64,000 nucleotides of DNA. Origin: Erysipelotrichaceae bacterium. GTDB lineage: Bacteria > Bacillota_I > Bacilli_A > Erysipelotrichales > Erysipelotrichaceae. Location: positions 3,198 to 67,197 of the forward strand of contig JAFRJA010000045.1 in the NCBI GenBank assembly GCA_017432545.1, given 5' to 3'. This document shows positions 1 through 64,000 of this stretch, piece after piece. A program made the position numbers and the translations under genes. How positions within the stretch are numbered: the first letter of the stretch is position 1; every line of letters begins with the position of its first letter. The notes below the pieces were generated by a model that was not told the origin of the DNA, made no database searches, and saw only the letters and a list, made by a program, of their open reading frames with translations.

Positions 1-405
1 TTTGTTGATGAAAATAATGTAGATGAACTTAGTGGATGTGATTTTGTCTTTTTGGCTCTAGATTCCGGATCATCAAAAAGGATTATTATAAATTATGCTG
101 TTGTCAATGGAATGGAATTTATAGATTGTGGTATTGATGTTATCAGACAAAACGATTATCTTATAGGCCTGTTGCGTAATACGTTTTACAGAGGGAACAA
201 TATAGAAACTATTAAGACTCACATTTCATTTGATTCTGATGATAATGATTTATATCGTAGCAATATCCAAACATCAGAACTAAATACCCTCAGTGCAATC
301 ATGGCAGTAATTGAATGGAAGAAAAGATGTGGTTTTTATCTGTCAATTTGCGAAAAAGATAATTATGTTTTCTCAACCGACACCGGAGAGAATGTATGGT
401 CTTGA
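1..405 (+). CDS. ThiF/E1-like adenylyltransferase, C-terminal part (5' end cut by window edge)
   Basis: Frame 1 is open from base 1 (FVDENNVDELSGCDFVFLALDSGSSKRIIINYAVVNGMEFIDCGIDV...). This resembles the core of ThiF/MoeB/E1 enzymes. The stop overlaps the next ORF start. Confidence 0.6.
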   Translation, partial: FVDENNVDELSGCDFVFLALDSGSSKRIIINYAVVNGMEFIDCGIDVIRQNDYLIGLLRNTFYRGNNIETIKTHISFDSDDNDLYRSNIQTSELNTLSAIMAVIEWKKRCGFYLSICEKDNYVFSTDTGENVWS

Positions 406-743
406 AATATTTAAAGCCTGTATTTACAAAACGGATTCCAGAGGAATTAGATAGTGGCATTATGTATGTGTGTATTGAAGGAAAAACCATGATGCATCTT
501 TGCCCTTGCGGGTGTGGAAAAATAGTGGTTTTACCTTTAGATAGGACTTTCTGGTCGTTCAAGTACGACGGTGAAAACATATCTATATTTCCTTCGATAG
601 GCAATTACCAATTTCCATGTAAATCTCACTACTGGATTATTGACAATTGTATTGTGTGGGATTCAGATTTGAAAAACGATGTTTTTTCGAAAAATCGAGT
701 ACAAAAGCTTATGAAAAGAATTAAGCACTTATTTGGAGCTTAA
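396..743 (+). CDS. small Cys-rich protein, DUF6527-like (possible E2-like partner of the E1)
   Basis: GGAGAG RBS, and the ATG overlaps the upstream stop. Motifs HLCPCGCGKIVVLPL and FPCKSHYWI suggest a zinc-binding small protein. Family assignment is from memory, not searched. Confidence 0.5.
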   Translation: MVLKYLKPVFTKRIPEELDSGIMYVCIEGKTMMHLCPCGCGKIVVLPLDRTFWSFKYDGENISIFPSIGNYQFPCKSHYWIIDNCIVWDSDLKNDVFSKNRVQKLMKRIKHLFGA

Positions 744-775
744 TGTAGGCCGATTAAATATGAGTTTACAATAAG

Positions 776-803
776 AAACGCCTGAACTACTTCAGGCATT
801 TCT
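776..803 (+). terminator. hairpin after the DUF6527-like gene
   Basis: GCCTGAA-CTAC-TTCAGGC stem-loop followed by a T-rich tail. Confidence 0.45.
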
Positions 804-1077
804 CATATCTTAGAAATCTGTGTGAGTGAAATAACTTTTAAATAGAACATTGTCTATTTGATTATTTTGCAATACGATTAGAATCCCTTCAATTATTGTT
901 TTCAGAAATACTATATGTATCAAATTCGTGTATTTTTACGATTTTATCATACGTCCTAATCTCAGACGCCAAATGCCTCTCTTGGCTTTAGATAAAAGAA
1001 GATATTTGGTAGTATATTAATTAGCAATGATAGATGATTTCTATGTTTCTGGATAGTAGATTTGGAGGGTAATTATT

Positions 1078-1392
1078 ATGCTCAGAATTATAAGAATGCT
1101 GGAAGATAGTAATGAGGAATATAAGAGCGTCGATGAATTAAAAAAAGAATTCGACAAATACGATAAATGGCTTTTGGAAGGGAATCCATCTTTAAAGAAG
1201 AATGATCTTCAGCATGGTGTATTCTATGAGACTGGTTATTTTGTAGTAGATGATCAGTCAATGAAGATTTATGATGCCAATGAATATTATAGGGCTGTAT
1301 ATGAAGGAACCCTTGATGATTTGAAGGAAGTGGCGGTAATCGATGTTAAGAACAAAGAATTCTTTGAAAAGATGAAGATTCTTTATGATTGA
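1078..1392 (+). CDS. hypothetical protein (104 aa)
   Basis: GGAGGG RBS 8 nt upstream of the ATG. No recognisable motif. Confidence 0.5.
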   Translation: MLRIIRMLEDSNEEYKSVDELKKEFDKYDKWLLEGNPSLKKNDLQHGVFYETGYFVVDDQSMKIYDANEYYRAVYEGTLDDLKEVAVIDVKNKEFFEKMKILYD

Positions 1393-1546
1393 TGGATATG
1401 TAATAGGATGAATAAAATGATTTTGTTCTAATTGTTGCAATCAATTTGCATGATGTACATTATTTTCCACAATCGTGGAGAAAAGTGATAAGAAATTGAT
1501 AAGACTTTGAGAATTTTAAGATGACCAATCATGAGACAATAAAGTC

Positions 1547-1735
1547 ATGAAAAGTGTTGTCCTTGACTCGTATGAAATCATCTTTAATTCTCTGATTAAA
1601 GAAGGATATTCCGAAGAAGAAGCGGAGCAGCTTATCTGCAATGTGATCGAAGATCAGATTTCCTTCTGTAATTATGCTGAGCGTATTCACAATATTATTC
1701 AGGAAGAAATCAACAATCCTGATAAGTGGAGTTAG
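1547..1735 (+). CDS. hypothetical small acidic protein (62 aa)
   Basis: ORF only, with a weak RBS. Confidence 0.3.
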   Translation: MKSVVLDSYEIIFNSLIKEGYSEEEAEQLICNVIEDQISFCNYAERIHNIIQEEINNPDKWS

Positions 1736-1804
1736 AACTTGTAGCAACTTGCTACAAGTTGAAATGGAATGCTGAACGAAGTTGTAGAAAGTTGCTACAA
1801 CTTC
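1736..1804. promoter_or_regulatory. pair of palindromic operator-like sites upstream of the coupling-protein gene
   Basis: Perfect 25-bp palindrome AACTTGTAGCAA-C-TTGCTACAAGTT at 1736-1760. Imperfect copy GAAGTTGTAGAAAGTTGCTACAACTTC at 1778-1804. The same pair recurs at 5715-5775. Confidence 0.6.
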
Positions 1805-1827
1805 TTTCATAGAGGAAAGGAGAATAA

Positions 1828-4071
1828 ATGTACATTGTTTTTATTATGCTTTCGGTAATAATCATACCGATACTCTATCTCTTCCTGGGACTGCAGATCA
1901 TATCCCTGGGAGACTTTGTAAGATCAGGATTTGAACAGGAATTCAGGATCATCTTTGATATCAGCAGATATAAAGAGTATCCTGATTTTTTGTTTTCGGT
2001 TCTGGCATTGGCTGTACTTACTGTTGTCTCGTTTCTGACGAGCACGGTTTTATCTTCCAGGGCAAGAGCTCAAAGGAAGGTAAGATCATTGACAAGAGAA
2101 GAAAAGAGGCGTGTTTCAAGGATTGCATCCAGGCATGAGGCCAAGAAAGGAACGCAGCGTCTTGAATTCAATACCGAAGGCCAGAACCTTCAAAACAGGA
2201 CTTTTAGAGGAAGTATCGATATTCTGTTTGATCCGATTAAACGCCTCTGGAACAGTCTGATAACGGTTCTGAGATTATCCGATATTCATAAGTTCAATAC
2301 GCTGCATGAGTGGAAGATTGGCGATGAAACAACTAATAGAAGAGGTGGACCTCCGATCATGACTTCCAGAAGAAGGATCTGGGTTGATGCCGCCGATACG
2401 CATTCCCTTGTTGTAGGTACCACCAGATCAGGCAAGACCTTCTCCATCGTCAATATTCTCATACAGTCATTAAGAATGTCTGATGAATCCATGATCGTTA
2501 TGGATGTAAAAGGCGAGCTTTACAAGACACATGGCAAATCGCTGATCGATGACGGATACGATGTCAAAGTCGTTGATTTCATCAATCCTAAGAAGTCTGT
2601 CAGATGGAATCCTTTGGGAATCATCATCAAAAAATACAGGGAAGCATATAACGAATACCAAAGGCAAATGTCAATGCCGGAAAACAGAAACATTGTTGAT
2701 GAGATATCTCAGGACAGGATCCTGATCACTCAGTTCAAAAGGCAGATCGCCAAATCTGACGGCGATCATGATGATCTTTTCAAACAGATAAAGATTCTGG
2801 AAAAGGAGATAGAATCCCTGAACGCAACGCTGCCAAGACCTAACTACTCGGAAGCTGAGGAACTGATATCTGATATTGCTATGAGACTCTGCCATGAAGA
2901 AGATGCCAGAGATCCTTTCTGGTCTTCTTCGGCGACAACGATCCTGGAAGGATACATCAACTTCCTTCTGGAACAGAAGATCAGGGATGAAAACGGAAAG
3001 ATGATGTTTCTTCCCGATGAGATGATCAATATGCGATCGGTCAAGATGCTGCACGATCAGGGAAAGACCTGGATCGATCCGGAGAAGTATGACAACTGCA
3101 GTTCCATTCTGGAATACTTCATAACAAAGAAAAGGAAACAGACGGATCAGTCCTATATGAAGCTGATCGAATTTGTCAGGTCTCCCGACAATACCAGAGG
3201 ATCAATCTCTGCGGTATTCGATGACAAGATCAAATACTTTCTTGCCAATGAGGATATTCTGAATATGACTTCTGTATCGGAATTTGATCTCAAGCAGCTT
3301 GGACAGAAAAAGACTGCGATATTCATCGGAATCCATGACGAAAAAGGAACCTATCATGAACTTCCTTCCATTCTGATCTCACAGACCTATGAGGAGCTGA
3401 TTAAGCTGGCCAGAAATGAAACGGACAATTCAAGACTAAAGGTTCCTGTATATGTAGTATGGGATGAATTCGCCAACGGATCCAGATGGGACAATATCGT
3501 AAATGCTTTGACTGCCGGTTTATCAAGAGGAGTCAGGTTCTGTCTGGTTGTACAGGACTTTGCGCAGCTTAATACCAAATACGGAAAAGACAATGCAGGA
3601 ACGATCCGATCCAACTGTCAGAATCTCTATTATCTGCTTGCTGGAGAATACTCGACTCTGAAGGATGTTTCTGATCTTTGCGGATCAAAGATCATCTGGA
3701 ATCACAACCGGCAGGAAAAGGAAACCGTTCCGTTACTATCGACCGATGCGCTGTCAAAACTGTCGATGGGAGAAGCGGTCATCAAAAGGCAGAGAATGAA
3801 CCCGATCAATACAAGGCTCAGAAGCTTTGACCGGTATGTCTTCAGACTACCTGAAACTCCTGTTCTTCCAGACAGAAGACTTCCAACAGCACAGTTCTTC
3901 AGCATTGATGATGAATTCAAAAAGATAAAGCTAAAAACTGAAGGAAGAATTATTGCTGAAAAGAATCATGAGGAGACTGATGTGAATGACGTTTCAGAAG
4001 ACAGGGTTCCATCGGCAGAAGAAAGAGCCGGTGAGGCCAAAGAAGGAGAGGAGGTAGGTCTGGTTGAATAA
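1828..4071 (+). CDS. type IV coupling protein (TraG/VirD4/TcpA-like conjugal DNA-transfer ATPase)
   Basis: Two N-terminal TM helices, Walker A VVGTTRSGKTFS, MDVKGELY..WNPL, and Walker B-like VYVVWDEFANG. Strong GGAAAGGAG RBS. Confidence 0.8.
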   Translation: MYIVFIMLSVIIIPILYLFLGLQIISLGDFVRSGFEQEFRIIFDISRYKEYPDFLFSVLALAVLTVVSFLTSTVLSSRARAQRKVRSLTREEKRRVSRIASRHEAKKGTQRLEFNTEGQNLQNRTFRGSIDILFDPIKRLWNSLITVLRLSDIHKFNTLHEWKIGDETTNRRGGPPIMTSRRRIWVDAADTHSLVVGTTRSGKTFSIVNILIQSLRMSDESMIVMDVKGELYKTHGKSLIDDGYDVKVVDFINPKKSVRWNPLGIIIKKYREAYNEYQRQMSMPENRNIVDEISQDRILITQFKRQIAKSDGDHDDLFKQIKILEKEIESLNATLPRPNYSEAEELISDIAMRLCHEEDARDPFWSSSATTILEGYINFLLEQKIRDENGKMMFLPDEMINMRSVKMLHDQGKTWIDPEKYDNCSSILEYFITKKRKQTDQSYMKLIEFVRSPDNTRGSISAVFDDKIKYFLANEDILNMTSVSEFDLKQLGQKKTAIFIGIHDEKGTYHELPSILISQTYEELIKLARNETDNSRLKVPVYVVWDEFANGSRWDNIVNALTAGLSRGVRFCLVVQDFAQLNTKYGKDNAGTIRSNCQNLYYLLAGEYSTLKDVSDLCGSKIIWNHNRQEKETVPLLSTDALSKLSMGEAVIKRQRMNPINTRLRSFDRYVFRLPETPVLPDRRLPTAQFFSIDDEFKKIKLKTEGRIIAEKNHEETDVNDVSEDRVPSAEERAGEAKEGEEVGLVE

Positions 4072-5542
4072 TAGAATACTTTGGATGCCTTTAAAACTGA
4101 TGGGCATCTTTTTTATTGTTATATTGCTTTTGATCATACCAATCTGTGCAGTCTTTGCCCCGGTCGTCTATCTTGGCAGCATCTTTGACAATTCCTTTGG
4201 AACACTGAAAGACAATTTTGATATCGATTACGATTCAAACTTCACGGATGAGCTGGATTCCTATATCTATGAAAACAGGATCTCTCCGGACTATAACGGT
4301 ATTACCGGATGTATCTTCTATGAATCGACTGATACGCCAGCAGACTGTCTTTCTTCAATCGATGAAGATGGAAGACTGTCTGAGATCTATGATCATCAGC
4401 AGTTTCTGGATATCGATGAGGATCTTTATATAGGATCTTACGATGATTTCTATTTCGATGAGATCCATGTATTAGGTAAATATACTGTTTCAAAGTACGA
4501 AAAGGTAGGGGAGCATGAAGAAACCAGGCTGGTTGAAAACGCTGGTTCAGGTCCATATACGGGACCTCAATATGAAACAGTCATTGTTGAAGAATACGAC
4601 TGGGTCTACTATCCGGAAATTCAAAGAGGCAAGTGTGAATCGTCGGATACAATTGCCTGCAACATCATCCTGGAAGATAAAGATGTCTATCCCTACCAGA
4701 TGATCACCTTCAACAAGGAATCATCCTTTGGCTTATGTGTTGATCCTGAATCCTATGAGATCTCGTTCAACAGTTATCAGGAATGGTCTGGAGATATGCT
4801 GTATGCATTCTCAAAGGGAACAGTAATATCTGCGAACGGTAAAGAGATCACGCTTCAGATCGATGCCAATGATGTTGATCTTTATGCCAGATATGAATCT
4901 GAGGAAGGATATCTGTCTTCTTTGTTTTCACCAGGTGAAACTGTTGAAGCTGCAGAGACCATTGCCTACTCCGAAGGCAATACCAGACTTTATATCTACA
5001 ACTCCAGAAACGAATATATCAATCCAGCTCTATTTGTTTTTGAGAAGAATTATTATACGGGACTTGGCAACGGAACGATCATTATCGGCATGGAAGACTT
5101 TGCTCCGGACTTTTCCGATACAAGAGTCTGGTATGGCTATGACGATGGCGGCATCAATCCATATGGTGATGATCATATGGGACAGTGCACATGGTTTGCT
5201 TGGGGACTGTTCTATCAGCATTATGGTTTTGATCCGGGATTCAGAGGGAAAGGAGAAAACAGTGCCTATCAGACCTATCAGAATCTGAAAGACCAGGGAT
5301 GGACCTTTTCCAGATCTCCATCACCCGGAGCGGTATTCTCTACTACCAACTTCAATCATGTAGGCATTGTCGCAGGAGTGATCGATGAAGATACCATGAT
5401 CATCGTAGAAGCCAACTTCAATCATAAGAACGATACATTCAAAGAATTCATATCGCTTCCGGATTGGGCAATGAGAGTTGTTTCAACAAAACAGTATAAA
5501 CCGGGAGTAGGATTTATTTACTGCAATCCTCCTCAGGGTTAG
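4064..5542 (+). CDS. membrane-anchored CHAP-domain peptidoglycan hydrolase
   Basis: N-terminal TM segment. The C-terminal region has GQCTWFAWG (catalytic Cys) and NHVGIV..VEANF (His/Glu), as in CHAP amidases. TTG start overlaps the upstream stop after a GGAGG RBS. Confidence 0.75.
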   Translation: MNNRILWMPLKLMGIFFIVILLLIIPICAVFAPVVYLGSIFDNSFGTLKDNFDIDYDSNFTDELDSYIYENRISPDYNGITGCIFYESTDTPADCLSSIDEDGRLSEIYDHQQFLDIDEDLYIGSYDDFYFDEIHVLGKYTVSKYEKVGEHEETRLVENAGSGPYTGPQYETVIVEEYDWVYYPEIQRGKCESSDTIACNIILEDKDVYPYQMITFNKESSFGLCVDPESYEISFNSYQEWSGDMLYAFSKGTVISANGKEITLQIDANDVDLYARYESEEGYLSSLFSPGETVEAAETIAYSEGNTRLYIYNSRNEYINPALFVFEKNYYTGLGNGTIIIGMEDFAPDFSDTRVWYGYDDGGINPYGDDHMGQCTWFAWGLFYQHYGFDPGFRGKGENSAYQTYQNLKDQGWTFSRSPSPGAVFSTTNFNHVGIVAGVIDEDTMIIVEANFNHKNDTFKEFISLPDWAMRVVSTKQYKPGVGFIYCNPPQG

Positions 5543-5573
5543 GTATTGCCATGTACAGTTGATGTCTATTCTT

Positions 5574-5712
5574 AAGCAGGATAAAGGTTTTGTATACACC
5601 AGGTGTATACAAAACCATCTGAACAACTTGGCTCTGCCAAGTTTTGCCCTTATTTCAAGGGCTTTTTCTAATATTTCAACAAAATAATGAGTGTATACAC
5701 AGGCGTATACAT
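5574..5712 (+). repeat. three-hairpin module, copy 1 (oriT/sso-like or small RNA), plus a second TGTATACA palindrome
   Basis: AAGCAGGATAAA, then GGTTTTGTATACACC-A-GGTGTATACAAAACC (15-bp stem), CTTGGC-TCT-GCCAAG, and GCCCTT-ATTTC-AAGGGC followed by TTTTT. A further palindrome GTGTATACACAGGCGTATACA follows. Near-identical copy at 16217-16354. Confidence 0.7.
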
Positions 5713-5714
5713 TT

Positions 5715-5775
5715 CCAACTTGTAGCAAGTTGCTACAAGTTGGTTTGATGTAGTTGTAGAAAGTTGCTACAAGTT
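5715..5775. promoter_or_regulatory. second pair of TTGTAGCAA/TTGCTACAA palindromes upstream of the RHH-relaxase operon
   Basis: Perfect 29-bp palindrome CCAACTTGTAGCAA-G-TTGCTACAAGTTGG at 5715-5743. Imperfect copy at 5751-5775. Confidence 0.6.
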
Positions 5776-5791
5776 TTATGAAAGGAAGAAA

Positions 5792-6250
5792 ATGTCAAAT
5801 AACAATAACGTGATAACTGTCAGATTGGACGGTGACTGTCTGACAAAACTTGATAAGCTTCTGGAGTTTGAAAAGGTTGAAGCAAGAAGAATCAAAAAAC
5901 CAGAAGGAAGAAAGAAGGATATTATCGAAGAAGCGATCAGGGATCTTTATTACAAGAAGATAAACAAAACTCATGATGCCGATGTCGTAGGAAGGATCTC
6001 ACAGACCGTAGATGACAAAGTGAATGCCTCGATGAACAATCTACATGGCAAGATCGACCAGATCCTGTATCTGGTGAACAAGCTGGATCTGGGAACCAAA
6101 GTACTCTACAGAAGTCCGAGCGTTATGCCTGCGCCTAAGGATGTTGAACAGGCCATAAGAATTATCACAAACGAAGAATCGAAATGGTACAACGCTGTAG
6201 AGGAGATAATGACCAGCAACATCAAGAAGAAAGATGAAGGGGAAGAATAA
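5792..6250 (+). CDS. ribbon-helix-helix protein (relaxosome accessory/regulator candidate)
   Basis: N-terminus VITVRLDGDCLTKLDKLL fits an RHH beta-strand plus helix. The stop overlaps the downstream start (TAATG). Confidence 0.55.
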   Translation: MSNNNNVITVRLDGDCLTKLDKLLEFEKVEARRIKKPEGRKKDIIEEAIRDLYYKKINKTHDADVVGRISQTVDDKVNASMNNLHGKIDQILYLVNKLDLGTKVLYRSPSVMPAPKDVEQAIRIITNEESKWYNAVEEIMTSNIKKKDEGEE

Positions 6251-7461
6251 TGCCGGATCTTTTCTGCAAGGTAAGATATTTCAGAATCGGACAGGATGCA
6301 CCGAAGAACAGCTGCTTCAAGGGAACCGTAACACCGAAGTCGATATTCGGTGGATCCGGTTCTTATTTTGATTATTGTGAACGATATGTTGATAAGGAAA
6401 ACAAATCCCTGATGAGCTATACCGGAAGATATGGATATACCATGACTTCCGAAGGATATCTTGATACCAAAGAGAAATCAGAAGAATTCAAGATCAAAGG
6501 AACGGAAGCATTGAATAAACCTGGAGCAGTTCTTTATGAATTTGTTGTCAGTATGCCTGACTATGATCGGGCAAACAACTATAATCTTGCATCACAGGAA
6601 CAGTTCGCTCCGGTAATATCGAATATCATGCCGGTATATCTCAAATCCATAGGCCTTGATCCAAATAATGTTTCCTGGTGGGAAGACTTTCATCCGGAGA
6701 ACAGGACCAGCGTAACACCGCATCCTCATATCCATCTTCTTTTCTTTGAGAATGAACCTTCCGGAACATTCGATCAGTCCTATGGAAAGCTTCCAAAAAA
6801 AGCGATAGACAAGTTCAAGAATCTTTTCGGAAACGAAATGTTGAAAAGAGAAGACCAGGGAATATATCGAGATCTTTTCAGAAACATCAATGAATCCAGA
6901 AAATATGTTCTTGATAATCTCAAGCATACCGATCTTAGTAAGGTAAAGTCTCTGAAAGATCTGTACGCAATTCTACCAAAATCGGGAAGACTGCAGATCA
7001 ATTCTGCCAATATGGCTCCATACAGGGAAACGGTATTCAGAGTCGTTGATGATCTTCTTGGTTCAAAGGAATGCAAAGAAACCTGGGATAAGTATTTATC
7101 ATCATTGGATCGATATGAAAGAAGAATCAATGTTAAATCAAGTCAGTCTGTTTCACAAAGGAAGGAAATGGAAATCTCAAAACTTAAGGATCAGATCGCA
7201 AACTATATTCTTTCCAACCGGAAGGGATACATTTCAGAGAATTCATACGACAGCATATTGAAAAATAGAAACTATAAGTTGTCTGATGGAAGCCAGGGGA
7301 TAGTTTATAAGAACAGTTCTATTGTAAGAGGTAGACTCTCCACAAGAAACTCAACTGTCTCAACGAAAAGAGCAATCAATGGTTTGGTTGCCAAAAGGCA
7401 AAGGGAGATTGAAAGGGAGATCGATATGTATCTGAACCAGGGAAGAGGTATGAGCATGTAA
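6250..7461 (+). CDS. putative relaxase/mobilization protein (histidine-triad type)
   Basis: FHPENRTSVTPHPHIHLLFFE resembles the H-x-(D/E)...PHxH metal-binding motif of MOBQ/MOBP-like relaxases. N-terminal Tyr-containing region. Sits beside the RHH gene, coupling protein and hairpin module. Confidence 0.5.
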   Translation: MPDLFCKVRYFRIGQDAPKNSCFKGTVTPKSIFGGSGSYFDYCERYVDKENKSLMSYTGRYGYTMTSEGYLDTKEKSEEFKIKGTEALNKPGAVLYEFVVSMPDYDRANNYNLASQEQFAPVISNIMPVYLKSIGLDPNNVSWWEDFHPENRTSVTPHPHIHLLFFENEPSGTFDQSYGKLPKKAIDKFKNLFGNEMLKREDQGIYRDLFRNINESRKYVLDNLKHTDLSKVKSLKDLYAILPKSGRLQINSANMAPYRETVFRVVDDLLGSKECKETWDKYLSSLDRYERRINVKSSQSVSQRKEMEISKLKDQIANYILSNRKGYISENSYDSILKNRNYKLSDGSQGIVYKNSSIVRGRLSTRNSTVSTKRAINGLVAKRQREIEREIDMYLNQGRGMSM

Positions 7462-7533
7462 TGATGCACTGCAATTGATTATAAGTGTTACTTTCATTAT
7501 TTCTTGCCTGTTAGCATATAAATAGGAGGAATT

Positions 7534-7605
7534 ATGGTTTTACACATACAGGGCGGACAACCGGTATCGCTGATAGGGTGCCTGCTGTTTTGGATGAAAG
7601 TCTAA
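7534..7605 (+). CDS. candidate 23-aa leader peptide (MVLHIQGGQPVSLIGCLLFWMKV)
   Basis: Strong AGGAGGA RBS 5 nt upstream of the ATG. Its 3' codons and stop lie inside a terminator stem. Confidence 0.35.
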   Translation: MVLHIQGGQPVSLIGCLLFWMKV

Positions 7606-7630
7606 AACGGCAGCCCCTTTTTGTTTTCTT
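7582..7630 (+). terminator. attenuator-type terminator overlapping the leader ORF end
   Basis: CTGCTGTTTT / AAAACGGCAG 10-bp stem followed by CCCCTTTTTGTTTT. A further hairpin GGTTTGGCA..TGCCAAAC lies at about 7648-7700. Confidence 0.5.
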
Positions 7631-7824
7631 GATGGTTTTACGGCAGGGTTTGGCAAGTTCTATATAGAGCAAACATGTATTTGCTGCCAAACTAAACTTG
7701 CAAAAGCAATTTTTTCTTGTTTTTACAAAATTTTATACAAAAAAGTACTATTTTCGGGTTTTCCGCTCGTTCTGTGTAAGTGAAGGGACCAGAAATTCCT
7801 TTGTTTACTAAGGAGGTAAAAGCA

Positions 7825-8253
7825 GTGGAAAATAATCTGAATTTGGAAGATATTTCTAAGCAATACGATTCATACATTAAGAAGACCATCAGGAACTTTA
7901 AAGCTGATTACATCAGAAAAAATGCAAGCAGATGGGAAAACGAACTATATCTGGAAGAATTGCCGTTTGCCAAAAGGGAAGATCTGATGAAAGACGAAAC
8001 AGTCAGTGATAATGAAAAAATGTATGTGGTTAACGGGAGATTAATCACAAAAGAGATGATTCATAAAGCACTGAATCTTCTTCCGGAAAAGAAATCGGTC
8101 GTCATCAAACTTCATTATTTTGACAATCTTAATGAAGATAAGATAGCAGAGCAGCTAGGTCTATCCCAAGAAGGTGTCAGCAAAAGAATAAGGACAGCAT
8201 TAAAGATACTGATGGAAATATTTGAGGATATCGGTGATGGCGAATGCATCTAA
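7825..8253 (+). CDS. sigma-70 family (region 4) transcription factor, Tn916 orf7-like
   Basis: AAGGAGG RBS then GTG at 7825. C-terminal NEDKIAEQLGLSQEGVSKRIRTALKIL is a sigma region 4.2 HTH. Confidence 0.7.
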   Translation: MENNLNLEDISKQYDSYIKKTIRNFKADYIRKNASRWENELYLEELPFAKREDLMKDETVSDNEKMYVVNGRLITKEMIHKALNLLPEKKSVVIKLHYFDNLNEDKIAEQLGLSQEGVSKRIRTALKILMEIFEDIGDGECI

Positions 8254-8491
8254 CCATCATCATCGGAAATATGGTGAACCGGATGGAAAGCTTGTAATAG
8301 CAGCTGTATCTGGAGATCGGGAAGCAATGCTTTCAATCCTCGATTTTTATAAAGGTTATATTAGTTCGGTGGCTATCATCAAATACAAAATTCAGAATAG
8401 CACTGAAAAAGATTTCTATGATGAGGAATTTCATAAAGATTTACTTCAGAAAGTGATTGAAGCAACTCATAAATTCCGCATCAAAAGATAA
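8237..8491 (+). CDS. conjugative-transposon HTH protein, Tn916 orf8-like
   Basis: AAVSGDREAMLSILDFYKGYISSVA matches the helix-turn-helix conjugative-transposon-like small proteins that follow orf7-type sigma genes. Confidence 0.6.
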   Translation: MANASNHHHRKYGEPDGKLVIAAVSGDREAMLSILDFYKGYISSVAIIKYKIQNSTEKDFYDEEFHKDLLQKVIEATHKFRIKR

Positions 8492-8520
8492 AACCTAAAC
8501 CACAAAAAACGTTTAGTATT

Positions 8521-8852
8521 AGTTCTTTGAAAATAGAATAGTAAGTGGTACGGACAACATCCCCGCTGCAGGAGAGCCAAACCGGAACATGCGCGATGAC
8601 TCCTATATATAAACAGGAAGAGCGGAAAACATGAATGCCGGAAGATGGAATTGGGTGTTCCATCGGCGAAGATCTGCAGCGAATATAATGATACTCCCCT
8701 ATAGTCATAATCCTGAGCGTTAGAAGCGTCGCACGAATTGAGTAGGGTTGGATGAGAACCATGCAATTGACTGGGTTACCGCGTAGCTGTCTGAAATGGC
8801 AGGGTACGGTTTTCTGGCCTAGTGGGCTTTTCCCGAAAGCCGTCCGGTACAC
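8521..8852. ncRNA. candidate large structured RNA (unclassified; strand unresolved)
   Basis: About 330 bp, clearly GC-richer than its flanks, with no credible ORF. Long-range pairings: GTAC-GGAC (8549-8556) with GTCC-G-GTAC (8842-8850), and CGCTGCAG (8563-8570) with CTGCAGCG (8674-8681). Local hairpins: GATGGAA/TTCCATC, CTGTC/GGCAG, GGCTTT/AAAGCC. Confidence 0.4.
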
Positions 8853-8879
8853 TATAAATAATCCGATTTAGCAAAGTTT

Positions 8880-9587
8880 TTATATATCTAAAGAGGATCG
8901 CCTTTTAGTAACATAATGTTTTTTTAATTCCTGGTTTTTTTTCGCAGATACAGAATCAAAAAGAACATAACTGATATCGACTTTATTGCCCAAATTGCTG
9001 AAGGTTATTCTGCTGATCTTATCGAAGACATGGCGATCATCTTCGCTGTTGTTGTCTAGAACAAAGCGTACTTCGGCAATGCTTTCTTCATCCGGAATAT
9101 TTTCTATGAAAGAAGACTCAGAGTAAATGACTTCTATCAGTCCGCAAATATCATTATTATCTTTAATGGCAGAAACATATTTCTCTTTATGGTAATTACC
9201 GATAAGAACTTTGCCGAACATGGAAGACGGATACCAGAAAGCTCCATCAAAATAGATTTCACGCTTATTATAGCCGATTATACTGATAAAAGGATTTATT
9301 TCTGAACCGTTTACCCATTTGTTAGAAAGATAACGGGCATTTGTTTCGTTGAATTGTTTTGCATTGCTTTTTTCTGTATCGCCGAAAAAGCAATTATAAG
9401 CAGCATCACGGATATCATCTCCTGAAAGATTTACTATTTTTTGAAAAACACCAAACCTCGGCATTTCTGTTCTTCCTTTTTCCAGATTTCTTACCTGAGA
9501 TAAGGAAATATCAAGAAGTTCCGACATTTCTCTTTGAGACAGTTTCAGTTTTTTACGAAGTTTTGTTAAGTATGGTGATATTGACAT
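8880..9587 (-). CDS. XRE-family HTH regulator with uncharacterised C-terminal domain (orf9-like repressor position)
   Basis: N-terminal LKLSQREMSELLDISLSQVRNLEKGRT is an XRE HTH. The gene is divergent from xis-int. Confidence 0.75.
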   Translation of the reverse strand: MSISPYLTKLRKKLKLSQREMSELLDISLSQVRNLEKGRTEMPRFGVFQKIVNLSGDDIRDAAYNCFFGDTEKSNAKQFNETNARYLSNKWVNGSEINPFISIIGYNKREIYFDGAFWYPSSMFGKVLIGNYHKEKYVSAIKDNNDICGLIEVIYSESSFIENIPDEESIAEVRFVLDNNSEDDRHVFDKISRITFSNLGNKVDISYVLFDSVSAKKNQELKKHYVTKRRSSLDI

Positions 9588-9647
9588 TGCTATCCTTCTG
9601 AAATCAATTATATCAATTTAGATATAATTTTACTGTCATGGATTAAT

Positions 9648-9676
9648 TTGACACTCGAATACATGAATGAGATAAT
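9648..9676 (+). promoter_or_regulatory. sigma-A type promoter facing xis-int of element A
   Basis: TTGACA, 17 nt spacer, GATAAT. Confidence 0.5.
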
Positions 9677-9723
9677 TAATACGTTAATAAAAATAAATAA
9701 AATAAAATAGCAAAATTAACACA

Positions 9724-9929
9724 AGTTCTTTGAAAAACAGCCATCATGGCTTATATCGGTAATTGCACACATGGATTCTGTATCAACTGATGCGATCGCA
9801 TTGATCCTTACGGATTGCGGACAAATCAAAATTCAGTCAAAGGAATCGCTACTTGCTCAGGAACAGCGTGCGGCCTAAACAGCACCGGTGAAACTCCGAT
9901 GGCCCCTATAAAGGGACATGCAATTACTT
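9724..9929 (+). ncRNA. long structured 5' leader of xis-int (candidate cis-regulatory RNA)
   Basis: Starts with the same 13-mer AGTTCTTTGAAAA as 8521-8533. Closing stem GTAATTGCA (9759-9767) with TGCAATTAC (9921-9929). Internal palindrome ATGCGATCGCAT. No ORF. Confidence 0.3.
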
Positions 9930-9974
9930 TGTCATCAACAATTAATATACAGTTTATAGAAAGGAATCAGACAT

Positions 9975-10253
9975 ATGAAAAAAATAACCTGGGGTGAAAA
10001 GGTAGATATGATATTGATCTACCCGCACGTCACCATCAGGCAGATCGAGGCTTTATTTGGCATTGGTCAGCCTTCAGCCATGGAACTGCGTGATAAAGCG
10101 CTTAAACTGGCTGAAAAAGAGGGCAGGTGGACAGTGAGCAAGAAAGCTCCGACTGATCTGGTGATTAAGGCGGCTGGCCTAGATTATGACTATTTCAGAA
10201 ATATGGCGATGAAAGAATCTGTAGCAAGATCAGGGAAGAATCAAAGGAACTGA
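9975..10253 (+). CDS. excisionase-like small DNA-binding protein (paralog at 23313-23582)
   Basis: 92 aa, located immediately upstream of the integrase. Clearly homologous to the element B protein (ITWxEKxDMxxxYP...GQPSA...DYDYF). Confidence 0.6.
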   Translation: MKKITWGEKVDMILIYPHVTIRQIEALFGIGQPSAMELRDKALKLAEKEGRWTVSKKAPTDLVIKAAGLDYDYFRNMAMKESVARSGKNQRN

Positions 10254-10256
10254 TCT

Positions 10257-11669
10257 GTGTATAACAGAGTCATCTATGAACTGACTCAAAAGAAAACAAG
10301 TGAATATACTCTGCAGGATAAGCTTACAGAAAAGCAGGAACTTGATAGATACAGGAGAAATCGTGTCCCGATCTATCCTTATGTTTTCAAAAAGGAGATC
10401 TATTTCAGGATCGTATTCAGGAATAAGACGATCAGGGGATTCAGCAACTTTGAAAAAGCGGAAGAAAGCTATCAGAGGCTGTTGAATGGTGAAACAATGG
10501 TCAAAGATGCTCAAAAAGAACTGAAACAGGAAAAGATAAATGCAAATGTTTCTCTTGCAGATGGATTTGAGGTTCTTCTCAAGAAACATGCAGCAGCCTA
10601 TCAAAACGGTGAACTGAAATATTCCGCTTATTCCAAAAAAGACTCCACAATCAGAATTCACATCATTCCTTATTTCAAGGAAAAGCCGATAGCCGAGATC
10701 ACGAAGGGAGATATCGCTAGGTTTGTACATCATATCCGTTCGGAAGAGATATCCGGAAAAACAGGAAAGAAAGGAAAGCAAAAACAGCTGTCTGTTTCTA
10801 TGCAGCATGAAGTACTGATGTATTTCAAAATGCTCTACAAGGAGACGGTGAGATGGTTTGATATCGAAACTTCAATCGACATTGACAGAGAAGTGGAAAT
10901 GCCAAAGATGTCCAAATCACGCAAGCAGTACAACAGAGAGGTATCAGAAAAAATCAACGGAGACTATGAGAAGAATGCAAAGATGATTATGGAGGAACTT
11001 TCCAAACTTGAATATGGGATCTATCATCCGGCATTCGGAATACAGCTATTGATCAGTTGCACCGGTATGAGGATAAATGAAGCAAATGCTCTGAAGCCGT
11101 CAAAATTCGATTATGAAAAAAAGACGCTTTTAATCGACAGGAACATTTCTTGGCATCCTAACAAGAAGAGAACTAAGAAGTCCTATGAAGAAACATCGAC
11201 CAAGACCGATACGGAAAGAACGATACTGCTGCCCGATTCAATAGCGGAATATCTGAAATCGTATATTGATAGATTGAAACAGCTCACTTTCTATTCGGAT
11301 GATATGTACATCTTCTCAAGACTTGGTCTGGCAAGAAATACAAGCATGATTCTTGATCCGTTCTCTCTCAAGTCTTTCGACAATATCTTAAAAAGGATAT
11401 ACAAGGATCTTAATCTTAATCCTGATGAAGAGGATAATAAAAAGGATAAGAACCATCTAGCTAGGCACGCCTTCAATACGTTGCTGAAGAACGAACATAT
11501 CGAGGAGTATGATAGAAAGCTATATCTTGGTCATTCTACCGGTTCGGGCGTCAATGAGGGCTATACCCATGGATCGCCTGAGGAAGAAAGAAGGATCGTC
11601 GAAGCGGCAGAAAGATACTGTAATTACCTTACAGAGGGAATTTCCGAGTTTAAACTGATGAAAAAATAG
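10257..11669 (+). CDS. tyrosine recombinase/integrase of element A
   Basis: C-terminal HLARHAFNTLL ... LGHS ... GYTH (R-H-R-Y catalytic pattern). Paralog of 23587-24987. Confidence 0.85.
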   Translation: MYNRVIYELTQKKTSEYTLQDKLTEKQELDRYRRNRVPIYPYVFKKEIYFRIVFRNKTIRGFSNFEKAEESYQRLLNGETMVKDAQKELKQEKINANVSLADGFEVLLKKHAAAYQNGELKYSAYSKKDSTIRIHIIPYFKEKPIAEITKGDIARFVHHIRSEEISGKTGKKGKQKQLSVSMQHEVLMYFKMLYKETVRWFDIETSIDIDREVEMPKMSKSRKQYNREVSEKINGDYEKNAKMIMEELSKLEYGIYHPAFGIQLLISCTGMRINEANALKPSKFDYEKKTLLIDRNISWHPNKKRTKKSYEETSTKTDTERTILLPDSIAEYLKSYIDRLKQLTFYSDDMYIFSRLGLARNTSMILDPFSLKSFDNILKRIYKDLNLNPDEEDNKKDKNHLARHAFNTLLKNEHIEEYDRKLYLGHSTGSGVNEGYTHGSPEEERRIVEAAERYCNYLTEGISEFKLMKK

Positions 11670-11670
11670 G

Positions 11671-11782
11671 CAATCTTGTCAAAAACTTGTCAGTTTTTTC
11701 CGGACCGGAAATGCAAAAAAGTCAGGAAAAATCGAGGTTTTCCGCACTTTGAAAGAATGCAATCTTGTCAAAATCTTGTCAT
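11671..11782 (+). repeat. arm-type direct repeats of element A (CAATCTTGTCAAAAnCTTGTCA, two copies)
   Basis: Copies at 11671-11693 and 11760-11782, each a tandem CTTGTCA heptad, about 80-190 bp from the att repeat. Confidence 0.55.
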
Positions 11783-11858
11783 TTTTTGCAAAAAACAGGT
11801 TTTCTGCCAAGGTAAAACATTAAAAAAGTGCCCATTTTTAGGCACTTTTGAAGATTTC

Positions 11859-11875
11859 TGGCTGCGGATGAAGGA
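11859..11875. repeat. att direct repeat: duplicated 3' end of tRNA-Gln (junction between elements A and B)
   Basis: TGGCTGCGGATGAAGGA is identical to 25004-25020 (tRNA CCA end, acceptor and T-arm). Confidence 0.85.
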
Positions 11876-12022
11876 GACTCTATAATCCTCTTTCCTTTAT
11901 CTCAGCTTAGAAACGAAATAATCCCATATGTTTATTGCAAGCCTTTAAAATAAGGCTTTTTTGAGATTGATTTCAAAACGTTTGTAAACGTTACTAATCA
12001 ATAAAAAACATACAAAAAAGTC

Positions 12023-12045
12023 AAATCTTGCAGAAATCTTGCAGA
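12023..12045 (+). repeat. arm-type repeat of element B, left end (AAATCTTGCAGAAATCTTGCAGA)
   Basis: Identical 23-mer at 24932-24954, inside the 3' end of the int B coding region. Confidence 0.6.
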
Positions 12046-12064
12046 TTTTTACGAGAAGAATCCT

Positions 12065-12892
12065 ATGGAAAAAGAGAAGAGAGTTAGATCCGGGTCAAAG
12101 AGATACTACTGGATGAGACTGAAAGCGGATTTCTTTGAAAGCCCCGAGATCAGAAAGCTGAGGAAGCTTGCCGGCGGAGACACCTACACCATCATTTATC
12201 TGAAGATGATGCTCAAGACGATCACCAATGGCGGAGTGTTTGTCTATTCGGGGATCGAGGATACTTTCGAAAAGGAAGTGGCCCTGATCATCGATGAGGA
12301 TGAAAACAATGTCATGATGACGATTGCCTACCTTAGGAAGCATAATCTGCTGGAGGAAGGATGTTCAGAGAACGCATATCTTCTGAACGCCGTACCGGAA
12401 CTGATCGGATCGGAGACAGCGGATGCAGAGAGAAAAAGGATCGCACGTTCCATGGATCCTGAAGTGGTCGCTGAGATCGCTGCCAATGATGATGTGGCGG
12501 ACAATGTCCGCCAATTGTCCGAAAATGTCCGCCAATTGTCCGACAGAGAAGAACAGAACAGAATAGAACAGAACAGAAAAGAGATAGATATAGACCAGAA
12601 CAAGAACAGAGTACAGAAAGTGATCGCTGACACCTTTTCAAGTGATCCTGAAGGCTCTGAAGATCTGGCCTGGACTGTCACCAGGAAGATGAATGGCGAG
12701 CAGTACGCTGCATTTTACTCGCTGATGGAGAAGATGAAACGAGGTGAGATCAAAACTTCCAAAGATAATCTTTACCGGTATTTCAATAAGCTGGCTGAAA
12801 GAGACTGGAAAGATTCCAATGGCGTACCTATCAAGGATCTGGTCAAATATGTGCAGACCAATTTTGCCTTGAACGGCAAATCGCTTAACTGA
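12065..12892 (+). CDS. phage/plasmid replisome organizer-like replication protein
   Basis: N-terminus YYWMRLKADFFESPEIRKLRKLAGGDTYTIIYLKMML resembles the phage replisome organizer N-terminal domain. The central part is low-complexity. Confidence 0.6.
   Translation: MEKEKRVRSGSKRYYWMRLKADFFESPEIRKLRKLAGGDTYTIIYLKMMLKTITNGGVFVYSGIEDTFEKEVALIIDEDENNVMMTIAYLRKHNLLEEGCSENAYLLNAVPELIGSETADAERKRIARSMDPEVVAEIAANDDVADNVRQLSENVRQLSDREEQNRIEQNRKEIDIDQNKNRVQKVIADTFSSDPEGSEDLAWTVTRKMNGEQYAAFYSLMEKMKRGEIKTSKDNLYRYFNKLAERDWKDSNGVPIKDLVKYVQTNFALNGKSLN
12497..12620. repeat. iteron-like repeats inside the replication gene (candidate origin)
   Basis: AATGTCCGCCAATTGTCCGA occurs twice (12503-12522 and 12524-12543). 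Palindrome GGCGGACA-A-TGTCCGCC. A run of GAACA pentamers at about 12550-12580 is followed by an AT-rich GAGATAGATATAGA stretch. Confidence 0.45.
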
Positions 12893-12905
12893 GAAAGGAG
12901 AAGAC

Positions 12906-13109
12906 ATGCTAAAGCTCAGAGTTGAAGGAAAAGAAAACGATATACGAAGATACCTTGAGATCATCCACAGTGATGAATCGATCGAGATCAATAGCATATC
13001 AGACTTATACCCTAACAGGAAGAACGTGTATTCAAGATACTATCTGGAGATCGAACTGATCGATCAGGATGGAGGTGAAACAGATGACCAGGATCATCTC
13101 TATCAATAA
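12906..13109 (+). CDS. hypothetical small protein (67 aa)
   Basis: AAAGGAG RBS. No motif recognised. Confidence 0.45.
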   Translation: MLKLRVEGKENDIRRYLEIIHSDESIEINSISDLYPNRKNVYSRYYLEIELIDQDGGETDDQDHLYQ

Positions 13110-13890
13110 CCGTAAAGGCGGAAGCAGCAAGACTACTACCGCCATCAATCTCGCCTATGAATTTGCTAGATCCGGATACAGGACCTTATTGATCGACCTG
13201 GATCCGCAAGGTAATGCATCCTCCAAGTTCGTAGAAGAATACGAGACCGTCTACGGCATTGCTGAAGTTCTGGCTAAGAAGATCGACATCAATTACGCCA
13301 TCCATGAGACTTCTGCTAGCAGCAATCTCTACGTCATTCCTTCAAAGATCGAACTGGATGATGTGGCAGAGTACATGCAGGGAAACTCCCAGATCGCTAT
13401 GCTGTCAAAAGTGCTGAAAGATCTCAAAGATGACTATCAGATCATCGTTCTGGATTCCAATCCTGGTATTCCGATCTTACTGAAGAACTGCGTTTATGCA
13501 GCGGATCTGATCATCATCCCGGTGAATGTAGACAGAAACTCTATCAAGGGAGTAGATCTTACACTCAAGAAGATCAATGAAACGATATTCGACTCGCCAA
13601 GTGAGCTGGATGTCGATTATAGGATCCTGATCTCCATGGTTACCTATTCCTCCGGCGAACCAACAAACATCGCCAAAGGCGTTTTAAAGGCCGTTAAGGA
13701 TGCTTACAAAGACAAGGTCCTGCAAACAACGATCAGGCTGCAATCCAAACCTGCGCAGCTGCAGACCTTTGAGAATGGATACTATGCGACCGACTTTGAC
13801 ACTGGGTACGGTTGTGATTACAGGAAGCTTAAGGAAGAGATCAAAGATCTCATTGAACCGGGCCACTGTCCCACTTTGGAGGCGAATTGA
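13084..13890 (+). CDS. ParA/Soj-family partition ATPase
   Basis: GGAGGTG RBS. Deviant Walker A NRKGGSSKTTT, and DLDPQGN. Confidence 0.85.
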   Translation: MTRIISINNRKGGSSKTTTAINLAYEFARSGYRTLLIDLDPQGNASSKFVEEYETVYGIAEVLAKKIDINYAIHETSASSNLYVIPSKIELDDVAEYMQGNSQIAMLSKVLKDLKDDYQIIVLDSNPGIPILLKNCVYAADLIIIPVNVDRNSIKGVDLTLKKINETIFDSPSELDVDYRILISMVTYSSGEPTNIAKGVLKAVKDAYKDKVLQTTIRLQSKPAQLQTFENGYYATDFDTGYGCDYRKLKEEIKDLIEPGHCPTLEAN

Positions 13891-14648
13891 TGGAAAGACA
13901 GATCTCTTTGATCAATAACGAAGACTTTGATTCCTTGGACAAGTCCAAGAAAAGCAAGATCTACTTCCTGGCCATGCAGGATCTCAAGTCCAATCCCCTG
14001 AACCGGATCTATGAAAAAGAGGATTCAAAGGAGGATCTGGATGAGCTGATCGAGTCCATCAAGGAGACAGGACTTCAACAGCCATTGACCGTATCCAAGT
14101 CAGACGAAGGCTATGTGCTGCTTTCCGGACACAGGAGAATGAAAGCATTGACTCATCTGTTTAAACAGGGAATTGAAGTCAGATACAACGGTCTGATCCT
14201 GGCGGAAGACAATGTGCCGGTGATCATCCAGTATGTATGCAAGACAAAAGAAGAACAGTTTAGGGCACTTGTGGCATCCAACTGTTACAGGCATCTGAGC
14301 AAGGAAACCAACAGGAAGCTCATCGCTGAAGCGATCAAGATTTACAACAAGCAGTTATCCTCTGGAAAGACTGGATCAGGCAGGATCAGGGACAACATCG
14401 CAAAGATCGCCAACGTTTCCGGAAGATCTGTCCAGCGTTATGTAGATTTCGGCAAGAAAGGCGAGCCAGTGAAGATGAAGGAAGAAAAGAAAGAAGCATT
14501 ATCTTCTTCCGAGCAGATCCTGAAGAAGCTGGATTCCATGATCAGAACCATATCTTCGATCGAACTTGATGATTATGGGAACCTGGACAGAAAGATCATC
14601 AGAGAGAAACTGCGGCAGCTGTCATTTCTTCTGTCGGAAAAACAGTGA
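13887..14648 (+). CDS. ParB-like nuclease/partition protein
   Basis: ParB N-terminal box LLSGHRRMKAL. Start overlaps the parA stop. Confidence 0.75.
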   Translation: MMERQISLINNEDFDSLDKSKKSKIYFLAMQDLKSNPLNRIYEKEDSKEDLDELIESIKETGLQQPLTVSKSDEGYVLLSGHRRMKALTHLFKQGIEVRYNGLILAEDNVPVIIQYVCKTKEEQFRALVASNCYRHLSKETNRKLIAEAIKIYNKQLSSGKTGSGRIRDNIAKIANVSGRSVQRYVDFGKKGEPVKMKEEKKEALSSSEQILKKLDSMIRTISSIELDDYGNLDRKIIREKLRQLSFLLSEKQ

Positions 14649-14686
14649 TGTGTTGATATAATGAAAAGTGGAATAATAGGTACTTC

Positions 14687-16180
14687 ATGTTGGATTTCAA
14701 TCAGATAAAAGAACTGATCGCAAAAGGCGAAACCGTTTCCCTGGAATGCAAGGAAGCGTCTTTTGCAATACCAAAATCTGTCTATGAAACCTATTCGTCT
14801 TTAGCCAACACCAATGGGGGTCATATTCTTCTAGGCGTTAAAGAGGACAGGAAAAATCATTCTTTTGAAGTTACCGGAGTCGTCAATGCGGACGAAATGC
14901 TTAAATCGTTCTGGGGAGAGATCAACAACCCAAGAAAAGTCAGCATCAATATCCTTAAGGATGAGAACGTCTATACTGTAACAGAGGAAGGAAAAACCGT
15001 CATCGTGATCAAAGTGCCTCGGGCACGTTTCAACGAGAGACCGGTCTATGTTGGCGAGAATCCTTATTCGGGCACATTCAAGCGCAACAACGAAGGCGAT
15101 TATCATTGCACCATGGATGAGGTCAACTCCATGATCAGAGACAAATCTAGCAATGGCAATGACAGTGTTATTCTCGAAGGTCTAACAATGAATGATATCG
15201 ATAATGACACATTAAGAGGCTACCGCAATTTCTTCAGGACCTATAATGACTCCCATATCTGGAACGGCCTGCCTGATCAGGAGTTTCTTGAAAATCTCGG
15301 CGGTTATGCCAGAGATGAGAAAACAGGTGTTGAAGGTCTGACGGCTGCCGGCTTTCTGATGTTTGGCAAAGGCGTCCGTATCAGAAACAAGTTCGCTCAT
15401 ATCTTTATGGATTATAGAGATGAGAGGAATAAGACTGTCGATGTCAGATGGATCGACCGAATCGTCTATGATGGAACCTGGGAGTGCAATCTCTTCAACT
15501 TCTTCATGAGAGTCGTTCCCAAGCTCACAGCAGATCTGCAGAAACCGTTTCATCTTGAAGGAATCTACCGTGTAGATGACACACCGGTCCATAAGGCTGT
15601 CCGTGAAGCACTGATCAACATGATCATTCATGCGGATTATTTCATTCAGGGGACACTTAAGGTCATCAGAAACAATGACAGTTTCGTCATATCAAATCCC
15701 GGTTCGCTGAAACTGCCTAGAGAACAGATCTATAAAGGTGGTAGCTCGCTTGCAAGAAACCCGAATATGCAGACAATGTTCAGGATGATTGGCTTAGGTG
15801 ACGAAGCAGGCTCCGGTTTTCCGACGATCGTATCCGTCTGGAAAGAAAACGGCTGGATCGAGCCTGATCTTGAGGAAGAATACGAATTGAATCAGGTTGT
15901 ATTGACATTGTCGTTTAAAAAACCGGCGATAAAAAATGGCGATAAAAAAGTGGCGATAAAAAATGGCGATAAAAAAGTGGCGATAAAAACAGTCGAAAAT
16001 AAAAAAGCAATTCTAAGTTTTCTATCAGATGGTTCCTTCAGAAATATCAACGAAATAATGGAGGTGCTTGGTTTAGGCAAGTCTAGAACAAGGGAACTGT
16101 TGGCAGAATTGACCGAGACCGGAGAAATAATCGCCGAAGGATCAAACAAGTACAGAAAATACAGAAGATCAGATTACTGA
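14687..16180 (+). CDS. AlbA_2 (Schlafen-like) / RecG-C-terminal-like ATPase-fold DNA-binding protein with wHTH
   Basis: N-terminus GETVSLECKEA...ANTNGGHILLGV is AlbA_2-like. Central NPGSL...RNP..MF.. pattern. C-terminal winged-helix-like region. Confidence 0.6.
   Translation: MLDFNQIKELIAKGETVSLECKEASFAIPKSVYETYSSLANTNGGHILLGVKEDRKNHSFEVTGVVNADEMLKSFWGEINNPRKVSINILKDENVYTVTEEGKTVIVIKVPRARFNERPVYVGENPYSGTFKRNNEGDYHCTMDEVNSMIRDKSSNGNDSVILEGLTMNDIDNDTLRGYRNFFRTYNDSHIWNGLPDQEFLENLGGYARDEKTGVEGLTAAGFLMFGKGVRIRNKFAHIFMDYRDERNKTVDVRWIDRIVYDGTWECNLFNFFMRVVPKLTADLQKPFHLEGIYRVDDTPVHKAVREALINMIIHADYFIQGTLKVIRNNDSFVISNPGSLKLPREQIYKGGSSLARNPNMQTMFRMIGLGDEAGSGFPTIVSVWKENGWIEPDLEEEYELNQVVLTLSFKKPAIKNGDKKVAIKNGDKKVAIKTVENKKAILSFLSDGSFRNINEIMEVLGLGKSRTRELLAELTETGEIIAEGSNKYRKYRRSDY
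15925..15978 (+). repeat. in-frame 27-bp tandem repeat (KNGDKKVAI, two full units)
   Basis: GCGATAAAAAATGGCGATAAAAAAGTG repeated twice, followed by a partial third unit. Confidence 0.8.
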
Positions 16181-16216
16181 TTCACTTTTGGACTTGATCG
16201 TATACACCTCATTGAT

Positions 16217-16354
16217 AAGCAGGATAAAGGTTTTGTATACACTTGGTGTATACAAAACCACTTGAACAACTCGGCTCTGCCCAGTTTTGCCCTTATTTTA
16301 AGGGCTTTTTCTTTATCTACTGAATTATCGTCTTTGTATACATCGGTGTATACA
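16217..16354 (+). repeat. three-hairpin module, copy 2 (element B)
   Basis: Near-identical to 5574-5712, including the second TGTATACATCGGTGTATACA palindrome. Confidence 0.7.
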
Positions 16355-16430
16355 AAAACACTAAAACGTATACGATCGGTTGAATTACCAAAGCTTGCTA
16401 TGTTGTAATTTCACGATGATATTCAAAAAT

Positions 16431-16571
16431 TTTGTGGTACAGCCTGTACTACAAAAAATGAAATCATGGACAGAGGTAAAAATGGCTTGAAATAAGGAAA
16501 AACCCAGCAGAGCCGGGTTGTTCAGATGGCTTTGTAACACAGATTTGTGGTACAAAGTCTTTATCCTGCTT
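16431..16571 (-). repeat. three-hairpin module, copy 3 (inverted, diverged, stems partly kept by compensatory changes)
   Basis: The reverse complement reads AAGCAGGATAAAGACTTTGTACCACAAATCTGTGTTACAAAGCCATCTGAACAACCCGGCTCTGCTGGG. The first two stems are retained with different sequence. Confidence 0.6.
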
Positions 16572-16820
16572 CGCATATTTGATTGTAAATAGCTATGATT
16601 CTGTCAATTGGTTAAAGGTTCATGACCTGAAAAACATTCTTATCTAATAAATCAAACAGCATCGTTCTTTTCCTTAGATATCAATGATATATAAAGGTCA
16701 AAATGTATTATGTCAAAGAAGGCATTGACATGGATCTGTTGAAAAAACTTTGTGAGCCATCATGATCATTTAAACTGAAAGTTGATTTTCTTTTTAGTGT
16801 ATTTCATCCAAAATAATAGT

Positions 16821-18095
16821 ATGGAAAACAAGAAAATTGCTGATTTCATCTGTCAATGTCGGAATGAAAACGGAATGACACAGTCCGACCTGGCTGAAAA
16901 AATCGGTGTCTCTATTCAAAGTATCTCCAAATGGGAGACCGGGAAAGCAGTTCCTTCTTTTAAGCATCTTAATGAGTTATGTTCTGTTTTTGATGTGACG
17001 GTGACAGAACTGCTGAATGGCGAAAAAATCGAAAATCAGAATACGAAGATTGACAAGGCAGAGGAAACGATCCGAATCTTAGGAAAAGAGAACGAGAACA
17101 TCATTTCCGGAAAGAATAAGCTTCTGAAAGCCAGTATTATTCTGATCGCGTTACTGTCGATTCTTTCGACAGTCCTTTACAGTAAAACAAGGCAGAACGA
17201 TTATGAGATCGATATTTTATCGGTAAGTCCCAATGGTATCGGGAAGAGTATCAACGGTCCGTATGTCGATGGGGAAACCTATATCGATAACGAAGATATC
17301 TTCATCCCGTCGGAATTTCCAAGCGAAGTTGATTTTCTGCTTGAAGAGTTCAAAGAGAAACTGCAAGAAGAATATCAGCTGGAGTGGATCGAAAAAGCTG
17401 TTGTGCCGGCAAAGACGCGGAACTTTCATATAATGGAGGACGTCTATGGGACACTGGTCTTCTCTCCCTGGGGTTATGAGATACGCTTTGAAGTCAGCGA
17501 TAAGAAACGTAAAGTCTCAAAAACATATACGGCTTTTCTTCCTAGGTTAAATAGTCTTGGCAATGGCGATGGATCGTTTTACATCGATATGCCTGAGACC
17601 GGTCAGTATCCTAGAGTTTTGGATGAGAAGGAAGTTTCCGAATTCCTTGATCAGTATGAAGGAAATTATCACTGGCAATCCGAAGATCATGATCCATTGA
17701 ACGGAAACTGTGCAGAGATCATGATCGAGATCCGTAAGATGAATGATAAAGTCAATTACAACATCTATCAATGGACCGGCTGTCTTACAGATAGTGTTGC
17801 ATACCGCATCAAAAACATCATTAAAATCGACAGGAACACTTTTGAGCTCTATCTGTACCGCATCCATAATCTTGGTTACTCTGCACCTTCCGATATTACA
17901 ATGTTTCCAACAGGTGTATATATCATAAGGGTCGATGATAGTAATGATCAGTGTTTCGATCTTCAGTTTCAGGGAGTAAACCTATCAACGATCGATTCTT
18001 TTGACGGAAGAGTAGAAAATGGAAAGCTCTTTAGAGAATTCATCAATCTGTATAAAAAGGAAGGTGAATGGTATCGGTTTGAGAAGGAAAATTAA
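16821..18095 (+). CDS. membrane-tethered XRE-family HTH protein with large extracytoplasmic domain of unknown function
   Basis: MTQSDLAEKIGVSIQSISKWETGK HTH, followed by one TM helix (ASIILIALLSILSTVLY) and an unknown domain of about 290 aa. Confidence 0.7.
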   Translation: MENKKIADFICQCRNENGMTQSDLAEKIGVSIQSISKWETGKAVPSFKHLNELCSVFDVTVTELLNGEKIENQNTKIDKAEETIRILGKENENIISGKNKLLKASIILIALLSILSTVLYSKTRQNDYEIDILSVSPNGIGKSINGPYVDGETYIDNEDIFIPSEFPSEVDFLLEEFKEKLQEEYQLEWIEKAVVPAKTRNFHIMEDVYGTLVFSPWGYEIRFEVSDKKRKVSKTYTAFLPRLNSLGNGDGSFYIDMPETGQYPRVLDEKEVSEFLDQYEGNYHWQSEDHDPLNGNCAEIMIEIRKMNDKVNYNIYQWTGCLTDSVAYRIKNIIKIDRNTFELYLYRIHNLGYSAPSDITMFPTGVYIIRVDDSNDQCFDLQFQGVNLSTIDSFDGRVENGKLFREFINLYKKEGEWYRFEKEN

Positions 18096-18236
18096 ATCAT
18101 ATTTGAAGTAATTAAACCGGAGAACTTTCATAATGAATAATACAAATACAGTTTTTCTTACAGCCATGATGTCACGCAATGTGAACAAATGGTACAAAGA
18201 AAAGATGGTATTATTTAATCAGAAGGGCAGGTACAA

Positions 18237-18425
18237 ATGAATTCCATACAGACATTCGTAATCGTTTCTTTGATCGGGATCCTGATTTCGTTGAATTTCC
18301 AGTTCCTTGGGCAAGGATCCTATTCATACATAGTCGATATGCATACCATCTCAATTATCATATCGATCGCTCTATCAACAGCGATCGTTGTCCACACGAT
18401 CAGGCAAAACGGAGATAAACAATGA
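18237..18425 (+). CDS. small two-TM membrane protein
   Basis: ORF with two hydrophobic segments and a moderate RBS. Confidence 0.4.
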   Translation: MNSIQTFVIVSLIGILISLNFQFLGQGSYSYIVDMHTISIIISIALSTAIVVHTIRQNGDKQ

Positions 18426-18720
18426 TTACAAAAGAAAACTTAAGAGATTTCTGGTTATTCTAGTTGTATTTTGTCTTGTGCTGTTCGCCCTGATGCTGTT
18501 TCTGAAAAACAGAACCATAAAAATGAGTAGTTGATTTGTTCATGATTGGAACAAGGGAGAAACATTGCTATAACAAACATGAAAAAGAGATGAAAACGGT
18601 ATAAAAACCGTGATATTTAAAAACAGGATATTAGAAGAACAACAAAAATAAATATAAGAAGATTTAGCTACACTGGTGAATTGAATAATGGCATCTGTAC
18701 AGCCATAAGGATTACATTTT

Positions 18721-19137
18721 ATGAAAAAGAAAGAAAAAATCATTGCGATAGTACTTGTAATATTTCTGTTTCTGTTCTGGTATTTTACAAACAGCAGGAC
18801 AAAAGATGCCAAAACAATCAATACAGATTCTGAAGTCTATTCTGATTTTGAAATAAACAATGCGATCTTTTCTGCAAAGCTTTATTTTGCCTTGAACTTT
18901 AAAAACTGCAGGCTCATAGATATCGGATATGCCGGGGATGAAAGCGTTGTAGCGGCACAAGAGTGGGCTAAGGATTTTCATGCAGGGAAAGTCATAATCC
19001 TTACATCTTCATTTGAAACAGATGATAAGAGAGGAGATGGATCCTTAATGCCTGATAAAGTCTATGAAGGCTGGCAATGGATTATGGTCAAGAGGTTTGG
19101 TTTTCTGTGGCTGCATAAAACACATGGGTATGGATAA
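18721..19137 (+). CDS. hypothetical N-terminally anchored protein (138 aa)
   Basis: N-terminal TM IIAIVLVIFLFLFWYF. No motif recognised. Confidence 0.45.
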   Translation: MKKKEKIIAIVLVIFLFLFWYFTNSRTKDAKTINTDSEVYSDFEINNAIFSAKLYFALNFKNCRLIDIGYAGDESVVAAQEWAKDFHAGKVIILTSSFETDDKRGDGSLMPDKVYEGWQWIMVKRFGFLWLHKTHGYG

Positions 19138-19167
19138 AATAAATGTTGAAAAGGAGACTTAACAATC

Positions 19168-19731
19168 ATGTATGACTCAATAAAATACGACACCTATCTT
19201 AAAGCTTCCATAGAAAAGCTGGAAGTATTCAAACGATCCTTAAAAGATGATGATATACGTATAAGCATAATAGATAAGGAACTGTATAAAGGCTATTATG
19301 ATGTCTTTGTCAAACCTGAGCACAGGATCCTGACTTCTTTTCTGGCTGCTGATTATAAGCTGATCGATAGCGGCACTGTCTTTTATCATAAACAGGTTCC
19401 GGCCCTGCCGCTTGATAATGAGACTGATATCGATAAAGCGAATTTCATCGCCTTCAAAACAGAACTGCCGCAGCCTCTTAACGAACTAGACAGCGCTTAT
19501 CTGTCATCTTTGGAAAACAAGTTCAATGAGGATCCATATGTTTTGAATAAGATGCTGGATTCATACAACGAGATGTATCAGGGACGCATCGTCTTTTATA
19601 AATTCTATGAATGTATTCCGTATGAAAACATCATTCAGATGATCGATCATTTCTGTAACTGTATCTATGATCCGTCCAATGATAACTACGATCATCTTAC
19701 CGGAACTAACGAGATCAAAAATCATTCGTAA
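19168..19731 (+). CDS. hypothetical protein (187 aa)
   Basis: AAAGGAG RBS. No motif recognised. Confidence 0.5.
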   Translation: MYDSIKYDTYLKASIEKLEVFKRSLKDDDIRISIIDKELYKGYYDVFVKPEHRILTSFLAADYKLIDSGTVFYHKQVPALPLDNETDIDKANFIAFKTELPQPLNELDSAYLSSLENKFNEDPYVLNKMLDSYNEMYQGRIVFYKFYECIPYENIIQMIDHFCNCIYDPSNDNYDHLTGTNEIKNHS

Positions 19732-19851
19732 TCAATCACTGATAAAACATGATATGAAACCATCTTGACAAAGAAGCAATTTAAAAATGATAACTGATCT
19801 AAAAAGAAAGAAAGTGTTATTTATCGTCTTATTGTTAATCGTAATACTGTT

Positions 19852-20268
19852 TTGTATCGCGTTTTTCTATACAAACCCACAAGCCACTTCAATGATCCTT
19901 TGAATAAATATCAGGAAGCTTATGGATATTCAATAACAGACGTTGATTTTTTCTATGTCGATAGGCTCTACATTTCCCATTTTCAAGATCCGGAAGAGGA
20001 ATACATCGTCACTGTTAAAGGCAACACTGAAGGCACGTTGTTTGATTTGAATGACTACCATGACGGGATCGAAGAAGAATCAACGAATCTGATCAATCTG
20101 ATTCACAACAGCATCATTTCCCAAGACAAAGAACCTTTGTTTGAGATCGGCGAAGTTATATCTTATCAATCAAGAATGATCATCAACAAAACAAATCATT
20201 TGGATAAAATGATATTGATCTTCAACGAAGAAAGCGAAGAATACTATATCGTTGTGGTGCATATATAG
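19852..20268 (+). CDS. hypothetical protein; possibly the frameshifted 3' part of a gene starting at 19786
   Basis: The TTG start is doubtful. An ATG ORF at 19786 encodes a TM segment (MITDLKRKKVLFIVLLLIVILFCIAFFY) in the -1 frame and overlaps at a T5 tract. Confidence 0.4.
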   Translation: MYRVFLYKPTSHFNDPLNKYQEAYGYSITDVDFFYVDRLYISHFQDPEEEYIVTVKGNTEGTLFDLNDYHDGIEEESTNLINLIHNSIISQDKEPLFEIGEVISYQSRMIINKTNHLDKMILIFNEESEEYYIVVVHI

Positions 20269-20459
20269 ATATCCTTCGACATTTTATGAAAACCGTTGCT
20301 CTATCGTTCAAAATGATTATTAAAATTTCAAAGTGTTCGAATAATGTAAAATGCAATATAAGAAATTGATATAAATTATTTCTTTTTCCAATATAAATAT
20401 AATTTATTATCGGTCAGCAGAAAGATATAGTATAAAGAATTTCTATATTTGAAAATAAT

Positions 20460-20880
20460 GGCTCTCTTAAATAAAACGTGGGATAGCGTGGGTTGATCCC
20501 GAAAAACACAGTAATCTGTTAAATGAAACGTGGGTAATAATCCCGGACACTTGTCCGGAATTATTTATATGTGATGATGATCAGTGCTCTTTTGCGGAAC
20601 CTGTCGAAACTGCGGTAGCCATAGGCAGCCTTGATGATCGTCTTGAGATGATTGTTGTCGTTTTCGGCAGTCGAATTGGTGTATCTTCTTCCCGCCTGGT
20701 TCCTGGCTGTTCCGTTTGCGATCTGCGCCGCCCATTTGCTGTAGGTGGCACCGACAGATGAGAGTATCTCGTTTCCGGAATCCTTCAGTCTTTTTGCCAT
20801 ATACAGGATGAATTCAAAAGCTTCCGTAAATGTCTCTTTCTCGTGATAATGAAACAGATCCTGTAAAGCGTTATAGGCTC
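20460..20880 (-). mobile_element. ISL3-family insertion sequence remnant (end plus 3' part of transposase)
   Basis: Terminal GGCTCTCTTAAATAAAACGTGGG with subterminal AAACGTGGG repeats. The adjacent ORF is a transposase C-terminus. Confidence 0.6.
20561..20880 (-). pseudogene. truncated ISL3-like transposase (C-terminal fragment)
   Basis: ...YTNSTAENDNNHLKTIIKAAYGYRSFDRFRKRAL matches the conserved ISL3 transposase C-terminus (xNGxxExxNNxIKxIKRxAYGYRxFxxFRxR). The N-terminal approximately 300 aa are missing. Confidence 0.6.
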
Positions 20881-21119
20881 TTCATCCTTCAAATATAAAA
20901 AACTCTTTTGGTCTTAGAAAACAGAGAAAAAGAAGATATGAAAGAGGTTCATAAAAGTGTAGATTGATGAACACTATTCAAAAAAGTATCGATGCTTTAA
21001 TGACCCGCTGGAGATTGTGATCGTATCTTCAGAGCCCTGTTTTGGCTGTAGAGCAAACAAACATCTCACCGGGTGTGGTTTATTGTGTTCGTTATTCTAT
21101 AATGGTATTGAAGGGGCTT

Positions 21120-21779
21120 ATGATGTATAAGGAATTCAATAAAAAGAATATCATCATCGTTTCAGGGATCTTTCTTTTTGTTGTGCTTGCGCTGATCCTT
21201 TTCATTTCGGGAAGCAGAATACCGGGCAGATCCCGCCATAAGAACGAAGAATATTTTGCAGATATCGATCACGTGATCGGAGTGGCAATGATCACGAGCG
21301 AGGATTTAGATAGCGAATTGCGGTCATACATAAGCGATGGGATTTGTGAGTACCGGACAGATAGAGTCAATTCCATAGCGACACTTGCGCAGTATCTAGA
21401 AGAAAACGATAACGTCTTCGCCATCATTGCTGATGGAACGCCATATAATCCGAACATGTATGTCCTGTGTAACGGCTGGGGTCAGATGGAAGATCCGAAA
21501 GGTGATTTTGTCTCCGATGATATTGTATGCACAAGAATAAAAAACAATGACGGGACAGACAAGAAGATCGAGATCTCTACCGATAAACACGGATACCTGT
21601 GGCTGATCTATACAAAGAAAGAGGGCGGTGGTTCCTACTTTCTGAAAGACACGGGTTTCTTCTTTGATGGGGCAAAGGAATTTGAATTGAAAGATACATA
21701 TCCGGCAAAAACAAAGTTTCAGAAAACATACTCGCATCATATCGAAGTCCGGATATCAGGAACATCAGACAAGAATTAA
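21120..21779 (+). CDS. hypothetical N-terminally anchored protein (about 220 aa)
   Basis: Start MMYKEFNKK after a GAAGGGG RBS. TM IIIVSGIFLFVVLALILFI. Confidence 0.5.
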   Translation: MMYKEFNKKNIIIVSGIFLFVVLALILFISGSRIPGRSRHKNEEYFADIDHVIGVAMITSEDLDSELRSYISDGICEYRTDRVNSIATLAQYLEENDNVFAIIADGTPYNPNMYVLCNGWGQMEDPKGDFVSDDIVCTRIKNNDGTDKKIEISTDKHGYLWLIYTKKEGGGSYFLKDTGFFFDGAKEFELKDTYPAKTKFQKTYSHHIEVRISGTSDKN

Positions 21780-21802
21780 ATGTCATCCGTAGCCCAAAAC
21801 AG

Positions 21803-21861
21803 GTTAACAAAGTGTAAATAAGCGAACATAATTCATTCAAACAAAGACTTCTGTTATATAA
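21803..21861 (+). repeat. intergenic repeat unit (IRU), variant copy truncated by the IS-derived insertion
   Basis: AAAGTGTAAATAAGCGAACATAATTCATTCAAACAAAGACTTCTGTT matches 37452-37497. It is interrupted at 21862. Confidence 0.55.
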
Positions 21862-22249
21862 GGCTCTCTTAAATTAAACGTGGGAAACGTGGTTTAAGAT
21901 CCAGAACACTTTAATCTATTAAATGAAACGTGGTTAGTAAATCCCAGGTGTTATGCCTGGGATTTACTTATAGGTAATGATCATAAGTGCACGCTTGCGG
22001 AACCTTTCAAAGTTATGATAACCATAGGCTGCCCATTTCATATAGGTGGAGCCAACAGAAGAAAGGATCTCGTTTCCTGAATCCCTTAAGCGCTTTGCCA
22101 TATACAGTATGAATTCAAAGGCTTCTAATGTTCTTTTATACTGGCAACAAAGGATTATGAGAAACTCTTTTTTCTTTGGAGAAATTCTATAATCTGTTAA
22201 ATGAAACGTGGGCAGCGATAAAACTGACCACGTTTAATTTAAGAGAGCC
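21862..22249 (-). mobile_element. MITE-like internally deleted ISL3 derivative (388 bp)
   Basis: Inverted termini GGCTCTCTTAAATTAAACGTGG at 21862-21883 and 22228-22249 (reverse complement). Internal remnant ...KWAA|YGYHNFERFRKRALMIITYK shows an in-frame deletion relative to 20561-20800. Confidence 0.65.
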
Positions 22250-22281
22250 AAAATAATAAATGTGGACACTGTCCACATTTA

Positions 22282-23109
22282 TTATTTCGCAATATTTTGA
22301 AGGAAAAGATCACCAACACCGATTATTCTTTCGCCCATCAACGCTTTTGCTTCACCATCATAACTATTCTTATATCGATAAAACAGGGAGATGTTGTATT
22401 TATCCATATCCTTGATTGTGTATTTGCATAATTCATCATACAAAAGCTTGCTTGTCGTTGAAAAAACAAAATTCTTAACGGATTTTGTAATTGATGATTT
22501 ATTATCACTGTTTGATATTGTAACTTGAGAAAGAGGATTTCCTATTCTTCTTTCAACAACAAAAGACTGATCTGATAACAATGCCATCATTATGGTCAAA
22601 AAATCACCTAGAATTTTATTATCATATAAACCGGATTTTGAACTGATATGTCTTACCGGCAAATGGAATTCAATTACTGTTTCTTCTTTGACTTTATTTT
22701 CGTGCAAGACAACATAGGTGATGCCGAGATTTCCAAAATCCATTATGCCGATATTTCTTGAATGATATGAACGATATCGTGCAATTTTGTTTTGAGCGGT
22801 TATGTATGCAACTCGATCAATTATTAGAGACTGAACCTCTTTATCAAACAATTCCTTATCTTTTGCGACCTCAATTTTCTCTTCAACTTTTCTTATATAA
22901 GCTTCATCGGGATGAAAATCAAAATCATGAAGAGTTTTAGGATTGATATCAAGCATTGCACATAAACGCGCAGCAAGCAGGGCGGATGGATTATCCATTT
23001 CGCCATTGATGATCTTGTATATTGTCGTGTGAGATACGCCATATTCTTCGGCCAAATCGTATGGAGATTTGTTTTTTGATTTTTCTTTGAGAATATCTGA
23101 GAAGTTCAT
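22282..23109 (-). CDS. XRE-family HTH regulator with uncharacterised C-terminal domain (element B)
   Basis: Start MNFSDILKEK.... HTH YDLAEEYGVSHTTIYKIINGE. The upstream extension in the ORF track is AT-rich operator DNA, not coding. Confidence 0.7.
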   Translation of the reverse strand: MNFSDILKEKSKNKSPYDLAEEYGVSHTTIYKIINGEMDNPSALLAARLCAMLDINPKTLHDFDFHPDEAYIRKVEEKIEVAKDKELFDKEVQSLIIDRVAYITAQNKIARYRSYHSRNIGIMDFGNLGITYVVLHENKVKEETVIEFHLPVRHISSKSGLYDNKILGDFLTIMMALLSDQSFVVERRIGNPLSQVTISNSDNKSSITKSVKNFVFSTTSKLLYDELCKYTIKDMDKYNISLFYRYKNSYDGEAKALMGERIIGVGDLFLQNIAK

Positions 23110-23132
23110 ACCTATATGATAGCATAATAAAT

Positions 23133-23210
23133 AAATATTTACAAAAATATTGATAAAAGTACCACAAAAGATGTAATATGTTATTAGATAAATATTTATA
23201 AAAATATTTA
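23133..23210. promoter_or_regulatory. paired AT-rich palindromic operator candidates between XRE and xis genes
   Basis: AAATATTTACAAAAATATT at 23133-23151 and AAATATTTATAAAAATATTTA at 23190-23210. Confidence 0.4.
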
Positions 23211-23312
23211 TAACGGTCTTTGACAAATAGCCCGAATCAGGGCTCATATGCCTAGGCACAACAAATTAGCAAGAACTATATAATAGTAAGCTTTGCGGAA
23301 AGGAAAAAGAAA

Positions 23313-23582
23313 ATGAACAGAATAACGTGGAAAGAAAAAGCCGACATGGTGATCATGTATCCCCAAATCAGTCTGAAACAGATTCAGAAACTGTTGGGAG
23401 TAGGACAACCTTCTGCCATTCAGATCAGGGATCAGGCACTGAAGCTTGCGAAAAAGAACGGAAGATGGGTAGGGGATAAAAAGGTTCCGACTGATCTTTT
23501 ACTTGAAGCCGTCGGTCTTGACTATGACTATTTCAAGAAAATGGCTAAGCAAGAGTATCTCTCCAGCAAAGAACAGTTCTAA
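23313..23582 (+). CDS. excisionase-like small DNA-binding protein (element B)
   Basis: Paralog of 9975-10253. GGAAAGGAAAAAG RBS. Confidence 0.6.
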   Translation: MNRITWKEKADMVIMYPQISLKQIQKLLGVGQPSAIQIRDQALKLAKKNGRWVGDKKVPTDLLLEAVGLDYDYFKKMAKQEYLSSKEQF

Positions 23583-23586
23583 GCTT

Positions 23587-24987
23587 ATGAGAAACGCCAA
23601 GATAGAAAGGCTGCTTCAGAAAGAGGAAAACGAACTGACTGACGAAGATCTCAAAACGATCAGGGATGAGCTGGACAAGTATAAGGTAAAGAGTATTCCT
23701 ATTTATCCTTATACAAGAGGAATTGAGATCTGTTTCAGAATCATATACGACAATCAGTCTTTTCCCGGATATGACGATTTCGATGATGCTTATGAAGATT
23801 ACAGGAGTCTGAAAAAAGGAAGGAAGACCGTTGAAGATATGAAGAATATCAGATCCAGGAAAAGGATCTCTGAGATCACGTTGGACGATGGTTTGGAAAG
23901 ACTTCTGGATAAGCATAAGAAACAGTATAAGAATGGAGAACTGAAATACAGCAGCTACAAGAAAAAGGAAAGCACGATCAGGTACCATATCCTGCCATTC
24001 TTCAACAAAAAGCCACTAGCCAAGATCAACAAGAGTGATATAGCTCATTTCGTGGATCATATCAAGTACGAGGAACAGTCTTACCGGCATAAAAAGGGTG
24101 AGGAGAAGAGATTATCCATCGCCATGCAGAAAGAGGTCCTGATCTTCTTCAAGATGCTTTACAAGGAAACGAAAAGATGGTTTAACATCGAAACCAATAT
24201 CGATATCGATTACGAAGTTGAGATGCCAAGCCTTGTAAAAGCCAGAAGACAGTACAGCAACAAAGTCTCAAAGGAGATTGAAGATATCTATGATGGTGAG
24301 CTGTATAAGGTCTTGGAAAGCCTGGTAAAGCTTGAGAGAGGTGTATATAATCCGATCTTTGGAATCACGTTCATTATCTATTTTACCGGCATGAGGATTG
24401 ATGAAGCCACCGCTCTTAAGGTCAAGGATTATGATCCGATCAACAGAACGCTGACGATAGAGAAGAGCATTTCCTGGCATCCAGATAAAGAAAAGACCAG
24501 CAATTCCTATGAGATCACAACAACCAAGACCGGAGCTGAAAGGACGATACTGATCGGAGAGACGATGTGTACGTATCTGGATCAGTATATTGAAAAGCTG
24601 CAGAAGCTTTCGTTCTATTCGGATGATATGTTCATCTTCTGTCGGCTTGAATACGCCAGGACAAAGGACAAGATACTGGATGCGTTCTCTCTTAAGACAT
24701 ATGGAAACCACATCAGACAGGCTTATGTCGATGCCGGTATCGTCAAAGGGGAAGAACCGATCCCGAAGAATCATCTGGCAAGACATGCCTTCAATACTTT
24801 GTTAAAGAACAATCACGTTGAAGAATACGATCGTAAGGAATATCTTGGCCATTCAAATGGCACCAGTGTTAATGAAGGATATACTCACAAATCAAAGAAG
24901 GAGGAAGAAAAAATCGTAAGAATTGCAGAGAAATCTTGCAGAAATCTTGCAGAAAACATCATGGGTATCAAAAAACGCCCTAAATAA
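23587..24987 (+). CDS. tyrosine recombinase/integrase of element B
   Basis: Start MRNAKIERLL aligns with the int A N-terminus. HLARHAFNTLL ... LGHS ... GYTH. The gene ends 16 nt before the tRNA. Confidence 0.85.
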   Translation: MRNAKIERLLQKEENELTDEDLKTIRDELDKYKVKSIPIYPYTRGIEICFRIIYDNQSFPGYDDFDDAYEDYRSLKKGRKTVEDMKNIRSRKRISEITLDDGLERLLDKHKKQYKNGELKYSSYKKKESTIRYHILPFFNKKPLAKINKSDIAHFVDHIKYEEQSYRHKKGEEKRLSIAMQKEVLIFFKMLYKETKRWFNIETNIDIDYEVEMPSLVKARRQYSNKVSKEIEDIYDGELYKVLESLVKLERGVYNPIFGITFIIYFTGMRIDEATALKVKDYDPINRTLTIEKSISWHPDKEKTSNSYEITTTKTGAERTILIGETMCTYLDQYIEKLQKLSFYSDDMFIFCRLEYARTKDKILDAFSLKTYGNHIRQAYVDAGIVKGEEPIPKNHLARHAFNTLLKNNHVEEYDRKEYLGHSNGTSVNEGYTHKSKKEEEKIVRIAEKSCRNLAENIMGIKKRPK

Positions 24988-25003
24988 GGCGTTTTACGAT
25001 CAA

Positions 25004-25079
25004 TGGCTGCGGATGAAGGATTCGAACCTTCGAAATGGTGGATTCAGAGTCCACTGCCTTACCGCTTGGCTAATCCGCA
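25004..25079 (-). tRNA. tRNA-Gln (anticodon CUG)
   Basis: The reverse complement folds as TGCGGAT-TA-GCCAAGCGGTAAGGC-A-GTGGA-CTCTGAA-TCCAC-CATTT-CGAAGGTTCGAATCCTTC-ATCCGCA-G-CCA. The D-arm is typical of bacterial tRNA-Gln. Confidence 0.9.
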
Positions 25080-25177
25080 AGGACAATACCTATTATATAA
25101 TATAAATATCTTTTTTGGTAAAGAAAATTGAAGAGAAAATTCAGTTTAAATTCACATATAGAGGGTATTATTGAGTT

Positions 25178-25846
25178 ATGGCAAGATTACTTATTGTAGA
25201 TGATGAAGAAAAGATCCGGGAAATGATCGGCAAATATGCGGTCCATGAAGGTCATGAAGTCGTTTTGGCCAGTGATGGCAAGGAAGCTTTGAAGCTTTTT
25301 GAAAAAGGCGATTTCGATCTGATCGTGCTGGATGTGATGATGCCGGAGATGGACGGCTATGAGACTTTGAAGCGTATCAAAGAGATCAGGGATGTCCCCT
25401 GTATCTTTCTGACGGCTTTGGGTCAGGAATACGACCGTATCTATGGTTTCGATATCGGAGCCGAGGATTATGTCACCAAGCCTTTCTCACCGAAAGAACT
25501 GATGATGCGGATCAAGGTCATCCTTAAAAGAGAAAACAAGGCGGTTTCCAGCCGTATCATCGTGGGTGGACTGGTCGTGGATGAAGATGCTCATACCGTA
25601 ACGATCGATGGGGAAAGAGTCGATATGGCCAACAAAGAATATGAGCTGCTGCTTTATCTGTTGAAGAATATCGGCAATGCTTTGACCAGACAGTCGATCA
25701 TCTCCAAGGTCTGGGGCTATGAATACGATTCCGATGATCGTACCCTTGATACGCATATGAAGCTGCTTAGAAAAGATCTAAAAGAATATGGCAATTATAT
25801 TACGACGATCAGAGGTGTAGGTTACCGTTTTGAAAAAGAAGTTTAG
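25178..25846 (+). CDS. OmpR/PhoB-family response regulator
   Basis: REC domain (LIVDDEE, DLIVLDVMMP, K at YVTKPF) plus a winged-helix C-terminus (RGVGYRF). Confidence 0.9.
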   Translation: MARLLIVDDEEKIREMIGKYAVHEGHEVVLASDGKEALKLFEKGDFDLIVLDVMMPEMDGYETLKRIKEIRDVPCIFLTALGQEYDRIYGFDIGAEDYVTKPFSPKELMMRIKVILKRENKAVSSRIIVGGLVVDEDAHTVTIDGERVDMANKEYELLLYLLKNIGNALTRQSIISKVWGYEYDSDDRTLDTHMKLLRKDLKEYGNYITTIRGVGYRFEKEV

Positions 25847-27230
25847 TCTGCGTTTTCAGCTTATCGCGATCTTATTGGTCTTTGTAGTGGCGGTCATGGG
25901 TCTGGTATATTTCGTCCAGACGACTTTTTTGGATGACTTCTACAAGGCCAACAAGGTCAAGTCGCTACAAAGCGTGGGCTATTCGGTAGCTTCTTTGATC
26001 GGGGATGACGATATGGAAGAAGCCATCGAATATATCTCGATGTCCAATGAAGTCTGTGTCAGGATCGTTTCCAACGAGGATGATCTCAACTACACGGGTG
26101 CTTGTACATTGAGGAGTTTCGACAATGAGATCATCAATATGATCGCTGCGGAAGTCAGCCAGACTGATGCACAAGAAAAGCTCTATGACAACTTCCATTA
26201 TCAGCGTCATTTTCTTGATCGGCCGGAAGATGTCTACATCTTTGCCAAACTTATGACCTATGATGATGATCCGGTCATGATCATGGTGTCTTCGGGTATC
26301 AGCCCCTTGAATACGACCATCTCGACGATCAAGTCGCAATATCTGCTGATCCTGGCCATCATCATCGTAATGACTTTGATTTTGGCTCTCATACTTTCCC
26401 GCTATATCCTGAAGCCCATCAAACAGATCAACAGCGAATCCAAGAACCTGTCCAAAGGTGCCTACGATCCGCAAATGGTCAAGACGGTCTCGCTGGAGTT
26501 CGATGAACTTAATGAGACCCTTGAAAATGCCAATGAGGATATCCTGAAGGCGGAAAAGGCCAAGAAGGAACTATTGGGCAATGTATCCCATGACCTCAGG
26601 ACGCCATTGACGATGATCGTCGGCTATGGCGAGATGATCAGGGATCTGCCGGAAGAAAACAACGAAGAGAATATCAATGTTATCATCGACGAGGCCAAGA
26701 GACTCTCAACGCTAGTCGATGATCTGATCGATATTTCCAAGATCGATGCGATCAAACTGGAACTAAGTAAAGAGAAGGTGAGCCTGAAATCTTTGCTTAA
26801 CGAAGTCTATCATCAGTATGATAAGCATTGTAAATCCCAAGGAATTGAACTAACTTTAAATACTGAGGAAGAAGATGCGCAGGTCGAAGTCGATGTCAAG
26901 CGCATCAAACAGGTCCTGTACAACTTCATCAACAACTCTCTCAACTACAACGACAAGGATAAACAAAAGATCGAGATCGGCTATCAGAAGCTTGATGATA
27001 CCTATCGGGTCTATGTCTATGACAATGGCGAGGGTATCGATGAAAAGGATATAAACAATATCTGGGATCGCTACTATAAAGTCGACAAGGAACACAAGCG
27101 CCATCATATCGGTTCGGGTATCGGATTGTCGCTGGCCAAACAGCTGCTGGATGCCCATGGCTTCAATTATGGCGTAGAGTCGCAAAAAGGGGAATGGACC
27201 AGATTTTATTTCGATGTTCAAGCAAGTTAA
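25830..27230 (+). CDS. sensor histidine kinase
   Basis: Two TM segments, H-box SHDLRTPLT, and N/G boxes (NNSLNY, DNGEGI, GSGIGL). TTG start overlaps the response regulator stop. Confidence 0.85.
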   Translation: MKKKFSLRFQLIAILLVFVVAVMGLVYFVQTTFLDDFYKANKVKSLQSVGYSVASLIGDDDMEEAIEYISMSNEVCVRIVSNEDDLNYTGACTLRSFDNEIINMIAAEVSQTDAQEKLYDNFHYQRHFLDRPEDVYIFAKLMTYDDDPVMIMVSSGISPLNTTISTIKSQYLLILAIIIVMTLILALILSRYILKPIKQINSESKNLSKGAYDPQMVKTVSLEFDELNETLENANEDILKAEKAKKELLGNVSHDLRTPLTMIVGYGEMIRDLPEENNEENINVIIDEAKRLSTLVDDLIDISKIDAIKLELSKEKVSLKSLLNEVYHQYDKHCKSQGIELTLNTEEEDAQVEVDVKRIKQVLYNFINNSLNYNDKDKQKIEIGYQKLDDTYRVYVYDNGEGIDEKDINNIWDRYYKVDKEHKRHHIGSGIGLSLAKQLLDAHGFNYGVESQKGEWTRFYFDVQAS

Positions 27231-27256
27231 ACCTGTAGAAATACAGGTTTTATTTT
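27229..27256 (+). terminator. intrinsic terminator after the kinase gene
   Basis: AACCTGTA-GAAA-TACAGGTT followed by TTATTTT. Confidence 0.7.
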
Positions 27257-27289
27257 ATAATTAAGATAATTGATATTGAGGATAATGCT

Positions 27290-28381
27290 ATGAAAATCAT
27301 ACTGGAACATCTGACCAAGCAGTTTATTTCCCGAAGCAATAAGAAAGATATCATCACGGCTGTCAATGATTTCAATTTCGAGATCCCCGATGGCAAGCTG
27401 ATCGGCCTTTTGGGTCCTTCGGGCTGCGGCAAATCGACGGCTTTGAATCTGATCTGCGGTCTGGAAGCACCGACTTCCGGAAGGATCTATTTTGATGAAC
27501 TCGATGTGACCGATCTGCCTCCGGAGAACAGAGGCGTCGGTATGGTATTCCAGAACTACGCCTTATATCCTCATCTTAGCGTCAGAGCCAATATCCGTTT
27601 TCCTTTGGAGAACCTCAAGGGTCCCGATAAGCTGTCCAAGGAAGTCATGGAAGAAAGAGTCATGGAAGCGGCCAAGCTGGTTCAGATCGAATCATTGATG
27701 GAACGCAAACCTTCCGAAATGTCCGGCGGTCAGCAGCAGCGTGTAGCCATCGCCAGAGCTTTGGTCAAGACCCCGGGTGTTCTTTTACTGGACGAGCCCT
27801 TGTCCAACCTGGATGCCAGACTGAGACTTCAGACCAGGGAACAGATCAGAAGGATACAGAAGGAGACGGGAGTTACGACGATCTTTGTCACCCACGACCA
27901 GGAAGAGGCGATGTCGATCTCCGATTTCATCATCGTCATGCAAGCGGGTGTCTTGCAGCAGATGGGCAAGCCTCAGGAAGTCTATGATGAACCGGTCAAT
28001 CTGTTCGTAGCCAAGTTTTTGGGCAATCCGGCGATCAACGTCTTTGAAGGCTATATCAAAGATCATAAGCTCTATATCGGTGAAGATCTGATCGGAGAAA
28101 GAAACGTCGAAGATCAGGAAGTCTACGTGGGCATCAGGGCCGAGGCTTTCATTCCCGACAAGGAAGGTCCGTTCAGATGTGTTTTCGATCGGGTCGAGAC
28201 GACCGGCAGAGATACCAGTATCGTCTGCCACAACGATAAATGCATCTCCGATGAAGATATCAGAGCCATCGTATCTTCCGATGATGAACTAAACAACGAT
28301 AACGGCATCATTCGCTTCAGGCTCAAACCGGCCAAGGTCCATGTCTTTTCCAAAATAGATGAAAAGGTGATCAATGGGTAG
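27290..28381 (+). CDS. sugar ABC transporter ATP-binding protein (MalK/MsmX/UgpC type)
   Basis: Walker A GPSGCGKST, signature LSGGQQQR, Walker B LLLDEP, and a C-terminal regulatory domain. Confidence 0.9.
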   Translation: MKIILEHLTKQFISRSNKKDIITAVNDFNFEIPDGKLIGLLGPSGCGKSTALNLICGLEAPTSGRIYFDELDVTDLPPENRGVGMVFQNYALYPHLSVRANIRFPLENLKGPDKLSKEVMEERVMEAAKLVQIESLMERKPSEMSGGQQQRVAIARALVKTPGVLLLDEPLSNLDARLRLQTREQIRRIQKETGVTTIFVTHDQEEAMSISDFIIVMQAGVLQQMGKPQEVYDEPVNLFVAKFLGNPAINVFEGYIKDHKLYIGEDLIGERNVEDQEVYVGIRAEAFIPDKEGPFRCVFDRVETTGRDTSIVCHNDKCISDEDIRAIVSSDDELNNDNGIIRFRLKPAKVHVFSKIDEKVING

Positions 28382-29270
28382 GAAAAACGATCTTAAAGGC
28401 TGGCTCTATCTGCTGCCGGCATTAGTATTCATCGGGATCTTCATGGTCTATCCTTTGGTAGATGTTTTGGTCTACTCCTTTGAAGAGGGCTACAACTTCG
28501 CCTCCCAGACTTATAACGGGGTGGGCTTATACAACTATTCCTATGTTCTGCACGATCCTTATTTCATGCAGGCGGTGAAGAATACCTTCATTCTGGTCAT
28601 CATCACCGTTCCTTTGTCTACGGGTATCGCTTTACTGATATCGCTAGCCCTTAATTCGATCAACCGTTTCAAGGATCTGTTCCAGACGATCTTCTTTCTG
28701 CCATATGTCACCAATACTTTGGCGGTGGGCCTGGTCTTTATGATCCTGTTCAAGAAGACGGCTTATTCGGAGGGTCTGATCAATCTGCTTTTAAATAGTT
28801 TCGGCATCGCTTCGATCGATTTCATCGAAGGACCTTACTGGGCCAAGATGTTCGTGCTTTGTTTCTATACGATCTGGATCGTATTGCCTTTCAAGATCCT
28901 GATCCTTACTTCGGCTTTGGCTTCCGTCAACAAGGATTACTACAATGTCGCCAGAGTGGATGGCACTTCCAAGTGGCGGATCTTCTATAAGATAACCTTG
29001 CCGATGATCTCACCGTCCTTATTCTATCTGGTCATCACCGGTTTCATTGGGGCTTTCAAGGCCTATTCGGATGTTGTAGCTCTGTTTGGTATCGATTTAA
29101 ATGCGGCGGGCATGAATACGATCGTCGGTTATGTCTACGATATGTTATATGGCAATTCGGGCGGTTATCCTTCTTTTGCTTCGGCGGCGGCACTGATTTT
29201 GTTTGCGATCGTTTTGACGATCACAGTCATCAATCTGCTGGTTTCGAAGAAGAATGTGCACTATCAATAG
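28374..29270 (+). CDS. carbohydrate ABC transporter permease
   Basis: Six TM segments and an EAA-like loop (VARVDGTSKWRIFYKITLP). Confidence 0.85.
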   Translation: MGRKNDLKGWLYLLPALVFIGIFMVYPLVDVLVYSFEEGYNFASQTYNGVGLYNYSYVLHDPYFMQAVKNTFILVIITVPLSTGIALLISLALNSINRFKDLFQTIFFLPYVTNTLAVGLVFMILFKKTAYSEGLINLLLNSFGIASIDFIEGPYWAKMFVLCFYTIWIVLPFKILILTSALASVNKDYYNVARVDGTSKWRIFYKITLPMISPSLFYLVITGFIGAFKAYSDVVALFGIDLNAAGMNTIVGYVYDMLYGNSGGYPSFASAAALILFAIVLTITVINLLVSKKNVHYQ

Positions 29271-29273
29271 AAT

Positions 29274-30140
29274 ATGAATAAGATAAAAGAACTGGAAAGA
29301 AGAAGCAGGATCAGAAACGGCGCCTGGATGACGGCGATCTTTGTGCTGCTTATCATCTGGGCCATCATCGTTCTGTTCCCGTTTTACTGGATGCTGCTGA
29401 CTTCCGTTAAGTCCTATGCGGCCTACAACTCCGAATATATACCGCAGTTTATAACCCTGTCTCCGACTTTAGAGAACTATATCCAGGCCTTTACAGCGGT
29501 GCCTTTGGCTAAGTATTTCATCAATACGATCATCTTTACGATAGTCACGACCTTACTGATGATGGTCGTGGTGGTCTTATCGGCCTTCGCCTTCTCGAGA
29601 CTTGAATTCAAGGGCAAGGACCTGGTCTTTACGATGTTTCTGTCGCTGATGATGATCCCCAATGAGCTGGTCATCATCACCAACTTCGTTACGATCTCCA
29701 ATGCGGGTCTCAGAAACTCTTTCCCGGGTCTGATCTTGCCCAGTGTAACTTCCATCTTCTATATCTATCTGTTAAAAGAGAATTTCGAGCAGATACCTGA
29801 GGAGTTATACAAGGCGGCTAAGGTCGATGGAACTTCGGATTTCAAATATCTGTGGAAGGTCATGATCCCGATCTGCAGGCCGACGATCGTGACGGTATTG
29901 ATCTTAAAGGTCATCGAGTGCTGGAACTCCTACGTCTGGCCCAGGCTGATCACGGATGATGAGAACTATTTCTTAGTTTCCAACGGCATTCAGACGATCA
30001 GGGAATCGGGCTTTGGCCGCGAGAACATTCCGGCCATGATGGCGGCCGTCGTGGTCATCTCCATACCTTTGATCATCATCTTCCTCATCTTCCACAAGAA
30101 GATCATGGAAGGTGTTTCCAGGGGAGGTACCAAAGGATGA
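29274..30140 (+). CDS. carbohydrate ABC transporter permease
   Basis: TM-rich, with EAA loop AAKVDGTSDFKYLWKVMIP. Confidence 0.85.
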   Translation: MNKIKELERRSRIRNGAWMTAIFVLLIIWAIIVLFPFYWMLLTSVKSYAAYNSEYIPQFITLSPTLENYIQAFTAVPLAKYFINTIIFTIVTTLLMMVVVVLSAFAFSRLEFKGKDLVFTMFLSLMMIPNELVIITNFVTISNAGLRNSFPGLILPSVTSIFYIYLLKENFEQIPEELYKAAKVDGTSDFKYLWKVMIPICRPTIVTVLILKVIECWNSYVWPRLITDDENYFLVSNGIQTIRESGFGRENIPAMMAAVVVISIPLIIIFLIFHKKIMEGVSRGGTKG

Positions 30141-31705
30141 TGAAGAGACTTTTGATCATATTGATGGTCCTGCTTTTATGCGGCTGTCATGGTTCAAGGG
30201 GCAGCAGTGCTTTTGAATTGCCTGAAAGTTTTGATGAAAGCCGCAACTATGAGATCTCTTTCTGGGCCAAGAACGATACCAATATCAATCAGGTCAATGT
30301 CTACAAGAAGGCCATTGCCGACTTTGAAACGATATATCCCAACATCAAAGTAAATCTCAAACTTTATACCGATTATTCCCGGATCTATAACGACGTCATC
30401 ACCAACATCTCGACCAATACGACGCCTAACGTCTGTATCACTTATCCCGACCATATCGCGACCTATATGACCGGTGACAACACGGTCGTCGCGCTTGATG
30501 AGCTTCTGGATGATGAAAGATACGGCTTGGGTGGAAGTGAAGTGAGATTCGATGCGCCGAAAAAAGATGAAGTGGTAACGGAATTTTTGAATGAAGGCAT
30601 CATTGGCGGAAACTACTACGCCTTGCCGTTCATGCGTTCGACCGAAGCTTTGTATATCAACAAGACTTATGTCGAAAAGCTGGGTTATGAGATACCGGAG
30701 GTCATGACCTGGGATCTGATCTGGGAGATCTCCGAGGCGGCTTTAGCCAAAGATGAAGATGATAATTTCCTGGTCAACGGCCAGAAGATCATGATCCCGT
30801 TCATCTACAAATCGACCGACAACATGATGATCTCCATCCTCAAACAGCTGAATGCTCCGTATTCCGATGATGAGGGCAATGTGCTGATCTTCAACGATAC
30901 GACCAGAGATGTGCTTTATGAGATCGCTGAACATGCCTCAACGGGAGCTTTCTCGACTTTCAAGATCTCTTCCTATCCGGCCAATTTCCTCAATGCCGGC
31001 CAGTGTATCTTTGCGATCGATTCCACGGCCGGAGCGACCTGGATGGGTTCCAAGGCACCGTTACTGGATATCCCGGAAGACCAGCTGGTCGAATTCGAGA
31101 CGGTCGTTAGGCCCATACCGCAGTATGACGTCAACGATATGAAGATGATCTCCCAGGGTCCTTCGCTTTGTATCTTCAACAAGTCCGACCCGCAAGATGT
31201 TTTAGCTTCATGGCTGTTTACCCAGTATCTTTTAAGCAACGACGTGCAGATCGCCTACAGCAAGACGGAAGGCTATGTACCGGTCACGTTAAAGGCTCAA
31301 AACGATGTCTCATATCAGGAGTATCTGGCGGCAGGGGATGAAGACGATGAGGAACACTATCTGATCAAGATCGAAGCGGCAAAGCTTTTGATCGATAATG
31401 TGGCCAACAGCTTCGTTACTTCCGTTTTCAACGGTTCGGCTTCCTTGCGTGATGCCGCAGGTTCTCTGATCGAGAATACCTGCAAGTCAGCCAGGCGCAA
31501 GCAGACGATAGACGATCAGTATTTTGCCGATCTTTATGAAAAGCTCACTTCGCTGTATCACCTGGATCAAAGCACCGGTGTTTCGGGCAATAAGGATCTG
31601 GGACCTTTGCCGGGAACTTCCGTAGCGTTGTTGTCGGCACTAGGCATAAGCTGGGTCTGTATCGGCATCTATTATTTCTTAAGTATCAGAAACAAGGGCA
31701 AATGA
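30137..31705 (+). CDS. extracellular solute-binding lipoprotein of the ABC transporter
   Basis: Lipobox-like LLLCGC signal and a family-1 SBP-like body. Unusual C-terminal LPGTS plus hydrophobic segment plus basic tail. Confidence 0.75.
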   Translation: MMKRLLIILMVLLLCGCHGSRGSSAFELPESFDESRNYEISFWAKNDTNINQVNVYKKAIADFETIYPNIKVNLKLYTDYSRIYNDVITNISTNTTPNVCITYPDHIATYMTGDNTVVALDELLDDERYGLGGSEVRFDAPKKDEVVTEFLNEGIIGGNYYALPFMRSTEALYINKTYVEKLGYEIPEVMTWDLIWEISEAALAKDEDDNFLVNGQKIMIPFIYKSTDNMMISILKQLNAPYSDDEGNVLIFNDTTRDVLYEIAEHASTGAFSTFKISSYPANFLNAGQCIFAIDSTAGATWMGSKAPLLDIPEDQLVEFETVVRPIPQYDVNDMKMISQGPSLCIFNKSDPQDVLASWLFTQYLLSNDVQIAYSKTEGYVPVTLKAQNDVSYQEYLAAGDEDDEEHYLIKIEAAKLLIDNVANSFVTSVFNGSASLRDAAGSLIENTCKSARRKQTIDDQYFADLYEKLTSLYHLDQSTGVSGNKDLGPLPGTSVALLSALGISWVCIGIYYFLSIRNKGK

Positions 31706-31772
31706 TGTCCTTGTTTTTGAATTGTGATATCATATTGTTGTTCTAAAGATAGCTTTAGGAGGAGAAGAAAAA

Positions 31773-32615
31773 ATGAAAAAATTACTTACTGTCTTACTGG
31801 GCATCTGCATGATCCTCTCGCTGGCTGCCTGCTCGCAGAAACAGGAAGAGCCTGCAGCTCCGGAAACTCCCGAAACACCGGAAACAGTCGAAGAATTCGA
31901 TCCGAGTGCCAAATCGGAAGGTGTCATGACTTATGCCGAATACGCTGCTGCCGCTGAAGGTGATGAAGTGCTGATCGAAGGTTTCGTTCAGGCTGCTCAG
32001 TCCTACTGGAACGGTGCCAAGCTCTATCTGGCCGATCCGGATGGCGCATACTTCGTATATTGCGATGGCAAGGGCGAAGATATCAACATCTCGGAAGATG
32101 ATTTCGCTAAGGTCGTGCTTTCGACCGACTATGCCGAGGGCTGGACCGGTATGGCTACCGGTGCCAAAGTTCAGGTCAAGGGCGTCAAGTCCCAGTGGTC
32201 CGGTGAAATCGAGATCTCCGAAGCGGAAGTGACCGTTCTGGATTCCGAATCCTGGTATGCGGAGGCTGAAGATGTCACGGCTTTATTAGGAACGGACGCT
32301 CTGGCTGACAAGATGAACAGATATGTCGCTTTCAAAGGCATGACGGTTGAAGCTTCCAAGGATGCCAACGGCAACGATGTCGCCTTCCTGTACAACTGGG
32401 ATGGTTCCGGCGAGCCGGGTTCCGATCTGTACTTCAATGTTTCGATCGATGGCAATGTCTACAACTTCGTCGTTGAGTCCTATCTGTGCTATGACGGTTC
32501 AGTCGTTTACGATGCTGTCGAGGCTCTCAATATCGGTGATGTCGTCGATATGACCGGTTTCTTATACTGGTACAACGGTCCTAACCCGCACATCACTTCG
32601 ATCGAAGTCAAATAA
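31773..32615 (+). CDS. lipoprotein of unknown function
   Basis: Signal LSLAAC and a PETPETPET linker. Strong GGAGGAG RBS. Confidence 0.7.
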   Translation: MKKLLTVLLGICMILSLAACSQKQEEPAAPETPETPETVEEFDPSAKSEGVMTYAEYAAAAEGDEVLIEGFVQAAQSYWNGAKLYLADPDGAYFVYCDGKGEDINISEDDFAKVVLSTDYAEGWTGMATGAKVQVKGVKSQWSGEIEISEAEVTVLDSESWYAEAEDVTALLGTDALADKMNRYVAFKGMTVEASKDANGNDVAFLYNWDGSGEPGSDLYFNVSIDGNVYNFVVESYLCYDGSVVYDAVEALNIGDVVDMTGFLYWYNGPNPHITSIEVK

Positions 32616-32628
32616 GTTTGATCTGTTA

Positions 32629-32658
32629 AAGAAAGGATACTCGTATCCTTTCTTTTTT
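32629..32658 (+). terminator. intrinsic terminator
   Basis: AAAGAAAGGATAC-TC-GTATCCTTTCTTT followed by TTT. Confidence 0.75.
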
Positions 32659-32747
32659 GGCTCATTTTTCAAGCGAATCATATTCAAATTTTAAGGAAAA
32701 ACCTTATAATATAAATGTAGTCATAAATATAGGAGGAAAAAATAATT

Positions 32748-33818
32748 ATGGCAGTAAAAGTTGCAATTAATGGCTTCGGACGTATCGGTAGATTAGCTTT
32801 CCGTCAGATGTTCGGTGCCGAGGGCTACGAAGTTGTCGCTATCAACGACCTGACCAGCCCGAAGATGTTGGCAAATTTATTGAAGTATGACTCTGCTCAG
32901 GGTGGTTACTGCGGTAAGTTTGGCGAAAACCTTCACACAGTCTCTTCAAAAGAGCCTGAAATGGAAGAAGACGGCAAGACCGTAAAGGCTCCTGGTTCCA
33001 TCACTGTCGATGGCAAGGAGATCACTATCTATGCCAAGCCGAATGCTGCTGATTTACCTTGGGGTGAATTAGATGTTGATGTCGTTCTGGAGTGCACAGG
33101 TTTCTACACTTCAAAGGCAAAGGCTCAGGCTCATATCGACGCCGGTGCCAAGAAAGTCGTTATCTCTGCTCCGGCAGGCAACGATCTTCCGACCATCGTT
33201 TACAACGTCAACCATGAGACTCTGACTAAAGAAGACAAGATCATTTCCGCTGCTTCTTGTACAACCAACTGTCTGGCACCTATGACTCAGGCATTGAACG
33301 ACTATGCTCCGATCCAGTCCGGTATCATGACGACTGTTCATGCTTACACGGGCGACCAGATGATCCTCGATGGTCCGCACAGAAAAGGCGACCTCCAGAG
33401 AGCAAGAGCAGGCGCTGCTAACATCGTTCCTAACTCAACTGGTGCTGCCAAGGCTATCGGTTTAGTCATTCCTGAACTCAACGGCAAGCTCATCGGTGCT
33501 GCTCAGAGAGTTCCGACTGTTACCGGTTCTACCACGATCTTACACGCTGTCGTCAAGGCTGAAAACGTAACTGTTGAAGGCATCAACGAAGCTATGAAGG
33601 CTCATGCCAACGAATCATTCGGTTACACGACTGAGAAACTGGTTTCTTCCGACATCATCGGTATGAAATTCGGTTCCCTGTTCGATGCCAACCAGACCAT
33701 GGTTGCCGATATGGGCGATGGTTCATATCTGGTACAGGTCGTTTCCTGGTACGACAACGAGAACTCTTACACATCTCAGATGGTAAGAACGATCAAGTAC
33801 TTCGCTGAATTAGGCTAA
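32748..33818 (+). CDS. gap: type I glyceraldehyde-3-phosphate dehydrogenase
   Basis: [12 protein letters not shown]-binding motif and active-site SCTTNCLAP. Confidence 0.95.
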
Positions 33819-33857
33819 AAAGTACTTAAACTGAAAATTTAGACTTCAGTAAAATCA

Positions 33858-33896
33858 GACGGATACATCAGAAATGATGGTCCGTCTTTTTTTTTT
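33858..33896 (+). terminator. intrinsic terminator after gap
   Basis: AGACGGA ... TCCGTCT stem followed by a T10 run. Confidence 0.8.
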
Positions 33897-33956
33897 GAAT
33901 GAGAGTCATGTTGAAGAGCGGTATAAATAACTGAGGTTTTGGATCATCTTGATCTG

Positions 33957-34036
33957 AGAACAGAATTTAGCGAAAGAAGGTTTCCGGTTTTATCATCTGA
34001 AGTCTTTTTAATACAATGAATAGAGAAAGACGAAAA
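33957..34036 (+). repeat. IRU copy (3' half: degenerate hairpin plus TTTTTAATACAATGAATAGAGAAAGACGAAAATGA)
   Basis: Aligns with 44650-44712 and 37485-37545. Confidence 0.55.
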
Positions 34037-34052
34037 TGATATTTGCGAGTAT

Positions 34053-34286
34053 ATGAAAAGAGTACAGTTAAAGGAACTTGGCTTTGAATCAAGGGATGAG
34101 GCGATTTCCTTCTTAAAAAAATTATGGAGTGAAGAGAGTGTTAATTGTCCAATCTGTGGAAACAGGCTGTAACTTCTTCATAAAAAGGCCAAGAAAAGCA
34201 ATTGCGATTGGATGTGCAGATATTGTGACGAAACATTCAAGACGATACATCTGCTTGATGAAGTTAATGAGAAAATGCTGAATTGA
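34053..34286 (+). pseudogene. small zinc-ribbon protein gene with an in-frame TAA at codon 40
   Basis: MKRVQLKELGF...CPICGNRL*LLHKKAKKSNCDWMCRYCDETF.... Two CxxC pairs straddle the stop at 34170-34172. Confidence 0.5.
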
Positions 34287-34298
34287 TAGCTTCAATAT

Positions 34299-35213
34299 TT
34301 ATTGATTTCCAAGAAATTCCAATAACTCTTTTTCAGCAGGTGCATTTCGTGCACCTGATTTTGTTATTGATAAAGCAGCTGCGGCATTGGCATATTTAAG
34401 ACAGTCATGTAATGAGCATTGATGAACCAAGCCGTAAATAAAGCCCGCATTAAAGACATCGCCCGCTCCCAAAGTGTCTTTGATTTGAACTTTATATCCT
34501 TCGACAAAGGATATTTCGTTATTCGCCTTATAATATGCTCCATGTTCATTATGAGCTATGACGACCTGATTATTTAAAGTGTTCAAAGCTTCATGGATAT
34601 CTTTTTTGCCGGTTATAAACAAGATATCATCTTCAACGGAACCTAAAAGATAATCCGTTAAAGCAATGACTCTATTAAGATACTTGCGATCTTTGTTTCC
34701 GGTTTCATTGCGGAAGTTAAGATCAAGCAGGATCCTGATTCCTTTTTCATGCGCTTTCTGCAAGAAAGAAAGGATACTGCTGGCTGCAGGTTCATCAAAT
34801 AGCATCATCCCATTTGTTAAGATGTATTCAGTGTCCTTTAGATCGATAGTATTTAGATCATCTTCATGGATGGCTAAATATGAGGGTTCCTTTTTAGGCA
34901 TCAGAAACGGATGACGGTCATTGTTTTCATCGATGACCACCAGTATCTGGGTCGTTACTAAATCAGGATCAAGGTCAAAATAAGAAGTATCCACGCCGTT
35001 TTCTTTGAATTCCTTTAACATCTTCAGACCATAGATGTCTTTACCGGCTTTGCCACAAAAGGCGGTATTGACATTAAACTTGCCTAAAAAGACGGCACTA
35101 TTGGCGCAAGCTCCGCCACAGCTGAAAGTAACCTCCACTTCTTTAACAAGTGATTCGCCATAGGGAATGATGATATCGGCGCAACTGTCGCCAAGACACA
35201 ATACTTTACTCAT
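34299..35213 (-). CDS. PfkB-family carbohydrate kinase
   Basis: N-terminal GDSCADII, C-terminal DTLGAGDVFNAGF (PfkB signature 2) and an anion hole. Confidence 0.85.
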   Translation of the reverse strand: MSKVLCLGDSCADIIIPYGESLVKEVEVTFSCGGACANSAVFLGKFNVNTAFCGKAGKDIYGLKMLKEFKENGVDTSYFDLDPDLVTTQILVVIDENNDRHPFLMPKKEPSYLAIHEDDLNTIDLKDTEYILTNGMMLFDEPAASSILSFLQKAHEKGIRILLDLNFRNETGNKDRKYLNRVIALTDYLLGSVEDDILFITGKKDIHEALNTLNNQVVIAHNEHGAYYKANNEISFVEGYKVQIKDTLGAGDVFNAGFIYGLVHQCSLHDCLKYANAAAALSITKSGARNAPAEKELLEFLGNQ

Positions 35214-35892
35214 TGATTAATGCAAAGGCCTCTTTAGCATTCTGAATAAATGCTTTGACTTTCTCGATATTTTTGACGGAACTACCATCAGGCAGGATAT
35301 CACTGGTTTTGGTAAAAGAATCCACGCCCCAGGGTCTGACTTTCAAAATAGCTTCTTTAACGTTTTCAGGTGATAAACCTCCGGCAAGGATCACCCGGCA
35401 TTTGGCCTGTTTGACGATAAGGGCATCGATATCCCAGTCGTTGGTAAATCCGGCAGCTCCAATACCGTTGATATTCTTATCTACTGAATCTAAGATCAGC
35501 ATATCGACAAATTCGGAGTAATATGAGGCCTGTTCAATTGAGCTTTCATCGATTATTCCGATCGCCTGTAAAACCTCGATACCGTCAACCAGTTCCTTGA
35601 TCCTTTTTACGAACTCTCTGGTCGCATAATAATCATAACCGCAGATATGGATGACATCAGGTTTAAGATAAACTACCGGATCATATAACTGTTCCTCACT
35701 GTCGGTTACGCAGATCAAAACCTTTTTGGCTTTATCGCCAATGGCATCAAAGATCTCTTTTGCTTTGTCGATCGAAACCTGATTGGGCAATTTGACACCG
35801 GTATCGATCGCCAAGCCAATGCGATCTGCACCGGCAGCGATACAATCAAGAGCTTCCTGAACGGTCTGAATGGAATATATTTGTGTGATCAT
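35206..35892 (-). CDS. TIM-barrel protein, phosphoribosylanthranilate isomerase (TrpF)-like
   Basis: VQEALDCIAAGADRIGL ... ILAGGLSPENVKEAI..VRPWGVDS pattern, as in PRAI-family proteins. Confidence 0.55.
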   Translation of the reverse strand: MITQIYSIQTVQEALDCIAAGADRIGLAIDTGVKLPNQVSIDKAKEIFDAIGDKAKKVLICVTDSEEQLYDPVVYLKPDVIHICGYDYYATREFVKRIKELVDGIEVLQAIGIIDESSIEQASYYSEFVDMLILDSVDKNINGIGAAGFTNDWDIDALIVKQAKCRVILAGGLSPENVKEAILKVRPWGVDSFTKTSDILPDGSSVKNIEKVKAFIQNAKEAFALINE

Positions 35893-36162
35893 TAAACTCT
35901 CCTAATTAATTATCGATAAAGCATTCTTATCAGTTTTTAAATAAATGAAGATATCCGTTTATTCAAGTATAATCCCATCTTTAACGCTTTGAAATATAAA
36001 TAAAAAGAAAGGCTGAAATGGATTCTGGTTAATTAAAGCATAAGTTAACAAACATGATTCAGAAAATGAATATTTCAGGAGAAAACGCGATCTTTCAATA
36101 ACTTCAATGATGTGTTATTAATAGTGTATAATTGACCTATAAATTAAACGGAGAACAGCACA

Positions 36163-37419
36163 ATGAAAAAGACTATTAAACTCGTTTTAAGCATCTTTAT
36201 TATAGTTACGTTTCTGGCTGCTTGCAGCAACAGAAATAGCGCTGAGACAGGTATGCCTTCAGGTTCCGAAAACAGCGCCAATTCTGTTTTGGCTGATGAT
36301 TCAGATGACAATGACAAAACTGCTGCTGATGCCTGGGTTCTGATCTATGAAAAAACCAGACAGCGTGAAGATGAGGTTTCAGGGATGTACAGTGATTCCT
36401 ATTCCTGGGAAAAGGATGAAGTCAATAAGCAGATGTGCCATTATCATGTAAAGATAGCCGACGGAGTTCCTTATCAGAAATCGATTTTTGCGATGACCAG
36501 CACACTGCCGCCCGAATACGGTGACCCCGGTTCCAAGATCACTTTTGATATTGCGACAACTCTGGTAGAAACCGATATTGCCAAGTATTATTTCGGCGAT
36601 TCATGTTCTGTACAACTTGGTGCTCCGGATAAGGAACTGGGCATTGCCGGCTATTATTTCTGGAATATCCTTGATGAAGGAAAAGAATCAAGAACCAATC
36701 CAGATTCTGTTGGTGCCGGCACAGGGGGAGATGATATCGATTACGGGTCAAGCTGTAGCGTATTCTGGCATTTCCCGAATAACCCGCAACCCGGAGACAG
36801 ATTCTCTGTTTATTTTATGAGTTTTGGTGTTGAAACCGAGTGGTGCTATGAATTTAATGCGGTATCAAGTGATGATGGTACAAAAGAACCTGTAGCATCA
36901 ACTGACGGGGATGAACCGGTTCCCGTTATTAATGATGACATTCAGCAGGGGATCTACGCAGATGGCAGCGATCTGAACTTTGATGACTTTGCATTCTATA
37001 ACGAAGTCTATGAGCATGGCATTCCGGATGGTGCTTACTATCCGGAAACGCAGTATGCGGCAGGAAGCTGGCGATATGAGCTCTTTGTCTATAAGGAGGG
37101 CAGCTATGACACCGACTATATGGAATTGGGTTATGCAGATATAAATATCGAAGAAAAATCGAAAGCAGCGGTACTGACACTGCATCCGCGTATCGGCAAT
37201 GATGGCTATGAGTCTTTCCCTGTGACAGATGAAGAAATCGGCTATGAGCCGTTTAACGGGGAACTTGATGAACTTTCCGGTCTGACTTTCTATGGCAATA
37301 ATCTTGATCTGTATTTGAATTACTATTATGCCTATGAAGGTCGCGAATACATCATTGGTTCGCTGTTTAAGTCCAGTGACCTTTTTGCGGGAATCATTAT
37401 GATCAGAGGACAGGATTAA
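36163..37419 (+). CDS. lipoprotein of unknown function (418 aa)
   Basis: Signal FLAACS. Asp/Tyr-rich body. Confidence 0.65.
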   Translation: MKKTIKLVLSIFIIVTFLAACSNRNSAETGMPSGSENSANSVLADDSDDNDKTAADAWVLIYEKTRQREDEVSGMYSDSYSWEKDEVNKQMCHYHVKIADGVPYQKSIFAMTSTLPPEYGDPGSKITFDIATTLVETDIAKYYFGDSCSVQLGAPDKELGIAGYYFWNILDEGKESRTNPDSVGAGTGGDDIDYGSSCSVFWHFPNNPQPGDRFSVYFMSFGVETEWCYEFNAVSSDDGTKEPVASTDGDEPVPVINDDIQQGIYADGSDLNFDDFAFYNEVYEHGIPDGAYYPETQYAAGSWRYELFVYKEGSYDTDYMELGYADINIEEKSKAAVLTLHPRIGNDGYESFPVTDEEIGYEPFNGELDELSGLTFYGNNLDLYLNYYYAYEGREYIIGSLFKSSDLFAGIIMIRGQD

Positions 37420-37440
37420 CGGACATCCATCGGTTTAGGA

Positions 37441-37547
37441 ATGTTTCATTAAAACATAAATAAGCGAACGCAATTCGTTCTAACAAAGGCTTCTGTTTTT
37501 ATAATTCGAAGCCTTTTTATTACAATGAAATTAGAAAGACAGATCGG
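37441..37547 (+). repeat. IRU copy (variant core, hairpin AGGCTTC..GAAGCCT, TTTTTATTACAATGAAATTAGAAAGACAGATCGG)
   Basis: Shared sequence with 21803-21861 and 44605-44714. Confidence 0.65.
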
Positions 37548-37577
37548 TATTATCTTACGAATTGGAGGATTATCAAA

Positions 37578-37937
37578 ATGAAAGAATTAAAGAAAGTTTT
37601 AACTGTATTGGGTGTTGTTTTGCTTGTACTGACTGTATCGGCCTGCAATGTCGGCAAAGAAGATGTTGATATTGTTGGCGGATGGGAAACGGTTGAAGAT
37701 GGAACGATCACCCCAGAGCTGCAGGAGCTCTTCAACAAGGCGATAGAAGAACTGGATGGAGTCGACTACACTCCGATCAAACTGCTGGAAACGCAGGTCG
37801 TTGCGGGAACCAACTACAAGTTCCTTTGTGATGCGACAGTTACTTCTCCGGGTGCGGGAACTACACAGGCCATCGTTACGATCTATGAAGATCTTCAGGG
37901 AAATGTGGAGATTTTGGACATCCAGGATGCGGAATAA
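37578..37937 (+). CDS. stefin/cystatin-like lipoprotein (putative cysteine-protease inhibitor)
   Basis: Lipobox LTVSAC. The mature part has IVGGW ... TPELQEL ... TQVVAGTNYKF. The QVVAG loop and flanks match animal stefin A (TQVVAGTNY) as recalled. Confidence 0.65.
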   Translation: MKELKKVLTVLGVVLLVLTVSACNVGKEDVDIVGGWETVEDGTITPELQELFNKAIEELDGVDYTPIKLLETQVVAGTNYKFLCDATVTSPGAGTTQAIVTIYEDLQGNVEILDIQDAE

Positions 37938-37987
37938 CAGCTGGATCGGGAAAACAATCTGAACATATTCCTGTTTTCCTTTTAGCC

Positions 37988-38075
37988 GAAAATGTGTACA
38001 TTTATGAACTGTATTCAAAGGCAATTAAAAGAATGAGGATTCTGGAAACAAAGCCAGAATCTTTTTCATATCATA
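37988..38075 (+). repeat. IRU copy
   Basis: AAAATGTGTACATTTATGAACTGTATTCAAAGG..AGAATGAGG, then GATTCTGG-AAACAAAG-CCAGAATC followed by TTTTT. Confidence 0.65.
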
Positions 38076-38163
38076 TTAGAATTCAATAAATACGATTAAA
38101 CAATAATCGGACTTATGTTTTAATCGAAAAATAGTGTATAATGCTGTTGAAAGGAAGCAGATC

Positions 38164-39417
38164 ATGTATATCAGCAGAGACATCGAAAATACAATCAAGG
38201 AAACATCACGGTATTTTCAGGTAATCACTATTTACGGCAGCAGACAGGTCGGAAAAACAACTACGGTTGACTATCTGTTTGGCGATACTTTTCGATTTGT
38301 TTCATTAGACAACACATCCGATTATGATCTGGCTAATGATAATCCAAGAGGTTTTCTTGAAGCATACAGTTGGCCATTGATCATTGATGAGGTTCAGAAG
38401 GCTCCAAAGCTTCTGAATGAAATAAAGAGGATCGTCGATGAGCAGAGAAGAATATGGATGAGAAACAATCAGAAAAGAGAACTGATGTATATCTTGACCG
38501 GCTCGAATCAGTTTGACCTACAGACCCAGGTTTCAGAGTCTCTGGCGGGAAGGACCGCAGTTTTAGAAATGGCTGGTCTGACTCAGCTGGAAAAGAAGAA
38601 CGTAAGGGGAAGGGTGTTCAGGATCGACATTCCGGAATTGCTGAAAAAGGAAAGAGAATGCGATCTGTATCAGACAAGAGAAGAGATCTTTCAGCGCATC
38701 TTTGAAGGAGGCTACCCGGATATAATAACCGGGGAAACACCAAGAGAGATGTATTTCAGATCATATGTCGACACGTATATTGAAAAAGATATCAGGAAGC
38801 TTATTTCTGTCGACTACGAATCCCAATTCAGGAAATTCATGGAGATCATTGCCTTACGAACAGCACAGGAACTGAACTATGAAAATATCTGCAGCGATGC
38901 CGGAATCAGTGTTCCGACATGCAAAAGATGGATCTCCATACTGGAGACTTCCGGTATCATCATCTTGTTGCAGCCGTATATGGCTAACATGTCAAAGAGA
39001 ATCATCAAGGCTCCAAAACTGTACTTCATGGATACGGGACTATGTTCTTATCTGTGCAAATGGCCAAATGCTCAGATGCTGCAGGATGGTGTTATGAGTG
39101 GAGCTTTCTTTGAAACATATGTGATCAGTGAAATCGTGAAGAGCTACTACAATGGCGGTATCAATCCAAAAGACTATCTGTATTATTACAGGGATATCGA
39201 TAAGAAGGAAATAGACTTGCTGATCGTTGAAAACGGTACGATTTATCCTATTGAAATAAAAAAATGCATCTCGCCAAATAAACCTACGAAAAACTTTAAT
39301 GTCTTGACTAAATACAATCAGCCGATAATGCCGGGCCTGGTTATCGATAACACGGATAAGATCAGACCGATAAACGAGAACGTCTACAGTTTCCCCGTTT
39401 CATTGTTAGGCATATAA
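38164..39417 (+). CDS. AAA+ ATPase with DUF4143-type C-terminal domain
   Basis: Walker A GSRQVGKTT, Walker B LIIDEVQ, and a typical AAA_14/DUF4143 layout. Confidence 0.8.
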   Translation: MYISRDIENTIKETSRYFQVITIYGSRQVGKTTTVDYLFGDTFRFVSLDNTSDYDLANDNPRGFLEAYSWPLIIDEVQKAPKLLNEIKRIVDEQRRIWMRNNQKRELMYILTGSNQFDLQTQVSESLAGRTAVLEMAGLTQLEKKNVRGRVFRIDIPELLKKERECDLYQTREEIFQRIFEGGYPDIITGETPREMYFRSYVDTYIEKDIRKLISVDYESQFRKFMEIIALRTAQELNYENICSDAGISVPTCKRWISILETSGIIILLQPYMANMSKRIIKAPKLYFMDTGLCSYLCKWPNAQMLQDGVMSGAFFETYVISEIVKSYYNGGINPKDYLYYYRDIDKKEIDLLIVENGTIYPIEIKKCISPNKPTKNFNVLTKYNQPIMPGLVIDNTDKIRPINENVYSFPVSLLGI

Positions 39418-39435
39418 AGATTGGAGCAATGTCTG

Positions 39436-39515
39436 ATAAAGTATACATTTACGAACATAATTCAAAGAATGAGGACTTCGGGAATAAAAACCGGAGCCTT
39501 TTCATATAGAATGGA
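39436..39515 (+). repeat. IRU copy
   Basis: ATAAAGTATACATTTACGAACATAATTCAAAGAATGAGG, then a hairpin followed by TTTTC. Confidence 0.65.
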
Positions 39516-39552
39516 ATCATAAAGAGAATCAAAACATAAAGGAGATGATAAT

Positions 39553-40107
39553 ATGCTGATCGACATTACACTGCGAATTACACCTCAGATGGCAAAGGAT
39601 GCCCAGGGCAATGAGAAATGTGCTCTAGTCGGTCATCTTGGAACCCATTTCGATGTCATGAATAAGGAGTTCCCTTTGGAATATACCAGAAGGAAAGGGA
39701 TCGTATTCGATGTATCAGGTATTATAGACAGAGATATTGAATCAACAGATATCGATATCAATAAAGTTAATGAAGATATGTTTGTGGCTTTCTATAGCGG
39801 TTTTATTGAAGAAGCCGGATATGGAAGTGCGGTCTATTTCCATGAACATCCCCAGCTTTCCAGAGAACTGATCGGGGCATTGGTCGAAAAGAAGGTATCG
39901 ATCATCGGCATCGATTTCGCCGGTGTCAGAAGAGGTAAGGAACATCCTCAAACCGATCAGTACTGTGCCGATCGAAATGTATTCATCATCGAAAACCTCT
40001 GCAACCTTAAGGAACTCATTGACAAAGAAAACATAGTTATCAACACATATCCCATGAGTTATGCAGAGATGACAGGACTTCCCTGCAGAGTTGTGGCTGA
40101 AGTGTAG
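39553..40107 (+). CDS. cyclase-family protein (kynurenine formamidase-like fold)
   Basis: VGHLGTHFDV resembles the HxGTHxD motif of putative cyclases. Confidence 0.55.
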   Translation: MLIDITLRITPQMAKDAQGNEKCALVGHLGTHFDVMNKEFPLEYTRRKGIVFDVSGIIDRDIESTDIDINKVNEDMFVAFYSGFIEEAGYGSAVYFHEHPQLSRELIGALVEKKVSIIGIDFAGVRRGKEHPQTDQYCADRNVFIIENLCNLKELIDKENIVINTYPMSYAEMTGLPCRVVAEV

Positions 40108-40123
40108 AATTGCTGTTTTCGGC

Positions 40124-40216
40124 TAGTAGGGATAGTTCATAAAACTGTAGATTTGCGAATGTTATCCAATCTTTGAAGGCTCCAGGTTCATAATCCGGAG
40201 TCTTTTGTTTATAATG
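40124..40216 (+). repeat. IRU copy (full length)
   Basis: TAGTAGGGATAGTTCATAAAACTGTAGATTTGCGAATGTTATCCAATCTTTGAAGG, then a hairpin followed by TTTTGTTTATAATGA. Confidence 0.7.
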
Positions 40217-40304
40217 AGAAGAGGCCTTGCGACGCCACGTTTTTTCGATATGCTGAACAAGGTTGAAAAGAAACTGAACGAAATGGAAGCTGGAGGAACA
40301 CTTC

Positions 40305-41438
40305 ATGTTTAATCATCACGATATCACCCGGAATGCCTTCATGCTGCACGGGCCGCTGGCTCATCACGGTTATGACTGGTGGTGGCATTCCCTTACGGCA
40401 CAGGACGCAGAGACAGGCGAAGATAAACCGTTCTTCATTGAATTCTTCGTCTGCAATCCGGCGCTTGCAGAGGATGAACCGGTACTGGGACAGTTGCCGG
40501 AAAATCAGGCTGCGGGAAAGAAACCATCTTACCTGATGGTCAAGGCAGGCACTTGGGGAGAGGATCACTGTCAGCTGCATCGATTCTTTGCGTGGAAAGA
40601 CGTAAAGCTGCATGGTGATGCGCCGTACAGCGTCGAAGCTTCGGACTGCTTTGCCTGCGAGACGGCGCTGGTGGGCAGTATCCTTATCACAGAGGAGGAA
40701 GCGGCAGCACATCCGGAGTGGATGTGCGACGCCGGGGATCTTACATGGGATCTGACTGTTGATAAGCAGATTGCTTTCAATGTGGGTTACGGAGCCAGCA
40801 AGCCGCTTCGAGATGTGGAGGCCTTCGCCATGTACTGGCATGCGGAGGGCATGAAGAGTGCCTACAGCGGGACGATCACTTATAACGGCAGACAGTATAC
40901 GGTCACGCCTGAGAAAAGCTACGGATACGCGGACAAAAACTGGGGTCGAGATTTCACGAGCCCCTGGGTGTGGCTTTCTTCAAACTGTCTGTTCAGTAAA
41001 AAGACCGGAAAGCAGCTTCAGAGCAGTGTCTTTGACATCGGCGGCGGACGGCCTAAGATCTACCTTGTCCCGCTGGACAGAAGGTTATTGGGCGTCATCT
41101 ATTATGAAGGCAAAGAGTATGACTTCAACTTCTCCAAACTCCACTTGATGGTGAAGACGGAGTTTTCCTTTGAGGAGCAGGATGAGCTGGTACACTGGAA
41201 CGTGCGGCAGGAAAACATCCATGCTGTCATGGAGACCGAGGTCTTCTGCCGGAAGAAGGACATGCTGCTGGTCAATTATGAAGCGCCGGACGGCAGCAAG
41301 AAGCACAACCGGCTCTGGAATGGCGGAAACGGCTGGGGTACGGTGAAGCTCTATGAGAAGAAAGACGGAGGTCTGGAGCTTGTGGACGAGATCGAAGCTA
41401 CGCATATCGGCTGCGAATACGGGGAGTATGATCGATAA
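40305..41438 (+). CDS. tocopherol-cyclase-like family protein
   Basis: YGYADKNWGRDFTSPWVWLSSN resembles the EKNWG..FP..W.W motif of the tocopherol cyclase family. GGAGGA RBS. Confidence 0.5.
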   Translation: MFNHHDITRNAFMLHGPLAHHGYDWWWHSLTAQDAETGEDKPFFIEFFVCNPALAEDEPVLGQLPENQAAGKKPSYLMVKAGTWGEDHCQLHRFFAWKDVKLHGDAPYSVEASDCFACETALVGSILITEEEAAAHPEWMCDAGDLTWDLTVDKQIAFNVGYGASKPLRDVEAFAMYWHAEGMKSAYSGTITYNGRQYTVTPEKSYGYADKNWGRDFTSPWVWLSSNCLFSKKTGKQLQSSVFDIGGGRPKIYLVPLDRRLLGVIYYEGKEYDFNFSKLHLMVKTEFSFEEQDELVHWNVRQENIHAVMETEVFCRKKDMLLVNYEAPDGSKKHNRLWNGGNGWGTVKLYEKKDGGLELVDEIEATHIGCEYGEYDR

Positions 41439-41500
41439 CGTTCTTAGACGAACGGGATTGGAGGCCAAGGGGCGATGCTTTGTATGACAAATTCATATTT

Positions 41501-41590
41501 GTAGAGATGGTTCATAAAAGCGTACATTTATGAATGGAATACAGAAATAATAGATCAAAGTCCTGAAATTCAGGGCTTTTTATAATAAGA
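41501..41590 (+). repeat. IRU copy
   Basis: GTAGAGATGGTTCATAAAAGCGTACATTTATGAATGG ... CCTGAA-A-TTCAGG followed by TTTTTATAATAAG. Confidence 0.65.
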
Positions 41591-41638
41591 ATTTCAATGC
41601 GTTCTGCTCTACAAGTTGGTACAGGTATGCTGATACCA

Positions 41639-41658
41639 ATATATATATATATATATAT
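41639..41658. repeat. (AT)10 dinucleotide microsatellite
   Basis: Direct reading of the sequence. Confidence 0.95.
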
Positions 41659-41902
41659 TTATAACAGTCATAACGAAAAGATCCGATTATTTATCAGACG
41701 ATACATTATATTGATGATCAATTGATGAAAAGATGATGCTTTTTGTTTATAAACCGTTTTATTAAAAATTCATTAAATACAAAACTACAAACAGCATCAA
41801 CAGAATCGCAATACAAAACTGATAAAGAAAAAAAGTCTGACTTCTTTTGGGTAAGAAATCAGACAGAGAATAATAATGCGGTTGTAAGTATTTTTAAGAA
41901 CT

Positions 41903-42581
<679 letters not shown>

Positions 42582-42812
42582 AACTGTTGAAATGATCAAA
42601 ATCGTTGCTCCTTTAATCGGTAAACATGATCGGGTGGGAATGATACCATAATCAAAAGTTTTAAAATAATGGCACTAACCTGACATGATATACCAAAAAG
42701 GCTAAACAGGATATGAAGAAATATTCATACCCTGTTTTTATTTTTTGCCTATTAAGAAAACAGCGACCATTTCATACTGATAAAGTATAATTGTATTTGA
42801 AAAGAGCGAATC

Positions 42813-43064
42813 ATGAAAAACGAAATTGTAATATTCAGTGATGATGGATTGAGCCTCGAAGTTCAGGTATCTCCCGATCGGGAAACGGTTTGGCTCAGCC
42901 AGAAGCAAATGGAGGATCTTTTTGAAGTTTCTCATGCAACGATCAGCGAGCACATCAGCAATATTCTCAGAGTTGGAGAATTGGATGAGACTTCTGTCGG
43001 TTTTTCCGACAGAAGTACAGGAGGCCGAAAACCAAGGATGAGAAAACAAACAATGGTTCGTTAA
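42813..43064 (+). pseudogene. N-terminal fragment of a RhuM-family protein
   Basis: IVIFSDDGLSLEVQVSPDRETVWLSQKQMEDLFEVSHATISEHISNI matches the RhuM N-terminus. 83 aa, against about 330 aa expected. Confidence 0.6.
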
Positions 43065-43131
43065 ATTTTGTTGAAAAAGTAGATTTGAACCCAAAGACAG
43101 AAATACTTTCAACGCAAATGAGCAAGGCTGA

Positions 43132-43175
43132 CTAGGATAGTTCATTAAAGTGTAGATTTACGAACACAATTCAGG
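43132..43175 (+). repeat. IRU copy (5' core only)
   Basis: CTAGGATAGTTCATTAAAGTGTAGATTTACGAACACAATTCAGG. Confidence 0.65.
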
Positions 43176-43207
43176 ATTCACCATAGTTCTATCATGGAAA
43201 AGACCAA

Positions 43208-43236
43208 TTGACATATAAAGTGGTATTATGTATAAT
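43208..43236 (+). promoter_or_regulatory. consensus sigma-A promoter for the PIN-RHH operon
   Basis: TTGACA, 17 nt spacer, TATAAT. Confidence 0.7.
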
Positions 43237-43243
43237 ACCATTG

Positions 43244-43663
43244 ATGAAAGCAGTTATAGATACAAATGTCTTATTAAGCGGTTTAAGAAGCCGGAACGGT
43301 GCATCTTATCAGGTATTGAGGATGCTCTACGAAGACAGATTCAAAATCGTCATCTCGGTTCCGATGATCTTGGAATATGAAGAAATTCTTAAAGACAAAC
43401 TTGATAGAAGTATCTATAGCAATGATATTATCGATCAGCTGCTTGATTCGTTGTGTGCGATAGGAGAAAAATCAAAAGTCTTCTACCTGTGGAGACCATA
43501 TCTGAAGGATCCGTTTGATGATCATGTTCTGGAACTGGCCCTGGCATCGGAATCAGATTACATTGTCACATACAACAAAAAAGATTTAATGAAAGCAGAG
43601 AATCTCGGTATCAAAGTTATCAATGCCAAAGAATTTCTGGAAATACTGAGTAAGGAGGAATAA
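43244..43663 (+). CDS. PIN-domain toxin (type II TA)
   Basis: MKAVIDTNVLLSGL..., acidic residues at conserved spacing (DDHVLELA, YIVTYNKKD). Confidence 0.8.
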   Translation: MKAVIDTNVLLSGLRSRNGASYQVLRMLYEDRFKIVISVPMILEYEEILKDKLDRSIYSNDIIDQLLDSLCAIGEKSKVFYLWRPYLKDPFDDHVLELALASESDYIVTYNKKDLMKAENLGIKVINAKEFLEILSKEE

Positions 43664-43664
43664 G

Positions 43665-43901
43665 ATGAGTGCATTAAGTGTAAGATTGCCTGATTCGGTT
43701 CATGAAGCGGTAAAGGCTCTGGCTGAAAAAGATAATATATCAATCAATCAGTTTATTTCTTCTGCTGTTATCGAGAAGATAACTGCGATGGAAACGGAAC
43801 GGTATCTGTCAATGCGTGCAGCAAGAGGATCAAGAGAAAAGCTCGGTGCGATCCTGGATCTTGTTCCGGACAGCGAACCTGACACGTTTGATAAATTGTA
43901 A
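43665..43901 (+). CDS. ribbon-helix-helix antitoxin
   Basis: LSVRLPDSVHEAVKALAEKDNISINQFISSAV is an RHH. 1-nt gap after the toxin gene. Confidence 0.7.
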   Translation: MSALSVRLPDSVHEAVKALAEKDNISINQFISSAVIEKITAMETERYLSMRAARGSREKLGAILDLVPDSEPDTFDKL

Positions 43902-44043
43902 ACCGAATATTGTTAAGAAGTCTTGTTGCATAAAACAAGGCTTTTTATTGCTCTTTTTGGCTTTGTTCAAATAGGCTAAGGCTATTTGGACCAAGTTTTC
44001 TCTTAACAATTTATTAATATCAAAAAAATCCTCATATCTTTAA

Positions 44044-44110
44044 GAATGTTATCCAATCTTTGAAGGCTCTGAATTCATAAATCCGGCGCCTTTTGTTTAT
44101 AATGAAATCA
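44044..44110 (+). repeat. IRU copy (3' half)
   Basis: GAATGTTATCCAATCTTTGAAGGCTC is identical to 40157-40182. A hairpin follows, then TTTTGTTTATAATGAAATC. Confidence 0.65.
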
Positions 44111-44134
44111 AAGGATTGATCAGAATCTGCAAGT

Positions 44135-44560
44135 ATGGTTGGAAAAGTAAAACGCCTTTTATTTCATCCGGTGTTCTGGATAATAGTCAATGCAATCTGT
44201 TTGATGGCGAATTTTAACTATTTTGTTTTCGGTAATTCTTATGGAATACCGTGGATAAATCTCCCGATATCCATTATGTATATGATTTATATGGTTTTAT
44301 TTGCCTGCAAGGGGAACGATAGATTAATTATTGTTATTGGCATTATCTATGTCGTTCTGGGACTTTTAGGTTTCCCTGTCTCTAAATATTCAATGGTAGC
44401 CGATTGGCTGATTGTACCATCGATCCTTTTCATTGCACCATATTCAGGAATAAATCATATTATTAAGTCAAATTCTATATGCTGGGTTTTATATGCGGGA
44501 TTTGGAATTGTATTGATCGTGATTGCGCATATCAGGCGTAGAATAAACAGTAGGTTTTAA
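44135..44560 (+). CDS. polytopic membrane protein of unknown function (141 aa)
   Basis: Four hydrophobic segments. Weak RBS. Confidence 0.5.
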   Translation: MVGKVKRLLFHPVFWIIVNAICLMANFNYFVFGNSYGIPWINLPISIMYMIYMVLFACKGNDRLIIVIGIIYVVLGLLGFPVSKYSMVADWLIVPSILFIAPYSGINHIIKSNSICWVLYAGFGIVLIVIAHIRRRINSRF

Positions 44561-44604
44561 TTGATTGCGCTATCAAGACAATGCTGATGCACCATGCTCA
44601 AGTA

Positions 44605-44714
44605 TGTAGAGATGGTTCATCAAAGTATAAGTTTACGAACATAAATCAAATGAAGGTTTCTGGTTTATTCATGGAAACCTTTTTAATACAATGAAATCAG
44701 AAAGACAGATCGAT
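44605..44714 (+). repeat. IRU copy (full length, closest to consensus)
   Basis: TGTAGAGATGGTTCATCAAAGTATAAGTTTACGAACATAAATCAAATGA, then AGGTTTC..GAAACCT followed by TTTTTAATACAATGAAATCAGAAAGACAGATCGATAG. Confidence 0.7.
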
Positions 44715-44728
44715 AGTTGTGAGGAAAT

Positions 44729-44845
44729 ATGAAATATATAATCAGACAGGCTGCTGCATATGATGAAAAAAGGATCTGCGAATTATACCTTGAAATGCTG
44801 CAGACGATATATCATACAAAAGGTGTTGAAGGCTACCAAGTCTAA
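44729..44845 (+). pseudogene. 38-codon stub resembling a GNAT acetyltransferase N-terminus
   Basis: MKYIIRQAAAYDEKRICELYLEMLQTIYHTKG.... It ends prematurely and is followed by another IRU. Confidence 0.35.
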
Positions 44846-44865
44846 AGCATAATATGTCCTTTTAT

Positions 44866-44965
44866 CTACAGATATAGTTCATCAAAGAAACGGATATTTA
44901 CCCACTTTGATGTTAGAAGAATCTTTCTTACTCCAAAATAGTGTAGATTTACGACCGATATACAA
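44866..44965 (+). repeat. IRU core split by an insert of about 50 bp
   Basis: CTACAGATATAGTTCATCAAAG at 44866-44887 and AATAGTGTAGATTTACGACC at 44937-44956, separated by unrelated sequence. Confidence 0.55.
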
Positions 44966-45125
44966 TAAATCATTACGGAACTGATCTTGATATGCTAGAG
45001 TGAAATCAATTCAGAAGCCGTAAAAGAAAAGACAACCATTAAAAGATAAGGACACTATAAGCTCTGATAAACATATTTATATATCGGAGCTTTTTCTTTT
45101 ATACAAAGCTCCAGGAAGGAGATTA

Positions 45126-45509
45126 ATGGAGTATACAAGATTCGGAGAGGAAATGAGAGTGCTGAGGACCAGAAGACATCAAAGTCAGAAAGATATGGCT
45201 GAAGTTCTTGGAGTCACCAAAAGTTTTCTTTCTTCAGTTGAAACGGGAAGAAGATCTATCCCCAAAGGATGGATCGATATCATTGTTGATCATTATCATC
45301 TGAAGCCTTATCCAAGACAGATCCTTGAGGATGCTGCAAGAGCTTCAAGGAACTATATCAGAATCGCTTTGAAAGGGCAGCCGAATTACAGAAGGAATCT
45401 TGCTGTCGGATTTGAAGACAGTTTTGAACAGATTGATGAGGAAACATCGCAAATGATGCTGAAGCTGATGGGAAAGGATGTTTCAGAAGATGATGGTGGT
45501 GGTTCGTAG
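45126..45509 (+). CDS. XRE-family HTH protein
   Basis: RHQSQKDMAEVLGVTKSFLSSVETGRRSIP. AAGGAG RBS. Confidence 0.75.
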   Translation: MEYTRFGEEMRVLRTRRHQSQKDMAEVLGVTKSFLSSVETGRRSIPKGWIDIIVDHYHLKPYPRQILEDAARASRNYIRIALKGQPNYRRNLAVGFEDSFEQIDEETSQMMLKLMGKDVSEDDGGGS

Positions 45510-45635
45510 AATCGTGCATCACGATCCTGCGTTTATTGAAGAGTGTTATTTCAGGATAACTGACTGTATTTACAAAGAGTTATTAATTTTATAAAATAAG
45601 TATGCAACCAATATCTAGTTGCAAGAAAGGAATTC

Positions 45636-45902
45636 ATGCCTAAAAAGAAGAATCTGATTGAAAAATTGTATCGCAAGCCTTATCCAAAGAACTTTACCGT
45701 AAGAGAGCTTGATGCCCTGATGGGCAAATGCAACTGCACCAGGTTCCAGGGAGGAAGGGGATCAGGGATCGGATATGTCCATAATCCAAGTAAAAGGATC
45801 GTACAGTTTGATGGTCCTCATCCGGGAAATGAATTATACAAATACCAGATAGAGAAGATAAAGAAGTTTATTGATGAAATAGGAGAAAAGGAGACGGATT
45901 AG
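45636..45902 (+). CDS. hicA: HicA-like mRNA interferase toxin
   Basis: 88 aa with GGRGSGIGYVH ... PHPGNEL pattern, immediately upstream of a HicB-like gene. Confidence 0.65.
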   Translation: MPKKKNLIEKLYRKPYPKNFTVRELDALMGKCNCTRFQGGRGSGIGYVHNPSKRIVQFDGPHPGNELYKYQIEKIKKFIDEIGEKETD

Positions 45903-45904
45903 AT

Positions 45905-46255
45905 ATGAAGTCGGACATGATGAAATACAAAGGCTATAGAGCTACCATTTCTTTTGATGAAGAAGACAAGATATTTGTCGGTGAAGTTTTTGGCATTGCT
46001 GACTCGCTGAACTTCCATGGCCGTTCTATTGATGAACTCGAAGAGGCTTTTCATGATTCCATTGAGAACTATCTTGAGATCTGTGAGAAGATCGGAAAGA
46101 ATCCACAGAAAGAATTCTCTGGAACTTTCAATGTCAGGACCACACCGGCTTTACATGAACAGGCGGCTGAATATGCTGCGGATAACGGAATCACCCTGAA
46201 TCAGACGATTTCCAGAGCTTTGGAATCGTTCCTTGGTAAACAGGTAAAAGCTTAA
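45905..46255 (+). CDS. hicB: HicB-family antitoxin with C-terminal RHH
   Basis: YKGYRATISFDEEDKIFVGEV ... FHGRSIDELEEAF ... FSGTFNVRTTPALHEQA. Confidence 0.8.
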   Translation: MKSDMMKYKGYRATISFDEEDKIFVGEVFGIADSLNFHGRSIDELEEAFHDSIENYLEICEKIGKNPQKEFSGTFNVRTTPALHEQAAEYAADNGITLNQTISRALESFLGKQVKA

Positions 46256-46334
46256 TGTCAATTAAATATGATACGGGATCTCTATATGAGATCCTTTTAT
46301 TATGTGGTAGGTTGACTAAGTTTACCTAAAAATG

Positions 46335-46370
46335 GTCAACTTTGTATACATTTACGAACGCTGTTCAAAT
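46335..46370 (+). repeat. IRU copy (core only, diverged)
   Basis: GTCAACTTTGTATACATTTACGAACGCTGTTCAAATT. Confidence 0.5.
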
Positions 46371-46467
46371 TGGTAACTTATCTTTGCGATCAAATGCATG
46401 GAATAATTAAACACGACTTAATGGATCCTTAATAATTATTCGATAGAAGAATCGGTACAATTATTTT

Positions 46468-47232
46468 ATGAAGAATATGACAAAAATATTGATTATTTTT
46501 CTGTTGCTGATATGTGCCGGTTGCTCACCGGTTTCTGATGACAAGTATTACGCGATCGACCATTTCTACTTCTATGAAGAAGGTGATGAATTCAAAACAG
46601 CCTTTAACAAGGCCACTATCGACGTCTATAACTGGTATTCAGGCATTGAAGGTGAAGATGGCGTCTATATCCTGCATAGCGAACATTACAACGATGAGCT
46701 GCTTGATTCCTGGCGGGATAACAGGGTTTTTGGCAATATCCCTGATAAGGAGTTCTGGTATTTTGCCGTTTCTGAAAACTATCTGTATGACAGAGGCTAT
46801 GAACTAAACAAGGATGATAAGCAACTGATCAGAGCAGGAGTCCGCTTATATCTATTGCCTGATAAGCTTTCTAAAGAGGAAGGCGATCAGATGAAGGAAT
46901 TTCTAAAAGAGGATGCACTCTATGGCCTTATTGCTGAGCCGCTGATCAAGACAAGCTTTGAAACAGATCAGGAAATCGAATTCAAGACATATCATTCCGA
47001 TATCAGTCTCGAGACAGAGGAAGAAGGGGAGATCCGCAATCCCATCATCTTTGTCTGCAGCAGTGAAAATATGAGATTCTTTGAATCAGAGAGCCTGATC
47101 GCTACAGGCAAAAAAGACAGCTATATCAAGCTGACAAGGGATGTATATGAAAAATATGCCGGAGATAATCTTCCGGAAAAACTCAAGGAAAGAAGTTTCG
47201 CTTTCCTTCCTTTAAACAAGATCAAAAACTGA
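46468..47232 (+). CDS. lipoprotein of unknown function (254 aa)
   Basis: Signal LLLICAGCS. Confidence 0.65.
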   Translation: MKNMTKILIIFLLLICAGCSPVSDDKYYAIDHFYFYEEGDEFKTAFNKATIDVYNWYSGIEGEDGVYILHSEHYNDELLDSWRDNRVFGNIPDKEFWYFAVSENYLYDRGYELNKDDKQLIRAGVRLYLLPDKLSKEEGDQMKEFLKEDALYGLIAEPLIKTSFETDQEIEFKTYHSDISLETEEEGEIRNPIIFVCSSENMRFFESESLIATGKKDSYIKLTRDVYEKYAGDNLPEKLKERSFAFLPLNKIKN

Positions 47233-47409
47233 TTTACTCCGTATTGACCAAGCTGCTTATTATAATTCGACAGTTTTTGAACTTGATTCAATGAAAAACG
47301 ATCTCCGTTTTTATGATACGGAGTCTTTTTTTGTAATCGGGATGTAGAGGATAAATCATCTTTCTTTGGATGGCTTGTGTCATAATTAAAAAAACGAGGA
47401 GACAAGAGT

Positions 47410-49110
47410 ATGGAAAAGTTTAAAGATCTGGAATATATCCGTCCAAACTTTGAGGATACGGAAAAAGATATCTATGCGGCTTTGAAAGAATTCAATGAGG
47501 CAAGTGATTATGATGCGGCGAAGGAAGCTCTGTTTAAGAAACAGGAGATCAGCCGCGAATTTATGACGATGTCTTCGATCGCCCACATCCGCCACGATGT
47601 CGATATGGCCGATCCTTTCTATGATGAAGAGATTCAATATCTCAACAGCGTTTCACCAAAACTGGCGGTCGTAAACAAGGAATTCAATCTGGCATTGGCC
47701 AACTCGAAGTTTCGAAAAGATTTCGAAGAAGAATTCGGCGATCAGCTGTTCAAACTGCTGGATGCGGATATCCGCTGTAACAGCAGTGAAGTCATTGAAG
47801 AAAGAGTCAAAGAAGCCGGACTAGTGAATGAATATTCCAAGATCGCTGCTTCCTGCAAGACTGTCTTCAGAGACGAGGAATGCAACTTCTATGGATTACT
47901 GAAACACATGCTGTCGACAGATCGTAACGAAAGAAAAGAGGCGATGGAGAGCTGGGCGGCTTTATATGAGTCGGTATCCGATCAGCTCGATGACGTCTAT
48001 GGCCGTTTATGTGCTGTGCGCCGTGAGATCGCCGAAAAGCTGGGTTTCGAAAGCTATATCGACCTGGCCTATCTTTCCCGCCATCGTTTCGACTATACAC
48101 CTGCCGATATCGAAAATTTCAGAAAAGCAATCGTCAAATATGTCGTACCTCTTGCCGCAAAGATCCACGAAGCTCAGAAAGAGAGACTTGGTCTTGAAAA
48201 GCTGGAATACTATGATGAGCAGCTGTATTTCAAGGACGGCAACTCTACGCCGGACAAGGATACGGCCGGCATGATAAAAGCGGCAACTGCTATGTATCAT
48301 GAATTGTCAAAGGAGACGGGTGAATTCTTCGATTTCATGGTCGAATATGATCTCTTTGACCTGGAGACCAAGCCAAACAAACGCCTGGGTGGCTATTGCA
48401 GCGGCTTACCCAAATATAAGGCACCTTTCATTTTCTCCAATTTCAATAAGACCAGTGCCGATACGGAAGTCCTGACGCATGAAGCGGGACACGCCTTTGA
48501 ATCCTATATCGCCAACCGGAATCAGGTTTTGGCGGAATATACCCATTCCACTTCGGAGATCAACGAGATCCATTCCATGGCCATGGAATTCTTTACGGAA
48601 CCCTGGTATCCGCTCTTTTATCCGGAGGGTGAAGGAAAGCAATACGTCTATGAACATCTTGCGGAGAGTTTTGCTAACATCACATATCTGGTCAGTGTCG
48701 ATGAATTTCAGCATCGGGTCTTTGAAGATGATCAGCCTTCAGCTCAACAGTTGCGTCAGGTCTGGAAAAACATCGAAGAAAAGTTCATGCCCTGGCGTAG
48801 CTATGGGGATAACGATTTTTTGAACAATGGCGGTTTCTGGATGCAGAAGCAGCACATCTTCATGTATCCGTTCTACTATGTGGATTACGCTCTGGCGATG
48901 ATCTGTGCTTTGCAGTTCTATCTGCGGATGCGCAAGGATAGGGAAGGGGCTTGGAGCGACTATATGAAACTTTGTTCATTGGGCGGATCATTGGGTTACT
49001 TCGATCTGCTTAAACAGGCGGGACTTAAAAATCCGTTTGAAGAGGAGACGATCAAGGAAGTTGCTGATGGGGTCGCAGAAGTCCTGCAGGAGATGGAAGA
49101 GACGCTGTAA
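47410..49110 (+). CDS. pepF: M3-family oligoendopeptidase F
   Basis: HEAGHAFE zinc motif plus a downstream E; length and layout match M3B peptidases. Confidence 0.9.
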   Translation: MEKFKDLEYIRPNFEDTEKDIYAALKEFNEASDYDAAKEALFKKQEISREFMTMSSIAHIRHDVDMADPFYDEEIQYLNSVSPKLAVVNKEFNLALANSKFRKDFEEEFGDQLFKLLDADIRCNSSEVIEERVKEAGLVNEYSKIAASCKTVFRDEECNFYGLLKHMLSTDRNERKEAMESWAALYESVSDQLDDVYGRLCAVRREIAEKLGFESYIDLAYLSRHRFDYTPADIENFRKAIVKYVVPLAAKIHEAQKERLGLEKLEYYDEQLYFKDGNSTPDKDTAGMIKAATAMYHELSKETGEFFDFMVEYDLFDLETKPNKRLGGYCSGLPKYKAPFIFSNFNKTSADTEVLTHEAGHAFESYIANRNQVLAEYTHSTSEINEIHSMAMEFFTEPWYPLFYPEGEGKQYVYEHLAESFANITYLVSVDEFQHRVFEDDQPSAQQLRQVWKNIEEKFMPWRSYGDNDFLNNGGFWMQKQHIFMYPFYYVDYALAMICALQFYLRMRKDREGAWSDYMKLCSLGGSLGYFDLLKQAGLKNPFEEETIKEVADGVAEVLQEMEETL

Positions 49111-49121
49111 TAAAGGATCAG

Positions 49122-49149
49122 GCAGGAATCACATGGTTCCTGCTTTTTT
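49122..49149 (+). terminator. intrinsic terminator after pepF
   Basis: GCAGGAA-TCACATGG-TTCCTGC followed by TTTTTT. Confidence 0.8.
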
Positions 49150-49236
49150 GTAACGATAAAAGACTTTAATTCGATCTTAAGAAGAAGCTGAACAAGATGA
49201 TGCCTGAGTGGCAGGGGATTGGTTTATAATCTAATT

Positions 49237-50478
49237 ATGAAGTTCAAAAGCCGGGTATTGATGATCATTATTCTGGGGGCGATGCTGACGCTGACGCTTT
49301 TAGGTGCTTTAACGCTGGATAAAAAAGAATCTAAGGTACCGGAAGAAGTGATCGAAAACGATAGCCAGGAAGAAAATACGGTTGTTCCTGTTACCTTCAA
49401 GGGTCAGATCGAAGATGAATATGGTGTTGCAAAGGAAGTGATGGATGTCATCGTTTCCTATATGGATGCCTACTATACCAGCATCTTCACACTTGAAAAG
49501 AGAGATATGAGCGACCTATTCGACAACGAACTGATGGCGGCGGTGAGTGATAAGGCTGTTTCTTTGCTGATCGAAACGCGTAAGGATTATGACTTCGATT
49601 TTACGATGAAGGCCGCTCACTATGATTTAAAGGTCGTAGCTTATGAAGAAAACGGCGATGAATATAGGGTCGATATCCTGGAAGACGATTATATGAGTTT
49701 TTCTTTTCTGCCGGGTATCGAATCGAAGACCTATGAAGTCGAAAACTATTTCCGGATCAAAAAAAGCGATGGCGTTTACAGGATAAATGATCTGGAAAAG
49801 GTGCAGGGTTACTACATGACTTTCTATGACAATGCGGAGAGTGTCGAAGATACCGATGAGATCTATGTTTATTATCGCAAACAGCTCAAGGATATGCACG
49901 CCTACAATGATGAGGTGCTGAAAGTTAAAGCGCAAAAGACGCCTTATACGGCATCCAAGTCCTTTGTCAAGGCCTACGATCGGGATAAGGCTGTCGCCTA
50001 TGCCGATACCTACTACCATGAACGCAACAAGGATTGGTACAACTTCACCGATGAAGGCGGAAATTGTCAGAACTATGCTTCTCAATGTCTGTTACAGGGC
50101 GGCATCGAGATGGATTTTTATGGCGAGGAACAGTGGAAGTGCTACATCAATGATCCGGACTACGATCCCTATATCAATGAGGATGAGACGCCGGAAGGCA
50201 GGACCCGTTCCTGGGTCAATGTCGGCTATTTCTACAATTACGCCAAATACAATGAAGGCAAGGGCCTGGTGGCGGAAGCTAACGCCAATCTTTATTATGC
50301 GCAACCTAGTGACATCATCATGGTCGGCAACGGTGGTTTGGCTCATACGGTCATCGTTTCCAAGGTGGTCGATGGCCATATCCTGGTGGATTCCAATTCC
50401 ATCGATATGAAGGATTATCCGATCGAAGCCTATACCTATACCGACATCATGCTGATAAAGATTCTGGGCAATAATTGA
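49237..50478 (+). CDS. membrane-anchored putative amidase-domain protein
   Basis: N-terminal TM segment. YDRDKAVAYADTYY...GGNCQNYASQCLLQGG...HTVIV resembles the putative amidase (Amidase_6) domain with a Cys/His pair. Confidence 0.7.
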   Translation: MKFKSRVLMIIILGAMLTLTLLGALTLDKKESKVPEEVIENDSQEENTVVPVTFKGQIEDEYGVAKEVMDVIVSYMDAYYTSIFTLEKRDMSDLFDNELMAAVSDKAVSLLIETRKDYDFDFTMKAAHYDLKVVAYEENGDEYRVDILEDDYMSFSFLPGIESKTYEVENYFRIKKSDGVYRINDLEKVQGYYMTFYDNAESVEDTDEIYVYYRKQLKDMHAYNDEVLKVKAQKTPYTASKSFVKAYDRDKAVAYADTYYHERNKDWYNFTDEGGNCQNYASQCLLQGGIEMDFYGEEQWKCYINDPDYDPYINEDETPEGRTRSWVNVGYFYNYAKYNEGKGLVAEANANLYYAQPSDIIMVGNGGLAHTVIVSKVVDGHILVDSNSIDMKDYPIEAYTYTDIMLIKILGNN

Positions 50479-50525
50479 TAGTTTAAACACATAAAAAATA
50501 TCGAGTGATAATGGGGTGCTAATGT

Positions 50526-50552
50526 TTAGCACTCTTATTGACTGAGTGCTAT
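50526..50552. promoter_or_regulatory. CIRCE operator (HrcA binding site)
   Basis: TTAGCACTC-N9-GAGTGCTAT compared with the consensus TTAGCACTC-N9-GAGTGCTAA, directly upstream of groES. Confidence 0.9.
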
Positions 50553-50590
50553 AAATGGTTATAATAGAGTATGGTAAGGAGGAAATTAAC

Positions 50591-52503
<1,913 letters not shown>

Positions 52504-52524
52504 GCCAAATTAAGTAAAGTTTCA

Positions 52525-52567
52525 AAACCCTGCTTATAGGAATGTACCTGTTAAGCAGGGTTTTTTA
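52525..52567 (+). terminator. intrinsic terminator after groEL
   Basis: AAAACCCTGCTTA ... TAAGCAGGGTTTTTT. Confidence 0.85.
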
Positions 52568-52600
52568 TGTTATACTTTTTAAAAATTAGGAGGACTTATT

Positions 52601-54439
52601 ATGCCACCTGGAGGATTGGGGCCAAGAGGTTTCTTGACCGATGAAGAAAAACAGAACGTTCCAAAGGTCTCGAAAGAACTGATCTTTCGTATCCTTAAAT
52701 ATCTATCGCCTTACTGGTTGCAGTTAGGCATCGTCTTTGCGATCATCATATTGTCTTCGGTGCTGGGCTTGCTTCCATCTTTGATCACAGCCCGGATCAT
52801 CGATGATGCGATCTTAGGCAAGAACTTTACTTTATTGATACAGCTGGTCCTTCTGGCCATTCTTACATTGGCCATTTCCAATATCGTTGGCGTGCTGGAA
52901 TCCTATATCAACAGCTGGGTATCACAGCGTATCGTCTTCGATATGAAAAACGAGATGTTTGCCCATCTGCAGACCATGCCGCATTCCTTCTTCACTTCCG
53001 AGAAGCAGGGTGATATCATCACCAGGATGAATTCCGATATCTCGGGAGTGGCGACGGTCATCTCTTCGATACTGACCAATATCATTTCCAACGTCTGTAC
53101 TGTCGTGACGACGATCGTGGCGCTGTTTAGGATCGATGCCAAACTATCATTGATCGGTATCCTGGTCATTCCTTTGCTGGTCTTACCGACCAAGTCGGCC
53201 GGCAAGAACCGCTGGCAACTGCTTTCACAGTCAAGAGAAAAGGATGACGAACTAAACGATATCATCAACGAGTCGCTGTCCGTCTCCGGTTCTTTGTTAA
53301 TAAAGCTATTTACTCAGGAAGATAACATCAATAAGAAGTTTGAAGCCGTCAACAAGGAAGTCATCGACCTTTCCGTCAAGGAATCAAGAGCCGGTTCCTG
53401 GTTCAGAGTCGTGATGGGTATCTTCACAAATCTCGGACCTCTGCTCATCTATCTGGCCGGCGGTTATCTGATCATCAAGCTAAACGATACGGCGATCTCC
53501 GTAGGTACGATCACGGCTACCGTCAATATGATCAACCGTCTATACAGACCGGTGGAATCGCTGCTCAACGTTTCCGTCGACCTGACCCGTTCGATGGCCT
53601 TGTTTACCAGGATCTTCTCCTACCTGGATATGGATCCCGAGGTCAAAAACAGCAATGTCAACATCAAACCGAGTTTTGCGAAGAAGACCCAGATCAATTA
53701 CGAAAATGTCGAATTCTATTATTCCAAGGATGTACCTCTGATCAAGGATCTTTCTTTTGAAGTTCCTTCCGGCAAGATGTATGCGATCGTTGGGCCTTCC
53801 GGTTCGGGCAAGTCGACGGTCGTCAATCTGCTGCCGCGTTTATATGATGTAAAATCCGGAGCGGTCAAGATCAACGGTTCGGATGTCAGAGACATCGAAT
53901 TGAAGTATCTGCGTTCCAATATCGGTATGGTCACCCAGGAAGCCTACATGTTCAACGGCACGATCAGAGAAAATCTCTTGTTTGCCAAGGCTGACGCCAC
54001 GCAAGAAGAGATCGAGAATGCCTGCAAGATCGCCAATATCCACGACTTTATCATCTCGCAACCCGAAGGTTACGATACCCCGGTCGGTAACAGAGGTTTG
54101 AAACTATCAGGTGGCGAGAAGCAGCGTCTTTCGATCGCTCGTGTCATTTTGAAGGATCCCAAGATCCTGATCCTGGATGAAGCGACTTCGGCATTGGATT
54201 CCATTTCTGAAAGTTCCATTCAGAATGCCTTGGATGTTTTGATGCAGGGCAGAACTTCCATCGTCATCGCTCACCGTCTTTCAACGATCTTACAGGCGGA
54301 CAAGATCCTGGTCATCTCCGATGGCCGCATCGTCGAGCAGGGCGGACATGAGGAACTGATCGCCATGAATGGCGTCTATAAGCAGTTATATGAGACGCAA
54401 TTCAGAAAAGTGATCGAAATGGAGAATGCGAAAGTGTAG
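52601..54439 (+). CDS. ABC exporter, fused permease/ATPase (MsbA/LmrA-like)
   Basis: Six-TM N-terminal domain, Walker A GPSGSGKST, signature LSGGEKQR, and Walker B ILILDEA. Confidence 0.9.
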   Translation: MPPGGLGPRGFLTDEEKQNVPKVSKELIFRILKYLSPYWLQLGIVFAIIILSSVLGLLPSLITARIIDDAILGKNFTLLIQLVLLAILTLAISNIVGVLESYINSWVSQRIVFDMKNEMFAHLQTMPHSFFTSEKQGDIITRMNSDISGVATVISSILTNIISNVCTVVTTIVALFRIDAKLSLIGILVIPLLVLPTKSAGKNRWQLLSQSREKDDELNDIINESLSVSGSLLIKLFTQEDNINKKFEAVNKEVIDLSVKESRAGSWFRVVMGIFTNLGPLLIYLAGGYLIIKLNDTAISVGTITATVNMINRLYRPVESLLNVSVDLTRSMALFTRIFSYLDMDPEVKNSNVNIKPSFAKKTQINYENVEFYYSKDVPLIKDLSFEVPSGKMYAIVGPSGSGKSTVVNLLPRLYDVKSGAVKINGSDVRDIELKYLRSNIGMVTQEAYMFNGTIRENLLFAKADATQEEIENACKIANIHDFIISQPEGYDTPVGNRGLKLSGGEKQRLSIARVILKDPKILILDEATSALDSISESSIQNALDVLMQGRTSIVIAHRLSTILQADKILVISDGRIVEQGGHEELIAMNGVYKQLYETQFRKVIEMENAKV

Positions 54440-54614
54440 ATTTGTAAATATTTTCAGTGAAAAGAATATTTTTTCAGGAAATGTAATTAATTTCACAAAT
54501 ATTTCACAAAACTGCTGTATAGTTATAACGTAAAAGTTTTTCATTTTTAAATCCTTTGAAAAGAAGTAGGACAAATGTCCTATTTTCTTTTCTTTCATGT
54601 ATAATATTGATTGT

Positions 54615-54689
54615 GGCCCCATAGTCTAATGGATCAAACAATCCCCTCCTAAGGGATAGTTACAGGTTCGATTCCTGTTGGGGCCGCCA
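54615..54689 (+). tRNA. tRNA-Arg (anticodon CCU)
   Basis: GGCCCCA-TA-GTCTAATGGATCAAAC-A-ATCCC-CTCCTAA-GGGAT-AGTT-ACAGGTTCGATTCCTGT-TGGGGCC-G-CCA. Confidence 0.9.
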
Positions 54690-54709
54690 TCTCTTTACAA
54701 GATCTGAAA

Positions 54710-54744
54710 GGCGACCCTTGAACAGCTGTGTGGTCGTCTTTTTT
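54710..54744 (+). terminator. terminator after tRNA-Arg
   Basis: GGCGACC ... GGTCGTC stem followed by TTTTTT. Confidence 0.6.
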
Positions 54745-54773
54745 CATTAAAAAGTATTATTCAGGAGGACATT

Positions 54774-55664
54774 ATGCAAAGTATCCAATCGTTTATGATG
54801 AATCTTATCTTCCGTATGATGCCGCATGATAAGCCGGGAGAGGCTCATGACTATGTCGCGGAAAGAAAAAGAAACGACCGAGAACCGCTCAAATGTCCTG
54901 ATGGCGTAACGATCAAAGAGATATTCCTCAACGACATGTCCGGTGAACATCTGCATAAAGACGGGAATAATAAAGGCCTGGTTTTCTATATCCACGGCGG
55001 CGGTTTTACTACCGGTTCGGCCAAGGAAAGAAGGATGCTTACCCAGTACATCGTCGATCATTACGGATATGACTGTATCGCGATCAACTACCGCCTTGCC
55101 CCGGAAAACAAGTGGCCTTTGCAGATAGAAGACTGCTACAGCGCTTATCAGAATCTTTTGAAAGAATATGACAGCAGGGATGTGATCTTTATGGGCGAGA
55201 GTGCCGGAGCAACGGCAGCTTTGTCACTGGGCCTGCTGGCAAAACAAAGAGGACTCGCATTGCCCAAGGCCATCGTCGCTTTTTCGCCGGCTACCGATCA
55301 GTATGAAGATCTTCCTTCACATAAGGGAAACATCAAAACCGACTATATGTTAAGAGATGCCGTAGCCAAAGGTATGGCGGATGTCCTGTTCGATCATGAA
55401 GTGGATAGAGAAGTGCTGAAAGATCCGCTCTTATCTCCTTACTATGGCGACTTTAATGGACTGCCGCCGATCTTTCTTTCGGCCAGTGACTCCGAGACCT
55501 TATACGATGATACGATCGTTTTGTATGAGAAACTGAAAAAAGAAGGGCATATAGTTGAAAAGGATATCCGCCACAAAGTGTGTCACGCCTATCAGATGAT
55601 GCCGTTTATTCCGGAGGCCAGGAAAACCTTGAACAGGTGCTTTGGCTTTCTTGATAACCTATAA
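54774..55664 (+). CDS. alpha/beta hydrolase (HSL-type esterase/lipase)
   Basis: HGGGF oxyanion motif and GESAGA nucleophile elbow. Confidence 0.85.
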   Translation: MQSIQSFMMNLIFRMMPHDKPGEAHDYVAERKRNDREPLKCPDGVTIKEIFLNDMSGEHLHKDGNNKGLVFYIHGGGFTTGSAKERRMLTQYIVDHYGYDCIAINYRLAPENKWPLQIEDCYSAYQNLLKEYDSRDVIFMGESAGATAALSLGLLAKQRGLALPKAIVAFSPATDQYEDLPSHKGNIKTDYMLRDAVAKGMADVLFDHEVDREVLKDPLLSPYYGDFNGLPPIFLSASDSETLYDDTIVLYEKLKKEGHIVEKDIRHKVCHAYQMMPFIPEARKTLNRCFGFLDNL

Positions 55665-55824
55665 AGTCTTTAATTCAAAAATAAAAGAAAATGACAGAAA
55701 GATCCTTGAATCAAATGGTTTCTGTCATTTTTAATTTTGCAGTGTATCGATATACATAGACAAGTTTGCCTCCTGCTTAGGCAATTAAACCGAAGGATAA
55801 GTTATAATGGATTAAAGGAAGAAA

Positions 55825-57294
55825 ATGATGTTTACAATCAAGGCTTGCGGGACAAGAGGATCATTCCCCCGCAGTGAAGAGAAATATCGAAAATACGGAG
55901 GCCATACCAGCTGTTTCTATGTCGATACGGCCTTGGCCTATAAGGAGCTTTATGATGCCTCACTTACCGGCATCGTCAATTTGACTTTGGATCCCGATGG
56001 GATGATCAGACATGCGGTCCTGAACTATGAAGGTGAAGATGGCCAAAGCCCTTCCTTTGCCTTGCAGGTGGCTAGGCTTTACGCGGAAAATGCAGGAGTT
56101 GAATTAAAGACCGGCAAAGATGATGACCGTTATCTGATGTATACCTATCCAACAGGCGGTTATCGGGAAGGCATCAGTTTTATCGATGTGCTTGAAGACA
56201 AGTATCCTTCTTCCTATTTTGCGGACAAGATCGTCCTGGTAGGAGCCTGTGCCAGTACGATGCAGGATGAGTACCTGACGGCCATTTCCCATGGAAAGGC
56301 GATGTATGGGGTCGAGGTCCATGCCAATGTCATTGAAAGTCTTTTGCAGGATAAGGTATACAGCGAAGTAAACGATAATATTCAGCGTTTCATCATGGCT
56401 TTGATCATGCTGGCAGAGATCGCTGTTTTCTCATATTGCCGCTTGAGAGGTATCCTGGGTGGCTGGCTCACGGCTTTTATCGGCTGGATAGGTCTTTGCC
56501 TGCTAGGGTCTTATTCAAAAGTGCTGTTTCATGTTTTGTGGATTCCCTTTGGGGTCACGGTTTTATTTATCGCGGCGATCGGCGGACGTTTTGTGGCCGA
56601 GTACGCTTCCCGCAAGAAGCTGCGTGATCAGTTTGAACGCTATGTCGATCCGACTATCTTAAAGAAGATCCTGGACAGTGGAAATGAAGAGCTCAAACTT
56701 GAAGGCAAGCAGGCATTGATTGCTGTGCTTTTCGTCGATATCTGCGGTTTCACTTCTCTTTCAGAGAAACTGGAGCCGGAAGAAGTAGTGAAGATCCTCA
56801 ATAAATATCTGGAAATGGTTACGGAGTGCATCATGAGATATGAGGGCACTCTGGATAAGTTCATCGGTGACTGTGCCATGGCGTTCTGGAATGCGCCGTT
56901 TGAACAGGATGAACCGGTACAGCTGGCTTTGAAGGCGGCTATCGATATGATCAAGGGAGCTGAAAGGCTCAATGATGATTTGGGCTTCGATCTGGGTTTT
57001 GCGATCGGTATTCATTGCGGTAAGGCAGTCATCGGCAATATCGGCAGCTACAAGCGTATGGATTTCACGGCTATCGGTGATACGGTCAATACTGCTTCCA
57101 GGCTGGAAGGATTGAAGATCACCGGACATCAAAGGGAAGGACAGATTTATATTTCTGAAGATGTTAAGGATGTATTACAGGATAAATATGCATACATCGA
57201 TCTGGGCAGACAGCCTTTGAAAGGCAAACAAGAGGCTTTCCAGGTCTATGCGATAGATTTAAGTGACGAGGTTAAAGAAAATGGCCAGGAATAG
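55825..57294 (+). CDS. class III adenylate/guanylate cyclase with partial CHASE2 sensor and TM region (chimeric N-terminus)
   Basis: The cyclase catalytic core has VLFVDICGFTSL and GDCAMAFWNAP. Upstream lie a CHASE2-like segment and TM helices. The first approximately 33 aa look like a metallo-beta-lactamase-fold N-terminus. Confidence 0.75.
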   Translation: MMFTIKACGTRGSFPRSEEKYRKYGGHTSCFYVDTALAYKELYDASLTGIVNLTLDPDGMIRHAVLNYEGEDGQSPSFALQVARLYAENAGVELKTGKDDDRYLMYTYPTGGYREGISFIDVLEDKYPSSYFADKIVLVGACASTMQDEYLTAISHGKAMYGVEVHANVIESLLQDKVYSEVNDNIQRFIMALIMLAEIAVFSYCRLRGILGGWLTAFIGWIGLCLLGSYSKVLFHVLWIPFGVTVLFIAAIGGRFVAEYASRKKLRDQFERYVDPTILKKILDSGNEELKLEGKQALIAVLFVDICGFTSLSEKLEPEEVVKILNKYLEMVTECIMRYEGTLDKFIGDCAMAFWNAPFEQDEPVQLALKAAIDMIKGAERLNDDLGFDLGFAIGIHCGKAVIGNIGSYKRMDFTAIGDTVNTASRLEGLKITGHQREGQIYISEDVKDVLQDKYAYIDLGRQPLKGKQEAFQVYAIDLSDEVKENGQE

Positions 57295-58780
57295 ACGCGA
57301 CCTGCATCTTTTAAAACTGAAAGGCGGCCTTTCCACTGCAGAAGCAGCCAAGATCGATGCCTTTTTTGAGCAGTTGATGAGTGATAAAGACTTGCCGATA
57401 TTGGGTAAGAGTCTTTTGCATGAACACTTTGTGGCCGGTTTTGAATACTACTTACAAAAAGGCAAGAGTGTCGATGATATCTGCAAGCTTCTGGATCTTT
57501 CCTATCTGGGGGATTTCTATTCCGGCAAGAAGCGTACCTCCTATTCATTAGACAACGCGGCCATCGTCTATCCTTTGGGCATGAAGTATGGCCAGATGCC
57601 GATGTTCAGATTGGCGGTAGAACTAAAGGAAGATATTCAACCCGTACTCTTGCAGCTGGCTTTGGACTTCACGTTGAAGCGTTTTCCGACTTTTTCCGCC
57701 GTCATCAAGAACGGTTTCTTCTGGCATTATCTGGAAACGGTCAATTCCGTCTTTCTGATCGAAGAGGAGAAGGACATTCCCTGCAAACCGATTTCCATAT
57801 TGTTAAGGTCCTATCGCTCGTTCAGAGTCCTTTACTATCGCAAGCGTTTAAGTGTTGAGTACTTCCATGTGTTGACGGACGGTTCGGGTGGTATGGTGTT
57901 TTTGAAGACTTTGTTAAGTGAATATCTGCGCTTGAAGGAAATAAGTGTCCCCAAGGAGAAAGGTGTTCTGGATGTCAACGGACAGATCGATGAAGCGGAA
58001 CTGGTGAATGAGTTCAAGAAGGCGGAAGGGGAATCGTCTTTTGCGACTTTCATGGATAAGAAGTCGCTGCAGCTTGATGGCAAGAGGATGAAGACCAATA
58101 TCAGTCGCATCATCCATTTTGAAATGGATACCGATAAACTGCATGAGACAGCCCGTTCTTACGGGGCGACCATCACGGCCTATATGACAGCCTTGATCTT
58201 TCTGGCGGCCGAAAAATGCGTAAGTTCCAAAAAGGGGATCTTCAATATTCAGATCCCGGTCAATATGCGCAAGTTCAACGGTTCCAAGACTTTGCGCAAC
58301 TATTCGATGTATTTCAATGCCAGCATGGAACTGGATAAACTGCCGGAAAAGGAAGAACTGATCAAGCAGATCGCTGCCCAGATCAAGGAAAGAGGAAGCG
58401 AGGACATGATGAAGCAGATGATGAAGACGACGGAAAAGCTGATCGATACTTTATCCTTCGTACCTTTATTTCTGAAAGTGCCGATCATGCAGAACCTGTA
58501 CGGTTATATGTCCAATTCCATTATCGCCTGTACGCTGTCGAATCTGGGGGTTGTAGAATTACCAAGAGCAATGGAGAAGCAGATCGACAAGGCCAGTTTC
58601 CTGCTGGTTCCGGGTGCTCCCAACAGGGCGTCAGCGACTTTAGTCAGCGTTTGCGGAACCAGTGTTTTTACGATCATCAAGAACAGCGATGATCCCCGTT
58701 TTGAAAATGAGCTTTATAAACTGTTAAAAGAAGACGAACTTATCGAAAAGGTGGAAGGGAGCGTCGAATATGAATCCTAG
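57281..58780 (+). CDS. HxxxD-motif acyltransferase (condensation / alcohol acetyltransferase-like)
   Basis: FHVLTDGSGG catalytic motif. About 500 aa. Confidence 0.6.
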   Translation: MARNRRDLHLLKLKGGLSTAEAAKIDAFFEQLMSDKDLPILGKSLLHEHFVAGFEYYLQKGKSVDDICKLLDLSYLGDFYSGKKRTSYSLDNAAIVYPLGMKYGQMPMFRLAVELKEDIQPVLLQLALDFTLKRFPTFSAVIKNGFFWHYLETVNSVFLIEEEKDIPCKPISILLRSYRSFRVLYYRKRLSVEYFHVLTDGSGGMVFLKTLLSEYLRLKEISVPKEKGVLDVNGQIDEAELVNEFKKAEGESSFATFMDKKSLQLDGKRMKTNISRIIHFEMDTDKLHETARSYGATITAYMTALIFLAAEKCVSSKKGIFNIQIPVNMRKFNGSKTLRNYSMYFNASMELDKLPEKEELIKQIAAQIKERGSEDMMKQMMKTTEKLIDTLSFVPLFLKVPIMQNLYGYMSNSIIACTLSNLGVVELPRAMEKQIDKASFLLVPGAPNRASATLVSVCGTSVFTIIKNSDDPRFENELYKLLKEDELIEKVEGSVEYES

Positions 58781-59348
58781 GATCATCTATCCGATACCGG
58801 AACGGCAGAGCCTTTTCTATCGCTATCTGCGTGACATCGTCAGGATCATCTTTCTGGCAGCAGCCTTCATCTGTCTGCTTATCAATTTCATCATCAAAGG
58901 CAAGATGTGGTCGATCGTCGTCATCTGGTCGCTATTCTCGATCTGGCGGCTGGTCTTTTCCTTAAGACTGGTCGAATTCTCGATCTTTTCCCACGCCAGC
59001 AAGGTCACTTTCTATCTGGTGGTACTCTTATTTCTGATCGACCATTTTTTGGCTCACGGCTGGGCGGAAACGGTCATTCCGATCGTGCTGTTTGCGGATC
59101 TGTTAGTGATGTTTGTGATCTATTTTGCGATCAACGACCGCAAAAACAGACACCTGATGTCGATCTTCATGCTGGGATTTTTGAATCTGCTTTTCATTCC
59201 TTATTCGTCCCACTCCTGGCCGATCAGAAACTGGATCGCTTTCGCCTTTGAATGCGCTTCTTTTCTGCTGTTTATCGCCTTGCTTATAATAAATCGCAAG
59301 GAACTGCTATATGAACTGAAAAGCCGTTTCAGTCGTAAAACAAGATAA
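58770..59348 (+). CDS. polytopic membrane protein of unknown function
   Basis: Five to six hydrophobic segments. Start overlaps the upstream stop. Confidence 0.6.
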   Translation: MNPRIIYPIPERQSLFYRYLRDIVRIIFLAAAFICLLINFIIKGKMWSIVVIWSLFSIWRLVFSLRLVEFSIFSHASKVTFYLVVLLFLIDHFLAHGWAETVIPIVLFADLLVMFVIYFAINDRKNRHLMSIFMLGFLNLLFIPYSSHSWPIRNWIAFAFECASFLLFIALLIINRKELLYELKSRFSRKTR

Positions 59349-59417
59349 GGGCATTGCCGTTTACTTTAAACTGTTAAAGCCCTATACTTAAATTGTCAAA
59401 TACAGGAGGAATCAATC

Positions 59418-59957
59418 ATGAGCAACAAATATGCAGGTACCAAGACCGAGAAGAATCTGGAAGCCGCTTTTGCCGGCGAATCGCAGGCCAGAAACAAATA
59501 CACTTATTTCGCTTCCAAGGCCAAGAAAGAAGGTTATGAGCAGATAGCCGCTCTATTCTTAAAAACGGCTGAGAACGAAAAAGAACACGCCAAGATGTGG
59601 TTCAAGGAACTCAATGGTATCGGAAGTACCGCCGAGAACCTGAAGGCTGCTGCCGATGGCGAAAACTATGAGTGGACCGACATGTATGAAGAATTTGCCA
59701 GGACGGCTGAAGAAGAAGGTTTCAATGAACTGGCTGCCAAATTCAGACTGGTCGCGGCGATCGAGAAGCATCATGAGGAAAGATACAGATCACTTCTTTA
59801 CAATGTGGAAAATAACGCCGTCTTCGAGAAAGCGACGGTCAAGATCTGGGAATGCCGCAACTGTGGTCATATCGTGATCGGCACCAAGGCTCCGGAAGTC
59901 TGCCCGACCTGCAACCATCCGCAGTCCTACTTCGAAGTTAACGCCGAAAACTATTAA
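59418..59957 (+). CDS. rbr: rubrerythrin
   Basis: Ferritin-like diiron ExxH motifs and a C-terminal rubredoxin CRNCGH...CPTCNH. Confidence 0.95.
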
Positions 59958-60159
59958 AATACCGGATAAATCAGATCAATCCTTACAAAAGCGGAATGAG
60001 CATTCATGGCCGCTTTTTTATAATCTTCGAGATCCGATAGGGTATTGTTTTTCTATGAAAGCGCTCTCGCATACGATATAATACTATCAGGAGAATCAAT
60101 ACTGAACTGCTCCTTTAAGCATGCTTTTTTATGGCAATATCAAAGGAGCTGAAAACACT

Positions 60160-62697
60160 ATGAAAAGAACCTGGGTCATTATCGTCAATATATTCATCAT
60201 GATCGCAATGCTGACTTTTGTGGTCTTTTATTCCAACTATGAGAACAAGGATATGACGCAAAGGCAGATAGAGCATTTTGAAAATACCACGATCACCATG
60301 GAACGTGTCACCGAGAACTATCTGGAAGGTGAACAGCGCATTTGCGATGTCTGGGCCCGTTATATCAACAGCAAGGACATGAGCATCGAAGAAGCCATCT
60401 CCTTCATCCGTATTTCTCATGTACTCCCTAACGCTTCAGCCCATATCATCTATCCCGATTCTTTGACCGGTCTTTCGACCAGAGCCAGCCAGGCGGGGTC
60501 GGAAGACTATTTTGTTTCTTATGCCAAAGTTGAACTTCTGGAGGACGTGTCCTGGATCGATGAGATCGGCAAGTCCATCAATATTTCCCGTGCCTATACC
60601 AATCCGGTAAACGGTGAACAGTCGATCGCTTTTTGCAACTTCATCGCCCTGCACGATGCGGATACCGGTGAACATAAAGACGCCATCCTGTTAAGAATAC
60701 TGCCGATCGCGGAACTGGAACAGAAGTGGGTCTTCCCGCAGGAAGAGTTTGAAAATGCCGAGCTATCCATGATCGATGCCAGCGGCGACTATATCATCAA
60801 GGGTCATTCGTTCAAGAATTCCAGTTTCTTTGAATTCTATCTTTCATACAATGCCATCGATTCCGCTTCAGCCCAGGAACTGTTTGAAAAGATCACTTCA
60901 TCGACCGGCAATTTCACGATGCTTAATTCCAAAGGCGAGGAGTGCATCGTTGCCCATACATCGGTAGCAGCGACCGAAGGCTGGACGCTGCTGTCGCTGA
61001 TGCCGATGACGGATCTCACGGTCAATACCGAAAACTGGCTTTTGATCGGTATCGTTTCGGCAGGCTTGCTGATCCTGTTTGTATTCGATTTGGCGATCAT
61101 GATCGATTTCAATAAGAAACTGCAGGCTTCGGCCAAAGAAGCCGAACTCGCCAGCAAGGCCAAGACCGACTTCCTGTCGACCATGTCCCATGATATAAGA
61201 ACACCGATGAATGCGATCATCGGTCTGACGACGATCGCGGAGAAAAATCTCGGCGACAGCCAGGCGGTGGGGGAGAATCTGCGCAAGATAACCCTCGCCA
61301 GCAATCATCTGCTTACTTTGATCAACGACATCCTGGATATCTCCAAGGTCGAAAGCGGCAAGCTGAATCTGTCTCCGCAGACTTTCTCCATCGTGGAGAC
61401 GGTGGAAAATCTCGTCAATCTGTCCCAGCCCATGGTCAAAGAAAAGAACATCGAATTCAATTTCCGTACCAGCAAGATGGAAAGGGAATATCTCTATGCC
61501 GATCAGTTAAGACTGAATCAGATCTACATCAATATATTGTCCAACGCCATCAAGTATACCGAACCAGGTGGCAGAGTCAGCGTGGATATGCGCGAAGAAG
61601 AAAGCCCCAAGGAAGGCTGTGTCAGACTTACCTATATCGTTTCCGATACCGGTATCGGTATGTCTCCTGAATTTATGGAAACCATGTATCAGCCGTTCTC
61701 CCGGCAGACGGACAGCCGGGTCAACAGCATTCAGGGTACCGGCCTTGGTCTGGCGATCACGAAACAGATGGTCGATCTGATGGATGGCAGCATTGATTGC
61801 CAAAGCAAGCAGGGTGAAGGAACGACCTTCACCGTCGTGCTGGATATTCCGGAAGCCGATCGTCAAAGGGAAGAAATGACGCTGGAGGCGATGGATGTCC
61901 TGATCGCGGATGATGATGAGATCCTGCTGGAAACGGCGGTCGATACGCTTGAATCCCTTGGCTTGTCAGCCGATTGTGCTCACGGCGGTCTGGAGGCTTT
62001 GGGTATGATCCGCTATCGTCATGAGATAGGAAATGATTACGGTGTGGTGATCCTTGACTGGAAGATGCCGGATATGAACGGTCTGGAAACGATACGTCGT
62101 ATCCGTGCGGAGGTGGATGAAAATATTCCGATCCTTTTGATTTCCGCTTACGACTGGTCGGATATCGAGGATGCCGCCAAGGAAGCCGGGGCCAATGGTT
62201 TCATCTCCAAACCGTTGTTCCGTTCCACGCTTTACGATAAGATCAGTGAACTGCTGGGCATCGAAGCCAAATCCGTGGAACCGGAGAATGACTATTCCGA
62301 TCTGGAAGGCATGAACATCCTCATTGCCGAAGATAACGATATCAACTGGGAGATCATTTCCACCATGCTTAGCATGTTCAAGATCACGACGGAAAGAGCC
62401 GAAAACGGTCTGATCTGTGTGGAAAAGATGAAGAAAGCCTCTAAAGGACAATACGCCCTCATCTTTATGGATATACAAATGCCGCAGATGAACGGTCTTG
62501 ATGCCACCAGAAACATCCGCAAACTGGATGATGAATGGGCTTCAAGTATTCCGATCATCGCCATGACGGCGGATGCCTTCTCGGAGAATATCACCGAGTG
62601 CCTCAATGCCGGTATGAACGGACATATCGCTAAACCTATCGACATGAAACTAGTCATCAAGGAGATCCGCAGGATCAAGGAGGAAAGAAAAGCATGA
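60160..62697 (+). CDS. hybrid sensor histidine kinase with two receiver domains
   Basis: TM, extracytoplasmic domain, TM, then H-box SHDIRTPMN, an HATPase (GTGLGL), and two REC domains (VLIADDD.., ILIAEDN..). Confidence 0.9.
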   Translation: MKRTWVIIVNIFIMIAMLTFVVFYSNYENKDMTQRQIEHFENTTITMERVTENYLEGEQRICDVWARYINSKDMSIEEAISFIRISHVLPNASAHIIYPDSLTGLSTRASQAGSEDYFVSYAKVELLEDVSWIDEIGKSINISRAYTNPVNGEQSIAFCNFIALHDADTGEHKDAILLRILPIAELEQKWVFPQEEFENAELSMIDASGDYIIKGHSFKNSSFFEFYLSYNAIDSASAQELFEKITSSTGNFTMLNSKGEECIVAHTSVAATEGWTLLSLMPMTDLTVNTENWLLIGIVSAGLLILFVFDLAIMIDFNKKLQASAKEAELASKAKTDFLSTMSHDIRTPMNAIIGLTTIAEKNLGDSQAVGENLRKITLASNHLLTLINDILDISKVESGKLNLSPQTFSIVETVENLVNLSQPMVKEKNIEFNFRTSKMEREYLYADQLRLNQIYINILSNAIKYTEPGGRVSVDMREEESPKEGCVRLTYIVSDTGIGMSPEFMETMYQPFSRQTDSRVNSIQGTGLGLAITKQMVDLMDGSIDCQSKQGEGTTFTVVLDIPEADRQREEMTLEAMDVLIADDDEILLETAVDTLESLGLSADCAHGGLEALGMIRYRHEIGNDYGVVILDWKMPDMNGLETIRRIRAEVDENIPILLISAYDWSDIEDAAKEAGANGFISKPLFRSTLYDKISELLGIEAKSVEPENDYSDLEGMNILIAEDNDINWEIISTMLSMFKITTERAENGLICVEKMKKASKGQYALIFMDIQMPQMNGLDATRNIRKLDDEWASSIPIIAMTADAFSENITECLNAGMNGHIAKPIDMKLVIKEIRRIKEERKA

Positions 62698-63986
62698 AAA
62701 AGATACTGGCTGTCATTATGATTCTGTGCATGGCTGTAACACTTGCAGCCTGTAATGAAAAGCCGCAGCAGCAGGAAGAAGCCGCCGGCTACCAACCGGC
62801 TTTGGATAGCGAAACGGAGTGTGAGATCACGATCGTCGGAAGCTATGATAACTTCGAGGCTCTGGAAGCGGAATTCGACCGTTTCAACCAGCTGTATCCC
62901 AACGTGGAACTCAGCTATGTGAAACTGGACGACTATCAGAACGTCTTAGGCACCGTGCTTGATGGCAATGACAAGCCCAACATCTTCTTCTCCTACACCT
63001 GGATGATGGACAATGAGAAGTATGACGATGTCGTCAAACATATGGAGGATCTTTCGGATTCTTCGCTGGGTATGGATCTTGATTGCATCCGTCCGGGTCT
63101 GATCAACCACGACAGCGAAGGCCATGTGATGATGGTTCCGGTCTTCTCCAGGACTTATGGCATGCTGGTAAACAACGACCTGTTTGAAAAGGAAGGCTTA
63201 AGCGTTCCTTCCACCTGGAGTGAACTGATCGCCGTATGCGATGAATTCAAAAACAGAGGCTACGCCAGCCCAATGATGGGTTACACGCTCAAATCATCCA
63301 GTTCTTTAATGAACACGATCGCTTATCCGCTGTTCATCGCGACCCTTGCCGACAATCCGGAAGCTCTGGCCTTAGCCAACGATCTGGATCCTGCGGCAGG
63401 TGAGTATATGCGTCCGGCGTTAGAAACAGTCGAAAAGTTGGCTGAGCTTGGCTGTTTCGATCTGGAAGAGTGCGATAAGATCGAAGATAACTACACCCAG
63501 GTCATCCTGCGTTTCTTTGAAGGCGATGTGCCGATGATGGTCTGTACCGGCGATACCGTATCAGGAACCAAGAAGAGGGAAAGCCAGTCCGAGGCTTTCA
63601 CCAAGTCACCTTTCACTTATTCGTTAACCCCGATCCCGCTCAATGAAGAGGGCGGATACTTCATCGATTCACCGTCCATCGAATTCTCGGTAAACAAGGA
63701 TTGCGATGATCTGGAGATGACCAATGAATTCATGCGTTTCCTGGTCTCCACCGACGAGCTCAATGAAATGGCTTCCATCAAGCGTCTGGTGACACCGACC
63801 AACGATCTCTCGCTCGATGCGGTCTACGCTCCTTTCGGCCAGGTACCGGCGGAACGTACTTTCTCACCGGAAGTGCTGGGCATTAAGGACAAGCTTACGG
63901 TTCAGATCAGGGTCGCTTCTTACAATGTCGTAAAAGAAAAGATCAGTATCGACGAAGCTATCTCGAAGTACGGAAGCTATGAATAG
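62694..63986 (+). CDS. ABC-type solute-binding lipoprotein
   Basis: Signal TLAAC and a family-1 SBP-like body. Translationally coupled to the hybrid kinase. Confidence 0.8.
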   Translation: MKKILAVIMILCMAVTLAACNEKPQQQEEAAGYQPALDSETECEITIVGSYDNFEALEAEFDRFNQLYPNVELSYVKLDDYQNVLGTVLDGNDKPNIFFSYTWMMDNEKYDDVVKHMEDLSDSSLGMDLDCIRPGLINHDSEGHVMMVPVFSRTYGMLVNNDLFEKEGLSVPSTWSELIAVCDEFKNRGYASPMMGYTLKSSSSLMNTIAYPLFIATLADNPEALALANDLDPAAGEYMRPALETVEKLAELGCFDLEECDKIEDNYTQVILRFFEGDVPMMVCTGDTVSGTKKRESQSEAFTKSPFTYSLTPIPLNEEGGYFIDSPSIEFSVNKDCDDLEMTNEFMRFLVSTDELNEMASIKRLVTPTNDLSLDAVYAPFGQVPAERTFSPEVLGIKDKLTVQIRVASYNVVKEKISIDEAISKYGSYE

Positions 63987-64000
63987 AAACAAAACGGATC

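Follow-up and report, generated by a model that had tools for sequence, protein, structure and literature searches.

A putative family of transfer origins in mobilizable integrative elements of rumen and gut Erysipelotrichaceae, and a candidate oriT-only hitch-hiker

[quoted passage not shown] Integrative elements termed iOriTs contain an oriT and lack relaxase and MPF genes; they have been described in six Gram-negative species, where ICEs and conjugative plasmids serve as their helpers (bioRxiv 10.64898/2026.01.13.699239), and ICEclc (oriT1/oriT2) and R6K are cited in the same source as having two transfer origins. The nick consensus of MOBP relaxases is (C/T)ATCCTG(C/T), just 3′ of an inverted repeat, and the 8-mer TATCCTGC is the one cleaved in RP4 and Tfs4 (PMC3772185). 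MOBL, the family nearest to MOBP, has been described with its relaxase motifs (PMC5313138); it includes RelLS20 of the large conjugative plasmid pLS20, which has the RHH proteins Aux1 and Aux2 as auxiliaries (PMC5313138, PMC5675868). The pLS20 nic is the only MOBL nic that has been mapped experimentally; it is GC-rich, lies at the start of a different repeat and is unlike ATCCTG (PMC5313138).

This study focuses on a module of about 140 bp that occurs three times in a stretch of 64,000 nucleotides, hereafter the window, from an Erysipelotrichaceae bacterium (assembly GCA_017432545.1, contig JAFRJA010000045.1, positions 3,198 to 67,197). One copy belongs to an element with a relaxase gene (element A) and two to its tandem neighbor (element B). 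An earlier note had proposed that the module is an oriT common to A and the relaxase-less B, and the core of that proposal is strongly supported by comparative evidence, with four points corrected. With a probability of about three in four, the module is the oriT of a family of MOBL/MobP3-like mobilizable elements of rumen and gut Erysipelotrichaceae, and B is a hitch-hiker that carries oriT only, probably moved in trans by the proteins of its neighbor A. The strategy of hitch-hiking is known; the element family is new.

The module, its copies and its family

All the parts that the earlier note had listed between the CHAP gene and the relaxase operon of element A were confirmed (Table 1), except that the second half of the downstream palindrome reads CGTATACA and not TGTATACA. 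The occurrence of the module and its folding exceed chance: the 13-mer is found 3 times in the window vs 0.18 expected, and single-strand folding of A and B1 has z-scores between -7.6 and -9.3, with those of B2 between -3.2 and -3.5. Both further copies had been described correctly in outline, B1 as nearly identical to the module of A (91% identity over 102 nt, 5568-5669 vs 16211-16312; repeat family D4) and B2 as an inverted copy whose first two stems are kept with different arms. The two TTGTAGCAAGTTGCTACAA-type palindromes that precede the accessory/relaxase operon, and a third copy ahead of the T4CP gene, are also kept in relatives.

Table 1. Position of the elements, genes and oriT parts in the window (nic sites are predicted)
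Feature	Position	Strand	Remarks
TTGTAGCAAGTTGCTACAA-type palindrome, third copy	1780-1812		ahead of T4CP gene
T4CP (element A)	1828-4071	+	VirD4/CD1115 family
CHAP-domain hydrolase (element A)	4064-5542	+	
oriT-A, invariant 13-mer AAGCAGGATAAAG	5574-5586		nick core on minus strand
oriT-A, stem 1 (IR1)	5586-5616		15+15, loop 1-3, TGTATACA-type arms; 5′ of nic on minus strand; proposed accessory-protein site
oriT-A, stem 2	5625-5643		AACTTGGC-TCT-GCCAAGTT, then TTTT
oriT-A, hairpin 3 + T5	5646-5667	+	GCCCTT-ATTTC-AAGGGC (5646-5662), then T5; terminator scan; after CHAP operon
oriT-A, downstream palindrome (IR1′)	5691-5711		GTGTATACAC-AGG-CGTATACA; arm motif of stem 1 repeated; proposed second accessory-protein site
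Two operator-like palindromes, TTGTAGCAAGTTGCTACAA type	5715-5784		precede accessory/relaxase operon; repeat family D10
Accessory protein (element A)	5792-6250	+	152 aa; variable N-terminal RHH-like domain, conserved C-terminal domain
MOBL/MobP3-like relaxase (element A)	6250-7461	+	403 aa
att repeat TGGCTGCGGATGAAGGA	11859-11875		A/B junction; identical to tRNA-Gln 3′ end
Element B	~11876-25003		between att repeats at tRNA-Gln
oriT-B1	16217-16357	-	TGTATACA subtype, as element A
oriT-B1, 13-mer	16217-16229		nic predicted on minus strand
oriT-B1, stem 1	16229-16259		
oriT-B1, stem 2	16268-16286		one C·C mismatch
oriT-B1, hairpin 3 + T5	16289-16305 (hairpin)		
oriT-B1, IR1′	~16334-16356		spacing 100.5 bp
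oriT-B2, inverted	16430-16571	+	stems 1 and 2 kept with different arms
oriT-B2, IR1′	16430-16456		spacing 100.5 bp; hairpin 3 degraded
oriT-B2, stem 2	16501-16519		
oriT-B2, stem 1	16528-16559		TGTACCACA/TGTGTTACA subtype; has mismatches
oriT-B2, 13-mer	16559-16571		plus strand reads TTTATCCTG|CTT; nic predicted 16568/16569
att repeat, right end of B	25004-25020		within 3′ end of tRNA-Gln (25004-25079, minus)

Across about 50 related loci, mostly from rumen or gut Erysipelotrichaceae, 41 distinct versions of the module were collected, and nearly all of them are directly followed by an accessory gene and a MOBL/MobP3-like relaxase gene. In species-representative genomes, all 8 modules (8/8, a count that omits two chance matches and contigs ending too soon) lie immediately 5′ of accessory and MobL genes, and the same holds for nearly all metagenome matches and relaxase-anchored loci. 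The modules with no adjoining relaxase gene are B1, B2 and those of loci L052, L045 and L048. In L045 and L048, the open reading frames that follow the accessory gene were considered as divergent relaxases and rejected: L045 has SbcD/SbcC there and L048 an unrelated protein of 403 aa. Two metagenome pattern matches (L037 and L054) were discarded as GC-rich chance matches with no stems. A pattern scan of viral contigs for the module gave 0 matches, and blastn with the module against PLSDB plasmids gave none.

The conserved unit consists of the 13-mer, the two stems and the downstream palindrome. In stems 1 and 2 together, 95.1% of cells are paired; shuffles reach 83% and slid controls 31-43%. 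The comparison of homologous elements that the earlier note had suggested yielded double-sided (compensatory) changes in 12/22 pairs, a score reached by 0/500 shuffles; stem 1 accounts for 8/14 pairs. Stem 2, either a weak terminator or a structural element, is universal in the family (98% of cells paired, compensatory changes in 4/8 pairs) and its loop CTCT is invariant. By eye on the family alignment, G·T and A·C mismatches both occur in the two stems and favor neither strand as the one that forms hairpins. Hairpin 3, which had been counted as part of the module, qualifies as a strict terminator by the same criteria in only 8/45 distinct family members; it is present in A and B1 and not in B2, and appears to be an intrinsic-terminator-like, facultative feature outside the conserved module. 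That the stems covary had been taken to mean that the structure itself is selected; the stems do covary, but the arms also track an N-terminal motif of the accessory protein, as described below.

Predicted nick site, relaxase and accessory protein

The strand opposite to the 13-mer reads TTTATCCTG|CTT (the bar marks the nick), i.e., the MOBP nick core (YATCCTG|Y). In oriT-A the minus strand reads CTTTATCCTG|CTT, and nic is predicted on this strand between the positions complementary to 5577 and 5576, with an expected cleavage of 5′-...CAAAACCTTTATCCTG|CTTAAG-3′. On the same strand, 3 nt separate the end of stem 1 from ATCCTG and 9 nt separate it from the predicted nick, hence an inverted repeat lies directly 5′ of the predicted nick on the nicked strand; such an arrangement of stem 1 and nick core would be the canonical oriT layout. 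Among 36 distinct modules the 13-mer is invariant in 36/36 except for one G/A position, its reverse complement containing TATCCTGC in 25/36 and TATCTTGC in 11/36, and conservation extends no further than 3 nt past the predicted nick. The G/A variant is restricted to a single relaxase clade, and all three copies of the window read TATCCTGC on the nick strand, in agreement with the MOBP consensus. The minus strand was chosen as the nicked one because of this motif similarity and of the edge of conservation. The likely nick is therefore opposite to the strand described earlier, in AAGCAGGATAAA, which had been listed only as a flanking motif; since the nicked strand is opposite to the flanking genes, the relaxase operon would be transferred last.

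The product of 6250-7461 matches NCBIfam MobP3 with E = 7e-27 and 94.9 bits, below the curated cutoff of 150, and MobP2 with 43.9 bits (cutoff 200). Scans of this protein gave no Pfam relaxase match, and none to MobL at E ≤ 5; Pfam PF18555 MobL is nonetheless among the precomputed matches of 96/106 of its homologues. Y57 and H148...H158-P-H160-x-H162 are invariant in 21 homologues, down to 35% identity, and would represent the N-terminal Tyr and the histidine triad (motif III) of the MOBL/MobP3 family. The protein is about 22% identical to MobP3 relaxases of Bacillus, and phmmer against PDB sequences gave no match. Its earlier designation as a relaxase is thus upheld by the MobP3 similarity and the MobL annotation of homologues, and is weakened by the score below cutoff and the lack of a Pfam match. 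The T4CP and CHAP genes had been placed correctly, and their order is unchanged in the relatives of element A, where no T4SS genes were found. A T4SS was likewise found neither in the window nor in any of the loci retrieved; A is therefore itself a mobilizable element.

In the loci of the family, the accessory gene sits between oriT and the relaxase gene. The N-terminal domain of its product contains a β-strand motif (VITVRL in the window) that corresponds one-to-one with the type of stem-1 arm: V[IL]TVR[LIV] is found with TGTATACA arms in 7/7 cases and TTS[IV]RF with TGTACYACA arms in 8/8. Arm distance correlates more strongly with the identity of the accessory N-domains (Mantel r = -0.62) than with that of the relaxases (-0.35). 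Locus L034 illustrates this point, its relaxase being 97% identical to that of the window, with 90% identity in the accessory C-domain, 31% in the N-domain, and different arms. In L046, automatic selection of 'MobL' had taken a wrong ORF of a short contig (21% identity), which was disregarded. Each module also tends to repeat its own arm downstream: the own arm 8-mer recurs in 27/30 modules vs 14% for foreign classes, as scored on inner 8-mers, 10-mers with the flanking A's giving undercounts. The centers of stem 1 and IR1′ are 100.5 bp apart in A and 98.5-101.5 bp apart across three classes. Because the arms and their copy about 100 bp away change with the N-terminal motif of the accessory protein and not with the relaxase, stem 1 and IR1′ look like protein-recognition sites that set specificity subtypes. 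About six β-strand motifs are paired with about six arm types, and this recognition code may be readable from sequence.

Part of the association between stem 1, IR1′ and the accessory N-domain could reflect co-inheritance, given that a stretch of about 350 bp contains all three. On the other hand, the type of stem 2 is independent of arm type (TCAG and TTGG are both found with VLTVR), so that the match between motif and arm is not fully explained by simple linkage. An RHH fold of the accessory protein is weakly supported: its AF2 model (pLDDT 64.6) has an extended N-terminus followed by two helices, and Pfam RHH_1 was found in 6/15 N-domains and RHH_3 in 3/15, all below threshold. A Foldseek search of the model against PDB gave no significant match, and an N-domain profile gave chance-level matches only against PDB sequences.

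In the mechanism we propose, the accessory protein would bind the stem-1 arms and their second copy at about 100 bp, and would thereby decide which oriT subtype is used. The relaxase would cut the invariant 5′-TTTATCCTG|CTT-3′, 3 nt 3′ of stem 1, and the element's own VirD4-type T4CP would hand the complex to the mating channel of another, conjugative element. Stem 2 would be a conserved structural element, and hairpin 3, where present, would terminate transcription of the upstream operon.

Element B and its two putative origins

Element B encodes RepOrg, ParA, ParB and Xis-Int, and searches with Pfam, NCBIfam and tblastn found no relaxase, T4CP, accessory or T4SS gene in it, which bears out the earlier account of its gene content. 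It is delimited by att repeats, has candidate oriT copies and lacks relaxase and MPF genes, as expected of an oriT-only integrative element, and it would replicate, partition and integrate by itself. B1 and B2 are convergent, about 200 bp apart, identical in their nick regions and different in subtype. B1 has its nearest relatives in A and L001; its subtype is predicted to be cognate to the VITVRL accessory protein of A, whose relaxosome could most probably use it. The nearest relatives of B2 are L049 and L034, and L034, L046 and L049 combine its subtype with an accessory gene; a module of this class lies beside a relaxase 97.5% identical to that of A. B2, which had been regarded as a diverged copy, is accordingly a member of a distinct subtype, and its interpretation as a mere decayed copy of B1 was rejected, the subtype being intact in other elements. 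Use of B2 (TGTACCACA subtype, with TTS[IV]RF partners elsewhere) would depend on a different class of accessory protein.

The backbone of B has relatives in L018, L028, L039 and L053 (ParA 85-89% identical), in which accessory and MobL genes are present. B appears to have lost the accessory and relaxase genes that these relatives still bear, and would therefore be a recent derivative. A second RepOrg-ParAB element, L052, has two convergent modules with the same two arm families as B, and no relaxase was found within the 13 kb covered of its 25-kb contig.

In the earlier note, B was proposed to be mobilized in trans by the relaxase and T4CP of A. These two are joined in A by the accessory protein and the CHAP hydrolase, but A lacks a mating channel; it therefore cannot mobilize B alone, and A and B would both need a third, conjugative element. 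A chain of three tiers is a tentative reading, to which we give somewhat less than even odds. Its first tier may be B, with transfer origins and its own replication, partition and integration genes; the second may be A-like elements, with relaxosome and coupling protein and no mating channel; and the third may be a conjugative element giving that channel. B would hedge by means of its two subtypes, and as its origins are on opposite strands, transfer begun at one could not end early at the other.

Alternative readings and likeness to known systems

Other readings of the module have to be weighed against a transfer origin cut within the complement of the 13-mer. Nicking could instead take place on the gene-sense strand, in (T/G)G(A/G)ACAAC 3′ of stem 1, in which case the recipient would receive the accessory and relaxase genes first. 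The candidate segment, the semi-conserved CTGAACAAC, lies between the two stems; the stem-then-nick geometry fits, ACAAC is invariant, and the pLS20 MOBL nic is itself unlike ATCCTG. We consider this unlikely, since the AAC of ACAAC is part of stem 2, the bases before it vary (CATCTGA, CGTGTGA, CACGGGA, GGTCTGG) and the segment resembles no documented nick consensus, whereas the 13-mer is better conserved, contains an exact YATCCTGY and has conservation that stops 3 nt past the nick. Purely transcriptional control, with stem 1 and IR1′ as operators for accessory autorepression and stems 2 and 3 as insulating terminators, would account for palindrome arms that covary with the accessory motif at sites 80-200 bp 5′ of the accessory gene and for the terminator-like scores of hairpin 3 and, in B2, of stem 2, and autoregulation is frequent in RHH relaxosome factors (PMC8136818). 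It is quite improbable all the same, for it leaves unexplained the invariant 13-mer with a MOBP nick core beside stem 1, and B and L052 keep two complete modules of two subtypes with no operon to regulate. Transcriptional and oriT roles are moreover compatible, as known accessory factors do both. The earlier note had itself offered a small RNA or a structured 3′ UTR ending at an intrinsic terminator, the stems being RNA helices. Two stems with compensatory changes suit such a transcript, as do the hairpin 3 and T-run of A and B1, 3′ of a same-strand gene, but this alternative gained no support and is very improbable. In Rfam 15, tRNAs alone reach the gathering threshold, and at permissive thresholds the best matches score 14-25 bits against cutoffs of 62-211 (25 vs 88 for the best of them). 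The terminator hairpin is confined to the 8/45 members, the strongest conservation falls on an unpaired 13-mer that matches a DNA-cleavage motif, the arms are repeated 100 bp off as a duplex-type palindrome and track the motif of a DNA-binding protein, and there is no same-strand gene upstream of B2. Finally, a replication site (single-strand origin, double-strand origin or parS centromere) is extremely improbable: stable single-strand hairpins and a position directly 3′ of parB in ParAB-type elements fit it, but A-type elements have the module and lack par or rep genes, the constant partner is the relaxase operon and not Rep/ParB, and arm type tracks the accessory protein.

B1 and B2 could also be non-functional relics of recombination, B moving passively, in an A+B array excised at the outer att sites and mobilized in cis from the origin of A, or never. 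A and B are in tandem in one tRNA-Gln att site and their integrases, IntA and IntB, are 51% identical; streptococcal islands are known to undergo accretion and cis-mobilization (Pavlovic et al. 2004, as cited in bioRxiv 10.64898/2026.01.13.699239); and stem 2 of B1 contains a C·C mismatch, while B2 has lost hairpin 3. We nevertheless hold relics to be distinctly unlikely, given that B1 and B2 retain an intact 13-mer, both stems, IR1′ and the exact spacing of 100.5 bp, that the subtype of B2 is intact elsewhere, that the convergent layout of two origins recurs in the independent locus L052, and that B1 is nearest to the origin of the neighboring A. Mobilization in cis and in trans can, besides, coexist.

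The reading of the module as an oriT would give the MOBL-type integrative elements of rumen and gut Erysipelotrichaceae, where origins are essentially uncharted, a sequence-defined family of origins. The logic of subtype by accessory factor known from pWBG749 seems to be at work, through unrelated sequences, in chromosomal islands of anaerobes as well, and B would be a concrete oriT-only island beyond the recently catalogued Gram-negative pathogens, with a closest helper candidate that is itself just mobilizable. The search pattern and the table of motifs and arms could be used to annotate movable islands of gut metagenomes and their helpers.

The likeness to known systems differs in kind from one to the next. 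With pLS20 the loci share a MobL domain in the homologues of the window relaxase, a host among Firmicutes and RHH-type auxiliaries encoded beside the relaxase gene, but the nic sequence is unrelated and the window relaxase itself has no Pfam MobL match. ICEclc and R6K resemble B in having more than one oriT per element; the origins of B differ in being about 200 bp apart, convergent and of different accessory subtypes, in an element with no relaxase. Like the iOriTs, B is delimited by att sites, encodes its own integrase, is devoid of relaxase and MPF genes and has essentially only oriT in common with its putative helper. Unlike them, it resides in a rumen Erysipelotrichaceae host, its nearest candidate helper is a tandem IME at the same att site, the relatives of its backbone keep a relaxase, and it bears two subtypes.

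In RP4, the repeat arm is bound by TraJ and the nick region is recognized by TraI, a division of labor that is the one proposed here for accessory protein and relaxase. The oriT of RP4 (IncP), the T-DNA borders and the oriT of H. pylori Tfs4 are further similar in their TATCCTG|C, a few nt 3′ of an inverted repeat and upstream of the relaxase operon (PMC3772185). On the other hand, the relaxase studied here is distantly MOBP-like, the host is Gram-positive, one third of the family has TATCTTGC, and cleavage is predicted. pWBG749 has unrelated DNA sequences and proteins with no detectable relationship to those described here; its family consists of conjugative plasmids, whereas the present elements are integrative (tRNA-Gln), with a putative helper A that has no T4SS, and include two adjacent, convergent origins, in a system inferred from sequence alone. 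Both systems nevertheless have one nick core across subtypes with variable inverted-repeat arms, an accessory gene between oriT and the relaxase gene, a nick-proximal arm with a second site at a fixed distance (65-67 bp in pWBG749, where the accessory factor recognizes both, and about 100 bp here, where both are proposed accessory-protein sites), a specificity incongruent with the phylogeny of the relaxase or conjugation genes, and non-mobilizing replicons that carry copies of oriT, often two or three of different subtypes.

The module as a candidate transfer origin

The module, a unit of about 140 bp present once in the relaxase-bearing island (copy A, element A) and twice in its relaxase-less neighbor (B1 and B2, element B), is best read as an origin of transfer (oriT), to which we assign a probability of about 75% from its sequence features. 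All the parts of the module named in the earlier note were found at the coordinates given there (see the table of features), as were the near-identical copy B1 and the inverted, diverged copy B2, whose stem arms differ from those of A and B1. The 13-mer occurs three times in the window against a chance expectation of 0.18, and, folded as single strands, all three copies are much more stable than shuffled sequence (A and B1, z = -7.6 to -9.3; B2, z about -3.3). In an alignment of 36 sequences, the blocks AAGCA(G/A)GATAAAG, ACAAC and the stem-2 loop CTCT are invariant; conservation is absent from the 6 nt immediately before the 13-mer. Across both stems, 95.1% of cells are paired, compared with 83.0% in column shuffles and 31-43% with slid partners, double-sided changes occur in 12 of the 22 stem pairs (96 cells), and the covariation score was equaled by none of 500 shuffles. 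Comparison among homologues, suggested in the earlier note, thus finds both stems kept by compensatory change.

Features of elements A and B and of the adjoining DNA
Feature	Position	Remarks
VirD4/CD1115-type coupling protein (T4CP)	1828-4071	Element A, first in listed gene order
CHAP-domain protein, 492 aa	4064-5542	Element A, between T4CP and module
13-mer AAGCAGGATAAAG	5574-5586	Element A
Stem 1, 15-bp arms	5586-5616	Element A
Stem 2, AACTTGGC-TCT-GCCAAGTT	5625-5643	Element A
Hairpin 3, GCCCTT-ATTTC-AAGGGC, and T5	5646-5667	Element A
Second palindrome, GTGTATACAC-AGG-CGTATACA	5691-5711	Element A
Operator-like palindromes, TTGTAGCAAGTTGCTACAA type	1780-1812; 5718-5750, 5752-5784	Before T4CP operon; before accessory/relaxase operon
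Accessory protein, 152 aa	5792-6250	Element A, after module
Relaxase candidate, 403 aa	6250-7461	Element A, after accessory gene
Sigma-like protein, HTH repressor, probable Xis		Element A, in that order past relaxase gene
Tyrosine integrase	10257-11669	Element A, after probable Xis
Short direct repeats GCAATCTTGTCAAAA(A/T)CTTGTCA	11670-11698; 11759-11787	After integrase of A
17-nt repeat TGGCTGCGGATGAAGGA	11859-11875; 25004-25020	Just past integrase of A; 3′ end of tRNA-Gln
23-nt repeat	12023-12045; 24931-24953	One at each end of element B
Phage-type replisome organiser, ParA, ParB		Element B, first in gene order
Schlafen/AlbA_2 + HATPase_c_4 gene	14687-16180	Element B, after ParB
Five tandem 13-14-nt units, TAAAAAA[T/G]TGGCGA	15916-16002	~215 bp upstream of oriT-B1
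B1	16217-16357	91% identity to A across 102 nt
B2	16430-16571	Inverted copy
HTH proteins, probable Xis		Element B, after B1 and B2
Integrase of B	23503-24987	Abuts tRNA-Gln
Dispersed 34-nt repeats D1, GTTCATAAAAGTGTAGATTTACGAACA..ATTCA	20947-44964	10 copies, spread over right part of B and chromosome at 36-45 kb; associated families D3, D5, D11-D13

Predicted nick site and arm specificity

On its opposite strand, the module takes the form 5′-[stem 1]-TTT-ATCCTG↓CTT-3′. An ATCCTG core with the consensus (C/T)ATCCTG(C/T), located just 3′ of an inverted repeat, is needed by MOBP relaxases (RP4 TraI, VirD2) and by the Tfs4 relaxase of H. pylori, and both RP4 and Tfs4 are cut within TATCCTG↓C (PMC3772185). 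MOBL is the family nearest MOBP, and the mapped nic of pLS20 is GC-rich and unrelated to ATCCTG (PMC5313138). The exact TATCCTGC is found in all three window copies and in 25 of the 36 family members, the remaining 11, all of one relaxase clade, having TATCTTGC; conservation stops 3 nt beyond the predicted nick, as expected for recognition 5′ of the cut. Given an oriT, the motif, its geometry and this edge of conservation make a minus-strand nick within the 13-mer probable, the main alternative, a nick on the other strand within CTGAACAAC, being unlikely. With a minus-strand nick, the relaxase operon would, as is usual, be the last DNA to enter the recipient. In some classes, an extra small hairpin overlaps the nick region (L013 ~8100-8140; L007 ~7560-7610): upstream ATCCTG pairs with CAGGAT of the 13-mer in ParAB-type modules, and in the ‘ATTCGT’ class, CTTACGAATC...GATTCGTAAG runs into the 13-mer, whose first bases form its end. 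Neither form is present in copies A and B1.

In the accessory proteins, encoded between module and relaxase gene, the N-terminal domain of ~55 aa varies and the C-terminal domain is conserved; a β-strand-like motif of the former corresponds one-to-one to the stem-1 arm type (see the table of motifs).

N-terminal motifs of accessory proteins and the stem-1 arms found with them
Motif	Arms	Cases
V[IL]TVR[LIV]	TGTATACA	7/7
ISSFRF	TGTAATACA	
TTSYRF	TTGCAATGCA	
TTSFRF	TTGCATTGCA	
TTS[IV]RF	TGTACTACA or TGTACCACA	8/8
V[MLY]SFRF	TGTTTACA-type	
VIGFRF	TGTTAACA	

Arm distance gave a Mantel r of -0.62 with accessory N-domain identity, compared with -0.35 with relaxase identity. The clearest case is the related locus L034, in which relaxase and accessory C-domain are 97% and 90% identical to those of A, the N-domain is only 31% identical and the arms are of the B2 type. 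Conversely, the relaxases of L038 and L011 are only 70-72% identical, yet the VLTVR motif and TGTATACA arms are found with them. Because stem-2 types are not tied to arm types, linkage alone is insufficient to account for the association, and we infer from the covariation that the accessory protein would set oriT specificity via the stem-1 arms. A module's own arm motif is repeated in the downstream palindrome (IR1′) in 27 of 30 modules outside the ParAB class, against 14% for foreign classes. Measured between centres, stem 1 and this copy lie at a fixed 98.5-101.5 bp in three classes, to which A, B1, B2 and both modules of L052 belong; the distance is 84.5 bp in two further classes and ~106 bp in one more.

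The AF2 model of the accessory protein shows an extended N-terminus then two helices (pLDDT 64.6), and Foldseek returned no match to it; RHH_1 and RHH_3, the commonest Pfam matches among 15 accessory N-domains, all below threshold, weakly suggest an RHH fold. The accessory protein is a mosaic of two domains: DNA-binding N-terminal domains of different kinds occur with C-terminal domains that are nearly identical (e.g., P0115, P0116, P0135), which suggests that domains have been swapped often, the breakpoint being at about residue 55-60. The operator-like palindromes, probably sites for a shared regulator, are kept in A-type relatives; in ParAB-type relatives, AACGTGGAAAATTTCCACGTT palindromes flank the module instead.

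Elements A and B and their relatives

Pfam scans of the 403-aa protein found no relaxase match; against NCBIfam it matches MobP3 (E = 7e-27, under the curated cutoff) and MobP2, and MobL (PF18555) is among the precomputed Pfam matches of 96 of its 106 homologues. Tyr57 and a histidine cluster (H148...H158-P-H160-x-H162) are invariant in the family, whose nearest plasmid kin are Bacillus ‘MobP3 family relaxase’ genes (~22% identity). The CHAP domain covers residues 369-451 of its protein, with no family assigned to the N-terminal 368 aa; elements that lack a mating channel do not usually have their own cell-wall hydrolase together with a T4CP. Because the 17-nt repeat occurs both just past the integrase of A and at the 3′ end of tRNA-Gln, element B extends over ~11876-25003, with A in tandem within a duplicated att site. 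The two integrases are 51% identical, and the direct repeats near the element ends are probably integrase arm-type sites. As the earlier note stated, B has Rep/Par and Xis-Int genes and lacks relaxase and coupling protein; the window holds no second relaxase, other coupling protein or accessory gene beyond those of A, and no T4SS genes at 26-64 kb, otherwise ordinary chromosome. The tandem 13-14-nt units are iteron- or centromere-like, yet lie within coding sequence, in the 3′ portion of the Schlafen/AlbA_2 ORF. This possibly defence-related gene immediately adjoins oriT-B1, and a homologous domain architecture is found at the edge of a ParAB-type element (L012 1975-3495). Given the predicted nick strand, it would be among the first DNA into a recipient.

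Neighbourhoods of relaxase homologues fall into two backbones: the A-type, an integrative element of 10-12 kb (SSB...T4CP-CHAP-[module]-accessory-MobL-regulators-Xis-Int), and the ParAB-type (Rep(AAA_25 or RepOrg)-ParA-ParB-[module]-accessory-MobL), without T4CP. In L001, an A-type element with chromosomal genes on both flanks, no VirB4 or other channel genes were found, and A-type elements would thus be mobilisable, not conjugative. Scanning with a pattern from the invariant blocks (AAGCARGATAAAG N30-42 ACAAC N4 CTCTG; ~0.5 chance matches expected per 596 Gb) gave eight loci in species-representative genomes (seven Erysipelotrichaceae MAGs and one labelled Lachnospiraceae, most sample names indicating ruminant gut), all eight with accessory and MobL genes directly downstream, 29 loci in metagenomes, two of these chance matches, and none in viral contigs; distinct module cores total 41. 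A comparison of L005 (12789-15167) and L006 (4797-7136) with window 23503-25846 shows A-type elements inserted beside the response-regulator/histidine-kinase/ABC-transporter genes that also flank element B, so that in related genomes both element types use this integration site. L045 (module 8459, minus strand) and L048 (module 2775) keep module and accessory gene without relaxase, followed by SbcD/SbcC and an unrelated 403-aa ORF, respectively. They are intermediate reduction stages between full IMEs and oriT-only elements, and reduction across the family thus forms a gradient.

In the backbone relatives of B (L018, L028, L039, L053; RepOrg 56-92%, ParA 85-89% identical), a TGTTTACA-class module is followed by an accessory gene and by MobL, both missing from element B of the window. 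B1 and B2 are nearest not to these origins but to those of A-type elements, B1 to A itself and L001, and B2 to L049 and L034, its subtype being intact, with accessory gene, in L034, L046 and L049. It is somewhat likely that the accessory protein, relaxase and T4CP of A can act on B1; B2 would need a TTS[IV]RF-class accessory protein, which the window does not encode. Because the two modules are convergent, their nick sites would be on opposite strands, which would keep transfer begun at one from terminating at the other. The same design is found in L052, a second, independent RepOrg-ParAB element without relaxase in the 13 kb examined of its 25-kb contig, with a TGTATACA-type module after parB, a convergent TGTACTACA-type module further on, and a UvrD-like helicase and a PD-(D/E)XK nuclease in between.

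Alternative readings and known systems

A purely regulatory region would be consistent with the covariation between accessory protein and arms, but is at odds with the nick motif and with the survival of entire modules in elements that lack an operon to control, and we regard it as very improbable. A replication or partition site does not fit, since rep and par genes are missing from A-type elements. The small RNA or 3′ UTR ending in a terminator, offered as an alternative in the earlier note, gains no support from Rfam searches or from terminator conservation: hairpin 3, counted there as part of the module, lies outside the conserved unit and is a terminator by scan criteria in only 8 of 45 distinct members. 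Possibly, B1 and B2 are relics in a tandem array mobilised in cis, and such transfer could coexist with mobilisation in trans; against the relic reading, both retain all conserved features, including the 100.5-bp spacing, and the two-module arrangement is found again in L052.

Among known systems, the staphylococcal pWBG749 family comes nearest in function to the module as oriT: in both, an identical nick core, here a predicted one, goes with variable repeat arms, and specificity is incongruent with phylogeny; non-conjugative staphylococcal plasmids likewise bear two to three oriT mimics, usually of different subtypes (PMC8136818). Its RHH factor SmpO, encoded between oriT and relaxase gene, also confers specificity via two sites at fixed spacing (PMC8136818), an arrangement that we infer here from sequence. 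Integrative elements with an oriT only (iOriTs) have been reported from six Gram-negative species (bioRxiv 10.64898/2026.01.13.699239). The module family, without match in PLSDB, differs from these precedents in sequence family, host group and integrative tandem setting, in that the nearest candidate helper, element A, itself lacks a mating channel, and in its adjacent, convergent pair of subtypes. The outcome is a solid, testable annotation and a useful specificity code, with a mechanism that would run along known precedents.

Follow-up and report, generated by a model that had tools for sequence, protein, structure and literature searches.

What is the block of about 330 nucleotides (8521-8852) that lies in the control region of an integrative element from an Erysipelotrichaceae bacterium? 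Positions are those of the window, that is, the whole stretch of 64,000 nucleotides that was analysed. The first-pass annotation had described this block as a GC-rich, ORF-less candidate for a large noncoding RNA of no known family, held together by two long-range pairings, and had noticed that its first 13 nucleotides recur ahead of xis-int.

A related element of Tn916, canT, was described in 2024 as essential for conjugation (Wirachman and Grossman 2024, PMC11658703; we refer to the accessible part of this paper). It is a cis-acting processive antiterminator RNA, defined as +126 to +577 after orf8, and its action is orientation-specific. The authors state that fold predictions left their fragment data unexplained and that comparative analysis was not pursued, and the accessible text has no mention of comparative structure, pemK, Rfam, boxA or NusB. 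Other processive antiterminators made of RNA, alone or assisted, are HK022 put, B. subtilis EAR and pLS20 conAn2 (PMC11658703). Regarding canT antitermination in Tn916, the 2024 paper was the only one that we found.

Genomic context of the block

The block is flanked by an orf8-like HTH_16 gene and a convergent XRE gene (Table 1). In 200-nt windows, its GC content is 0.445-0.46 over 8500-8899, versus 0.33 (8300-8499), 0.36 (8800-8999) and 0.26 (9500-9699) around it, which agrees with the initial description of a GC-richer segment. The order of sigma gene, HTH_16 gene and RNA is that of Tn916 on pCF10. Relative to Tn916, the XRE gene is an insertion between the RNA and xis, and the sole relative of its protein that we found is encoded at one distant locus (39% identity). 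Paralogs of the xis-like protein precede other element genes in the window's own genome. Upstream of the block sit genes for VirD4, a CHAP hydrolase and a MobP3-like relaxase, and plus-strand terminator-like sites are found among the upstream genes at 5646-5662, 5715-5743 and 7582-7613.

Table 1. Features of the block, of the neighbouring genes and of the second leader
Feature	Positions	Strand	Basis or remark
sigma-70 region 4 protein (orf7/sig7-like)	7780-8253	+	Pfam PF08281, PF04545, PF12645 over 7780-8491; NCBIfam sigma70-ECF
HTH_16 protein (orf8/sig8-like)	8222-8491	+	Pfam PF08281, PF04545, PF12645 over 7780-8491
whole canT-like element (boxA and closed structured domain)	8521-8852	+	nhmmer profile; closing helix ends at 8852
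boxA-like 13-mer AGUUCUUUGAAAA	8521-8533	+	rrn boxes of related genomes
closing helix H1, 5' strand GUGGUACGGAC	8545-8555	+	pairs with 8842-8852
linker AACAU between H1 and H2	8556-8560	+	family consensus uACgU (alignment A1)
helix H2, 5' strand CGCUGCAGG	8564-8572	+	pairs with 8673-8681
inner domain, first half	8574-8626	+	motifs align with family consensus (A1)
GAGCC motif	8574-8578	+	family consensus GAGCC
GCGCGAUGAC	8591-8600	+	family consensus CGCCAUGAC
hairpin Pb	8601-8618	+	variable in sequence and size
AGAGCGGA	8619-8626	+	family consensus GCGAGCGA
hairpin Pc, GAUGGAA/UUCCAUC	8644-8664	+	folding of 23 sequences
conserved GGCGAAGAUC	8665-8674	+	directly after Pc
helix H2, 3' strand UCUGCAGCG	8673-8681	+	pairs with 8564-8572
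invariant AUAAUGAUAC, start of pemK motif	8685-8694	+	Rfam alignment; invariant columns of A1
P1, long form with GAGCGUU..GCGUCGC insert	8696-8747	+	Rfam alignment
P2, loop AGAAC	8748-8766	+	Rfam alignment
diverged 3' part	8767-8841	+	insertions relative to relatives
hairpin CUGUC/GGCAG, loop UGAAAU	8787-8802	+	in diverged 3' part
hairpin GGCUUU/AAAGCC	8825-8841	+	in diverged 3' part
closing helix H1, 3' strand GUCCGGUACAC	8842-8852	+	pairs with 8545-8555
XRE-family HTH gene, convergent	8880-9587	-	Pfam HTH_19 and HTH_3
sigma-70-type promoter-like site TTGACA-17-GATAAT with TG	9648-9676	+	11/12 matches
second boxA-led leader	9724-9927	+	sequence positions remapped
second boxA	9724-9736	+	exact copy of the 13-mer
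hairpin of second leader	9739-9751	+	after the box
closing helix of second leader	9759-9767 with 9919-9927	+	sequence positions remapped
P3-like CGGUGAAACUCCG of second leader	9886-9898	+	sequence positions remapped
xis-like gene, 92 aa	9975-10253	+	no family match
tyrosine integrase	10257-11669	+	Pfam Phage_integrase and Phage_int_SAM_3

The block is related to the pemK motif and to Tn916 canT

Searching 3 kb against Rfam, we obtained a plus-strand match to pemK (RF02913) at 8685-8774, with 31.1 bits (E 0.0049), below the gathering cut-off of 34.8 bits. The alignment spans all 61 model positions and contains AUAAUGAUAC, P1 in its long-insert form and P2, with a P3 of only 2 nt. Beyond pemK, the window and the loci of its relatives gave only SQ2397, tRNA and weak chance families. 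The accessible main text of the source of pemK, Weinberg et al. 2017 (PMC5737381), does not name the motif, and on a link between pemK and antitermination the literature gave one preprint, which contains no more than a script line.

The same core was found in other genomes and on plasmids. Fifteen of 200 other genomes of the family match 8683-8765 only, with 74-84% identity, and pemK RNA was detected in 19 of the 19 core-matching loci scanned (L003-L021), these closest relatives scoring 53.4-63.4 bits. The same stretch is matched by 31 plasmid records; identity to plasmid-borne Tn916 copies is 81.0-81.7% over 81-83 nt, and in pCF10 the matching stretch lies between orf8 and xis of Tn916, overlapping orf5 on the opposite strand. 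The full-length unit was searched with nhmmer profiles. A leave-one-out profile of 27 relatives, Tn916 rows included, matches 8522-8765 (E 1.5e-30), its only strong match in the window, while the 5' domain without the box gave no match as a profile. Close relatives of the block's own variant were not found in the 200 family genomes, in one scan of a genome collection or in one of metagenomes: an exact 22-mer of the block had 0 matches in the genome contig collection and one metagenome contig match, which did not align outside the 22-mer. Since no close relative was found, the inserted parts of the block are beyond covariation testing.

A published canT mutation can be placed in this core. The only two Tyr codons of Tn916 orf5 map to AUA triplets inside AUAAUGAUAC, so the AUA-to-UGC change of canT(S3) (PMC11658703) must fall in this decamer, at one of the two triplets, and strikes the pemK core. 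Its site is intact in the block. Besides, the Tn5 insertion at orf5 codon 41 maps to the P2 loop.

According to these results, the block is a real folded RNA of about 330 bases that is related to canT, and not a new RNA class, although no known family had been recognised at first. We consider it probable that the block belongs to the canT class, full-length and diverged, as a cis-acting processive antiterminator RNA within a long transcript. By homology, it would be a cis-acting part of a long mRNA leader rather than a free-standing noncoding RNA gene. The large structured RNA proposed at first holds, on the plus strand of the excision and transfer control region and with conserved covarying parts, whereas its separate status would not.

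Two long-range helices close a conserved unit of about 300 nt

Only the 3' third of what is conserved falls within the Rfam model. Going beyond the literature, we find that conservation extends over about 300 nt instead of 61, and that two covarying long-range helices close this unit. This extended layout is present in the block, with an exact boxA upstream of the core and both H1 and H2 at their anchored positions. H1 comprises 8 pairs (4+4) around one bulged G, and the extra pairs 8545/8852 and 8546/8851 would form if G8547 were also bulged; H2 has 8 Watson-Crick pairs and one G-U. These are the pairings drawn in the first pass, with a shift of one position in each 5' strand: GTACGGAC pairs with GTCCGGTAC (8842-8850, as given), but from 8548-8555 and not 8549-8556, and CGCTGCAG pairs with CTGCAGCG (8674-8681, as given), but from 8564-8571 and not 8563-8570. 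The three local hairpins drawn then, Pc and the two of the 3' part, are all present.

Inside H1, the A and C columns of the linker are invariant or nearly so in alignment A1. In L035 and L037, two of the 23 sequences, one nucleotide is all that remains of the segment bearing Pb, and most of the 23 folded sequences show a Pc-type hairpin, with a differing stem, directly before the GCnAyGAC motif. AUAAUGAUAC, P1 and P2 with a GAGAAC-type loop then follow in pemK order. In relatives, a single hairpin (P4) comes after P3 and abuts H1. The near-invariant P3 loop, GGUGArAUUCC (then GUGA), is missing or displaced in the block: the aligned place holds only GGGUUACC-GCGU, and about 58 extra nt precede H1 in comparison with relatives. 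The hairpin with loop UGAAAU could be the displaced P3, or P4. The added nucleotides and the missing or displaced loop explain the Rfam score below the cut-off, and with such an aberrant P3 and insertion the activity of the block may be altered or lost.

Without constraints, the MFE fold of the block contains both long-range helices. By folding energy, 9 of 100 shuffles were as good on the plus strand (z -1.41) and 14 of 100 on the minus strand (z -1.02). As neither value is significant, we rejected thermodynamic stability as evidence for an RNA, and the support for the block rests on its relatives.

In a partner-permutation test of H1, cognate strands had 8.50 of 10 positions paired versus 6.79 for non-cognate ones, and 0 of 20000 permutations reached the cognate total. 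With a fixed register, H2 gave 8.23 of 11 versus 5.15 (0/20000 permutations); the 22 representatives have 20 different strand sequences. On the unfitted MAFFT alignment (A1), 69.1% of the cells were paired versus 55.6 +/- 1.2, and the covariation score was 0.313 versus 0.140 (0/500 shuffles; slid controls 0.085-0.197). On the same alignment, the outer pairs of P1 were 97.1% paired, with 5/5 pairs changed on both sides, and P2 79.1%, with 6/7. H2 was only 51.6% paired on the raw MAFFT alignment, and the stronger figures for H1 and H2 come from anchor-based registers that replaced it. RNAalifold recovered P3 and no other helix from the raw alignment, because helices shift register there. The H2 cells contained 38 G-U versus 12 A-C; the RNA is on the plus strand. 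The collection of homologous elements suggested in the first pass thus yielded relatives in which the long-range helices covary; by permutation tests and refolding of relatives, the two closing helices and three hairpins drawn earlier correspond to conserved, covarying parts. The block is homologous to these RNAs and has their covarying architecture.

Compared with Tn916 canT, the block occupies the equivalent position on the same strand, 3' of the orf7/orf8 (sig7/sig8) homologs and 5' of xis-int, is 81% identical across the core of about 82 nt, and shares boxA, H1, H2, Pb, Pc, AUAAUGAUAC, P1 and P2. Both are overlapped by an opposite-strand ORF, which in Tn916 is orf5. They differ in the host element, whose transfer genes here are unlike those of Tn916, with a relaxase of MobP type, and where no tet(M) is seen within the window; in the convergent XRE gene and the second boxA leader ahead of xis; and in P3, which is lost or displaced, with about 58 nt added.

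A boxA is the best reading of the shared 13-mer

In rRNA operons, boxA loads NusB-S10 onto the polymerase. The 13-mer AGTTCTTTGAAAA, whose recurrence at 9724-9736 is exact as first noticed, matches the rRNA-operon boxA of related genomes. In G034, both 16S genes are flanked by an exact 12-mer, 79 nt ahead of the gene and 80 nt past it, and the rrn leaders and spacers of G076 and G092 contain versions with one mismatch. This comparison covered three genomes of the same family (G034, G076 and G092); the 16S is unassembled in the window's own genome, which gave 0 matches. Upstream of the pemK core, a boxA is found at 143-210 nt in 26 of 31 loci (at least 10 of 12 positions matched). The 13-mer also fits the boxA-like consensus of B. 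subtilis rrn operons, AUGAUCUUUGAAA, which binds NusB; in the accessible part of that source, NusB-S10 binding is known for the rrnO box only (PMC13753749). Further copies of the box near the ends of contigs C41, C76 and C101 might be rrn leaders; an Rfam scan of these copies found nothing.

One could argue that the 13-mer is instead the -35 region (TTGAAA/TTGACA) of a promoter, for instance a weak Pxis, and the domain the 5' leader of its own transcript. The box does include a good -35 hexamer, and a weak Pxis is given for Tn916 (Fig 1 legend, PMC11658703). Moreover, by our count the active 452-bp canT fragment starts at TTGAAAAC, inside the box, and lacks its first 5 nt, so the complete boxA would not be needed in the Tn916 reporter and antitermination from a foreign promoter could do without the box. 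The accessible part of a 2026 preprint gives no promoter sequence. Against a promoter, there is no conserved -10 element at 16-18 nt, and the box is directly followed by a 27-nt insertion in one subgroup and by a hairpin in others. The same 12-mer with the following CUGAAUAA also occurs in a setting that is no promoter, the 16S-23S spacers of relatives. The second box lies 48 nt 3' of the best promoter-like site in 7400-12100 (9648-9676) and would therefore be transcribed, and the region ahead of Tn916 orf7 gave no match to the box. We consider a promoter unlikely. The box as target promoter of the orf7/orf8 sigma factor was also rejected, as Tn916 orf7 has no close match upstream.

We can conclude that a boxA reading suits the shared 13-mer best, a link beyond the literature, where none of the matches listed connected boxA with Tn916. 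It equals the leader and spacer box of the relatives' rRNA operons; unlike there, it is joined in the block to a closed 300-nt domain without rrn counterpart, and its Nus binding is predicted from sequence.

A second boxA-led leader precedes xis-int

The closing stem attributed earlier to the second leader exists at 9759-9767, but its partner is 9919-9927 and not 9921-9929. The 3' part of this leader resembles L002, a near-threshold pemK RNA of the same genome (33.9 bits), with a local score of 43 versus 22.0 +/- 3.6 (0/1000 shuffles). It has GGAAUCGCUAC in place of AUAAUGAUAC. The Rfam comparison proposed for both regions, positive though sub-threshold for the block, gave no pemK match here at E up to 10; the family nhmmer profile did not match either, and the 200 family genomes held only short AT-rich matches (E 2e-5 or weaker). 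This leader is canT-like in layout and more diverged, goes beyond the literature, and is not filed as a pemK or canT member. In this copy and in two other xis leaders of the same genome, the box is followed by a 5-bp hairpin. The phage lambda nut site consists of boxA plus the boxB hairpin, which this arrangement resembles.

Alternative roles for the folded domain

A local riboswitch or attenuator, setting xis-int expression by ligand or protein and not acting as a processive antiterminator, would agree with the listing of pemK by Rfam as a cis-regulatory element. GGUACGG occurs twice (8547-8553 and 8803-8809), so the 3' strand of H1 (8842-8850) has two alternative partners, as in a switch. 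But this heptamer falls in a part without relatives, and 3' of the block we found no hairpin of the terminator type with a U-run. In Tn916, canT acts at a distance on heterologous and multiple terminators, and excision is not altered in canT mutants (PMC11658703). Hence, we regard a local switch as quite improbable.

A role of the folded strand as single-stranded DNA, such as a single-strand origin from which the second strand is made after rolling-circle transfer, is very unlikely. Tn916 uses rolling-circle replication and possesses an sso (Fig 1 legend, PMC11658703), and covariation does not distinguish RNA from ssDNA (PMC5737381). However, sso916 and canT are separate features of the Tn916 map, canT is functional in a chromosomal reporter without any Tn916 protein and in a single orientation to the promoter (PMC11658703), and rRNA operons use a matching box as an RNA signal.

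Regarding coding content, the plus strand of the block holds ORFs of 30-39 aa only, and the minus strand ORFs of 123 aa (8481-8852) and 99 aa, neither with a Pfam match. Among 27 relatives (L040 left out), the minus-strand frames are stop-free across the block in 0, 1 and 2 cases, and each plus-strand frame in none; no frame is consistently open, and the block, first described as ORF-less, has no conserved ORF. Although the 123-aa ORF spans the block, and the pemK score is sub-threshold with an aberrant P3, a decaying remnant or a minus-strand small protein gene (an orf5 equivalent) is hardly credible given these frames, the normal conjugation of Tn916 orf5 start-codon and stop mutants (PMC11658703), and the exact boxA and AUAAUGAUAC and perfect H2 (8 bp) and Pc (7 bp), which are contrary to decay.

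Implications for transfer of integrative elements

Returning to the block as a canT-class antiterminator, its most likely function would be to let the polymerase pass terminators and thereby extend transcripts into xis-int and, following excision, into the transfer genes. We infer its activity, the recruitment of Nus factors by its boxA and the path of the transcript as follows. The canT-like RNA would be embedded in a long transcript running from the orf7/orf8-homolog sigma genes towards xis-int. The emerging RNA would present boxA, the sequence that loads NusB-S10 in rRNA operons; the domain of about 300 nt would then fold, closed by H1 and H2 and carrying the pemK core (AUAAUGAUAC, P1 and P2), and would stay bound to its own polymerase, which would become resistant to terminators. 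Transcription would run on antisense through the XRE gene and then through xis-int. After excision and circularisation it would cross the joint into the VirD4, CHAP hydrolase and MobP-type relaxase genes, reading through the internal terminator-like sites of the transfer genes. Like put, EAR and conAn2, the block would be a structured RNA that acts in cis from the leader of a long operon and lets the polymerase ignore terminators; it differs from conAn2 in size and fold, and presumably also from HK022 put and B. subtilis EAR.

More broadly, and with slightly less than even confidence, we propose that canT-class RNAs and the widespread pemK motif may be composite nut-like signals, in which an rRNA-type boxA recruits NusB-S10 and the domain of about 300 nt acts like N/boxB. 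Conjugative elements of Bacillota would then borrow rRNA antitermination, coupling transfer genes to excision. Two such signals would stand in tandem here, one fed by the sigma module and one by the promoter next to the XRE repressor gene, and bare boxA-hairpin sites would serve the xis-like genes that other elements of this genome carry.

For the window itself the meaning is modest: it contains a further copy, and a rather diverged one, in a Bacillota element of rumen type. For the family, the comparison gives a covariation-supported outline (boxA, two closing helices, two inner hairpins and the pemK core) and links pemK, a functionally uncharacterised Rfam motif, to the measured function of canT. 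The structure and host partners of canT had been left open in the 2024 description, and NusB-S10, by way of boxA, is a concrete candidate host factor. Tetracycline and other resistances are spread by elements of the Tn916 family, and what turns on the transfer genes of these elements is therefore of practical weight.

The block is a diverged relative of pemK RNA

The first-pass annotation had singled out 8521-8852, in element A, as a GC-rich block lacking open reading frames and a candidate non-coding RNA. The GC content is indeed 0.445-0.46, compared to 0.26-0.37 in the flanks, and the block holds no conserved ORF: those on the + strand reach just 30-39 aa, the two on the - strand (123 and 99 aa) gave no family match, and no reading frame is kept open across the relatives of the block. 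The convergent XRE gene is followed by a leader of 387 nt, then by a xis-like gene (92 aa) and one for a tyrosine integrase. Directly 3' of the integrase gene we observed a 36-nt repeat in two copies with 86% identity (11663-11698 and 11752-11787), perhaps arm sites of the recombinase or the end of the element.

Features of the canT-like block, the second leader and the transfer genes
Feature	Position	Strand	Remark
VirD4	1828-4071		transfer gene
CHAP hydrolase	4064-5542		transfer gene
MobP3-like relaxase	6250-7461		transfer gene
sigma-70 region-4 gene	7780-8253	+	precedes orf8-like gene
orf8-like HTH_16 gene	8222-8491	+	5' neighbour of block
canT-like block	8521-8852	+	between orf8-like and convergent XRE genes
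Helix H1	8545-8555 with 8842-8852	+	closing helix
Helix H2	8564-8572 with 8673-8681	+
XRE gene	8880-9587	-	convergent, 3' neighbour of block
promoter-like site	9648-9676		TTGACA-17-GATAAT with TG; divergent from XRE gene
second leader hairpin	9739-9751		after box
second leader closing helix	9759-9767 with 9919-9927
second leader P3-like element			CGGUGAAACUCCG

At gathering scores, Rfam gave two tRNAs and nothing else in the whole window. With permissive filters, the sole relevant match of the block was pemK RNA (RF02913) at 8685-8774 (+), scoring 31.1 bits where the cut-off is 34.8 (E 0.0049). Sequences matching the block were found in 15 of 200 other genomes of the family, always over 8683-8765 only and with 74-84% identity, and pemK RNA was detected in all 19 loci scanned (L003-L021 of 22 loci, leaving out L022-L024), with 53.4 to 63.4 bits. 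Downstream of the RNA, the relatives have either Tn916-type xis-int genes or a large serine recombinase. A class-wide RF02913 scan gave above-cut-off matches in 11 of 150 other genomes. The core stretch was also matched in 31 plasmid records (28 from Enterococcus) and two phage records; the gene downstream of the match in one plasmid is tndX. pCF10 has the match within its copy of Tn916, where it is flanked by orf8 and the excisionase gene and overlapped by an opposite-strand 'hypothetical protein' that is orf5. A second near-threshold pemK RNA occurs in the window's own genome (locus L002, C89:237-497, 33.9 bits). It has a closing helix, is preceded by a boxA of its own (161 nt upstream) and lies before a 330-aa gene. 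Besides, five of 20 sources scanned, all Tn916-type (L003, L004, L008, L009 and L010), carry Rfam SQ2397 (RF03532, 'cis-regulator of HTH transcription factor') in the leader preceding orf7 (214-230 bits), around 1.2-1.4 kb upstream of the pemK RNA; it is weak in three further loci (37-44 bits), and the Rfam scan did not detect it upstream of the window's sigma gene.

The pemK core lies in Tn916 canT

Wirachman and Grossman (PMC11658703) defined canT as the region from +126 to +577 after orf8, on which conjugation and transcription beyond terminator T1 both depend. It is sufficient with foreign promoters and terminators, works in one orientation only, and is cis-acting and processive; orf5 is dispensable as a protein. 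The same paper describes canT(S3), an inactivating AUA to UGC change designed to alter an orf5 tyrosine. The orf5 of pCF10 has just two tyrosine codons, which correspond on the + strand to AUA triplets occupying positions 1-3 and 7-9 of AUAAUGAUAC, so canT(S3) strikes the invariant head of the pemK motif. Likewise, an old Tn5 insertion at orf5 codon 41 maps to the P2 loop GAGAAC. The authors state that they could not explain their canT fragment data by fold predictions and left comparative analysis aside; pemK, Rfam, covariation, boxA and NusB are not mentioned in the paper.

The conserved unit extends beyond the Rfam model

Both long-range pairings and all the local hairpins proposed initially are present, with three coordinates shifted by one or two bases, and the unconstrained MFE fold of the block contains both long-range helices. 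Its energy is no better than that of shuffled sequences (z -1.41 and -1.02), so the case must rest on comparison. We aligned orf8-to-xis spacers from the window and 16 distinct relatives, and then 28 sequences including 15 loci from the class-wide scan (four near-identical rows of 32 distinct sequences were left out). These alignments show a conserved unit much larger than the pemK model: the box GUUCUUUGAmAA, the H1 5' strand, a conserved uACgU, the H2 5' strand, GAGCC and CGCCAUGAC, a variable hairpin Pb and GCGAGCGA, hairpin Pc and GCnAyGAC, the H2 3' strand, AUAAUGAUAC with hairpins P1, P2, P3 and P4, and the H1 3' strand. The two 'closing' pairings of the first-pass annotation are exactly H1 and H2.

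On the raw alignment, RNAalifold recovered P3 only, because the helices slip in register; H1 and H2 were therefore tested from sequence anchors in 22 of the 28 rows, dropping the near-duplicates L005, L013, L012, L021 and L008, as well as L002, whose anchor was unaligned. With the H2 register fixed (the 11 positions that follow uACgU set against the 11 that precede AUAAUGAUAC), cognate strands paired at 8.23 of 11 positions, compared with 5.15 (sd 1.75) between different sequences, a total reached in 0 of 20000 partner permutations (20 distinct strand sequences); pairing was weak (2-5 of 11) in L039, L031, L042 and L041. Regarding H1, the 10 nt before the anchor paired at 8.50 of 10 positions with the best offset within 40 nt after P3, against 6.79 (sd 1.06) for non-cognate strands (0 of 20000 permutations). 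Gapless H1 pairing is just 6-7 of 10 in the window and five others, owing to bulges. On the unfitted alignment, 69.1% of the cells of H2, P1, P2 and P3 together were paired, compared to 55.6 ± 1.2 in shuffles (H2 alone, only 51.6%), and their covariation score was 0.313, compared with 0.140 when shuffled (0 of 500) and 0.085-0.197 in slid controls. Pc recurs with differing stems; Pb is variable, its segment being a single nucleotide in two sequences. H2 shows 38 G-U pairs against 12 A-C mismatches, which marks the + strand as the folded one.

A profile of 27 relatives, excluding the window, matched 8522-8765 (E 1.5e-30). The 5'-domain profile alone matched 8522-8675 (E 6.7e-7) and gave no match without the box columns; outside the box, this domain is therefore kept mainly as structure and short motifs. 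Several features lower confidence in the window copy: a sub-threshold score, a P3 that is absent or displaced, an insertion of around 58 nt ahead of H1 for which no relatives were found as a test, and the extra gene separating the RNA from xis. GGTACGG is duplicated (8547-8553 and 8803-8809), so the H1 3' strand (8842-8850) has two potential partners, one being the distant 5' strand and the other the copy close by; the duplication may reflect an alternative fold or be no more than a scar. A G-G mismatch at the fourth P2 pair (8751/8763), shared with L029, L030 and L028 from different subgroups, may be a conserved non-canonical pair.

The repeated 13-mer resembles rRNA-operon boxA

Sequence comparison identifies the 13-mer at 8521-8533, repeated at 9724-9736, as a putative boxA. 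In a complete genome of the same family (G034), both 16S genes are flanked by the exact 12-mer, at 79 nt on the upstream side and 80 nt on the downstream side. G076 and G092 carry GGUCUUUGAAAACUAAACAGG and GAUCUUUGAAAACUGAAUAACAG in their rrn leaders and spacers; the spacer version continues as the canT 5' end does (CUGAAUAA). According to PMC13753749 (2026), the B. subtilis rrn boxA-like consensus is AUGAUCUUUGAAA and binds NusB. At least 10 of 12 box positions are present in 26 of 31 distinct pemK loci, 143-210 nt upstream of the core, compared with 2 of 29 and 1 of 31 control windows; the remaining five loci have 8-9 of 12. By our count, the active Tn916 canT fragment begins at TTGAAAAC, inside the box, so a complete box is not required in that reporter. 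One could argue that the box is a promoter element, a less likely reading since it was not found upstream of Tn916 orf7 and no conserved -10 stands behind it. The exact 13-mer also occurs, in three nearly identical copies, on contigs C41, C76 and C101 of the window's genome (L071, L073 and L075), directly after promoter-like sequences and no more than around 190-250 nt from contig ends. The assembly may have broken here at rRNA-operon leaders; Rfam gave nothing in these loci, and 16S is unassembled in this genome.

A second leader shares the layout

The second 13-mer lies 48 nt downstream of the region's best promoter-like site and opens a leader (9724-9927) before xis-int. Its 3' part resembles L002 (local score 43 compared with 22.0 ± 3.6, 0 of 1000 shuffles), with stems differing in a compensatory manner, and it carries GGAAUCGCUAC in place of AUAAUGAUAC. 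The leader gave no Rfam pemK match up to E 10 and no profile match. The first-pass annotation had been unable to assign either region to a family, which the sub-threshold pemK match of the block now corrects. Similarity of the leader to Tn916 canT is not significant (98 of 500 shuffles as good), and no homologs were found among 200 family genomes. Its layout is thus described as canT-like, without counting it among the members. Within the window's genome, four of five xis-like paralogs have a box (at least 11 of 12) 78-250 nt upstream, followed in three of the four by a 5-bp hairpin with differing stems. In neighbouring element B, a one-mismatch boxA (GGTCTTTGACAA) and the hairpin AGCCC/GGGCT (23215-23250) precede a xis-like gene (from 23313; box 98 nt upstream) that shares 56% identity with its counterpart at 9975; the paralog on contig C30 has the same layout and that on C176 a bare box.

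Proposed mechanism

Transcripts starting upstream of the sigma-like genes would carry boxA and the folded domain, which, by homology with canT, would make the polymerase terminator-resistant. Transcription would then run antisense through the XRE gene and on into the second leader and xis-int; after excision, it would enter the transfer genes, passing + strand terminator-like sites at 5646-5662, 5715-5743 and 7582-7613. The part that boxA and Nus factors play, this transcript path and the activity of the diverged window copy are inferred. The extended structure, the identity of pemK with canT and the boxA were not found in the literature searched. Since the RNA class and its function were already known, what the window contributes is a diverged member, housed in an element of another kind.

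Follow-up and report, generated by a model that had tools for sequence, protein, structure and literature searches.

Comparison with related genomes revealed that nucleotide homology switches at the centre of a short palindrome that recurs downstream of gap, and the repeat unit built on this palindrome therefore probably marks a system of cassette exchange. In its specific form, a site-specific gene-cassette system whose recombinase would be encoded elsewhere and in which each cassette would carry its own terminator and promoter, we give this interpretation about an even chance of being correct. The window analysed here is a stretch of 64,000 nucleotides from an Erysipelotrichaceae bacterium of the rumen; its variable patch downstream of gap spans 15 kb.

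Sequence and distribution of the repeat unit

The unit is roughly 100 bp long and lies between single-gene modules; its constant part is the 26-bp near-palindrome GTTCATAAAAGT-RT-ACATTTAyGAAC, in which two inverted 12-bp arms flank a central dinucleotide (12-2-12). Alignment of the copies revealed that the TA at the core centre, adjacent to the central dinucleotide, was invariant (30/30 copies), that the right arm was conserved above the left, and that changes in the left arm occurred without compensation in the right, the two arms varying independently. Such uncompensated changes fit binding of a protein on duplex DNA, not a hairpin. Many copies continue 3' of the core into a stable GC hairpin with a T-run, followed by a TAyAAT tail, and the four parts described in the sequence-only reading (palindrome, linker, GC hairpin with T-run, TACAAT or TATAAT tail) were borne out by these alignments. 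Eight of nine hairpins folded at -9 to -14 kcal/mol; their stem sequences nonetheless differed. Copies within the array were 60-80% identical, indicating no recent burst.

With three or fewer mismatches allowed, a 19-nt core pattern matched the window seven times and 100 dinucleotide-preserving shuffles not once. A full-unit profile (nhmmer) built from six full copies gave + strand starts at 33952, 36026, 37436, 37983, 39426, 40124, 41499, 43134, 44034, 44605, 44932, 46343 and 47274, and a core-only profile with 31 copies as input showed the same distribution. The repeat family reported between gap and pepF is thus real, with 13 copies or partial copies within 33.9-47.4 kb. Ten of the 11 start positions first proposed were confirmed; the remaining one, 44866, is a mere left-flank-like relic, and the model-supported copy begins at 44933. 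Two extra copies were found outside the patch, where they bracket ORF 21042-21779: a core copy 5' of it (20946..20988, +; core HMM E=1.6e-9), within the element integrated at the tRNA gene, and, 3' of it, a core with linker and hairpin start (21802..21862, +; E=5e-7). The hairpin of the latter is interrupted at 21862 by an IS-like end (GGCTCTCTTAAAT...), its intact homologue being L027 1044-952.

All 15 window copies lie on the + strand in two variable patches, and the orientation of each is that of the gene 3' of it, with no inverted doublets. The unit was absent from the window's other ~47 kb of conserved genes and from every backbone locus of relatives examined, so that the even spread set against the cassette interpretation was not observed. 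No Rfam, plasmid, phage or literature match was found for the unit.

The variable segment downstream of gap and its modules

Nucleotide homology to relatives delimits a variable segment of ~13 modules at 33819..49218 (+). Homology to L073 and L071 stops at 33809-33812, at the gap stop codon, and restarts at 49220, in Amidase_6; pepF, initially taken as the stable right-hand flank, therefore lies inside the segment as its last module. In the relative L078, gap directly adjoins Amidase_6, an empty site, and L073 and L071 contain other inserts at this position, the Gap proteins of relatives with differing downstream content being 94% identical. The content downstream of gap is thus not invariant, in line with the cassette interpretation, and the patch is a hotspot insertion. 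No core-like sequence was found at the empty sites of relatives and hence no primary attachment site was identified, which counts against the cassette interpretation.

The 13 units, all on the + strand, were traced from the gap side. Unit 1 (33952..34040; nhmmer E=3.8e-8), a partial copy 5' of a zinc-ribbon pseudogene, consists of a right-arm relic, linker, weak hairpin (just -3.8 kcal/mol) with T-run, and TACAAT tail, with a promoter-like TTATCA-16-TACAAT at 33990-34017. The degenerate core of unit 2 (36027..36094; core HMM E=3e-5, full-unit HMM E=1.6e-4) precedes the gene for a 418-aa lipoprotein, and the full-length unit 3 (37437..37548; E=2e-18) that for a 119-aa lipoprotein; unit 3 has the variant core GTTTCATTAAAACATAAATAAGCGAAC, a hairpin of -10.9 kcal/mol (z=-3.8) and a TACAAT...GACAGATCG tail. 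Unit 4 (37983..38075; E=7e-14), 5' of the AAA_14/DUF4143 ATPase gene, retains centre, right arm, linker and hairpin (-13.7 kcal/mol, z=-5.1) with a degenerate left arm, and unit 5 (39426..39528; E=2e-20), 5' of the cyclase gene, retains centre, right arm, linker, hairpin (-12.6 kcal/mol) and a TAGAAT tail. Unit 6 (40122..40225; E=7e-24) is full length, with a hairpin of -13.7 kcal/mol and TTCATA-17-TATAAT (10/12 consensus matches), and lies 5' of the tocopherol-cyclase-like gene; 3' of unit 7 (41498..41592; E=1.4e-14), also full length (hairpin -11.5 kcal/mol, z=-4.6), the DNA is decayed and contains the GH1 fragment, the HTH_22 gene and the RhuM fragment.

In the second half of the array, unit 8 (43128..43175; core HMM E=2.4e-10, the top core score of the window) is a core only, 5' of a PIN/RHH toxin-antitoxin pair, and unit 9 (44034..44110; E=2e-11), 5' of a 141-aa membrane protein gene, comprises a right-arm relic, linker, hairpin and TATAAT tail, with TTCATA-18-TATAAT. 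The full-length unit 10 (44603..44712; E=5.5e-20; hairpin -10 kcal/mol) precedes a 38-codon ORF previously called a GNAT stub, which had no Pfam hit. Unit 11 (44929..44969; core HMM E=1.3e-3; centre and right arm) and unit 12 (46333..46369; core HMM E=1.7e-4; centre, right arm and linker) form the left and right boundaries of an XRE-HicA-HicB module, the latter 5' of a 254-aa lipoprotein gene. The partial unit 13 (47274..47335; E=5.7e-4), with right-arm relic, linker, hairpin (-9.1 kcal/mol) and T-run, lies 5' of pepF.

The earlier Pfam-bearing gene calls (PfkB, PRAI, AAA_14/DUF4143, Cyclase, Tocopherol_cycl, GH1 fragment, HTH_22, PIN_3, RHH/HicB-like protein, HTH_31 and HicB) agreed with Pfam hits already computed for identical contigs from metagenomes, and no Pfam hit stood behind the putative lipoprotein, membrane-protein, zinc-ribbon, RhuM-fragment and HicA labels. 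With 53% GC, the tocopherol-cyclase-like gene has the look of a horizontal acquisition; its homology to a gene of a Clostridia-type operon does not extend beyond the ORF. The cargo is of varied origin, which counts for the cassette interpretation. Other rumen contigs contained core-bracketed single genes or one operon, with cores in the gene's orientation and different cargo (including a PTS operon, EamA, an acyltransferase, a GNAT and a serpin).

Breakpoints at the palindrome centre and alternative explanations

Comparisons between strains and species revealed that polymorphism breakpoints coincide with the repeat, in agreement with the cassette interpretation, and fall at the palindrome centre; the evidence consists of three high-resolution cases. 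L008 and L030 are 99% identical over 1.9 kb until ...AAAGTATA and unrelated beyond it; L080 and L085 are 97% identical over 1.3 kb until ...TTTTTGTGTA, in cores equivalent to unit 12, and unrelated beyond; and in L010 and L027, 98% identity starts at ATAGATTT..., with unrelated DNA 5' of it. From these three independent contig pairs, the exchange can be located to the interval from core position 12 to core position 16. The HicAB module was found in four contexts (the window, L022, L080/L086 and L085) with identical or 98% identical HicB, cores on both sides and neighbours differing on both sides; homology to L022, L080 and L085 begins at unit 11, and the upstream DNA differs in all. Contigs of the same strain (identical PepF, Gap, HicB or RHH and the same neighbours) all showed one cassette order, and shuffling is therefore infrequent on that timescale.

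Units of one subfamily also occur beside unrelated genes: unit 3 (37456-37546) and L030 2715-2805 are 88% identical with unrelated flanks on both sides, and units 6 and 9 are 86% identical over the matching part (family D9). An independently mobile repeat would give the same picture, and the main alternative, which we consider possible yet doubtful, is indeed that the unit, an old MITE or a dispersed intergenic repeat particular to the lineage and comparable to REP/BIME, RUP or Correia elements, supplies terminators and promoters, has accumulated where insertions are tolerated, and generates polymorphism by illegitimate or short-homology recombination between copies with no dedicated recombinase. 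The unit shares with REP/BIME, RUP, BOX and Correia elements a short structured extragenic form just 3' of stop codons, promoter-like ends, and hairpins able to terminate or stabilise transcripts; a hairpin with T-run is classic content of such repeats, and the discrete unit ends, the many partial or decayed copies and the arrays without a linked recombinase agree with this origin. However, conserved intergenic regions of the window and the backbone loci of relatives lack copies, every copy is co-oriented with the following gene without inverted doublets, and the identity within arrays is not that of a recent burst. Unlike those families, the unit has no RAYT or IS partner and no terminal inverted repeats with target-site duplications, and it marks the borders of exchangeable modules. 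The copies showed no consistent target-site duplication, and no Y1/RAYT or DDE transposase accompanied the arrays; the transposases encountered were limited to an IS66 and IS-like fragments, which interrupt the arrays. Finally, three breakpoints fell in one 4-nt window of a 26-bp core that lacks the length and the identity needed for RecA-type exchange.

It is unlikely that the cores were left behind by small, independent elements that integrated one after another through a housekeeping recombinase of the host (Xer at a dif-like site), a variant of site-specific recombination that needs no enzyme of its own and for which IMEX arrays and Acinetobacter plasmids with their dif modules are precedents. 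A short centre between inverted arms, toxin-antitoxin or accessory modules between short palindromic sites, an enzyme not encoded by the modules or nearby, and direct att-like repeats with one conserved and one degenerate arm, typical of serial integration, all recall such systems. The array, however, is away from the replication terminus (GC skew is positive over the whole window and gene orientation shows no flip), its sites are all direct whereas the sites flanking pdif modules are inverted, and a hairpin and promoter-like tail are added. The core arms resemble dif only weakly, and only ~13/28 positions are alike between the core and B. subtilis dif, which also counts against Xer. Still less probable is an operator, a palindrome binding a dimeric transcription factor that co-regulates accessory genes: a dyad of 26 bp whose half-sites are spaced by two helical turns, ~60 nt 5' of the -10-like box in full units, is a plausible dimer site, but such a role explains neither how unrelated genes of different origin gained the same 100-bp unit nor the homology switch at the dyad centre between genomes, a terminator intervenes between palindrome and putative promoter, and the genes on either side of L010 copy 3297-3322 converge, which leaves this copy no downstream gene as a target.

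Relation to known systems and proposed mechanism

The array resembles chromosomal integrons and CALINs (e.g. the Vibrio cholerae repeats) in its co-oriented, mostly single-gene, unrelated modules, including toxin-antitoxin pairs and many unknowns, in a structured repeat of ~60-130 bp between modules that is similar within a lineage, in its position in a hypervariable chromosomal region, and in cargo homology limited to the ORF. As already noted in the sequence-only reading, the unit is nevertheless not a canonical attC: it lacks R''/R' sites (RYYYAAC / GTTRRRY) and does not fold as one long bulged hairpin, and the crossover is placed at the centre of a duplex-type palindrome, not at a GTT triplet at the cassette edge. 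No IntI is present, and no complete integron was found in any Firmicutes genome surveyed (PMC4889954). In contrast to integron cassettes, most of the unit lies 5' of the cargo gene, with a terminator and -10-like box, so that the cassettes look self-expressed, not promoterless.

The core geometry is that of sites for small serine recombinases (hix/gix of Hin/Gin; res site I of Tn3/gamma-delta), which are 26 bp long with imperfect inverted arms of 12 bp and a central dinucleotide; exchange at hix/gix and res site I takes place at that dinucleotide, and direct repeats would give deletion or resolution. Hin/Gin and Tn3/gamma-delta, however, invert one segment or resolve cointegrates and build no cassette arrays, and neither a serine recombinase gene, in the window or any locus examined, nor consistent accessory sites were found. 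Cargo beside a housekeeping gene with an att-like repeat between modules also recalls tandem integrative arrays (SCC composite islands at rlmH; tycheposon/tRNA islands), of which the window has its own at tRNA 25007-25079, with a 17-nt repeat. In such arrays the repeat duplicates the target gene's 3' end, whereas the window contains no gap-derived repeat and the modules here, single genes, lack an integrase of their own.

No recombinase gene was linked to the arrays, and no integron integrase, Xer recombinase or RAYT was nearby. The patch itself lacks an integrase, as first stated: the two tyrosine integrases (10257-11669 and 23503-24987) both lie upstream, in elements integrated at a tRNA gene, and act at the 17-nt repeat from the tRNA 3' end, which is unrelated to the core. 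They score far under the NCBIfam cut-offs for IntI and Xer (for IntI, TIGR02249, 25 bits against 265) and are unrelated to the integrase adjoining the L008 array. The earlier proposal of a cassette-shuffling or insulation system therefore stands in part, as regards the confined distribution, the variable content and the position of breakpoints, with its right boundary corrected to include pepF; since neither a recombinase nor a circular intermediate was found, we infer the mechanism.

Under the cassette interpretation, the patch would be an array of mobile gene cassettes at a hotspot 3' of gap, with the 26-bp palindrome as recombination site. A site-specific recombinase encoded elsewhere would bind both arms and exchange strands at the centre; the 12-2-12 geometry would fit a small serine recombinase, and a tyrosine recombinase whose overlap region is short would be just as possible. 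A module lying between two cores in direct repeat would be excised by recombination between them, giving a circle with a single hybrid core, and the reverse reaction would place this circle into any core. The left arm would move with the upstream module, and the centre and right arm with the downstream module, which would account for the often degenerate left arms, the conserved right arms and the switch of homology between genomes at the centre. In most copies the part 3' of the core (linker, GC hairpin with T-run, TAyAAT) may terminate transcription of the upstream module and serve as promoter for the gene of the module to which it belongs, roles suggested by folding energies and consensus matches. 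Each cassette would then be an insulated, self-expressed unit, and the system is probably of a kind undescribed in Gram-positive bacteria.

Copies and anatomy of the repeat unit

Repeat-finder and profile searches bore out the proposal, made in the sequence-only reading, of one recurrent intergenic unit (~100 bp) across the array downstream of gap. The 19-nt core pattern matched seven times in the window with up to three mismatches and never in 100 shuffles, and a profile built from six full copies located 13 copies, some of them partial, from 33952 to 47330 and without exception on the + strand, plus two further copies at 20946 and 21802; a core-only profile (31 copies) recovered the same set in the window. 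Ten of the 11 start coordinates given by the earlier reading were confirmed by the profile; the one at 44866 is a relic only, and the model-supported copy begins at 44933. Within the window the repeat was confined to two patches, the array itself (33.9–47.4 kb) and the pair bracketing one ORF (21042–21779), which together with its two flanking copies sits within one of two tandem integrative elements at a tRNA gene (25007–25079). Profile searches detected no copy in the window's ~47 kb of conserved genes, and none was found in backbone loci from relatives that total about 200 kb. All 15 window copies were direct singlets with no inverted arrangement, their orientation was that of the gene downstream, as in other contigs, and the 26-bp palindrome lay 5–120 nt beyond stop codons in extragenic space. 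A weak core-like sequence, AAAGTGTAGATTTGTAAATATT (54431–54452; E about 0.9, not significant), lies between an ABC transporter gene and a tRNA (54615–54686).

Over 185,579 species-representative genomes, the strict core pattern gave only three single matches, two of them in rumen Erysipelotrichaceae metagenome-assembled genomes (MAGs). A looser pattern returned 48 stretches from the metagenome collection, about a dozen of which were supported by the profile, all of them rumen contigs. The source organism is itself an uncultured rumen member of the Erysipelotrichaceae, and its closest named proteins come from MAGs of that family. Single perfect or near-perfect 26-bp cores without the hairpin part (e.g. 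GTTCATAAAAGTATACATTTACGAAC) also occur within large non-coding regions of low-GC contigs that other metagenomes contributed (L052, 5777–5806, with an identical copy in the overlapping contig L023, 145–174; L056, 465–494); they may be chance matches or else solitary sites in related bacteria.

Alignment of 30 non-redundant copies, drawn both from the window and from other contigs, yielded the consensus ATTGTTCATAAAAGTGTAGATTTACGAACATAATTCAAA. Its constant part, the core, is a 26-bp near-palindrome that can be written as 12-2-12, GTTCATAAAAGT-RT-ACATTTAyGAAC, in which 11 of 12 positions agree between the arm GTTCATAAAAGT and the reverse-complemented ACATTTATGAAC and TA occupies core positions 14–15 in every one of the 30 copies. 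Conservation was higher in the right arm and the ATTCA after it than in the left arm, which was beyond recognition in several copies. Changes in one arm were uncompensated in the other across the alignment, and the common ACGAAC variant, taken as RNA, folded with only −3.6 kcal/mol, which makes the palindrome look like a putative protein-binding site on duplex DNA rather than a conserved hairpin.

In roughly two thirds of the copies in the window, the core is followed by a linker, a GC-rich hairpin with A-tract and T-run flanks, and a box reading TACAAT or TATAAT. Of nine hairpins, eight reached −9 to −14 kcal/mol with z about −2 to −5 as individual folds (RNAalifold on an out-of-register automatic alignment gave no structure), and their stem sequences differed among copies, which argues that the hairpin structure is being maintained; the hairpin with its T-run is most likely an intrinsic terminator, as predicted from these folds. 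In four units a simple promoter scan found a −35-like hexamer, located in the loop of the hairpin, to go with the −10-like box; promoter-like sites were not enriched in the region overall, so that the box as a candidate promoter is only suggestive. The earlier proposal that each module is bracketed by a terminator-like and a −10-like piece holds for the copies in which the hairpin with T-run and the −10-like box are present, with the two activities being predicted. The part after the core fell into at least three subfamilies, interleaved within the array and common to other genomes too. Arm-like motifs after the core numbered 0.93 per unit versus 0.49 in shuffles; they were not consistently present, and accessory recombinase half-sites were rejected on this ground.

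Cargo of the array and the variable segment downstream of gap

Eleven of the 13 modules open with a + strand gene 25–160 nt from the unit, and only the PfkB–PRAI pair and the GH1 fragment lie on the − strand in the array. The Pfam-bearing gene calls of the sequence-only reading agreed with precomputed Pfam hits on identical metagenome contigs. A (TA)10 microsatellite (41640–41660) lies within a decayed stretch beyond unit 7. In the other rumen contigs, single genes or one operon lie between copies that are oriented as the gene; cargo there comprises a BglG–PTS–ADP-ribosylglycohydrolase operon, an EamA transporter, an acyltransferase, a GNAT protein, a serpin and a CmpB-like membrane protein.

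The tocopherol-cyclase-like gene of the array (53% GC) shares 85% protein and 77% DNA identity with a gene in a tightly packed Clostridia-type operon, and the homology spans 13 nt before the ATG to 7 nt before the stop; since it ends at the ORF borders, a single ORF of another lineage now lies between two units. In the higher-GC Clostridia-type contigs (L063–L070, e.g. L063 1–9143), small enzyme genes that are unrelated to one another follow in one direction over a long stretch, the stop codon of one overlapping the start codon of the next, in the order AlbA_2, adenine glycosylase, nitroreductase, C_GCAxxG, DUF503, patatin, tocopherol-cyclase-like, 2-thiouracil desulfurase, RhuM and two aldo-keto reductases. 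The tocopherol-cyclase-like gene of this run has homologues that are 80–87% identical over many Clostridia. Derivation of the array's tocopherol-cyclase-like gene and RhuM fragment from one donor operon was rejected, the RhuM similarity being only 33%.

Gene content downstream of gap was not invariant among relatives with 94% identical Gap, in which three states were seen: gap is followed directly by Amidase_6 (L078), by an M3 peptidase, GtrA, GT2 and Amidase_6 (L073–L076), or by three small ORFs, Amidase_6 and GroES/EL (L071). Nucleotide homology of the window to these gap loci stops at 33809–33812 and restarts at 49220. The window's PepF, previously taken as the right-hand housekeeping border, has 83–86% identical orthologues elsewhere in the relatives, in unrelated contexts without the repeat, and the M3 peptidase of L073–L076 is unrelated to it (23% identity). 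The pepF gene was therefore rejected as a synteny anchor; it is itself cargo, and the variable segment extends over 33819–49218.

None of these gap-locus relatives carries the repeat. A core-like attB was looked for at their empty sites and not found. The far end of the patch showed no direct repeat derived from gap, since the final 360 nt of gap together with the region downstream occur only once in the window. L071 was likewise searched for an analogous repeat of another sequence, and only a tandem gene duplication came up. In the repeat-bearing contig L010, 66 nt of the 3' end of gap are left together with the terminator (1705–1770). The GtrA/GT2 backbone follows this remnant, and the opposite flank is repeat-bearing DNA in which two cores enclose a serpin; this hints that, in that species, the 3' end of gap was the target of an integration or the site of a rearrangement.

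Breakpoints at the core and the HicAB module in four contexts

The central line of evidence is the high-resolution breakpoints provided by three pairs of repeat-bearing rumen contigs (n = 3). L008 and L030 are 99% identical over 1.9 kb to ...CCATAAAAGTATA, then read GG... versus CA... and are unrelated beyond; L080 and L085 are 97% identical over 1.3 kb ending ...TTTTTGTGTA, next read TCTTTGCGAAC... versus GATTTAAGAAC... and are again unrelated beyond; and L010 and L027 are unrelated before the core (...CC versus ...GT) and 98% identical from ATAGATTTATGAAC on. Polymorphism breakpoints in all three pairs coincide with the repeat at the dyad centre of the core, and, read together from these alignments, the events place the putative exchange point at core positions 12–16. 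A 26-bp core with mismatches is below the length needed for efficient RecA-type exchange, and this, combined with the position-specific exchange, points to a site-specific enzyme.

The HicAB module was found in four contexts (the window, L022, L080/L086 and L085), with HicB identical or 98% identical and DNA identity of 83–89%. In every context it has a core on either side and differing neighbours on both; the left arms of the flanking cores vary with the upstream neighbour, and the centre and right arm are as similar as the cassette. Cassette order was the same in all contigs with identical PepF, Gap or RHH proteins, and also unchanged in the HicB-sharing contigs that keep the window's neighbouring genes, indicating that exchange is not rapid. 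A look-up with the RHH antitoxin, meant to reveal a second mobile cassette, gave only the same context.

Two other differences between contigs were observed. An IS66 element (TnpB plus DDE transposase) is present in one of two otherwise 99% identical contigs (L047 921–3500 versus L008 4166) and is unrelated to the repeat. Positions 1–219 of L080 are inverted relative to 186–404 of L085, with the junction GGATCGATC within a GH1 gene; this 219-nt inversion is probably an assembly fold-back artefact.

Comparison with known systems and possible mechanism

Site-specific gene-cassette arrays are known chiefly from integrons, and the array resembles integrons and CALINs in its co-oriented, mostly single-ORF cassettes. 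The repeat is not a canonical attC, as had been noted from the sequence: the attC core sites (R'' RYYYAAC, R' GTTRRRY) are absent from the 30-copy consensus GTTCATAAAAGTGTAGATTTACGAAC, in which GTTCATA has C at position 4, where R' requires a purine, and the right end TACGAAC does not fit RYYYAAC. In contrast to the long bulged hairpin of attC, units folded as single-strand DNA gave two or three separate small hairpins with no end-to-end pairing (five full units, two on both strands; z near 0 in three of the five). No IntI with attI and Pc lies beside the array; CALINs are without IntI by definition, but attC sites are still needed. Whereas integron cassettes are mostly promoterless, those of the array would be insulated and self-expressed by way of the hairpin, T-run and −10-like box. 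Complete integrons were found in none of the Firmicutes genomes surveyed (PMC4889954).

Other known systems also differed from the array. In Xer/dif modules and IMEX the site mimics the chromosomal dif of the host (11-6-11) and is bound by XerC/D or XerS; the window contains neither the host's dif nor its xer genes. The sites of pdif modules are inverted, whereas the copies here are all direct; IMEX arrays lie at the terminus dif, whereas GC skew is positive window-wide and genes keep their strand, so that this is not a replication terminus; and the repeats of SCC and tRNA-island arrays copy the 3' end of the target gene, whereas the window contains no gap-derived copy. Sites of small serine recombinases (hix, gix, res I) are about 26–28 bp long, with a central crossover dinucleotide between two inverted arms of 12 bp, and the core is like them in its 12-2-12 arms and in the exchange between positions 12 and 16 in three events, but the Pfam hits of the window and loci include no cognate serine recombinase gene. 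Rfam at gathering thresholds returned two tRNAs only for the whole window, and nothing with E ≤ 1 in 33800–47450; BLAST of the full unit against plasmids and phages gave no match, pattern scans of IMG/VR gave no supported match (five chance matches without profile support), and nothing relevant was found in the literature on the topic or on the core sequence.

The earlier observation that no integrase lies inside the patch was extended, since no recombinase was present in 33.8–49.2 kb. Resolvase-domain proteins were absent from the Pfam hits of the window and loci, and Y1_Tnp from the scanned or Pfam-annotated genes, small ORFs apart, of the repeat-bearing loci and of the window up to its last ~5 kb. 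In the left part of the window (1–25079), the two tandem integrative elements lie at the tRNA gene 25007–25079 (− strand). A 17-nt sequence derived from the 3' end of the tRNA, GGCTGCGGATGAAGGAT, is repeated at 11859–11875 and 25004–25020, each just past a tyrosine integrase gene (10257–11669 and 23503–24987). These integrases are 52% identical paralogues that act at the 17-nt repeat; they score far below IntI and Xer cut-offs (for the nearest, 23503–24987, 25 bits on TIGR02249 against a cut-off of 265), have no relation to the integrase adjoining the L008 array, and were rejected as the cassette recombinase.

The left tRNA element contains a T4SS coupling protein (1828–4071) and a CHAP-domain protein, and the right one ParA/ParB-like genes and a Schlafen/AlbA_2 gene, past which two TTGTATACACyTGGTGTATACAA-like palindromes in non-coding DNA (about 16200–16360) could serve the integrated element as an origin or operator. 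An IS-like end, GGCTCTCTTAAAT[AT]AAACGTGGG..., occurs in three copies beside short transposase-like fragments (20460 and 21862, +; 22249, −), the one at 21862 being inserted within a repeat unit's hairpin. In L071, the same tRNA 3'-end motif, GGCTGCGGATGAAGGA, is found twice (4454 and 7721), 3.3 kb apart and bracketing small ORFs (GNAT, SnoaL and others); thus the tRNA site is an integration hotspot in that species too.

The simplest account of the anatomy, distribution, hotspot and breakpoint data is a site-specific gene-cassette system, which we judge to have about an even chance of being correct. Its fuller form, an undescribed cassette system of rumen Erysipelotrichaceae, integron-like in function and distinct in mechanism, with a 12-2-12 site, an unlinked recombinase and a terminator and promoter of its own in each cassette, is put forward tentatively, at a little under even. 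In such a system, a recombinase encoded elsewhere (serine, or Xer-like or other tyrosine recombinase) would bind both arms and exchange strands at the core centre. Recombination between two direct cores would free the DNA between them as a circle, which could enter again at a core by the reverse reaction. Hybrid sites left by exchange would account for left arms being variable and right arms conserved, and for homology switching at the centre.

The sequence-only reading had set a cassette-shuffling or insulation system beside a REP/MITE family in a decaying island; the former is now favoured, with the recombinase and circle being what we infer, and the latter, the main rival, is unlikely. Under it, a dispersed REP/MITE-like repeat would secondarily mediate rearrangements. 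The copies are short imperfect palindromes in extragenic space, like REP/BIME elements, no enzyme is linked to them, and units of one subfamily stand beside unrelated genes on either side, all of which a dispersed repeat would explain; but their restriction to variable DNA, single orientation, age and position-specific breakpoints argue against it. In contrast to a MITE, the unit does not end in inverted repeats, as comparison of GTAGAGATGG... with ...GACAGATCG shows, and the flanks of five full units share no consistent k-mer that would mark a target-site duplication, a weak test given the fuzzy unit edges. A variant of site-specific exchange driven by Xer is improbable, and we consider it more improbable still that the core is a purely regulatory operator.

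If a cassette system is indeed present, the niche of cassette capture would be filled in a phylum without integrons, and a second, independent system in a Gram-positive lineage of gut and rumen would mean that this organisation of accessory genes has arisen at least twice. Its recombination site and enzyme, both of them new, could be studied and used in tool building, and, should the terminator and promoter functions be real, it would offer a natural design for portable, insulated, self-expressed genes. The homology of one cargo gene to a donor operon gene, ending at the ORF borders, bears on how cassettes are made. Repeat-rich islands are easily lost from MAGs, and with so few strict matches among the species-representative genomes, the accessory gene pool of these rumen bacteria may be under-sampled.
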